A DNA stretch of 32,000 bases from Acaryochloris marina S15 (GTDB lineage: Bacteria > Cyanobacteriota > Cyanobacteriia > Thermosynechococcales > Thermosynechococcaceae), in NCBI RefSeq assembly GCF_018336915.1, contig NZ_CP064925.1, forward strand, positions 150,001 through 182,000. The letters are read 5' to 3'. Below the pieces are notes generated by a model, which did no database searches, was not told the DNA's origin, and was given only the letters and a program-made list of their open reading frames with translations. The position numbers and the translations under genes are program-made. Below are positions 1 through 32,000 of this stretch, piece by piece (the first letter of the stretch is position 1; each line of letters starts with the position of its first letter).

Positions 1-240
1 TGTAAACGAGTCCTCAAAAGTGACATCAAGGATTTTGAGAGTTTCCTGATCACTGTCAACAATTGGATGGATGAGATGACCAACTATTTTCTGGAGGGAT
101 GGACCAGTGGCTTTGTCGAAGGATTTAACAACCGAGTTAAGGTCCTAAAAAGACGATGCTACGGTATTTTCGATATTGAAAGGCTCTTCCAAAGGATTTC
201 GCTTGATCTCAATGGGTATCAGACTTTTGCCTTGACCTAA
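1..240 (+). CDS. ISL3-family transposase, C-terminal fragment (gene begins upstream of the window)
   Basis: Frame 1 is open from base 1 to TAA at 238-240. My translation ends ...NWMDEMTNYFLEGWTSGFVEGFNNRVKVLKRRCYGIFDIERLFQRISLDLNGYQTFALT*, matching the conserved ISL3 transposase C-terminus (EGxNN.iK..KR..YG). It is absent from the ORF track because it has no start in the window. Confidence 0.8.
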   Translation, partial: CKRVLKSDIKDFESFLITVNNWMDEMTNYFLEGWTSGFVEGFNNRVKVLKRRCYGIFDIERLFQRISLDLNGYQTFALT

Positions 241-281
241 ACACTATATCTAGCGGCTACCACGCTAATTCCCAGAGAGCC
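1..281 (+). mobile_element. Right end of an ISL3-family insertion sequence
   Basis: The sequence ends ...GCGGCTACCACGCTAATTCCCAGAGAGCC at 281. Its reverse complement, GGCTCTCTGGGAATTAGCGTGGTAGCC, resembles the GGCTCTT-type terminal IR typical of ISL3 elements. The partner IR lies outside the window, so the boundary is provisional. Confidence 0.55.
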
Positions 282-474
282 TAAAAAATAGAGGTAAGCT
301 CGTAAACAATGGCTCCACCTGATACATTTAGGGTGCCCTTTTTTTATCTAAGGCTTGCTATTTCTTACGTCGAAAATCCGCCTCCAGTAATGGATGTGTA
401 CGCGATTGAATAGGCACAAACCTTAGAAAGTGGAGTGAGGCGGTGCTAATATTCTGCTAGCGCGGATTAATCAA

Positions 475-897
475 ATGGTTTGTATCCCAACTCTTTCTCT
501 CAAGCAATTAGCGATTGTGAGGCTTGCCAAAAAGTATCCTGGTAAGACGATTAAACTGTATTGTGAAATGCCAATCATCAATCATGGTGAACCCTCAACT
601 GGATATACAGCCGTTATTCAGAAGCTGATTGATTTAAATTTGATTGAAGTTAAGTCCAAACTGATGCATTTTGATTTCTCGCGGTTTCAAAAGAAATCAT
701 GGGCTAAGTTCAGCGCAGATATAGAGTATCCCTCTATCCTCGTCTGGGAAAGATGGCGAGATAAGTTTATTGCTAGGCAGAAAGGCTCGGAACGTGTAGC
801 CGTACCTGGGAAAGATTTTGAAGACTTCAGCTATGTGTGGATTCAAGAAATAGGAGTTCAGGTGATTCAACCCAGGGAAGACTCAATCCTCCAGTAG
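475..897 (+). CDS. hypothetical protein (140 aa)
   Basis: ATG-initiated ORF with non-repetitive composition. I recognise no motif. Confidence 0.4.
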   Translation: MVCIPTLSLKQLAIVRLAKKYPGKTIKLYCEMPIINHGEPSTGYTAVIQKLIDLNLIEVKSKLMHFDFSRFQKKSWAKFSADIEYPSILVWERWRDKFIARQKGSERVAVPGKDFEDFSYVWIQEIGVQVIQPREDSILQ

Positions 898-1290
898 TGC
901 AACATCTCCAAGTAAAGCCAGGGAGCGGAGCAAAGGCACGGCTTTGCGATGGCGACATTGCCGATCTAGGGTGCGCTAAGCTCTTGCTTGTTTTGGGGCA
1001 CCCACTCTCGCATCATCTCAAGCCCATCATCGACTCAACAGCAGCCCCCGGAACCTGCACTGCGGCGAGCGGTTTTTCTTCCCTTAACATCCTCACTAAC
1101 AACCCCTCATTCCCATTTGCGAATCTCCCTGAGACTTTCCTCTATCCCAGATTCCGGCAAAACTTGGCAGACTCGACCCTAGCGTTGCACCAGATTGGCT
1201 TATTTAGATCAGACTCTTGAAAATCCTTCAGAAAATGTTTGCTGGAGTTACATAATGTAATTTTGAAGTGCTTTCCGTCGGATATCGTGG

Positions 1291-2232
1291 TTAATCCTCA
1301 CCCTCAAGTAGCCTTGTTAACTGCAAGAGAAGTCTTTCCAGTTGCTTTTTCTTTTTGGGATTTTTCCAGATCTTTGACTTTTTAACTTGTTTATAAGCTT
1401 GGTCAATATCCTGCATAAGAGGTCCGCCTTGATTAGGCTTTATGCTTTTTGGGATAAGTTCTTGGACTCTTAGTTTAATTTCAGCGAGAGTTAAGTCATT
1501 TTTTATGGCAGTCTTTAGTAATCGCTGCCTTTTAGGCTTATCTTGAATTCGGGCGATTATACTTCCTTTAGTATATTCTAATTTCCCATCTCTTACTGCA
1601 TTTAAGACATCTGTAGGCCATTTCAGTAAAGGCAGACGATTCCTTACAAAAGATTTCCATGTCATGCCACCTACTGTCTTGAAAATAGTTTCTATTATTT
1701 CTGCCTCCGGTTTACCCGTAACGTTACGGGTAACTTTACCCTTTGCTTCATTATCCATCCGTTGAAGAAGGGCAATTATGGAGTCACGCTTCTGCTGAAG
1801 TTGATAAGACAGCAGATAGAGAATTCCCTCAGTTTCTTCAACTGGATTAAGATCTTCCCTCTGTAAATTTTCAACAAGTGCAAGTTGTATTGCTTCTTCA
1901 TCAGTTAATTCACGAATTGATACTGGGACTTCTTCAAATCCGGCTGATTGTGCAGCACGTAATCTTCTCTCTCCTGCGACTAACTCATACCTATCCTCAG
2001 AGATAGGACGCACGATTAGGGGTTCCAAAATTCCATGAGTCTGTATAGATGTCGTCAATTCCTTCATCTTTTCAGGATTGAAGTAACGACGAGGTTGCTC
2101 TTTTGATGCTTGGATCTTAGATACTTCCAGAGTATGTTGATAAAAAGAGCTTGAATTCTTAGGTAAAGGTTCAATCAAAGCTCTTACCCCGCTCATAGGT
2201 TCATATGGGGTGCGTTCTTTACGTCGTGTCAC
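1291..2232 (-). CDS. parB: ParB/Spo0J-family partition protein
   Basis: Contains YELVAGERRLRAA (the ParB GERRxRA box) preceded by ILEPLIVRP. Its start overlaps the parA stop by 4 nt. Confidence 0.9.
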   Translation of the reverse strand: MTRRKERTPYEPMSGVRALIEPLPKNSSSFYQHTLEVSKIQASKEQPRRYFNPEKMKELTTSIQTHGILEPLIVRPISEDRYELVAGERRLRAAQSAGFEEVPVSIRELTDEEAIQLALVENLQREDLNPVEETEGILYLLSYQLQQKRDSIIALLQRMDNEAKGKVTRNVTGKPEAEIIETIFKTVGGMTWKSFVRNRLPLLKWPTDVLNAVRDGKLEYTKGSIIARIQDKPKRQRLLKTAIKNDLTLAEIKLRVQELIPKSIKPNQGGPLMQDIDQAYKQVKKSKIWKNPKKKKQLERLLLQLTRLLEGED

Positions 2233-2996
2233 AATAATTCCTCTAAGTCTTTTGCAATTCCATCCAATATAGTTACTGCCGGATGACGTGAATTATATAC
2301 AGCGAGTGGTTGTCGTTCTTGTGAAGCATCAGCAAATGCAGTTGAACGAGGTATTGGTGGATAGACTTTTGTGATAGGAGCAAGTTGTGATTTTAAGAAT
2401 TCTAGGGCTTCCAAGTCTTGTATTGTTCCTTTTGTATATAAATTTGGAATTAAACCTGCAATCTTTAAATCATGTTCTAGTACTTGTCTAACTTCAGCGA
2501 TCGAATTCAATACTAGGTCTGTTCCTTGTGTACTTTTAAAGTGTGTTTGGCTTGGAATGAGGACATAATCTGATGCAACTAGTCCTAGAATACTCAAAAT
2601 TCCTAGAGTTGGTGGTGAATCTATGAGTATGAAGTCATAATTGTTCTTTATCGGAGAAAGAGCTTGCTTCAACCGAGATTCACCACGAAGAATAGATGAG
2701 AGTTGTTGTTCAGCGGCACTAAAAAGAATATTTGAAGGTACTAAATCCATGCCATGCAGAGTGCAAATTGGAAGAGGCTCTTTGTCCAATATTGAATTCT
2801 TGATGGTTTTCTCAATCTGGTTAGGTGCTAACCCCATAAAAAGTGTGAGGCTTGCTTGAGGATCAAGATCAATTAACAATACTCTTTTATCGCTAATCGC
2901 TAAGTGATAGCCTAAGTTCATAGTTAGTGTACTTTTTCCAACCCCACCAGCTTGGTTAAATAATGAGATAATCCTCACTTTCCTCGAATTCTTCAT
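2229..2996 (-). CDS. parA: ParA-family partition ATPase
   Basis: Deviant Walker A NQAGGVGKSTLTMNLG, then LLIDLDPQ and ILIDSPP motifs. It sits immediately upstream of parB in the same operon. Confidence 0.9.
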   Translation of the reverse strand: MKNSRKVRIISLFNQAGGVGKSTLTMNLGYHLAISDKRVLLIDLDPQASLTLFMGLAPNQIEKTIKNSILDKEPLPICTLHGMDLVPSNILFSAAEQQLSSILRGESRLKQALSPIKNNYDFILIDSPPTLGILSILGLVASDYVLIPSQTHFKSTQGTDLVLNSIAEVRQVLEHDLKIAGLIPNLYTKGTIQDLEALEFLKSQLAPITKVYPPIPRSTAFADASQERQPLAVYNSRHPAVTILDGIAKDLEELL

Positions 2997-3104
2997 GAGG
3001 TGGCAATTTATAAATAGAAGACAGCCATTATTGTAAGTGCTATTGACCCAGCGAGATTAGGTAGAGATTATGAGATCCACTAATCTTTTCATCCCACCCC
3101 ACCC

Positions 3105-3704
3105 ATGACTACACCCACAATCATCGGCATAGCTGGCGGCAGCGGCTCAGGTAAAACCACCCTGGCTAATGCTTTAGTCGATCGCTGTAATGGCAGTGCC
3201 CTAATCATCAGTCACGATCGGTACTATCGGCATATGCCCTGTGGTAACTATGATCTGCCAGAAGCTCTGGAGACTGACCTGATGATCGATCATCTGAAGG
3301 GACTGCGGTCTGATCACCCTGCAGAGTTGCCTGTGTATGACATGATAGGCAATTCCCGAAAAGAAGAAACTGAGCTAGTGCATCCCCATCCGATCATTAT
3401 TGTCGAGGGAATCTTTGTGCTGACCCTGCCCGAAATTCTGGAGTGTCTGGACTTCAAGGTTTACGTCGAGACTCCAGATGGTCTACGGATGAATCGGAGG
3501 ATTGTCAGGGATGGCAAGGAGAAGCTGAGGTCAGAGTCCAATGTGATTCAGGAATGGCAGGCTAATGTCATGCCTACTCATAAAGAGCTGGTTGCGCCTG
3601 GTGCTGCATTGGCAGATCTCGTGGTGTCGGGTGAGGGAGATGTGACAGACCTGGCGAATGCAGTCCAAGTGGCGATCGCCGAGGTATACGACATACTGGG
3701 CTGA
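3105..3704 (+). CDS. udk: uridine kinase-like P-loop nucleoside kinase
   Basis: IIGIAGGSGSGKTT P-loop. It is collinear with E. coli Udk as I recall it: DRYY / NYDLPEAL / LPVYD / IIIVEGI / VYVETPDGLRMNRRIVRD. Confidence 0.8.
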   Translation: MTTPTIIGIAGGSGSGKTTLANALVDRCNGSALIISHDRYYRHMPCGNYDLPEALETDLMIDHLKGLRSDHPAELPVYDMIGNSRKEETELVHPHPIIIVEGIFVLTLPEILECLDFKVYVETPDGLRMNRRIVRDGKEKLRSESNVIQEWQANVMPTHKELVAPGAALADLVVSGEGDVTDLANAVQVAIAEVYDILG

Positions 3705-3876
3705 AGTTGCCCGTGGCGAATTGTTGAGTTAGCTGGGGTAAAATCGCAACAAACAACAGGATAACAACTAGATCTGACGATTTCCTTATTTCGTCAGTGC
3801 TCTGCTATATCGAGACTCCCCGGTTTTAATCGCTCTAATCAGTTCTTGTCCCATCCATTTTTTGCACTAGAGTCGA

Positions 3877-4878
3877 TCAATTTGCCACGCTCCCTAAAGT
3901 CATTTCCATTTCATTAATTGCAATATCAATTAACTCCTCATCGAAACCTTTATCCTGCTCAAAGTCACTTGCTAAAAGCAAAGCTGACTCACCCTTCATT
4001 CCTTGATGATGTATATTTGCACCTGCTTGAAGTAAGAGATTGACAATCTCTACTTGACGACTTTTTGATTCTCCAAAAACAGTCTTTGTCCCAAATGTCC
4101 AAGGGATATGAGCATCAACAGCTATCATTAATGGTGTCCAGCCATCTGTTTTGTTAGGAATATCAACTGATGCACCTAATTCAATCAGCGAGGAGGTTGC
4201 TTTAACATATCCGTTGTGAGCAGCAGTCCACAGAAAGGTACATCCATTATCTAACAAGGTATTGATATCTAAACCTTGTGATATTTGGCTTTGGCACCTT
4301 TCCAGAAATTGAACAGAGAGAGAACTGATCGTATCGATTGGATCTTGTTCAAAAATAGTTACCTTAGCTAAATCAGTCAGCCACTGACCGATATCATCTT
4401 GATTGCCTGAGCTTGGACGAGCATTAACCGTCCGTTGAAATGTAGCTTCATCATCTGAACTTGAAATTGAGTGATGCTGGATTCCTTCAGCTAAGTGTAA
4501 GGTTGCCTTCCTGCGATGGCTTATAGAAGCTAAAGGAGCCAAGAAATTAAACACTTCTTGTTTCCCACGAGCAGCAGCAGTTATTAAAGGATCTGAGGTA
4601 AACCTGTCTTCATCATCTTCAAAACCGAAATCATCAAACTCAGGATAGGTATTTTCTGATTTTTTGTATATTTCTAGAGGTTCTATTGATGCTCCATTCT
4701 GTACTAATAGCTTAACGACGTCTAATCGATCACTCATTAATGCTAAATAAACAGGACTTTCAGGGACTTCTTCTTGAAGAATATAGTCACAGCTTGTTGT
4801 TCTTTCAATCAAGGATATAAATCTTTCCAATGGAGAATTTTGAGAAATTGCTCGTCTAAATTCTTGTGAAAAATCCAT
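3877..4878 (-). CDS. ankyrin-repeat protein
   Basis: Several ANK-like units: PVYLALMSDRLDVVKLLVQNGASI; GCTFLWTAAHNGYVKATSSLIELGASVD; GWTPLMIAV; VEIVNLLLQAGANIHHQGMKGESALLLAS. The gene is noticeably AT-richer than the efflux region. Confidence 0.8.
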   Translation of the reverse strand: MDFSQEFRRAISQNSPLERFISLIERTTSCDYILQEEVPESPVYLALMSDRLDVVKLLVQNGASIEPLEIYKKSENTYPEFDDFGFEDDEDRFTSDPLITAAARGKQEVFNFLAPLASISHRRKATLHLAEGIQHHSISSSDDEATFQRTVNARPSSGNQDDIGQWLTDLAKVTIFEQDPIDTISSLSVQFLERCQSQISQGLDINTLLDNGCTFLWTAAHNGYVKATSSLIELGASVDIPNKTDGWTPLMIAVDAHIPWTFGTKTVFGESKSRQVEIVNLLLQAGANIHHQGMKGESALLLASDFEQDKGFDEELIDIAINEMEMTLGSVAN

Positions 4879-5064
4879 AGATACTCTTTGACCTAAAAAA
4901 TTATCTAGTGCTGTTTCCTGACAAAGTGGCTACAAATGAATACACTTAATACTTAGTGATTCCTTCTTTAACTATTTTGGCAAGGCTTTACTGCTATCCA
5001 ATGATTTCTTGAAGACCTAGTGTTTTAGAATCAGCGGGAGCAACCCGCTGCCCCCTCACTATCA

Positions 5065-5711
5065 AGCCATCCCCAACCACACCACCTTCACCGCACAATC
5101 ATCTAGCTCTGCCAGTAGCTCCATATCCCATTTCATCTGATCGGTGATAGCAGACAACGCATTATCTTCCTCAACCAAAACCGTCAGCTCATACTCATTC
5201 CCCCTCTTCTTAGGTTTGACCATCTGATACGAACTCAAGACCTTTTCCTCGATCGCTTTCCTGACCGCACTCTTCTTCTTCCCTGAAACCTCAAGAGTCA
5301 GCCCTACCTGGACTGCATTCAAGGGCATATCCACAACCCTAATCTTGGGCCAGTTCGCACGCTCATCAACGATAGCCTTCAGCTCAATTGCCTTTTCAGC
5401 CACTGGCACCTCACTAAAAGCCACCAGCTCCTCCAGCGGCATCGGCTGTCGTTCCACTTCCCCTTTACTTTCTAAGAACACTCCTTTAGCCGTCCGATAC
5501 CGGACCTTCTGGGAATAGACCTCGAATGCCTTTACAGATCGCTGCCGCATCAACGTCATCGCCAAATATGCATCCATGCCATTCTCAATTAATTGACTCG
5601 CATAGGTATGTCGTCCTTTATGGGGATGAATATCAGGCCAGCCTGCATCTTGGGCCAAGGCTTTGACCATCTTATAGATCCCCTCATACCCCAACCGTTG
5701 ACCCTTATTTC
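5065..5711 (-). pseudogene. tyrosine recombinase (integrase), C-terminal fragment separated by an IS insertion
   Basis: Carries the catalytic-domain motifs HPHKGRHTYASQL (HxxR) and FEVYSQ (nucleophile Tyr region). The part of track ORF 5062..5826 above 5711 is read-through into the IS end. Confidence 0.85.
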
Positions 5712-7085
5712 CGTAGTGTCCCGATTTATTCGCCATGAGTTGAAATTCCTGAAATGCTGTATTAATAGTGACTTCAGAGCATTTCTTGATGAACATTGCC
5801 CAGCGCGAACAACAGATTATCCGCATCCAATCCCAAAGCTCCTATGCCTCTATTAACGAAGCCCTGGAAGCAACCCTACGCCTGGAAGCAAGCCAAGTCA
5901 CCCAGAAAATAATAGAGGCAGCACTAGACGAAGAAGTGCAAGCCTATCTATCCCAACTTCAAGGGACTCGACCTCGGCGCTCAGGTTATTATCAACGGGT
6001 TCTAGATACGCAGTATGGCAGGATCCCTCAACTGTCTGTCCCTAAACTACGTAAAGGGAACGCAGACCGAGAGTGGCAGATTTTAGAACGTTACCAACGT
6101 GCCCTTGGCAGTCTCCTCGATTTTTGCCTCGGCCTGTATGTCATGGGTTTATCGCTTCGGGACTTGCAAGAAGCTCTCTATGAGATTCTAGGAGCAGTCT
6201 TATCCGTTAATGCCATTAACCGAATTACGCTAAAAGCTCAGAAGCAAATGTTCCAAAGGCGTCAGACTCGTCTTGAGGAAACCCCTCCTATTCTGATTGT
6301 CGATGGTGTTTGGGCTAGTGTTCAGTGTTCCTCAGAAGACTTTTGGGAAGACCAAGCTGGGCATATCCGGAAACTACGCCATGCAGAAGACCGAGTCATT
6401 CTAGTCGCTATGGCAGTGTGGCCCGATGGCACCCAAACGGTGCTTCATTATGAAATGGCGACGCAAGAATCGGAGGCAGCTTGGTCACTATTCTTTGCGC
6501 ATCTGTGGCAACGGGGATTGCAACCCTATTCGGTGAAGTTGATTGTGAGTGATGGTACGACTGGGTTGCCTAAGGTGATTCGTGCTCTGTTTCCCCTCGC
6601 ACAACATCAACGCTGCATTACCCACAAGGTTCGAGCCATGCTGCGGCATTTAGGCTATGGGCAATTGTCGTACCTGGATGCGCAAGGACAAGAGCTTTCA
6701 CTTCCTGAAGCTAAGAAACAGCGGTATGCACAAATTCAACATGATGCCTACGCCATCTATAAAGCGCCCACCTGGGAAGGGGCAGTTATTTCATTTCTGG
6801 TGTTTGAGAAAAAGTGGACAGACATCGAACCTGACGCCGTCAGAACCTTTATCAACGATTGTGCCCTGACTTTGAACTTCTATGATTTTGATGCATCTCT
6901 TCACTCACTCATTCGAACCTCAAATGCACTCGAGCGGTTGTTCCGGGAATTCCGAACCAAGGCCGATGAAATTGGTGCGTTCCCTAATGAAGAGAGCTGT
7001 TTAGCAATTCTCTTCCTCGTTTTTCGTAGGGATCATGCCAAGCATGATCGGCTCAAAAACCGTGGCGAATAAATCGGGACACTAA
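5712..7085 (+). mobile_element. IS256-family insertion sequence (about 1.37 kb)
   Basis: The terminal IR TAGTGTCCCGATTTATTCGCC at 5714-5734 is perfectly repeated in inverted form at 7064-7084. It is flanked by a 9-bp direct duplication CCTTATTTC (5703-5711 and 7086-7094). Confidence 0.9.
5768..7072 (+). CDS. IS256-family (mutator-type) transposase
   Basis: 434 aa with DDE-region motifs LIVDGVW, LIVSDGTTGL and TSNALERLFREFRTK. The start may be the ATG at 5789 rather than the GTG at 5768. Confidence 0.9.
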   Translation: MTSEHFLMNIAQREQQIIRIQSQSSYASINEALEATLRLEASQVTQKIIEAALDEEVQAYLSQLQGTRPRRSGYYQRVLDTQYGRIPQLSVPKLRKGNADREWQILERYQRALGSLLDFCLGLYVMGLSLRDLQEALYEILGAVLSVNAINRITLKAQKQMFQRRQTRLEETPPILIVDGVWASVQCSSEDFWEDQAGHIRKLRHAEDRVILVAMAVWPDGTQTVLHYEMATQESEAAWSLFFAHLWQRGLQPYSVKLIVSDGTTGLPKVIRALFPLAQHQRCITHKVRAMLRHLGYGQLSYLDAQGQELSLPEAKKQRYAQIQHDAYAIYKAPTWEGAVISFLVFEKKWTDIEPDAVRTFINDCALTLNFYDFDASLHSLIRTSNALERLFREFRTKADEIGAFPNEESCLAILFLVFRRDHAKHDRLKNRGE

Positions 7086-7836
7086 CCTTATTTCGATGAC
7101 TCGTAGAGACAAACATCGGATCATCCGCTGTCATCCCTCCCTCACCGTCCACCATCCGAACTCGAAGATTAGCCCGCAGTGCTTCATCGGTTTGCTCATC
7201 GACAGGCACCCGACCCACGGATCCATGCTTGGCCTGACGGATAGTGATTTCCACCCCGTTATAATCCCCAGCATTGAGACTAGAGATTTCCTCTGCCCGC
7301 ATCCCGGCAAACACCATCAAACAGAGGATCGCCCGATCTCGTCTCTGTGTCTTCCGCTTCTCCAGTGCCTCAAACAGTGCTTCCACCTGAAACAGCTCTA
7401 GATTCTTCCCCTCCGTCTCTGGCGTTACTGGAATACTAATGGCCGCACCGGGATTGTCCTCGATATACCCAGCCTTCTTAAGCCAAGAAAAGAAGCTTTT
7501 AAGAGCCGTCAATATTGCCCCTACCGACCCCTGCTTTAACTGCTGACCTGACTCTAGATAAGTCTTGTAGCGTTTCAGATCGTTCATAGTAATCTGATGC
7601 CAGTCCTTGTTCACCCACAAACTGAACTGTCGTAGATGACGTTCATAGTTGCGTCGGGTGTTAGCCGCCAGGTTCTTCAGGGTGAGGAACTGTTCGATTC
7701 TGACTTGACGCAAGTTCACCACCGCTGGCTTAGGCAAGGGCGTTTCAGATGCAGGTTTGCTCTCCTCTAGTTTTTCTGTGCCGAACTCAATCAGACGGAC
7801 GGTTGGGATGTCGGAAGTTTGAGAGAAACGCGACAT
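7086..7836 (-). pseudogene. tyrosine recombinase (integrase), N-terminal fragment
   Basis: SAM-like N-terminal domain (NTRRNYERHLRQFSLWV...LKSFFSWL) and catalytic Arg region RDRAILCLMVFAGMRAEEISSL. The likely ATG is at 7836 (the track uses GTG 7848). The reading frame runs into the IS at 7085. Confidence 0.85.
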
Positions 7837-8150
7837 AGATTTGACCACAGAACGAACTTGAAGATCACTATATAAGATCGGTGATTGTTACTCCAGATTT
7901 CTATATATAGCACTACGCATTTTGCTTAGGACGGATTTCATGCTTAGAAGCTGGCAACCGAATAGTTCTGCTCGATGAATGTCTTAACACGCTTTAGTAG
8001 CGCTATAAAATCTGGAATAAGAATCACCGATCTAATAGTGTGATCTTGAACTTCATGCTCTGTGGTGTAATTGATGTTGCGTTTTGCTCAACGCTCCGAC
8101 ATTCCACCCGTCCGTCTCATTAAGCTTGACAGGAAAAACCGGAGGAGAAC
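7761..8150. repeat. Large imperfect inverted repeat (arms about 7761-7912 and about 8004-8150, spacer about 90 bp)
   Basis: My hand alignment of arm A with the reverse complement of arm B gives roughly three-quarters identity over about 150 bp. Example: GACGGACGGTTGGGATGTCGGAAGTTTGAGAGAAACGCGACAT versus GACGGACGGGTGGAATGTCGGAGCGTTGAGCAAAACGCAACAT, and GATCGGTGATT in both arms. Confidence 0.8.
8074..8150 (+). pseudogene. Relic 5' end of a second, divergently oriented integrase gene
   Basis: MLRFAQRSDIPPVRLIKL parallels MSRFSQTSDIPTVRLIEF of the integrase at 7836. Similarity stops near 8150, about 60 bp before the stop codon of the RND gene. Confidence 0.6.
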
Positions 8151-8212
8151 AATTCCTAGTCAAACTCGACTTATGTGTGCAGGGCCGGTTCAAGGAACTT
8201 CCTATGGAACTT

Positions 8213-11200
8213 CTAAGGCTTATTCACTTGTAGCGATTTTCGTTGCTTTCCCTGAGATCTTCTTTGCGTTAAGCCCTTGATGAACTCTATAGCATCATCC
8301 ACAAACGTATAGACAATCGGCACCACAATCAGCGTTAGCAGAGTCGAAATCACCAGCCCTCCTAAAATCACAGTTGCAATAGATGAATAGGCATCCGAGC
8401 CAATTTCAGGGAAGAAGGCCAGCCGAACTACAACAATTAGTGTGGTCAGTGTAGTCATCACAATTGCTTTTAGCCGTACTGGTCCAGCCTGTGAGATCGC
8501 CTCCTCTCTGGAAATACCTTCTTTTCGCTTGGTTATAATCAGCTCCAATAGCAAAATTGCTGCTGACAAAGACAGTCCCGAGAGAATGATAATCCCCAGA
8601 ATTGAGACCGTGGACAGCGTTTGATTGGCGAGAATCAACCCACCAAAGACACCCACGAGTTGCAACGGTACCGATAGCATCATCACCAAGGGGTGAATAA
8701 AGGAATTGAACTGGATGACCAGAATGATATAAATCAGCACTAGCGAAATGGCTAGACCATCGAGCAGGCGTGTGAACTCAGTCATCATATCGGTCATATC
8801 ACCCATGGAGTCAATCCCATAGCCAGGTGGAATCTCTAACTCAGCTCCAGCACGCATGGCGATCGCCATACTCAGATCCATTGAAGCAGGACCCTGACGG
8901 CGGTAGTAACCATTGACATAAACCACCCGCTTGCCGTTGACATGTTCAATCAACGTTGGTCCTTGACGATAGTCGAGCTGCACCAGTGTATTCATGGGAA
9001 CCTGTTTGCCATAGGATGTTGTCAGGTAGGTGCTTTCTAAATCTTGGACTGTTCCCCGATCCACTTCGTCATAGCGTACTAAAATTGAATTTTGTCTTAG
9101 ATTTGGTCGGTTGTAAGAACGCTGGGTCATACCGCCATTGAGGGCAAATCGGGCTTGGGTGGCAATGGCTTCTACATTCAAACCCAACTCCTGGGCACGG
9201 CGGCGATCAATATTTAGCATTAGCTCTGGCTGAGTCATGGCTGCGCTGGTGTGAGCCATCATTAGTCCCGGTGTTTCTTCAGCAATCCGCAACACGTTGT
9301 TCGCCAGTTTGTGGAGGATATTGAGATCATTGCCATAGATCGCTAGCTGAACGGGTGCAGCGGAGGTAGCCATTACATCCACACCCATTTCTTTGAGCGC
9401 CAGCCGTCGGATACCGGAAATCGTTGCCATTGCCTCGGCATGAACCTCATCCATCACTTGCCAGATGTCACGCTTACGATTCAGCTTCAACGTCACGGTG
9501 AGCGAGGCAGTATTGGCATTGCCCATACTGTAGCCCGTGAAGTAGGTGCTATTTCGGGTAAGTTCAAAGCCCACTTGGGAGGAGACTTTTTCCACCTCAG
9601 GCTGTTGGAGTAACAGCGCTTCTAGCTGGGCAGTACTGGAATCGGTTTTAGCAAAGGAACTACCTGCCTCCATTTCTAGTGAAGCCATAAACTGCCCGGA
9701 ATCGCCTAGGGGCATCATTTCCTGGGGTACGAGCGGATAGAGCGAGATTGCCAGCACCACCGTAGAAGCGATGACGGCCAAAGTCACTTCCCGGTTGCGA
9801 AGCGTTAGCTGTAAGAGCCAGCTATAACCGCGTTCTAATTGTCGGAAACTATAGCTAATGGGGGTCAGCAGTTTTTGTAACCAAGTTTTGTGACGGGTTG
9901 GAGACCAGGTGCGATAAAAGAATGCCGCCAGGAGTGGTACCAGCGTGACCGACACCACTACCGACGCCACAAATGCAAAAATCATCGGCCACACAAGGCC
10001 CACAAACATGAGTCCTGTCAGACCACCAGACAGCATGCTCGGCAGCAAGGCAGCTACCATCACACAGCTGGCTGCAACACTGGCTAAAAAGACTTCACCA
10101 GTTCCCCGAATAGCCGCTGCTAGCGGACGGAATCCCTGGCGGATTTTTTGCTCGATGGCGTCAATCACAATAATGGAGTCATCCACCAACTTCCCGATCG
10201 CCATCATCATGCCAATCAATGTCGAAGAGTTGAGAGACATCTGCATGGGGCCAAAGGGTAATGTTGAAAGCGCCAGCGACATGGGAATAGAAATCATGAT
10301 CAATGCTGTGGCACGAAAATCTTCTAGGAAGAGTAAAATAACTCCCCCAGCGAGAAGAACACTGATGAGCAATTCCTTAAACGTGCTCTGCAAAATGATA
10401 TCGACCAGGAAGGAGTTGTCATAAGCTTCTTGAAATTCCAATCCTGGATATTCCTGTTTAATCTTCTCTAGTTCTGCACGCACCCGTTTAATCACTGCAG
10501 GTGAACTAGAGTCCGGCTTTTGAATAATGTTCACAGCGAGGGCCGCTTGGCTGTTGTAGCGGTAACTGCTGCGCCGTTCTTCAAAGGTATCCTCAACCGT
10601 CGCCACATCCCGAAGATAGACCACTTGGCCATCGCGCTCTAGAAGTGGATAGGCCAGCAATGCTGCTGCATTTTGCACCCGCTCATCAGTGCGCACGAGG
10701 ATTTCTGTGTCCCCCTGAGTTAGGATGCCAGAGCCTTGACTCAAATTATTCCGATCCAGAGCATCACGCACCTCTACAATAGATAGCCCATAGGCTCCCA
10801 ACTTTTGGCGATCGACAATCACTTGAAGCTGTCGGCGGTAACCACCAAGGATCGAAACTGCCTGGACATTTTCCACTTGGGTGAGTCGATCCACTAGGGT
10901 ATTATCGGCAAACTCCCGTAACTGCACCGGGTCCCATTGATCCCCCATCAGGGCCAAGGTCAACACAGGGCGGTTTAAGGGGTCAATGGGCAACACCCAG
11001 TAGGAACGGGCGTTAAGTCCTTGCAGTTCAGTATCTCCTTCCGCTGCGTTCATAAGGCTTTGGACGGACTGCACTGCCCGGTTAATGTTGCCGCCCCAGC
11101 CAAACTGGATCGTTACTATGGATAGATTTTGCTGGGAGGTTGAACGCACGAACCGGACATCTTCCAGTACCGTCATTCGCTGTTCCAGAGGTTTGGTAAT

Positions 11201-11392
11201 ATAGGCTTCCACTTCCTCCGGTGAAGATCCAGGGGCCTGGGTAATGACGGCTACCAGCGGACTTTCCACGTAGGGCATCATCCTCACTGGCAGCCCCAGT
11301 AAAACCAGTAGTGACAGGATCAAGATGCCGATATAGAATGCAGTCACTAGGACTGGATGCTTGATAGACCAGCGGGTAAGGAATTCTTTCAC
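8213..11392 (-). CDS. RND-superfamily efflux permease (module 1; putative metal efflux by context)
   Basis: 1059 aa with a typical RND N-terminus (FLTRWSIKHPVLVTAFYIGILI) and a TM4-type motif MAIGKLVDDSIIVIDAIEQ. It is the last gene of the adaptor/lipoprotein/pump operon. Substrate is not assignable from sequence alone. Confidence 0.85.
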   Translation of the reverse strand: MKEFLTRWSIKHPVLVTAFYIGILILSLLVLLGLPVRMMPYVESPLVAVITQAPGSSPEEVEAYITKPLEQRMTVLEDVRFVRSTSQQNLSIVTIQFGWGGNINRAVQSVQSLMNAAEGDTELQGLNARSYWVLPIDPLNRPVLTLALMGDQWDPVQLREFADNTLVDRLTQVENVQAVSILGGYRRQLQVIVDRQKLGAYGLSIVEVRDALDRNNLSQGSGILTQGDTEILVRTDERVQNAAALLAYPLLERDGQVVYLRDVATVEDTFEERRSSYRYNSQAALAVNIIQKPDSSSPAVIKRVRAELEKIKQEYPGLEFQEAYDNSFLVDIILQSTFKELLISVLLAGGVILLFLEDFRATALIMISIPMSLALSTLPFGPMQMSLNSSTLIGMMMAIGKLVDDSIIVIDAIEQKIRQGFRPLAAAIRGTGEVFLASVAASCVMVAALLPSMLSGGLTGLMFVGLVWPMIFAFVASVVVSVTLVPLLAAFFYRTWSPTRHKTWLQKLLTPISYSFRQLERGYSWLLQLTLRNREVTLAVIASTVVLAISLYPLVPQEMMPLGDSGQFMASLEMEAGSSFAKTDSSTAQLEALLLQQPEVEKVSSQVGFELTRNSTYFTGYSMGNANTASLTVTLKLNRKRDIWQVMDEVHAEAMATISGIRRLALKEMGVDVMATSAAPVQLAIYGNDLNILHKLANNVLRIAEETPGLMMAHTSAAMTQPELMLNIDRRRAQELGLNVEAIATQARFALNGGMTQRSYNRPNLRQNSILVRYDEVDRGTVQDLESTYLTTSYGKQVPMNTLVQLDYRQGPTLIEHVNGKRVVYVNGYYRRQGPASMDLSMAIAMRAGAELEIPPGYGIDSMGDMTDMMTEFTRLLDGLAISLVLIYIILVIQFNSFIHPLVMMLSVPLQLVGVFGGLILANQTLSTVSILGIIILSGLSLSAAILLLELIITKRKEGISREEAISQAGPVRLKAIVMTTLTTLIVVVRLAFFPEIGSDAYSSIATVILGGLVISTLLTLIVVPIVYTFVDDAIEFIKGLTQRRSQGKQRKSLQVNKP

Positions 11393-11397
11393 TAAAG

Positions 11398-11889
11398 TTA
11401 CTTGATGTTAAAGGCTAGGGTTGCAGGTTCAGCATCCTTGGCCTTCACCTGAACTGTCCAAGGACCTGCCATCCCAAAGTTGGTTTTAATTTTGAACTCC
11501 TGGTCTTTATCTCCGGGTTCCACAATGGCCAGGGAGGTCATATCTGCTTCGCCTTCCATAGGCATTGAGACTTGGACAGAGACATCATCTGGTGTGAGAT
11601 TCTCCTTTTCAACGTGGACCACAAGTTCGGCATCGCCCATGGGCATTTCGGCGGATTTAGGACTCACCAAATGAATATCCTTGGACTGTTTTGCCTGCTC
11701 TGTGCCTGATGTTTGGCTGTGGCCCATGTCTTCCCTATCGCCATCGGACTTGGATTTTGCCTGCTCTGTGGGAGCTTCTGCGCTGTCCGATGTCTCTGTA
11801 GCTTGTTCTCCTGATTGCGCACTACAGGAAAATAGAAATGTGCTCACGAGAGCGATCGCCAAAAATAATTTCTTCATATCAGTCCTCAT
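11398..11889 (-). CDS. lipoprotein with acidic His/Met-containing linker and Met-rich beta-sandwich-like domain (YtkA/FixH-like, tentative)
   Basis: Signal peptide with lipobox (MKKLFLAIALVSTFLFSC). The C-terminal roughly 90 aa (LVSPK...VSMPMEGEADM...FKIKTNFGMAGPWTVQVKAKDAE) is paralogous to the C-terminal domain of the adaptor at 11942-13720. There is a 5-nt gap to the RND gene. Confidence 0.7.
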   Translation of the reverse strand: MRTDMKKLFLAIALVSTFLFSCSAQSGEQATETSDSAEAPTEQAKSKSDGDREDMGHSQTSGTEQAKQSKDIHLVSPKSAEMPMGDAELVVHVEKENLTPDDVSVQVSMPMEGEADMTSLAIVEPGDKDQEFKIKTNFGMAGPWTVQVKAKDAEPATLAFNIK

Positions 11890-11941
11890 AATGAATGCTG
11901 TTGATATTGTTTGAGGTCAATTCAATTCCTCGAAAGGCGCT

Positions 11942-13720
11942 CTATTGAGCCGTTAGCTTGAACTGGGCGCGTCCTTGATGCTCGGCATCCTTGATTTGGG
12001 CCTTAATCACCCAGTCTCCCTTCATCCCAAAGTGGGTCTTAACCCGGAACTGACCCGGTTTCGGCAAAGCTTTGAGGTCTACCATGGCAGTCATAGGAGC
12101 CATATTTTTCATGGGCATCGTCACATCCACTACGAGCTGCTTAACGGCCAAGGGGGATTGAGTGGCCGCATCGACCACTTGCAAAATCAACTCCTCGGTT
12201 CCGGCCTTCACAGTTTTCGTCTTGGGACTGACCAGCTGAATTGAGACATTTCCTGCTGTCGGTGTAGACAATGAAGCCACGGGCTCACCAGCCGCGTTGA
12301 CGACCGCAACCTTTGAGTCCTCTAACAATCGCGAAGTGCCCGTTGTAATGACACGATCGCCAGACTTCAAGCCCTTAAATATTTCAACGCGATCACCACT
12401 CACGAGTCCCTGTTTTATCCTGCGCCGCACTGCAACTGCCTCTTCGCCACTACCCTGCACCACCCACACCGCTGGCTGCCCCCGAAACTGATGCAAAGCC
12501 GTCTGGGGGACGGACAGTGTTGCGGGTTTACTGGCTTTGATGATCTGCATTTCTAGAAACTGCCCCGACAGTAGTTGATCGCTGGGGTTATTCACCACTG
12601 CTTCCACTGTGACTGTGCGGGTTTGGGGATCCGCGCTGGGGAAAATGCTGGTGATTTTGCCTGTAATCGGTGGCATCTTCGTACCCGGAATCACTGCTTT
12701 GACGCGGGTTCCTTTACCAATGCCGACCGCATCAGCCTGAGCGACATTTGCTCGTAGCCTTACCCGGCTATAGTCCCCAATTTTGAGCACTCCCATTCCG
12801 GGCTGAACCACTACCCCCGGATCGGCCATCCGAGACTGTACAATCCCGCTAATGGGAGCGGTGAGATTGGTATAGCGCTCCATGACAACCGCTGTGTTTG
12901 CCTTTGCTTGGAATTGGTTGATCTTGGCACGGTCTCGCCCTAGCTCTGCCTTCATTCGCACCCACTTGGTTCTTGCTCCCGAAATTGCCGACTCCTTGGC
13001 TGTCACCTCTGATGCAACGAGGTCATAGTCGTTTTGGGAGATGGCCCCACCTGCGACCAGAGCTTTAAAACGTTTGGCCTTGAGCTTCATGTAATCCAGT
13101 TCAGCAGCCATACGGTCAATCTCACGTTGTTGTTCCTCTAACTGCATACTGTTGGCGACCAAAATCTCACGCATGACGTCCCTCTCAGCCTTCGCCTCGA
13201 CCAAATCAGTTCGTCGCTCTAAAGCATCGAGTTGGACAATCACTTGACCCTTTTTAACGCGATCGCCCGGATAAATTGAGTAGTCCTTGAGTTGCCCCGC
13301 GATGCGCGGGTACACCGTGACTTCAAGATAGGGATATACCGAGCCTGTGTACTGAACCGTTTCCTGAACCAAACCGGGACGGATTTCCTCTACCTGAACG
13401 GGGACTGCATTGAATGCCCCATCCACGGCCATCATCTCATCATGGGACATACCCCCATGATCCATTGCTCCCTGCTCTGTATCTGCCATCGCCATCCCAC
13501 CGAAATGTTTGACAGCAAACCAGATGCTACCTGAGAGGACAATGAAAATGCCCAACGCTAATAAGCTTCGGAACGGACGAAAGCCAGGGGAATGGCTGAT
13601 CGAGGCGACCTGAGAGTCATTATCCTCGCACGCATCGGCCTCAGTCTCCTTGGCTTTGGCTAGCGAAGAAACAGATATTTCCGACTCAGCTTGGTTCGGC
13701 TCGACGCTTTCTTGGGGCAT
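11942..13720 (-). CDS. RND periplasmic adaptor (MFP) with Met/His-rich N-terminal segment and extra C-terminal Met-rich domain
   Basis: 592 aa with an N-terminal TM (LLALGIFIVLSGSIWFAV) followed by MAMADTEQGAMDHGGMSHDEMMAVDG. It has a lipoyl/hairpin/barrel-type core (coiled segment LVEAKAERDV...QQREIDRMAAELDYMKLKAKRFKAL). The extra roughly 100-aa tail reads LVSPK...VDVTMPMKNMAPMTAM...FRVKTHFGMKGDWVIKAQIKDAE. Confidence 0.85.
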   Translation of the reverse strand: MPQESVEPNQAESEISVSSLAKAKETEADACEDNDSQVASISHSPGFRPFRSLLALGIFIVLSGSIWFAVKHFGGMAMADTEQGAMDHGGMSHDEMMAVDGAFNAVPVQVEEIRPGLVQETVQYTGSVYPYLEVTVYPRIAGQLKDYSIYPGDRVKKGQVIVQLDALERRTDLVEAKAERDVMREILVANSMQLEEQQREIDRMAAELDYMKLKAKRFKALVAGGAISQNDYDLVASEVTAKESAISGARTKWVRMKAELGRDRAKINQFQAKANTAVVMERYTNLTAPISGIVQSRMADPGVVVQPGMGVLKIGDYSRVRLRANVAQADAVGIGKGTRVKAVIPGTKMPPITGKITSIFPSADPQTRTVTVEAVVNNPSDQLLSGQFLEMQIIKASKPATLSVPQTALHQFRGQPAVWVVQGSGEEAVAVRRRIKQGLVSGDRVEIFKGLKSGDRVITTGTSRLLEDSKVAVVNAAGEPVASLSTPTAGNVSIQLVSPKTKTVKAGTEELILQVVDAATQSPLAVKQLVVDVTMPMKNMAPMTAMVDLKALPKPGQFRVKTHFGMKGDWVIKAQIKDAEHQGRAQFKLTAQ

Positions 13721-13785
13721 TTTTTTACTGAATCTGCCTAGCTGAACTGAATAAACGCTTGCTTACACAAGCATAAATACCAATT

Positions 13786-13802
13786 ATGAAATCAGGATGA
13801 GA
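13786..13802 (-). promoter_or_regulatory. Candidate response-regulator box: direct hexamer repeat with 11-bp spacing upstream of the module-1 efflux operon
   Basis: The plus strand reads ATGAAAtcaggATGAGA, which in gene orientation is TCTCAT-N5-TTTCAT. The proximal hexamer lies 66 nt from the ATG at 13720. The same architecture occurs at 22116-22132. Confidence 0.45.
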
Positions 13803-13908
13803 TAGCTGAGATCCAAACAATAGAAAAAAACTCAATCTAATGGGGATTGTTCGTTTCCCTTACAATGGCCAAATCAACTAAATGGTTGTGACAAACCAAT
13901 CAAGAACA

Positions 13909-14739
13909 TTATCTGGAGTGGATTATAACTGTCTCAGGCCAAGCTATTTCATTATGAAGTTGAACAATGGCAGAGGGTAATGGCTCTGGCAAACGAGTAG
14001 ATTCTGGCTTACCTTCAGTAGTTGCTGCGAAGATCAGGAATGCTCCCATACCAGCCATAATCGCGTTTTCGGCAAAGCTGATGATACCCAGTGGTGTCTT
14101 TGTATTCCCACCCACACAAGCACAATTCAACGCCAGCTTATCGATATAAACTGCCTTGAACACTGAGATAGCACCATTGACTCCAATCAACAGAGAACTA
14201 ATTCCGGTTAACAGTGGTGCCACTCCAGATAAGAAACCTAGGCCAATCAGCAGTTCCGCAAAGGGGTAAGTTCTACCATAGGGTTTGAATGTTTTGGTAA
14301 TAAGGTCATACTTTTGAAATCCTTCGACAAAGGCATCTAGATCCATCAGCTTCAGGGATGCCAGCATCGATAGTGATACCCCCATAAAACCTGTCATTTC
14401 TAACGAGGTTGCAAGGGTAATTAAACCAGCCGTGGAGAAGAGGGCAATCACAGGTGTGTAGGAGTAGTCAGCAGACTCAACTTCCACACCAAAATGTTGG
14501 GCCAGATCGGTATAGCCACCGATACGTTCCTCTCCAAAAAAAATTTGCGGCGTGGTGGGAACGTCATATTTTGCTTTAAATGCCTCCACCTCTTCCATAG
14601 AGCGCAATTGGTGGTCTTCATACTCAATGCTTTGCTCATTGAGCAAATTGATGGCCTTCAGGCCCCAGGGACAGTCATGGTCTGGGGTAGACATTCGATA
14701 GAGTCTAACAGTTGTCTGGGTTGTGTTTAAGGTCGTCAT
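13909..14739 (-). CDS. glutaredoxin-like domain fused to MauE/DoxX-like polytopic membrane domain
   Basis: The N-terminal Grx fold (VRLYRMS..DCPWG...PQIFFGEERIGGYTDL) has a single Cys in a CPWG motif. The C-terminal half is hydrophobic, with a vicinal CAC (LNCACVGG, C206/C208) as I recall for MauE-family proteins. Confidence 0.7.
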   Translation of the reverse strand: MTTLNTTQTTVRLYRMSTPDHDCPWGLKAINLLNEQSIEYEDHQLRSMEEVEAFKAKYDVPTTPQIFFGEERIGGYTDLAQHFGVEVESADYSYTPVIALFSTAGLITLATSLEMTGFMGVSLSMLASLKLMDLDAFVEGFQKYDLITKTFKPYGRTYPFAELLIGLGFLSGVAPLLTGISSLLIGVNGAISVFKAVYIDKLALNCACVGGNTKTPLGIISFAENAIMAGMGAFLIFAATTEGKPESTRLPEPLPSAIVQLHNEIAWPETVIIHSR

Positions 14740-14773
14740 AACTCACCTACTCTGTGCGATTAGAGTCATTCTT

Positions 14774-14806
14774 AAGCTAAACCCTACAGTTGACTAGAGA
14801 GTCAAG
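14774..14806 (-). promoter_or_regulatory. MerR-type promoter/operator driving the Grx-MauE gene
   Basis: In gene orientation: CTTGACTCTCTAGTCAACTGTAGGGTTTAGCTT. The -35 is TTGACT, the spacer is 20 bp and contains a dyad, and the -10 is TAGCTT. It is a near-copy of the promoter at 14836-14868 in inverted orientation. Confidence 0.6.
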
Positions 14807-14835
14807 GGGCCAACATCGCTTACCTGGATTATCAA

Positions 14836-14868
14836 CTTGACCCTATAGTCAACTGTAGGGTTTAAAGT
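14836..14868 (+). promoter_or_regulatory. MerR-type promoter/operator driving the merR-like gene (and probably the RR/HK genes)
   Basis: CTTGACCCTATAGTCAACTGTAGGGTTTAAAGT. The -35 is TTGACC and the -10 is TAAAGT, with a 20-bp spacer as in long-spacer MerR-family promoters. The dyad ACCCTATAGT/ACTGTAGGGT occupies 14840-14861. The -10 ends 27 nt before the ATG at 14896. Confidence 0.65.
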
Positions 14869-14895
14869 GAAGGTAGTTTTCAACCAAACGGAAAG

Positions 14896-15312
14896 ATGAC
14901 AACAGCCATACGCCTGAAAATTGGTGAGGTTCGACGGCAAACTGGGGTTGCTGTTGGGGCATTACGATATTACGAAAGCTTGGCGTTAATCCACTCAGAA
15001 CGCGGAGACAATGGCTACCGCTACTATCCCCAAGAGACTGTGCGGCAGGTGCAGTTTATCAAGAAAGCACAAACCTTGGGTTTCTCCCTAGAAGAGATTC
15101 GGGAAATCCTCAACATTCACCAACAAGGAGATATTCCTTGTGAATGGGTTCAATCCCTGCTTCAAGACAAGATTGAACAGCTTGACCATCAAATCCAGCA
15201 GATGATCACCTTTAAATCCGAATTGGAACACTATCGAGATCGCTGGGTGACCAACCAGCCTCGACCTCAAACCGATGATATCTGCCCTCTGATTGCAACG
15301 GTTTCCTTGTAA
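14896..15312 (+). CDS. MerR-family (metal-responsive type) transcriptional regulator
   Basis: N-terminal HTH IGEVRRQTGVAVGALRYYESLALI and a long dimerisation helix. Cys82 (IPCEW) is at the position of the conserved helix-start Cys of MerR/ZntR-type sensors. Cys130 sits in a C-terminal DDICPLI motif resembling the DCPII of CueR. Confidence 0.85.
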   Translation: MTTAIRLKIGEVRRQTGVAVGALRYYESLALIHSERGDNGYRYYPQETVRQVQFIKKAQTLGFSLEEIREILNIHQQGDIPCEWVQSLLQDKIEQLDHQIQQMITFKSELEHYRDRWVTNQPRPQTDDICPLIATVSL

Positions 15313-15317
15313 CGTTT

Positions 15318-16010
15318 ATGCGAGTTCTACTGGTCGAAGATGAACCAGATTTAGGCGCTGCCATCAAGCGCACTCTCACCCAAGAAGCCTATATCGTTGA
15401 TTGGGTTCAAGATGGTTTAGAGGCTTGGGGCTACCTGGAGAGTCAGTGGGCACAATATACTCTCGCCATTTTTGATTGGCTATTGCCAGGACTCTCCGGC
15501 GTGGAGCTGTGTCAACACCTCCGCACTCAGAATAGCCCCCTACCTATATTGATGTTGACGGCAAAAGATCGCCCGGAAGACACCGCCGAAGGCTTAGATG
15601 CGGGAGCCGACGATTATTTAGTCAAGCCTTTTCGTAAGATTGAGCTTTTGGCCCGACTGCGAGCATTGCAGCGACGTTCCCCCTACTTTCAACCTCAGCA
15701 ACTCCAGGTAGGACGGCTAACCTTAGACTATGGGACTCACAACGTCTCTATCGCGGACGTAGATGGGCAAGTCCCGCAAAGTGTTCTCCTGACCCACAAA
15801 GAATTTCAACTCCTAGAATATTTCATGCAGCATCCAACGCAGATTGTGACCCGCGATCAGATCCTCAACCAGCTCTGGGGGGCTGATGCTTATGCTGTTA
15901 GTAATGTGGTGGCCGCCCTCATGCGTCAACTGCGGCGCAAGCTTTCTGAACAGGGCTGTGAAAATGCCATTGAGACGATCTATGGTGTTGGCTATCGTCT
16001 CAGCCTATGA
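15318..16010 (+). CDS. OmpR/PhoB-family response regulator (module 1)
   Basis: Receiver domain (MRVLLVEDEPDL...DWLLPGLSG...LMLTAKD...GADDYLVKPF) and winged-helix output (...TIYGVGYRL). It starts 5 nt after the merR-like stop and overlaps the HK start by 4 nt. Confidence 0.9.
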   Translation: MRVLLVEDEPDLGAAIKRTLTQEAYIVDWVQDGLEAWGYLESQWAQYTLAIFDWLLPGLSGVELCQHLRTQNSPLPILMLTAKDRPEDTAEGLDAGADDYLVKPFRKIELLARLRALQRRSPYFQPQQLQVGRLTLDYGTHNVSIADVDGQVPQSVLLTHKEFQLLEYFMQHPTQIVTRDQILNQLWGADAYAVSNVVAALMRQLRRKLSEQGCENAIETIYGVGYRLSL

Positions 16011-17356
16011 ATGAGATAAAGCTATTTCGTCAGACGCGCTGGCGTTTGGCAACTTGGTATGCAGGTGTAATGGGCATCATTCTTGCCCTAAGCGCTTTGG
16101 GAGTTTATGAAGCCATTGATCATGCCCACCGGATTGCCGCAGATCGAGAATTAAAGTCCATTGCAGGCCGACTACATGACAACCTAGAACCCACGTTACA
16201 GCAGCCGGGTATTATCTCAGACGCTGCAAAGCGTTTCTTACCAAATTCTTGTGTTGGTTTCCATCAATGCTCAACGGCTATTGTTGCCAATCACTCACCT
16301 GGAGAGGTATTCCAAGGTGGCTACTACATTCGACTGCTCAGTCCTACCGAAGAACTCTTAGCCATGGCTGGACTCAAGACTCAGGGGTTGCCCATGACCT
16401 CACCGACGAAACCATGGCAATTTCTCAAGGACCAATCAAAAATCCGCTATCGCCAAATTACTCTACCGCTACAGAATTCAAATGTACCCCTATGGGGATA
16501 TTTGCAAGTGGGTAGTTCTCTGGAAGTCTCTGACCAATATCTGGCGTCCGTGAGATTGGCATTTTTTATCGGTTTCCCCTTAACACTAGCTTTTGTGGGA
16601 GTGGCCAGTTGGTGGCTAGCAGGGCGGGCGATGCGCCCAATTCATCAGTCTTATCAGCAGATGCAGCAGTTCACCGCCGATGCCGCCCATGAGTTGCGGA
16701 CGCCCATTGCCGCAGCACAAGCAACGGTAGAATCCGTCTTAGACGCTCCTCACCTTTCGGAAACCGAGACGCGAGAGACACTTAAAGTTCTGGATCGTCA
16801 ACACCAGCGCTTGTCACAACTGATTCAAGACTTGCTGTTGCTAACGCGATTGGATCGTCAGGCCCAAACCAGCCCGGAGCAGTCCTGTTGTCTTCAAGAT
16901 TTGGTGAATGATATTGCTGAAGAGTTGGCAGCTCTGGCCTTGAATAAACAGGTGCAACTCCAAACTGATATTCAGGTTGATCAGCCGCTGCGGGTTAATG
17001 GGGATGAAGCACAGTTGTACCGCCTCGTCTTCAATCTGGTGATCAATGCGATTCAGCATACTCCTGAAGGGGGCAAAGTCACACTTTCGCTAGAGAAGAA
17101 AGACCAGCAGGCGGTGATACAGGTGCAAGATACGGGAGTAGGGATTACCCCTGAATACCAATCAAAAATCTTTGACCGCTTTTATCGCGTGAATAGCGAT
17201 CGCAACCGACAAACGGGCGGCTCGGGTTTGGGGCTGGCGATTGCTCAGGCGATTGCAAAAGCGCATAGAGGCAAGATCCAGGTCCAGAGCCGATTAGGTC
17301 AAGGTTGTTCTTTTCGAGTTTACCTTCCCCAGGCAACGAAGTACCCCCTATGCTAG
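16007..17356 (+). CDS. sensor histidine kinase with periplasmic sensor domain (module 1)
   Basis: Two TM segments flank a periplasmic loop of about 150 aa. It has an H-box FTADAAHELRTPIA, an N-box LVINAIQHTP, and G-boxes QDTGVGI and GGSGLGLAIA. Confidence 0.9.
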   Translation: MNEIKLFRQTRWRLATWYAGVMGIILALSALGVYEAIDHAHRIAADRELKSIAGRLHDNLEPTLQQPGIISDAAKRFLPNSCVGFHQCSTAIVANHSPGEVFQGGYYIRLLSPTEELLAMAGLKTQGLPMTSPTKPWQFLKDQSKIRYRQITLPLQNSNVPLWGYLQVGSSLEVSDQYLASVRLAFFIGFPLTLAFVGVASWWLAGRAMRPIHQSYQQMQQFTADAAHELRTPIAAAQATVESVLDAPHLSETETRETLKVLDRQHQRLSQLIQDLLLLTRLDRQAQTSPEQSCCLQDLVNDIAEELAALALNKQVQLQTDIQVDQPLRVNGDEAQLYRLVFNLVINAIQHTPEGGKVTLSLEKKDQQAVIQVQDTGVGITPEYQSKIFDRFYRVNSDRNRQTGGSGLGLAIAQAIAKAHRGKIQVQSRLGQGCSFRVYLPQATKYPLC

Positions 17357-17365
17357 GATTCGGGC

Positions 17366-17608
17366 ATGACACGTCAAGAAATGCTGCAAACGATTAGTCA
17401 CTTATTACAGCAACAGCCTCAAGAGAAGCTGGAGGCTGTTTTGGGTTGGCTGGAACAGAGCGATGATGACTTTGAACGACGACTGCGTACTGATGTAGAA
17501 GCGGGGCAGTTCGATCAGCTCATTGCTGATGTTATCGCTGAAGATGAAGCAGGAGAGACAATCAATCTTGAAGCATCGTGCGACAAAGACCTTTTGGAAG
17601 CTGTATAA
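17366..17608 (+). CDS. putative type II antitoxin
   Basis: An 80-aa acidic protein directly upstream of, and overlapping, a RelE/ParE-like ORF. The assignment rests on position and size only. Confidence 0.45.
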   Translation: MTRQEMLQTISHLLQQQPQEKLEAVLGWLEQSDDDFERRLRTDVEAGQFDQLIADVIAEDEAGETINLEASCDKDLLEAV

Positions 17609-17831
17609 CAAGCTGTCTCCTGACCTGCAACGCCAAGCCCGCAAACAGTATCGACTGCTTCGACGTCATCCACAACATCCATCTTTACGATTCAAACCCG
17701 TTAGCAAACTGTGGTCGGCAAGGGTCAACGATGATTACCGGGCCTTAGCAGTCAAACGTGATGATGCTTACGTGTGGTTTTGGATTGGTCCCCATCGTGA
17801 ATACGACAAAATTCTTAGCAGTAGTCACTAG
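17544..17831 (+). CDS. RelE/ParE-superfamily type II toxin
   Basis: FWKLYNKLSPDLQRQARKQYRLLRRHPQHPSLRFKPV..LWSARVNDDYRALAVKRDDAYVWFWIGPHREYDKIL matches the RelE/ParE-like pattern (...S.Rv...yR......d....w.wIG.H.eY). The start is uncertain: TTG 17523, ATG 17529, ATG 17544 or TTG 17568. Confidence 0.7.
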   Translation: MKQERQSILKHRATKTFWKLYNKLSPDLQRQARKQYRLLRRHPQHPSLRFKPVSKLWSARVNDDYRALAVKRDDAYVWFWIGPHREYDKILSSSH

Positions 17832-17843
17832 ATTGGGCTAGGA

Positions 17844-17966
17844 GAGACCAGCGGCTTAGGCTCTGAGTTAGTGATTGCAAATGCCATTGCAAAAGCACAT
17901 AAAGGCAAAATGCAAGCCCAGAACCAGTTAAGGTAAGAGACTACCTTTGCGGTACTTTTCCAGAGC
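17844..17966 (+). pseudogene. Relic of a histidine-kinase 3' end (G2 box to C-terminus) with in-frame stop
   Basis: It translates to ETSGLGSELVIANAIAKAHKGKMQAQNQLR*ETTFAVLFQS, compared with GGSGLGLAIAQAIAKAHRGKIQVQSRLGQGCSFRVYLPQ of the kinase ending at 17356. Similarity is visible at the nucleotide level. Confidence 0.7.
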
Positions 17967-18236
17967 TGTAAGTTGGACCAGCGGGCGCATTTAAACAGAA
18001 AGTTGCGCTTTTACTTGAAATCCTTTTCCTGCATAGCTTCAAGATCGCGATATTGGAATTTGCTAAGAAAACCCTCGTTAATTTAGTGCTCTGGAATTAG
18101 CCAGTATTTTGCCCTAAACAGCAGAAGAAAAATCATCTAAAGATCAAACTTGTCATCTTGCTCATTGAAAAGCGCAATCACATCTCCTTGCCTGAAACCA
18201 ATCCCGACCTCAGTTCAGCAAAATACGGGAGTACTA

Positions 18237-21200
18237 TCAGTCAATGACTTTCGATATTGATGCACTGTTATGGGCCTGTGCTGTCTTTATATCTGTCCGG
18301 ATAGGCTTGGGCATAAACCAGCGACCAAACCGGGCATAGAGGGCCGGAATCACCAGCAAAGTGAGAGCTGTGGAGGTGAACAACCCTCCCAGGACAACAA
18401 TCGCCAATGGCTGGAGGATTTCGTTGCCTGCACCGTTGGTGATTGCCAGGGGCAACATCCCCAGGGCTGAGGTCAAGGCTGTCATCAGAATGGCGTTTAC
18501 TCGTTCTAGTGAACCGTGGAACACCGCTTTCTGGAGTGGCAATCCCTCAGCAAACTTGCTGTTGTAATTGTCCACCAGCAATAAACCATTGCGAACGGCC
18601 ACCCCAAACAGGGTGATGAAACCGATCAATGAGGCTACTGACATAACACCACCTGTCAATAGGATAGAGACGATTCCCCCTACCAGTGCTAGGGGTAGGT
18701 TGATCATGATCGCCACGGTTGCAGGGAGGGATTTGATGGAGAGGAACATCAGCACCGCAATCGCAATCGCCGCCAGAATGCTGTACACCAACAGATTATT
18801 AGTGGCGCTTTGCTCTGCCTCGAACTGCCCACCATACTGAATGAAGTAGCCTTTGGGCAATTGCACCTTCTCTTGGATCTGGGTTTGGATATCACTAACG
18901 ACGCTGCCCAGATCTCGATCAGAAACGTTTGCCGACACCACAATCAGGCGAGACACATCTTCGCGGTTGACGACATTTGCCCCCATACCATAGCCAACCT
19001 TAGCCACATCACCTAGTGAAATCACTTCTCCTGTTGATGTCGAAAGGGGAATGGCACTGATGGCATCCAAGCTACTGCGAGCCGATTCGGGCAATGTGAC
19101 GGTAATATCAATCAACTGCTGATCTTCTGGCACCTGAGAAACAACCCGACCGTTCAGGGCCGTTTCCACCACGGTCGAGAGTTGGGCCATCGTCAGACCA
19201 TAGCCCGCTGCGGCTTTCCGATCGTACTGAATCTGCACCTGGCGAATGGGCAGTTGAGGCTCAAGCTGTAAATCCACTATCCCTGCAATCGGTTCGACGG
19301 TATCGCGTACCTGTTCACCAATACTCCGAAGTTCGGCCAGGTCCGGACCAAAGATTTTGATCGCAATTGCGCTCCGTACCCCAGAGAGGACCTCATCCAT
19401 CCGGTGAGAGATAAACCCACCCACGTTAGGCGCGACCCCAGGCAGTTTCAGGAATGCTTCTCGCAGTTGCTTAACGCTAGCGTCCCGATCCTTCAAGGCT
19501 TGGTCGCTGAGTTCGATATCGACGTGGGCCATGTTCACACCCGCACCATCAGCATCGCCCGGAGAACGACCAGCCCTTACCTGCACCCATTTATACAGAG
19601 GATTGTCCTTCAAAGAGTTGGCCAGGGCATTGCCCGCGCCATTGGTGATATCCAGCGAGATGCCGGGAAACAGCACCATTGAATTTACAAGAGATGTTTC
19701 CTGAAACTCTGGCAGAAACACCCGCCCCAATGACGGCACGATCACTGCGACTGCCACCAAGGCCGCTAGAGCCAGGGCGAGAATAAGCTGAGGGACTCGC
19801 ATTGACAACCTCAGCAGCGGTCGATAGAGCTGTTCGGCCAATCGTGACACGAACGTACCTTCCTGGGGCAAATTCTGATTTGCTAGCAAAATGGCACAGA
19901 GGGCAGGCGATAAGGTCATCGCCACTAGAGTGGAAGCCAGAATTGAGAACAGATAGGCCAGTCCCATTGGGGCAAAGATGCGACCCTCCACCCCGGTCAA
20001 GCTAAAGATAGGAGCAAACACGACGACAATAATCACCGTGGAAAAAATCACTGCTAGCCGTACCTGAACTGAGGTATCAAACACCACTTGAAAAGAAGGT
20101 TTGGGATTGCCCTGGGCCTGATTCTGGCGCAGACCACGATAGCAGTTCTCCATATCCACAATTGCATCGTCCACCACCGAGCCGATGGCAACTACGAGCC
20201 CCCCCAAGGTCATCGTGTTGATGCCCAGGCCAAAGGCTTTCATGAACAGTAGGCCAATCAGCAGCGATAGAGGAATGGCGCTGAGGGTGATAATCGCCGT
20301 GCGCCAGTTCATCAAAAACAGCAACAGGATCACTGATACGATCACCACCCCCTGCAGGAGAGAGCCGCTGACATTGCGAATAGCCAAATCAATGAAGTTA
20401 GCCTGCCGAAACGTGCGGGTCACCTGCACATCTCCTGGGAAGGTGGCTCGCAAATCAGCGATCACATCCTCAACTGTTTTAGTGACGGTGGGTGTATCCA
20501 CTGCTGGCTGCTTATTAATCATCAACACCACCGCTGGCTGACCATTCAGGCTGGCATCACCCCGCTTCAGAGCGGCTCCAGTCTGCACAGTGGCCACATC
20601 CCGTAGCAAAATCGGCTGGTCATTCTGTATCTTGACGACCGATCCCTGCAAGTCCTCAATGGATTGAATTTGCCCCATGCCTCGCACTAGCAGTTCCCGG
20701 CCCCCTCCAATCAAGAAGCCACCTGGCGCATTGGAATTGGCACCGGTAGCAGCAGTAGTGACTTCATTGAGGGATACGTTGAGATCCCTCAGCTTTGCAG
20801 GATCAATCAGGATCTGTTCCTGTCGCTCATCACCCCCATAAATCGTCACCTGGGAAACGCCTGGGACTGAGAGAATCTGGTTTCTCAGGGTGACATCTAC
20901 CAGGCGACGCAGATCAATCATGGACGTCTGTCCTTGACCATCAACGGTGAAGGCGTACTGCAAAATCGTGCCCAACGGTGACACCAACGGTGAGATTTCT
21001 GGCGGATGAGTATTTTCGGGGAGTTGGCTGGTGACCTGTTGCAAGCGTTCAGTCACGGCTTGGCGTGCTTGATAGATGTCGGCATCTTGATCAAACACGA
21101 CGCTGACCATCGACAGACCCACCTTTGAGGACGATCTCACCGTCGTTACCCCTGGCAAGCCATTGACCGAACTCTCAATGGGCACGGTGATCTGAGTTTC

Positions 21201-21395
21201 CACTTCTTCAGGGGCTAGGCCGATGACTTCCACCTGGATATCTACCTGGGGCGGGGCGAAGGATGGGAACACATCCAGTGGCATTTGGGTGACGCTGAAG
21301 ATACCCCAAATCGTGACCGCGATCGCCCCCGCGACAATGAACCATCGCTGAGCAATGGAATTTTTGAGAATTTGATTCAGAAGTGCATTCAGCAT
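18237..21395 (-). CDS. RND-superfamily efflux permease (module 2; CusA/CzcA-like by motif and context)
   Basis: 1052 aa. The TM4 region GGLVVAIGSVVDDAIVDMENCYRGL resembles the ...IVxxENxxR motif of heavy-metal RND pumps as I recall it. It lies immediately downstream of an adaptor-like gene and divergent from an RR/HK pair. Confidence 0.85.
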   Translation of the reverse strand: MLNALLNQILKNSIAQRWFIVAGAIAVTIWGIFSVTQMPLDVFPSFAPPQVDIQVEVIGLAPEEVETQITVPIESSVNGLPGVTTVRSSSKVGLSMVSVVFDQDADIYQARQAVTERLQQVTSQLPENTHPPEISPLVSPLGTILQYAFTVDGQGQTSMIDLRRLVDVTLRNQILSVPGVSQVTIYGGDERQEQILIDPAKLRDLNVSLNEVTTAATGANSNAPGGFLIGGGRELLVRGMGQIQSIEDLQGSVVKIQNDQPILLRDVATVQTGAALKRGDASLNGQPAVVLMINKQPAVDTPTVTKTVEDVIADLRATFPGDVQVTRTFRQANFIDLAIRNVSGSLLQGVVIVSVILLLFLMNWRTAIITLSAIPLSLLIGLLFMKAFGLGINTMTLGGLVVAIGSVVDDAIVDMENCYRGLRQNQAQGNPKPSFQVVFDTSVQVRLAVIFSTVIIVVVFAPIFSLTGVEGRIFAPMGLAYLFSILASTLVAMTLSPALCAILLANQNLPQEGTFVSRLAEQLYRPLLRLSMRVPQLILALALAALVAVAVIVPSLGRVFLPEFQETSLVNSMVLFPGISLDITNGAGNALANSLKDNPLYKWVQVRAGRSPGDADGAGVNMAHVDIELSDQALKDRDASVKQLREAFLKLPGVAPNVGGFISHRMDEVLSGVRSAIAIKIFGPDLAELRSIGEQVRDTVEPIAGIVDLQLEPQLPIRQVQIQYDRKAAAGYGLTMAQLSTVVETALNGRVVSQVPEDQQLIDITVTLPESARSSLDAISAIPLSTSTGEVISLGDVAKVGYGMGANVVNREDVSRLIVVSANVSDRDLGSVVSDIQTQIQEKVQLPKGYFIQYGGQFEAEQSATNNLLVYSILAAIAIAVLMFLSIKSLPATVAIMINLPLALVGGIVSILLTGGVMSVASLIGFITLFGVAVRNGLLLVDNYNSKFAEGLPLQKAVFHGSLERVNAILMTALTSALGMLPLAITNGAGNEILQPLAIVVLGGLFTSTALTLLVIPALYARFGRWFMPKPIRTDIKTAQAHNSASISKVID

Positions 21396-21432
21396 CTATC
21401 GAGAATTTCCCCTAACTGTTGGAATAGGTGTC

Positions 21433-22068
21433 TTATGAGAGGGTGTTTTTCTTTTTACGACCGTTGCTGATCAACACAATCGCCACGACAGATAACCCAA
21501 TGCCGCCTCCCACTGCAGCCAGCAGAGTCTTAGGCATACCACCAGATTTTTCAGCGGTGGCAGCTTCACTGGGATCGCCTTTGACCATATCGCCTTTCTC
21601 GTCGGCCTGAGCATGAGCTTCATTGGTTGCAGGCGCTGCTTCTGTAGCTTGAGTTTTGCGAGACTCAGCATACAGAGACAAGCTGCCCTCAGTCACTAGC
21701 TGCTCATCAACCGATAACCCTTCCAAAACTTCGACCATTTCGCCTTTGGTTGCTCCTGTGGTGACGGGCACCGGCTCATAGAAATTTTCGTACTGCACAA
21801 ATACCAATTGCCGACCGTTATCTTCGACCAGAGCAGTCACGGGAATCATGACAGTACCACTAGCATCAGCGGCAGGCTCAATAGAGGTGACCTTAATGCC
21901 GAGCAACGAATCGGTTTGAGTGTTGACCTCGACGCGATTCACGCCGCCTTCAGCCTGGAACTCATCGCCATGACCCACGTGGGCCAGGGCAGCAGGTGTG
22001 CTCATAGCAAGGCTCAAGGCTAGAATAGAACTCAATAAGGGCAACTGCTTCATGGTATTTCCTCGCAA
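21433..22068 (-). CDS. short adaptor-like periplasmic protein (membrane-proximal domain only) with C-terminal TM anchor
   Basis: Probable start is the ATG at 22053 (MKQLPLLSSILALSLAMSTPAALA signal peptide), giving a mature N-terminus HVGHGDEF. The segment IPVTALVEDNGRQLVFVQ...VPVTTGATKGEMVEVLEGLSVDEQLVTEGSLSL aligns with the C-terminal segment of the long adaptor (VPQTALHQFRGQPAVWVV...IKQGLVSGDRVEIFKGLKSGDRVITTGTSRL). The C-terminus is LLAAVGGGIGLSVVAIVLISNGRKKKNTLS. Confidence 0.65.
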   Translation of the reverse strand: MRGNTMKQLPLLSSILALSLAMSTPAALAHVGHGDEFQAEGGVNRVEVNTQTDSLLGIKVTSIEPAADASGTVMIPVTALVEDNGRQLVFVQYENFYEPVPVTTGATKGEMVEVLEGLSVDEQLVTEGSLSLYAESRKTQATEAAPATNEAHAQADEKGDMVKGDPSEAATAEKSGGMPKTLLAAVGGGIGLSVVAIVLISNGRKKKNTLS

Positions 22069-22115
22069 TTTTCGACAGCACGCAGCAAAATCCCCAACAG
22101 GATGCCACAGGGCAG

Positions 22116-22132
22116 ATGAAAATCAGATGAAA
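22116..22132 (-). promoter_or_regulatory. Candidate response-regulator box upstream of the module-2 efflux operon
   Basis: The plus strand reads cagATGAAAatcagATGAAAtg, which in gene orientation is TTTCAT-N5-TTTCAT. The proximal hexamer lies 63 nt from the ATG at 22053, versus 66 nt in module 1. Confidence 0.5.
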
Positions 22133-22170
22133 TGAGCACGACTCCGGTAGAATCGGCTTCGTGGTGGATA

Positions 22171-23404
22171 TAGATCTTCAGAAAAGCATCCGTGGTTTTA
22201 GCGACACTACATCTTCATTAAATATAGTAACTAGCTCCTGATACTCTTAGCTCTGGCAAGGATTTCAAGATTATCAGAGGTCATCCAGTATGCTCGCACA
22301 ATTCAAACTGCGCTTTACCCAATCAACACGCAAAAAGATTGAAGCTAAACTGCGCCAGGCATACGGGAGTCAGAATTTACGTCTGGTCAAACGTATTAGT
22401 GCTTTATTGCAGCTTGGTCAAGGTGGTTCAGTGGCACAGGTAGCTGAAACATTGGCACTAGGCGAACAAACGATCAGGGATTATCTGCATGCATTTCTAA
22501 AACGAGGTATCGCTAGCTTTAGATACAAAGCGTCTCAAGGACGTCGCAGCAAACTCACTCCACGGCAACGACAACAGCTCAAGTCATGGATTAAAGCAGG
22601 TCCGCTCAAAGCTGGATACGAGTGTGGTTGTTGGAGTGCATTAATGGTTCAAGACCTGATTGCGAAACGCTTCAATGTTTCCTATCATCCCCATTATGTG
22701 AGTACTCTACTGAGGAACTTAGGCTTTTCATTTCAAAGAGCACGGTTTGTTGCAGCTCATCTCAATGAAGCCAAGCGACAAGAATGGATGACACACAAAT
22801 GGCCTGAGATTTTGCGTTTATCAGCAGCCAAAGATGCCCTAATTTTATTTGGGGATGAGGCCAGTTTTGCGCAGTGGGGGTCGTTAAGCTACACCTGGAG
22901 TCTTCGTGGAGACCAGCCAACATTGCCCACCAGTGGTAAACGGAAGGCTTACAAGGTGTTTGGATTAATTGATTATCATTCTGGTCAGTTCTTCTATCAA
23001 GGTCAGACGGGACGCTTCAATTCTGAAGGGTATACTGCTTTTCTAACTCAAGTACTCCAGCAGACTCACAAGCATATTATTCTCATTCAGGACGGGGCTA
23101 GATATCACACCAGTAAAGCAACTAAGCAGTTCTTTGACCAGCAATCCGCTCGCCTTACTCCTTTCCAATTACCCACATATTCTCCTGACTTCAACCCAAT
23201 TGAATTCTTGTGGAAGAAACTCAAAAAACGCAGCACACACCTACGGTTCTTCAAGCAATTTGATGACTTAGTTCAGCAGGTCGATGAGGGGCTACTGTAC
23301 TTTAGTCAGACTCCCAATGAAATTACTGTCTTAATGGGCAAATATTGCAAAACCTTGGGTACACAAGCTGCCTAGCTAATCACGGATCTTTATCTGTAGA
23401 TCTA
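22171..23404 (+). mobile_element. IS630-family insertion sequence (1234 bp) with TA target duplication
   Basis: The ends are TAGATCTTCAGAAAAGCATCCGTGGTTTTAGC (left) and, reverse-complemented, TAGATCTACAGATAAAGATCCGTGATTAGC (right). TA flanks both ends (22169-22170 and 23405-23406). Confidence 0.85.
22290..23375 (+). CDS. IS630-family (Tc1/mariner-like DDE) transposase
   Basis: 361 aa with an N-terminal HTH region, then LFGDEASF, IILIQDGARYH and LPTYSPDFNPIEFLWKKLK motifs. Confidence 0.9.
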   Translation: MLAQFKLRFTQSTRKKIEAKLRQAYGSQNLRLVKRISALLQLGQGGSVAQVAETLALGEQTIRDYLHAFLKRGIASFRYKASQGRRSKLTPRQRQQLKSWIKAGPLKAGYECGCWSALMVQDLIAKRFNVSYHPHYVSTLLRNLGFSFQRARFVAAHLNEAKRQEWMTHKWPEILRLSAAKDALILFGDEASFAQWGSLSYTWSLRGDQPTLPTSGKRKAYKVFGLIDYHSGQFFYQGQTGRFNSEGYTAFLTQVLQQTHKHIILIQDGARYHTSKATKQFFDQQSARLTPFQLPTYSPDFNPIEFLWKKLKKRSTHLRFFKQFDDLVQQVDEGLLYFSQTPNEITVLMGKYCKTLGTQAA

Positions 23405-23417
23405 TAGCTTCGGTGCT

Positions 23418-24113
23418 ATGCGGATTCTACTGGTAGAAGACGAAGAAGATTTGGGACTGGCGATTAAGCAAGTGCTGGTCGGGGAAAAGTACGTGGTGGA
23501 CTGGGTTACTGACGGGGCGCAAGCATGGCACTGCTTGGAAAGCCAGTGGACGGATTACACTGTGGCGATTTTTGACTGGCTGCTGCCAGAACTCTCCGGC
23601 CTAGAGCTATGTCAGCGACTCAGAGCACGTCAAAATCCACTCCCAGTGTTGATGCTGACTGCTTTGGGACAACCTGAAAATCGCATCGCTGGGCTGGATG
23701 CGGGAGCCGACGATTATTTGGTGAAACCCTTCGTCATGGAGGAACTGTTAGCACGACTGCGGGCCTTACAGCGGCGATCTCCCCAGTTAAAGCCCCAACA
23801 GTTAACCGTGGGTGTTTTTACCCTAGATGATGCTAACACGCTGCTTCAAATCGACCTCCCCGATCAGCCTGTCCAGGAGATTCCTCTCACACTGAAAGAG
23901 TTTCAGGTGTTGGCCTACCTGATGGAAAATTGTGATCGTATCATCCCCGGCAGTAAGCTACGCTCCCAGTTATGGGACATTGACGAAGAACCCATCAGTA
24001 ATGTCGTCGCCGCTCAGATCCGCCTGTTGCGCCGCAAGTTTGACCGCTATGACTGCGATTGTCCCATCGAAACAGTACCGGGGCAGGGATATCGCTTTAG
24101 GATATCCCCATGA
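23418..24113 (+). CDS. OmpR/PhoB-family response regulator (module 2)
   Basis: A paralog of the RR at 15318, sharing MRILLVEDEEDL, FDWLLPELSG, LMLTA, GADDYLVKPF and LARLRALQRRSP. Its ATG is only 13 nt from the IS630 end, and it overlaps the HK start by 4 nt. Confidence 0.9.
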   Translation: MRILLVEDEEDLGLAIKQVLVGEKYVVDWVTDGAQAWHCLESQWTDYTVAIFDWLLPELSGLELCQRLRARQNPLPVLMLTALGQPENRIAGLDAGADDYLVKPFVMEELLARLRALQRRSPQLKPQQLTVGVFTLDDANTLLQIDLPDQPVQEIPLTLKEFQVLAYLMENCDRIIPGSKLRSQLWDIDEEPISNVVAAQIRLLRRKFDRYDCDCPIETVPGQGYRFRISP

Positions 24114-25474
24114 ATAGCCAACAGCTTTTTCGTCGGAGTCGCCTGCGGTTAGCCGCCTGGTATGCCCTGGTCATGGGAGGGATTTTGGGCCTATTGGGCT
24201 TGGGAATGGCCCACATTCTGGTGCAAGCGAACTGGGCCGCACTAGAGCGTGAAATTGAGTCCAGTGCGGGGACGTTGCACGATAGCCTAGAACCAATGCT
24301 GCCCCCTGCACAAGACCCGACAGGGGTGCTGCAGCAAATCTTTCCTGATCTGTGTGTAGTAGAGCAACCCTGTGAACCTAATCCATCTCTGATTCAACGC
24401 CACACCTTAGGAATTAGCGATCGGACCACGTATTACATTCGCCTATTCGATAACCAGGGAAACCTGCTGGCCTATTCCCCCAATCAGCCAGAATCGCTGT
24501 CTTCCACCCTAAACCCCGATACCTGGCAAACCCTACAAACCAAAGATAGCCACCGCTATCACCAGTTCACCACCATTCTTCACGGTGCGGCCCACACCCA
24601 TGCTCTCGATGAGGAACCTCACAAAGCTCCCTCCTGGGGATATCTTCAGGTGGGACGGACCCTTGCCGCTTTTGATGCAGAACGGCAGCGGTTGCAGTGG
24701 ATTTTAATTGGGGGCTTACCCTTGGCATTGGGGTTGGTTGCCGTTTCGAGTTGGTGGCTATCGGGTAGGGCAATGCAGCCGATTTATCAGTCCTACCGAC
24801 AGCAGCAGCAGTTTACCGCCAATGCTGCCCATGAGTTGCGGTCGCCCCTTGCCAGCCTTCTTGCTACGGTAGAAGCTATTCTCCGTCTACCACCAACACA
24901 GTCGGAACAAGTGCCAACGTTGTTGAAAACGGTGGAGCGTCAGGGTCATCGTTTAAGTCAGCTTGTGACCGATCTTCTCTTGTTGACCAGTCTGGAGCAA
25001 AATACTACGGCACAACCGCCCCAACCTTGCTGCTTGAACGATATCGTTGCCGACTTGGCAGAGGAATTTGCAGAGTTAGCTGCCACAACCCAAATCCATC
25101 TCAATCATCAGATACCCGATATCGAAATCCGCATCATGGGTCAGGAATCGCAACTCTATCGCCTGGTGTCTAACCTGATGGCCAATGCGATTCAGTACAC
25201 GCCACCAGGTGGTTCGGTCATGGTGTGTTTAGCTGCTCACGATCGTATTGCCACTATTGCCGTCAAAGATACGGGAATTGGCATTCCTCTAGAAGCGCAA
25301 AGCCATGTTTTTGAACGCTTTTATCGAGTGAACAGCGATCGCTCTCGTCAAACTGGGGGTATGGGGTTAGGACTTGCCATTGCTAAAGCAATTGTGCAAC
25401 GGCACCGGGGGCAACTTGCCCTTGATAGTGAGATGGGGCAAGGCAGTGTATTTACTATTTCGCTTCCTTCTTGA
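24110..25474 (+). CDS. sensor histidine kinase with periplasmic sensor domain (module 2)
   Basis: A paralog of the HK at 16007, with H-box FTANAAHELRSPLA, N-box LMANAIQYTP and G-boxes KDTGIGI and GGMGLGLAIA. Confidence 0.9.
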   Translation: MNSQQLFRRSRLRLAAWYALVMGGILGLLGLGMAHILVQANWAALEREIESSAGTLHDSLEPMLPPAQDPTGVLQQIFPDLCVVEQPCEPNPSLIQRHTLGISDRTTYYIRLFDNQGNLLAYSPNQPESLSSTLNPDTWQTLQTKDSHRYHQFTTILHGAAHTHALDEEPHKAPSWGYLQVGRTLAAFDAERQRLQWILIGGLPLALGLVAVSSWWLSGRAMQPIYQSYRQQQQFTANAAHELRSPLASLLATVEAILRLPPTQSEQVPTLLKTVERQGHRLSQLVTDLLLLTSLEQNTTAQPPQPCCLNDIVADLAEEFAELAATTQIHLNHQIPDIEIRIMGQESQLYRLVSNLMANAIQYTPPGGSVMVCLAAHDRIATIAVKDTGIGIPLEAQSHVFERFYRVNSDRSRQTGGMGLGLAIAKAIVQRHRGQLALDSEMGQGSVFTISLPS

Positions 25475-25584
25475 TAATCAGCCATTCTGAGCCTGTTCTA
25501 TGCAGGCATTGGTTTGAATCTAGTCGGGGTAAATTCCCCGTAAAAGAGTCCATGACTTGTTCCTCAATTCTCGATCCCCTCAAA

Positions 25585-25621
25585 GCCCAAAAATCTGTTT
25601 TCGAGACTTTGGGCCTTTTTT
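25585..25621 (+). terminator. Rho-independent terminator candidate after the module-2 RR/HK operon
   Basis: The stem GCCCAAA (25585-25591) pairs with TTTGGGC (25608-25614) around a 16-nt loop, followed by CTTTTTT. Confidence 0.55.
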
Positions 25622-25634
25622 GACTACTTAGTGA

Positions 25635-27161
25635 TTAGACATAGCTCACATAGGATGCATCTAGATTCAGGGATTCCACAGCTGTATTTTCAACAATGGC
25701 AATTAGATCATTGCCACGATAGATACCAGCACCAGAGACGTCACCTTCAGAGGCTGCTCCTAAGCTGTATTTGTTGGCATTGCCGCTTAGCTGAATCATA
25801 TCGTCAGCCGCATTGAAGTCCGTTAAGACAGCAAATCCATCATAAACAGGAGAGTCATACGCAGAGCCACTGGCATCTCCTAAGACAAACAGATCATTGC
25901 CGATTCCACCCGTGAAGGTGTCATACCCTTCTAAATCAATCAGGGTATCGTTACCTGTACCACCCACTAGGCGGTTAGAACCCGTTCCACCGATGAGGGT
26001 ATCATCTCCCCCACGACCTTCTAGGAATCCTTCACCGACACGGGAAAGGGTGTCATCAGCGGAACCACCCGTCAAACCACTCGCAGCAGAGGTTGAATCT
26101 TGGTAAACCCGGATATTGTCAATATCAAAGCTGCTGGGAAACTCGGTAGTATCATCAGGAGATCCGGGCCAGTTGCCACCTACGGCTAAGTTCGCCAACA
26201 TATACATGGGTTGGTCAGGAACGTTCTCAGTCGTATTGAAGACTTCCATGCCATCGATAAACCAAGTCAATTCACCGGGTTGCCAGTCCACTGCAAAGGT
26301 GTGCATGCCATCCGCAAAGTCAATGCCACTAAACCAGCTACCTTCCATGCCGTGATTACCGGGCTGACTGGGATCTTGATAATGAACAGTGGTGTAGGCT
26401 GTGCTGGTGTCGTCGCCCAAGATTTCCATGATGTCAATTTCGGGGGGCCACTCACCGGATTCAGGCAGCATCCAGAAGGCTGGCCATAGTCCTTGCCCCG
26501 TAGGAGATTGGCCACTGATTTCAAAGTAACCATATGTGAAAGACATGCTGTCATGACCTGAGATCATGCCTGAGGTATAGTCAAAGGTTTTACCAGAGTC
26601 AAACCAGGTCTCTCCTTCGACGGTTTCTTCTTTAGCAACGATGGACATTACACCGTCATTGAATTCGAAGTTACCGCCGTCGGTGTAATATTGCAGTTCG
26701 TTATTGAAGGAGTTGGTGCGGCTGCCGTAGTAGTACTCGGTGTCCCACTTGGTGCGATCTAGCTCTGTACCATTGAATTCATCATTAAAGACCATGCTCC
26801 AGTTGGCTTTAGAGTCAGGATGAATCCCAGTGTCGAGATCATCATCAACGGTGACACCATCCCCAAAGTTCTTTTCCCACCCTTGGCCTTTGATGCTGTG
26901 GCCTCGCTGCCAGTTTTCAGGTTTGGGCTTGTCTAGTCCAGGAGGAGTGAAGCCATTCCCTAAGCCTAAGCCCTTCCCTTTTCCAGGGAATAGTGTTGTT
27001 GGTGTGGAATTAGAGGTATCGATGCCTGTATTGCTAGGTGAGGAAACGGGATTAGAGGTCAAACCCAAGTTTCCTTGGTTTGAGGTGAGGTCTAAAGCAT
27101 CGGGTTGTCCCATGCCCAGTTTAGATTGACCTTTGTTTCCTTTAGTTGTGGACTTAGGCAT
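25635..27161 (-). CDS. glycoside hydrolase family 16 (beta-glucanase/laminarinase-like) with C-terminal RTX calcium-binding repeats
   Basis: The GH16 catalytic motif EIDIME is encoded at 26424-26441 (context WPPEIDIMEILG). Nonapeptide repeats GRGGDDTLI, GGTGSNRLV, GGTGNDTLI and GGIGNDLFV lie at about 25875-26069. There is no N-terminal signal peptide (MPKSTTKGNKGQSKLG...). Confidence 0.8.
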   Translation of the reverse strand: MPKSTTKGNKGQSKLGMGQPDALDLTSNQGNLGLTSNPVSSPSNTGIDTSNSTPTTLFPGKGKGLGLGNGFTPPGLDKPKPENWQRGHSIKGQGWEKNFGDGVTVDDDLDTGIHPDSKANWSMVFNDEFNGTELDRTKWDTEYYYGSRTNSFNNELQYYTDGGNFEFNDGVMSIVAKEETVEGETWFDSGKTFDYTSGMISGHDSMSFTYGYFEISGQSPTGQGLWPAFWMLPESGEWPPEIDIMEILGDDTSTAYTTVHYQDPSQPGNHGMEGSWFSGIDFADGMHTFAVDWQPGELTWFIDGMEVFNTTENVPDQPMYMLANLAVGGNWPGSPDDTTEFPSSFDIDNIRVYQDSTSAASGLTGGSADDTLSRVGEGFLEGRGGDDTLIGGTGSNRLVGGTGNDTLIDLEGYDTFTGGIGNDLFVLGDASGSAYDSPVYDGFAVLTDFNAADDMIQLSGNANKYSLGAASEGDVSGAGIYRGNDLIAIVENTAVESLNLDASYVSYV

Positions 27162-27844
27162 GATGGCACTCCTGTGTGTAAACGAAATTTATGAATGGTG
27201 AAGTCAGTCACTATCAATTAGAGTGGCTGGCTTCTCCCTGAAAGTTGATGCTTTGGGCAAGAAGCCAAAAGGATTGCCAAATTTATATCAAGAGCTTTTT
27301 GAGAGCTATCGCAGTGATGATTGATTTAGAATTCATGCTCTAGCGGAGAGCACGTAATATCTGATGTAATTCATCTAGGCAGTGTGGCAAAAAATTGATT
27401 TGTTTTTGACTCGAACTTAAATACAGACTAATCGTTGTAGCTACCTTGAATGTCAAGGAACTTCTTAATAAGAAAAACTTATGTCTTCTTCTGATCTCTC
27501 AAGATTCTTTTCACGACAATATTTCAAGATTTTAATAATTTCAAGATTTCATTTAGTGTCAGATATCGCGAGATCTAAGAATATCTTTTTTAGGTATATA
27601 TTAGCTTCGCGATCAACTCTCTATTTCTTCCTGGATTTACTTTTTTTCATATAGGAGGCCAGCTCCTCGATATATGACATATCGGAGTCTTAACCCTTAA
27701 GACATCTAAAAACGACAGCCTACATAAAATCTAATAGACTGTGGAATCATCTATCCATAAGCTATTAAAGGCTTTTTAGAGCATGACGACTTAACTAAAT
27801 TAGTCAGATAAATTTGATGCTAACCTTGATATTAATCTCACATA

Positions 27845-27876
27845 TAAAAAAATCTCAATGCTATAAACATTGAGAT
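27845..27876 (-). terminator. Intrinsic terminator-like hairpin on the minus strand inside ORF-free AT-rich DNA
   Basis: A perfect 9-bp stem, ATCTCAATG (27852-27860) with CATTGAGAT (27868-27876), encloses a 7-nt loop. On the minus strand it is followed by a run of 6 T (the plus-strand A run at 27846-27851). The stem is AT-rich, so stability is modest. Confidence 0.45.
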
Positions 27877-28344
27877 CGATCCAGGTATAGGAAACTTATA
27901 TATAATCTGATAAATATTATTTTACTTAAATTAGTTTTAAGCTCTTAATGCTGTACATGTATAGATGTATTTTTGTGCAGCTAATTAAGATTAAAAATTT
28001 TGAGTTTATTAATAAAAATTTGTCATGCAAAATTCAAGATAATCCACAATATATGGCTAGTCAATATCTTGTGTCTAGCTTATAAATCTATTATGGAATA
28101 TGGATGTTTAATATGATGTCTTCGCAAAAGAAATTTGTGTATAAGAAATGTACAACAAGTATTCTTTAAACTACATCCCCCTGCCCCATCTAAGTTATGG
28201 AGTCGGTTATATCTCATTGCTTCTAAGTGTCACTGTACTTTCCGCAAGTTCGGTGGTCCCATTGGGTAAATCGCCTAAGAGACATAATTTGACGGATCGA
28301 TTGGTCGGCGTTAGAGGAGCAGGCGATACTTCAAACCCTGATGT

Positions 28345-29711
28345 CCCTGGTTCTTACGGATTTTGTGGGGTGAATTACTCAACCCCTTTTCACAACAGTG
28401 TTCCGTAGCATGTAGAGTCCATGATGCTCATACCCTTGGTCATCATGGAAATCACCAGTTCCGGACACAAAACCATTTGCCTTCCTTTTTCTTCTGAAGC
28501 CGATTACCGGAAACTGATCACTAAAGGAAGTGCCTTCCGGGAAAAACTGGATGAACTCATAGCAAAGCACCCTGAACTCTTTCCCTCCAACATTTGTGGA
28601 GGTTACTGGCTTCATGATTCCGTCTATTCCAAGAAGCTGGATATCACGACTCGTAGAATCAAATTGGTCGCCAATCAAGCGGTGTATCAAATCCGCCCCG
28701 CTTTTCTGCTGCCTTACATGGTGGGGATGACTGATGAGGTTGAGAAGGCCATGTATCTTAGGCGCTTTGGCGTACCTTTTGAAGCACTCACCTATGTCTT
28801 CGGTCATGATCCGAGCTACTGGTATCGTCTCTACCAAGGACTTGGCCGCCTCTCCATTGTGGGAACCACTGTCAAAGATACAGAAGCAATTCCAGTCAAC
28901 CTAACAGCTGACGAAAAGCATAGTTGGCTTTTAGGTGATCGCGTCTACATCCCGACGACAGTTGGTGCTGGCTGTTTTCTAGGCGTAGATATTGTCGAGA
29001 GTGCTGAAACTCCTGACTTGGTGAAAGGGTATGGCACTTTTAGAGATGAAGCCCTCAACCTAAATCCAGGCTATCAAACAGAAACGGTCACGTTAGATGG
29101 CTGGGAGCAGTCCCATTGTGCTTGGAAGATCATCTTTTCAGGCGTCGCTATTATTCTGTGCTATTTACACTCTGTTCTAGATATTCAAAAACGCTGTAGA
29201 AAGAAGAAAACACTCTGGCAGAAGCTCACAGGAAGGCTTTGGCACACTTACAAAAGTCCAACAAAACGCCACTTTGCCCAACGTTTGCGCCGACTCAGAG
29301 AATGGGCAAAACGTCATACCAAACAGAAAAGTATCCACCAACGGTTGGAAGGTATGAGGACGAAATCGAAGCAGTTTCAGATTGCTTACGATTATCCGGA
29401 TGCAGCTAGAACCAGCAACATGGTTGACAGATTAATGAATTATCAAGACCGTCTATTAAGGACGATGCAGTACTTCCACGGTTCTAAAGATGCTGCTCGA
29501 TTGTACTTGAGGTCCATGGCGTTAATCTGGAATTTCCATCCCTACGGAAAGAGAACGACATCAAAAGATCCAGAGCGGTGTTCTCCCTTCAAAGATCTCA
29601 ATGGGTTTCAATACCACAACAACTGGCTGCAGAATCTCCTGATTGCTGGATCAATGAACGGTTACAGGCAATGACTTTCAGGTCTCTCCACAAAATCCGC
29701 AAGAACGAGGG
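28345..29711 (+). mobile_element. Insertion sequence (1367 bp) with 24-bp terminal inverted repeats, family not assigned
   Basis: The left end CCCTGGTTCTTACGGATTTTGTGG (28345-28368) matches the reverse complement of the right end CCCTCGTTCTTGCGGATTTTGTGG (29688-29711) at 22 of 24 positions. ATGT is present on both flanks (28341-28344 and 29712-29715). Confidence 0.75.
28421..29674 (+). CDS. putative DDE-type transposase (possibly ISKra4-like; unverified)
   Basis: This 417-aa ORF fills the IR-bounded element. Candidate acidic-triad contexts are LTADEKHSW, VTLDGWEQSH and TSNMVDRLMN. The real start is probably MEITSSG at 28445. The family call comes from memory of similar cyanobacterial transposases, not from a search. 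Confidence 0.6.
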   Translation: MMLIPLVIMEITSSGHKTICLPFSSEADYRKLITKGSAFREKLDELIAKHPELFPSNICGGYWLHDSVYSKKLDITTRRIKLVANQAVYQIRPAFLLPYMVGMTDEVEKAMYLRRFGVPFEALTYVFGHDPSYWYRLYQGLGRLSIVGTTVKDTEAIPVNLTADEKHSWLLGDRVYIPTTVGAGCFLGVDIVESAETPDLVKGYGTFRDEALNLNPGYQTETVTLDGWEQSHCAWKIIFSGVAIILCYLHSVLDIQKRCRKKKTLWQKLTGRLWHTYKSPTKRHFAQRLRRLREWAKRHTKQKSIHQRLEGMRTKSKQFQIAYDYPDAARTSNMVDRLMNYQDRLLRTMQYFHGSKDAARLYLRSMALIWNFHPYGKRTTSKDPERCSPFKDLNGFQYHNNWLQNLLIAGSMNGYRQ

Positions 29712-29901
29712 ATGTTGAGGCAGTCAACCTTCTATAAGGAACAAGCAGCAGATAACCAGAAGACGGCTGACAACTTAGTGAAGCGAACTGCCAAAAATGC
29801 GATACAGCAGGCTAATAAGCAAAGTCAGACGGCCAGCCAAAAACAGGACCAAAAGCAGGACCAAAAACAGGCGGTGGCCCCCGGTCCTTCGTATTAATGC
29901 T

Positions 29902-32000
29902 TCAATAGCCAATTGAATAATTGTTTGACTGGTTTGGGGTCTGTTCTACTTTGAGCAGGCCCTTTCTTTTGAGTTCATCATCTAATTGCTTTTTAATCGA
30001 GTGATTTACCAGTCGAGTTGTCAGCTTATTGGCGTTCTTGTCCGCTGATATGTTTTTGTATATGTCGTGGTTCTTGTGAATGGCTAACAAGTACCGCTTA
30101 TAATCTTCAGGTTCAGCCGATCTCATGTGGTCTGACGCTGAAATAAAGCGATGGGCATCGTTGATCGTTGCGCCGTTATCAGGTGACATACAGTAGCTGT
30201 AAACCTCCATGTCCAGCCTTTCTTTAGGCATATCGCCGAATCGTTCTATAGCCTTCTTGGTAATAGCGTTGTACTGGGTTCTGTAGTGACGCTTAATCTC
30301 AGCATCAGGCCTAACAGCATTTGCGATCGCAAGGTTATAGGCTTTCGGGCCAGCTTTCACAATTAGATCGTCCAGGCCTTTCCCTAGCTCTGGCTTCCAT
30401 TGGGCAATCTTGCAGACAACGCCCCTAGTCTGCATTAGCTCTATTGTTCTCACCAAATCTCGACGCACATTTAGGATGCTCGATACCTTTGTGTCTTGGT
30501 CAAAGGCAAAAGTGATTTGCCTACCCGGTTTAGCTAGTGCCTCACCGTACTCTGTTGGTTCACGTTGGGGCAGTCGTTTGTCATACTCATTCTTAGCCCT
30601 GTATAAGGCAGTTACACCGGGTAGGCCTACGGTTAGGTGACCTTGACTCAAAGATGCCCATGTCTTTTTCAGGCCCTCAGTAATGACGATCGGTAGGTTA
30701 TATTTGTCAGCTACATACCAAACCCCCTTAGACCGCTCCTCAGCAGTTGGACTGATGCCATTACGCTGATAAATTCGTTCCTCGATTGCCAAAGGTATCT
30801 CAGGTAGAAAGACTTGTTGACCGGGTACTTTAGGCGTCTCGTATTTTATGATGTCGCCATCTTTGTCTAAGCGGGGGGTCTTAGGTTTCACTTGGCAATA
30901 CTGGGATGGTTGAGGATTGCCCTCGATGACAGAGAGTAAATCAGTGCCACCATACCCGATCCATCCTCCCACCTCGGCAATGTGGCTGTACGCTTTCTCG
31001 TGGTCATACTGGGTATGGCCGTCAACGATGGAAGCTCGGTATAGAAGGCCCTTCATCTTGCCTGTAACCTCTTGTCCAGCCCCATACTTAGATTTAGTGA
31101 ATTCGGCTTCTAAGAGAGCGGCAACTAAAGGATTATCCCGGATGGAGCCATAAGGATCGGGGTTCTCACTTCGGAGATGATTCGAGGTCAATAGGTCGGG
31201 GTGAATACCGCTGTCCTTCATTTCCTTCCATGTATCCTCATCCAAGCCATAGGGCCGCTCTTCCTTGTCATAAGTTGGACTCCAGCCCGCATGAGGATCG
31301 AATAGTATCTCTAGTGCGTTCTCTTGAGCATAGGACTGTGCAACCCACTCTTGGAGCTTACTCAGGTCCTCAGTGAATACAGTCAGATACTTAGTCTTGT
31401 TCCTGGAGATAGCCACATAGAAGGATTCTTTGGCTGAGGTAGGATTAAGGCTAGCAATGTAGAGGGTTTCTGAGTTGGTACTACCTTGTGATCGATAGGT
31501 AGTCGTGGCCCAGTCATGATCTATCTGTAGGGGCTTGGCTAGGTCTAAGTGATGTACTCGGCCATGCTTATCTTTGACCGTTGCGATCTGATCTTTGATA
31601 TCGGTACAGGTCAAAAAAGCATTATTGTGGATATCCTTCTTCATGTTGGTTGAAGTGAACCGGAGCTTATCACCAACAGCAATCTGATTGCGCCTCGTCG
31701 TGTAAACCTGAGTTAGCTTATGCTCTGCAGGATTGATGGTGAAATGCCGACCGCCCGGTGACTGGACCTTAAGTTTTTTGCCCTCCACGGCCAAGACTTT
31801 ATAAGGGACATGGGTCTGAAGCTGGGTATAGAGCCTATGTTTCTTGTGCAGTACCAGTAAATCGCCCTTGTTGTAGTTCTCGGCCCGTTTCTTCTCGGCC
31901 TTGGAGAGGTTTCTTCTCTGGAGCTGAGTAAATTCAGTATCTTTGGTAAGCTGGCCTTCCTTGATAAGCTCGGCTCTTAGGAGTTTGGTAAAGCCAAACC
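29902..32000 (-). CDS. conjugative relaxase/RecD-like helicase C-terminal region fused to a Toprim (DUF3854-like) domain; 5' part lies outside the window
   Basis: I translated the frame upstream of the track start (31794) and it stays open to base 32000 (...LSKAEKKRAENYNKGDLLVLHKKHRLYTQLQTHVPYKVLAVEG...). A helicase motif VI-like WATTTYRSQGSTNSETLYI and YVAISRNKTKYLTVFT sit at about 31400-31510. The Toprim signature is NLPIVITEGLKKTWA (Glu codon 30676-30678) with ITFAFDQD (30493-30504). Confidence 0.75.
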   Translation of the reverse strand, partial: FGFTKLLRAELIKEGQLTKDTEFTQLQRRNLSKAEKKRAENYNKGDLLVLHKKHRLYTQLQTHVPYKVLAVEGKKLKVQSPGGRHFTINPAEHKLTQVYTTRRNQIAVGDKLRFTSTNMKKDIHNNAFLTCTDIKDQIATVKDKHGRVHHLDLAKPLQIDHDWATTTYRSQGSTNSETLYIASLNPTSAKESFYVAISRNKTKYLTVFTEDLSKLQEWVAQSYAQENALEILFDPHAGWSPTYDKEERPYGLDEDTWKEMKDSGIHPDLLTSNHLRSENPDPYGSIRDNPLVAALLEAEFTKSKYGAGQEVTGKMKGLLYRASIVDGHTQYDHEKAYSHIAEVGGWIGYGGTDLLSVIEGNPQPSQYCQVKPKTPRLDKDGDIIKYETPKVPGQQVFLPEIPLAIEERIYQRNGISPTAEERSKGVWYVADKYNLPIVITEGLKKTWASLSQGHLTVGLPGVTALYRAKNEYDKRLPQREPTEYGEALAKPGRQITFAFDQDTKVSSILNVRRDLVRTIELMQTRGVVCKIAQWKPELGKGLDDLIVKAGPKAYNLAIANAVRPDAEIKRHYRTQYNAITKKAIERFGDMPKERLDMEVYSYCMSPDNGATINDAHRFISASDHMRSAEPEDYKRYLLAIHKNHDIYKNISADKNANKLTTRLVNHSIKKQLDDELKRKGLLKVEQTPNQSNNYSIGY

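Follow-up and report, generated by a model that had tools for sequence, protein, structure and literature searches.

NrsB of a plasmid-borne nickel-resistance locus in Acaryochloris marina S15, a probable RND adaptor reduced to a putative metal-binding tip, pump-docking domain and membrane anchor

Background

The gene pair nrsB/nrsA is already known as part of the nickel-inducible nrsRS/nrsBACD cluster of cyanobacteria. In Synechocystis PCC 6803, the cluster consists of nrsS and nrsR and, divergent from them, the genes of a 215-aa NrsB, a 1054-aa NrsA (slr0793/slr0794), a 227-aa NrsC and a 445-aa NrsD, followed by a MerR/CbiC regulator with a P-type ATPase, an ArsR-type regulator with an HMA P-type ATPase, and a two-component system with a DUF305 gene. 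The order that we retrieved agrees with the published order of nrs, cor/coa, zia and copMRS (PMC4284471), and nrsR is the same gene as rppA and sll0797 (PMC4759255). Mutants of nrs are nickel-sensitive, and nrsBAC has been described as an RND efflux system without mention of the bridging domains that NrsB lacks (PMC4284471).

HME adaptors of the CusB/SilB/ZneB type (CzcB family) are encoded immediately upstream of a CusA/CzcA-family RND gene, carry a flexible, metal-ligand-bearing N-terminus before the membrane-proximal (MP) domain, and have an N-terminal lipid or transmembrane (TM) anchor. In ordinary adaptors, lipoyl, hairpin and beta-barrel domains separate the N-terminal strand from the C-terminal beta-roll. 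Adaptor architecture is modular and tolerates domain loss, as in BesA of Borrelia, which is without the hairpin, and EmrA, which is without the MP domain (PMC4446572). An engineered derivative of SilB, SilB1 (residues 28-112, Gly, 329-430), adopts the fold of the corresponding part of native SilB and retains both Ag+ sites, of which the first lies in the N-terminal segment and the second in the C-terminal flexible tail (PMC10407283).

Results

The nrs locus of A. marina S15

The window, by which we mean the whole stretch of 32,000 nucleotides that was analysed, contains the following genes and elements.

18237..21395, minus strand: nrsA ortholog, full-length HME-RND permease of 1052 aa, 37 bp downstream of nrsB
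21433..22053, minus strand: nrsB ortholog, 206 aa (the mechanical open reading frame, 21433..22068, reaches a TTG at 22068)
22054..22170, unstranded: what is left beside nrsB of the divergent nrsB-nrsR intergenic (promoter) region, matching pMB03
22171..23403, plus strand: IS630-family insertion with a transposase ORF (22290-23375), a TA duplication, and Pfam DDE_3 and HTH matches
23418..24113, plus strand: nrsR (rppA), response regulator, NCBIfam equivalog RppA (376 bits, cut-off 250)
24110..25474, plus strand: nrsS (rppB), sensor histidine kinase, NCBIfam equivalog RppB (671 bits, cut-off 400)

Comparison with homologs, all of which start at the position of the ATG at 22053, gave a product of 206 aa, bearing out the short adaptor-like gene of about 205 aa that an earlier note on this DNA had placed upstream of the RND pump of its second module. 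This product shares 99.5% identity with WP_235112195, encoded on plasmid pMB03 of Acaryochloris sp. 'Moss Beach'. Because the gene is syntenic with the RppA and RppB equivalogs in the cluster order of PCC 6803, with nrsS and nrsR divergent from nrsB and nrsA, and because its product is 51% identical end to end to PCC 6803 NrsB (E 9e-62), with the same layout of signal peptide, HVGHGDEF motif, MP domain, linker and TM helix, we identify the short gene preceding the metal pump as an intact ortholog of the nickel-resistance gene nrsB. The earlier note had correctly described an MP-only, tail-anchored adaptor but had not recognised the known nrsB/nrsA pair flanked by nrsRS. Unlike the PCC 6803 cluster, that of the window is without nrsC and nrsD, is plasmid-borne and has an IS630 element between nrsB and nrsR.

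The pump passes the TIGR00914 CusA/CzcA cut-off (806.8 bits vs 701), aligns to CusA across residues 6-1021, and shares 78% identity with the RND gene that occupies the nrsA position in Synechocystis PCC 6714 (this value does not refer to NrsA of PCC 6803); RND genes downstream of nrsB in other loci are 78-94% identical to it. The annotation shows no OMF over about 18 kb in either direction, in agreement with the earlier statement that neither module encodes one.

Between the IS630 element and the nrsB ATG there are 117 bp. The element is missing at the same site in pMB03, to which the nrsB-side intergenic sequence is identical as far as the insertion point. Further IS630 copies are present on other plasmids of the strain, and the insertion is, judging from these sequence comparisons, a recent secondary event. 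Since pMB03 carries the same gene without the element, the short gene is not an IS truncation artefact, as had been argued previously. In the window, the element cuts nrsRS off from the shared promoter region.

Architecture of NrsB

From the N-terminus to the C-terminus, NrsB (minus strand throughout) consists of a cleavable signal peptide, an HxGHxxEF motif, an MP domain, a low-complexity linker, and a C-terminal TM helix with a basic tail.

21982..22053: Sec-type signal peptide, aa 1-24, ending in ALA before H, no lipobox Cys, read directly off the sequence
21958..21981: mature N-terminal motif HVGHGDEF, aa 25-32, a putative periplasmic metal-binding site
21655..21936: MP adaptor domain, aa ~40-133, in which the C-terminal beta-roll follows the N-terminal strand without intervening domains
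21532..21654: low-complexity Ala/Glu/Thr linker, aa 134-174, pLDDT ~50
21466..21531: C-terminal transmembrane helix, aa 175-196, modelled as a helix
21436..21465: basic cytoplasmic tail NGRKKKNTLS, aa 197-206

The signal peptide, MKQLPLLSSILALSLAMSTPAALA, is followed immediately by HVGHGDEF. Both features had been read from the sequence before, and both hold among homologs, with a hydrophobic N-terminus and an A-x-A boundary before H in every aligned homolog, and with H25, G27, H28, E31 and F32 invariant in a 25-member alignment (A1) reaching down to 26% identity. The pattern H.GH..EF was present in 193 retrieved relatives, including full-length adaptors. In the AF2 model, pLDDT was low over aa 25-32, so this segment is probably flexible. 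Its invariance and the analogy with CusB and SilB suggest that HxGHxxEF binds metal.

The folded core of NrsB is, according to the model (pLDDT 90-97 for residues ~40-133), a complete adaptor MP domain. Residues 58-130 matched only the last ~70 positions of the NCBIfam CzcB/NccB (TIGR00999) and RND_mfp (TIGR01730) models, with scores far under the whole-protein cut-offs. The best PDB match, both by sequence/profile and by fold (Foldseek), was 5A4G, an engineered SilB construct, followed by the MP domains of CusB, MexA, AcrA, ZneB, BesA, TriAB and TMexC (rmsd 1-2 A); the proposed relationship to adaptor MP domains was therefore recovered by profile and fold searches alike. The resemblance to the C-terminal end of the module 1 adaptor that had been pointed out earlier is genuine, though weak (residues 43-132 against 376-470, 28% identity over 95 aa, E 8e-6). 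A domain profile scan gave no lipoyl, hairpin or beta-barrel signal in NrsB, as anticipated, whereas in the same scan a full-length relative, P0184, matched HlyD_D23, HlyD_3 and Biotin_lipoyl.

The linker varies in length and composition across A1. In the window it keeps only HAQAD of a His-rich motif, HAQADAxGIPHSHD, that is found in many orthologs (P0050, P0104, P0120 and others). A C-terminal hydrophobic segment was present in 168 of the 193 motif-bearing relatives, 164 of these 168 having a net-positive tail; the relatives without the segment were mostly fragments, together with a few full-length adaptors under the chosen hydropathy threshold. These counts and the modelled helix agree with the TM helix and basic tail noted earlier. 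With the basic tail in the cytoplasm, the N-terminus would lie in the periplasm by the positive-inside rule. Profile models for PEP-CTERM, LPXTG and GlyGly-CTERM gave zero matches to NrsB, the first two having already gone unrecognised by eye.

Distribution and relation to full-length adaptors

Species-representative genomes yielded relatives of NrsB at 476 loci; each is about 190-245 aa long, with a core 50-85% identical. Among the best 80 of these loci, all cyanobacterial, an NrsA-type HME-RND gene lies immediately downstream in 77, and in the other three the contig ends too early to show one. Subfamilies at 29-36% identity are also RND-adjacent, even without nrsRS. The linkage is thus near-absolute, and the short form is fixed across cyanobacteria, not a recent internal deletion, these being, beside the relationship to MP domains, the points on which the earlier interpretation could have failed. 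In most loci nrsS is divergent from nrsB, and no conserved gene follows the RND gene. A tblastn search with one OMF query found no OMF within 8 kb on either side of these best 80 loci, and a full-length adaptor, a distant one, lay within 8 kb at only one of them.

On full-length cyanobacterial adaptors the A1 profile splits in two pieces, for example at residues 3-63 and 373-460 of P0184, a 517-aa protein of a MerR-adaptor-RND-OMF operon. These adaptors also have HxGHG[DN]EF and a C-terminal TM helix, which is therefore not peculiar to the short form, and one shares an operon with an OEP-family OMF and an RND gene 62% identical to the pump of the window. P0184-type adaptors, linked to an OEP-family OMF, resemble NrsB in N-terminal motif and strand, MP domain and anchor but keep the ~310 residues of lipoyl, hairpin and barrel. 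Because the N-terminal motif and the C-terminal anchor are common to both, NrsB looks like a full-length cyanobacterial adaptor from which ~310 internal residues were anciently lost.

Discussion

We consider it probable that NrsB is an RND periplasmic adaptor reduced to a putative metal-binding tip, a pump-docking domain and a membrane anchor. It shares with CusB, SilB and ZneB the homologous MP domain, the N-terminal ligand segment and the gene position, but has no beta-barrel, lipoyl or alpha-hairpin domain, putative His/Glu in place of Met ligands, no OMF in the operon, and a cleaved signal peptide with a C-terminal anchor. BesA and EmrA each lost one domain and still bridge to an OMF, whereas NrsB lost three and has only the MP domain left. 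NrsB is the natural counterpart of 5A4G (N-terminal metal site plus MP domain) and SilB1, in which the same two segments are fused directly and fold autonomously, although these are soluble laboratory truncations of a full-length adaptor that bind Ag/Cu via Met residues. In the literature searched, we found no match for this architectural reading of NrsB, with its bridging domains missing.

The function may be that of a two-part pump or a metal-delivery accessory, as previously proposed. The gene is paired with that of the HME-RND permease NrsA, under the control of the adjacent nrsRS (rppAB) two-component system; cleavage of the signal peptide would expose a free HxGHxxEF N-terminus in the periplasm, and the C-terminal helix would tether the protein to the membrane of the pump. 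By analogy with the MP domains of CusB and AcrA, that of NrsB would bind trimeric NrsA at its periplasmic porter domain, where the His-rich tips, with a second His-rich patch in the flexible linker of many orthologs, may take up periplasmic Ni(II)/Co(II) and pass it to the pump or turn the pump on. Having neither hairpin nor barrel, NrsB could not bridge to an outer-membrane channel, so that NrsBA is most likely an inner-membrane two-component unit, with NrsB as a tethered metal-loading or gating subunit on NrsA; we think this more probably right than wrong as the best explanation. The unit would move metal from the cytoplasm or membrane into the periplasm, from which the ions would exit by porins or other routes. 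Such release would be useful only with substrate drawn from the cytoplasm or membrane, a matter debated for HME-RND pumps. In the window, the degenerate linker His patch and the IS between nrsRS and the shared promoter region count against this mechanism.

The docking subdomains of NrsA are conserved at ~0.85-0.87, compared with 0.88-0.93 for porter and TM regions (approximate boundaries), which is equally compatible with an NrsA that still touches an OMF or a trans-encoded adaptor. This retention is one reason to consider that NrsB may be an accessory metallochaperone, like CusF or the CusB N-terminus, and NrsA a canonical envelope-spanning pump whose full-length adaptor and TolC-like channel come from genes elsewhere; pumps with two adaptors exist (TriABC, with TriAB among our fold matches), and cyanobacteria encode same-clade full-length adaptors and OMFs at other loci. 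However, 79 of the best 80 loci (of 476) and the distant subfamilies are without a linked full-length adaptor or OMF, the related RND gene that uses a full-length adaptor keeps adaptor and OMF in its own operon, and a soluble chaperone would need neither a complete docking domain nor a tether. We give this alternative roughly one chance in a handful.

That NrsBA sits in thylakoids, whether exclusively or alongside the plasma membrane, and moves metal between cytoplasm and lumen, is improbable. A thylakoid pump faces no outer membrane, so that the missing bridging domains would be accounted for, and there is circumstantial agreement in that the family was seen only in cyanobacteria among the loci examined and that CopS, the sensor of the neighbouring copper system, occurs in plasma and thylakoid membranes (PMC4284471); but the Sec signal peptide and anchor fit either membrane, and resistance would be better served by export from the cell than by lumen loading. 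A role as periplasmic co-sensor for the NrsS kinase, to which the divergent position of nrsB beside nrsRS in most loci and its candidate metal ligands might point, is highly improbable, as in divergent subfamilies the RND gene persists while the nrsRS pair upstream is missing, the fold is that of the pump-docking domain, and nrsB is co-directional with nrsA at a distance of 37 bp. The nearby IS630 and the existence of full-length relatives might suggest a decaying or IS-truncated, functionless remnant, a view with practically no credence left: the intact gene in pMB03, conservation of length, motifs and architecture over 476 genomes, and the same form of NrsB in PCC 6803 refute it.

If NrsBA is an inner-membrane two-component unit, the known nrs system is probably not the envelope-spanning three-part pump of the usual descriptions.

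The short protein and its domains

The short ORF that the earlier note had placed upstream of an RND pump is real; it lies at 21433..22068 on the minus strand, and since all homologs share a start at the ATG at 22053, the window product is 206 aa long. It is 99.5% identical to WP_235112195, a protein named 'cobalt transporter' on pMB03, the reference plasmid of Acaryochloris sp. 'Moss Beach'. The parts of the protein, from the N-terminus, and the RND gene that follows are:

Signal peptide, first element: MKQLPLLSSILALSLAMSTPAALA
Mature N-terminus, directly after the signal peptide: HVGHGDEF
Strand region, after HVGHGDEF: VEVNTQTDSLLGIKVTSIE
Core, after the strand region: ~75 residues resembling the extreme C-terminus of CzcB-type adaptors
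Linker, between core and hydrophobic helix: Ala/Glu/Thr-rich
C-terminal end: hydrophobic helix, then the basic tail NGRKKKNTLS
18237..21395, minus strand: nrsA-like RND gene, 37 bp downstream of nrsB and co-directional

Matches in NCBIfam were confined to the last ~70 positions of TIGR00999 (CzcB/NccB; E 3e-11) and TIGR01730 (RND_mfp; E 7e-9), and the whole-protein cut-offs of both were missed (42.9 vs 319.3 bits and 35.1 vs 94.9 bits, respectively). A scan with the local copy of Pfam-A gave no match for the short protein, whereas precomputed tables assign its homologs to PF259xx adaptor-domain families. Specifically, neither HlyD_D23 nor HlyD_3 was matched for the beta-barrel domain, and neither Biotin_lipoyl nor a coiled-coil was matched for the lipoyl (barrel-sandwich hybrid) domain and alpha-helical hairpin, whereas the full-length adaptor P0184 (517 aa) matched HlyD_D23, HlyD_3 and Biotin_lipoyl in the same scan, in agreement with the claim that lipoyl, hairpin and main beta-barrel domains are all missing. 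The length is insufficient for a beta-barrel, and in an AlphaFold2 model built from a 25-sequence alignment the protein is predicted to form a single folded domain, those of the signal peptide and TM helix being its only long helices.

The membrane-proximal (MP) domain of RND periplasmic adaptors, composed of an N-terminal strand and a C-terminal beta-roll, was found to be present by NCBIfam, by PDB profile and by AlphaFold2 with Foldseek. The model had pLDDT values of 90-97 over residues ~40-133 and low confidence for the N-terminal motif and the linker, with a helix modelled at C-terminal residues 175-196. Foldseek against the PDB returned almost only adaptor MP domains (rmsd 0.9-2.1 A over 55-71 residues), those of CusB in CusBA, TMexC, TriAB, MexA, AcrA, ZneB and BesA among them. 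The top match by fold and by sequence profile was 5A4G, an engineered SilB construct in which the N-terminal metal-binding site is fused to the MP domain; the profile match (E 1.3e-13) covers query residues 39-135 in one continuous stretch. The relation to adaptor MP domains suggested by the earlier note was thus borne out by the partial NCBIfam matches, the 5A4G profile and the Foldseek matches, and the likeness to the C-terminal end of the adaptor of module 1, a separate RND module, was genuine, if weak (28% identity across 95 aa, E 8e-6).

Neither of the usual N-terminal adaptor tethers, a lipid or a TM helix, is present: the signal peptide is cleavable (AxA) and lacks a lipobox Cys, and the membrane tether is the C-terminal TM helix. 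We considered whether this end might be a sorting signal (PEP-CTERM, LPXTG or GlyGly-CTERM), but found no NCBIfam sorting-signal model at E<=1, as expected from the claim that no known sorting motif accompanies the TM helix and basic tail. The sequence before the TM helix differs in full-length relatives (PWW...), so the helix is better regarded as a generic anchor. The protein does not fit the CusF type of metallochaperone, a small soluble OB-fold beta-barrel, given its MP-domain fold matches and its membrane tether.

Identification as nrsB

Both two-component pairs of the window pass the NCBI RppA/RppB equivalog models, and rppA is sll0797, that is, nrsR (PMC4759255). On plasmid pSYLC of Synechocystis PCC 6714, the order is rppB and rppA, then a 219-aa member of the family, a CusA/CzcA RND gene, a glycoside hydrolase and an MFS gene with a His-rich tail, and one homolog from Chondrocystis carries the annotation nrsB. 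The chromosomal nrs locus of Synechocystis PCC 6803, located via NrsD ('nickel resistance', 445 aa), consists of a kinase and regulator, a 215-aa gene in the nrsB (slr0793) position, an RND gene of 1054 aa, another gene of 227 aa and then nrsD. Beyond nrsD lie two pairs of regulator and P-type ATPase (a MerR/CbiC regulator in the first, an ArsR-type regulator and an HMA P-type ATPase in the second), then a two-component system and a DUF305 gene, an order that agrees with the published nrs, cor/coa, zia and copMRS cluster (PMC4284471).

The PCC 6803 NrsB and the window protein align from end to end at 51% identity (E 9e-62), and they have in common a signal peptide, HVGHGDEF, an MP core, a linker, a TM helix and the same partial NCBIfam profile. 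As in PCC 6803, the window gene stands between the divergent nrsRS (rppAB) pair and nrsA, the layout differing only by an IS630 element, whereas nrsC and nrsD, which follow nrsA in PCC 6803, are both missing from the window and from pMB03. The window RND gene scores above the CusA/CzcA family cut-off, aligns to CusA over residues 6-1021 and shares 78% identity with its counterpart in the nrsA position of PCC 6714. The window pair is nrsBA, an already known system, for which published work on Synechocystis describes induction by Ni/Co and a role in Ni tolerance, and nrsBAC has been described as an RND efflux system (PMC4284471). What appears to be under-appreciated is a property of the whole nrsBA system as an RND-adaptor pair, namely that NrsB lacks the bridging domains. 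Neither a statement to this effect nor a structural description of NrsB was found in the searchable literature, in which comprehensive adaptor reviews are included and the original 2000 nrs paper is not.

The element that distinguishes the window from the PCC 6803 layout is:

22171-23403: insertion of the IS630 family, with TA duplication, in the promoter region between the divergent nrsB and nrsR

The element is upstream of both genes, at 117 bp from the nrsB ATG and 14 bp from the nrsR ATG; pMB03 lacks it and has an otherwise identical 128-bp intergenic region, and further copies occur on other plasmids of the same strain. The insertion is a recent event that left the nrsB coding sequence untouched, upholding the view that the short form is no IS truncation. 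It probably uncouples nrsRS from its native promoter, and the induction of nrsBA may change as a result. A second insertion relative to pMB03 (5712-7085) carries a transposase-like ORF of 434 aa (5768..7072, plus strand) and splits a tyrosine recombinase gene, intact in pMB03, into 5062..5826 and 7033..7848 on the minus strand. Module 1 (8213-17356) is unusual in its accessory genes, which encode a glutaredoxin-MauE fusion, an adaptor of 592 aa carrying a YtkA domain at its C-terminus, a free-standing YtkA/FixH-like lipoprotein located between adaptor and pump, a MerR regulator and the second RppA/RppB-type pair.

Distribution and conservation of the NrsB family

A word-indexed protein search with the short protein gave 781 matches and an exhaustive representative search gave 369, 57 of them at E<=1e-10; the strong matches were nearly all 190-245 aa long. 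In a scan with a single genome for each GTDB species, relatives were present at 476 loci, and the best 80 of these loci were all cyanobacterial. In an alignment extending down to 26% identity, H25, G27, H28, E31 and F32 of the mature N-terminus were invariant, as were G52, P71, P94, G100, V120, G123 and L127. A C-terminal hydrophobic segment was found in 168 of the 193 retrieved H.GH..EF proteins, with a net-positive tail in 164 of the 168; the proteins without this segment were mostly fragments, along with a few full-length adaptors whose hydropathy was under the chosen threshold. Other short proteins in the representative search that matched only residues 60-150, and might have been further MP-only families, proved to be N-terminally truncated fragments of full-length cyanobacterial adaptors.

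The linker of many orthologs (for example, P0050, P0104 and P0120) contains a His-rich motif, HAQADAxGIPHSHD, possibly a second site for metal comparable to the C-terminal one that binds Ag+ in SilB; the motif has degenerated to HAQAD in the window linker (21532-21654) and is missing from the Synechocystis copies. On a plasmid of Chondrocystis NIES-4102, nrsB is duplicated in tandem (L091:7484-8594), and one copy is only 136 aa long, stopping right after the MP domain; having neither linker nor TM helix, it would be a soluble form. Additional partial copies were seen at two other loci, L049 and L077.

The RND gene is immediately downstream on the same strand in 77/80 loci, where it is 78-94% identical to the window pump, and in the remaining three the contig ends too early to show it. 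A response regulator and kinase orthologous to the window pair are divergently upstream in most of the 80 loci. We found no conserved third gene (OMF, adaptor or nrsC) downstream of the RND gene; the largest downstream clusters, present at 7/65 loci each, were a kinase and an MFS protein like NrsD, and the rarity of the latter leaves nrsBA as the conserved core. A full-length adaptor was located within 8 kb at only one of the 80 loci, distant from the nrsBA pair, and tblastn with one OEP-family outer-membrane factor (OMF) query detected no OMF within +/-8 kb of any of them. Two divergent subfamilies, one in Microcoleus (~29-36% identity) and one on a marine metagenome contig (~34-38%) that looks like a picocyanobacterium from its neighbouring genes, are encoded directly upstream of an RND gene and lack the divergent nrsRS. 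The linkage to RND genes in cyanobacteria, for which the earlier note had suggested a survey, is therefore seen in the main family and in the divergent subfamilies alike, and its persistence where nrsRS is lacking identifies the RND gene as the invariant partner.

Origin from full-length adaptors

Some cyanobacterial adaptors of 445-605 aa have HxGHG[DN]EF right after the signal peptide and a C-terminal TM helix (P0163, P0181, P0184, P0192, P0194, P0197 and P0216), the cleaved signal peptide and C-terminal anchor of this clade differing from the usual N-terminal anchor of adaptors. On these proteins the NrsB profile splits in two, for example, at residues 3-63 and 373-460 of P0184, with the junction at profile positions 62/63 jumping the ~310 residues of lipoyl, hairpin and barrel in the full-length relatives. 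The P0184 operon has the order MerR-adaptor-RND-159aa-OEP, and its RND gene shares 62% identity with the window pump:

L092:8001-15020: P0184-type MerR-adaptor-RND-OMF operon region

Another full-length adaptor of the clade adjoins a DUF305 (CopM-like) gene. Given the two-piece profile match and the shared motif and anchor, NrsB is best read as a descendant of this full-length cyanobacterial adaptor type that long ago lost an internal stretch. Its C-terminal anchor was thus inherited and did not arise with the short form.

Possible function of NrsBA

In CusB and SilB, metal is bound by a flexible N-terminus ahead of the MP domain, and the MP domain touches the pump. The engineered SilB1 (residues 28-112, Gly, 329-430) folds like the matching region of native SilB and retains the two Ag+ sites, of which the first is N-terminal and the second lies in the flexible tail at the C-terminus (PMC10407283). 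NrsB shares the N-terminal motif, the MP domain and, in many orthologs, a linker His patch with SilB1, the putative ligands being His/Glu in NrsB vs Met in SilB. Based on this parallel, we propose that NrsB is a tethered, pump-docking and metal-capturing subunit: held beside NrsA by its C-terminal helix, it would dock through its MP domain on the NrsA porter domain, capture periplasmic Ni/Co, and then either hand the metal to the pump or switch the pump on. Being unable to reach an outer-membrane channel, NrsB would most likely leave NrsBA exporting to the periplasm only.

Drawings of an 'NrsBAC' RND pump usually make NrsC its third part. The loci considered for nrsC were L095:9203-9886 (PCC 6803) and L090:11880-12563. 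The 227-aa PCC 6803 protein had phage lambda lysozyme (1AM7/3D3D; E 4.6e-6) as its only PDB relatives at a convincing E-value, and its PCC 6714 ortholog is called a glycoside hydrolase by PGAP. NrsC is not an OMF, given this lysozyme likeness and a size too small for one, and nrsC is missing from most nrsBA loci, the window included.

It is possible, and we suggest it only tentatively, that NrsBA is a self-sufficient two-component machine of the HME-RND (metal-pump) class in a diderm, operating with no outer-membrane channel, in which an adaptor of metal-binding tips and an MP domain suffices to load or activate the pump. The main rival explanation, that a trans-encoded full-length adaptor and a TolC homolog complete the pump and NrsB serves as a chaperone, seems to us unlikely, even if the retained docking domain of NrsA agrees with it. 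Conservation of this domain was slightly below that of the porter and TM regions, the domain boundaries being approximate, and is compatible both with a two-part pump and with an adaptor encoded in trans.

Few inducible promoters and loci are used as widely in cyanobacterial biology as nrsB, and its product routinely goes under the label of a CzcB-like membrane fusion protein belonging to a tripartite RND pump. Our results indicate that the whole NrsB family, in hundreds of cyanobacterial species and in the PCC 6803 prototype, has only the pump-proximal domain, putative metal-ligand tips and a membrane tether, and that no OMF is linked to it at the loci surveyed, so that models of Ni/Co efflux in cyanobacteria would have to change. 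If the two-component reading is true, the drawing of a tripartite, envelope-spanning 'NrsBAC' is wrong twice, because NrsB cannot bridge and NrsC is lysozyme-like and not an OMF, and NrsBA would be a natural minimal system separating adaptor 'activation or metal hand-over' from 'bridging'. Such a system would address the question in the RND field of whether the MP domain and N-terminal tail act as a substrate funnel or an allosteric switch, apart from bridging, and would bear on whether trans-envelope export is needed for HME-RND pumps to be of use.
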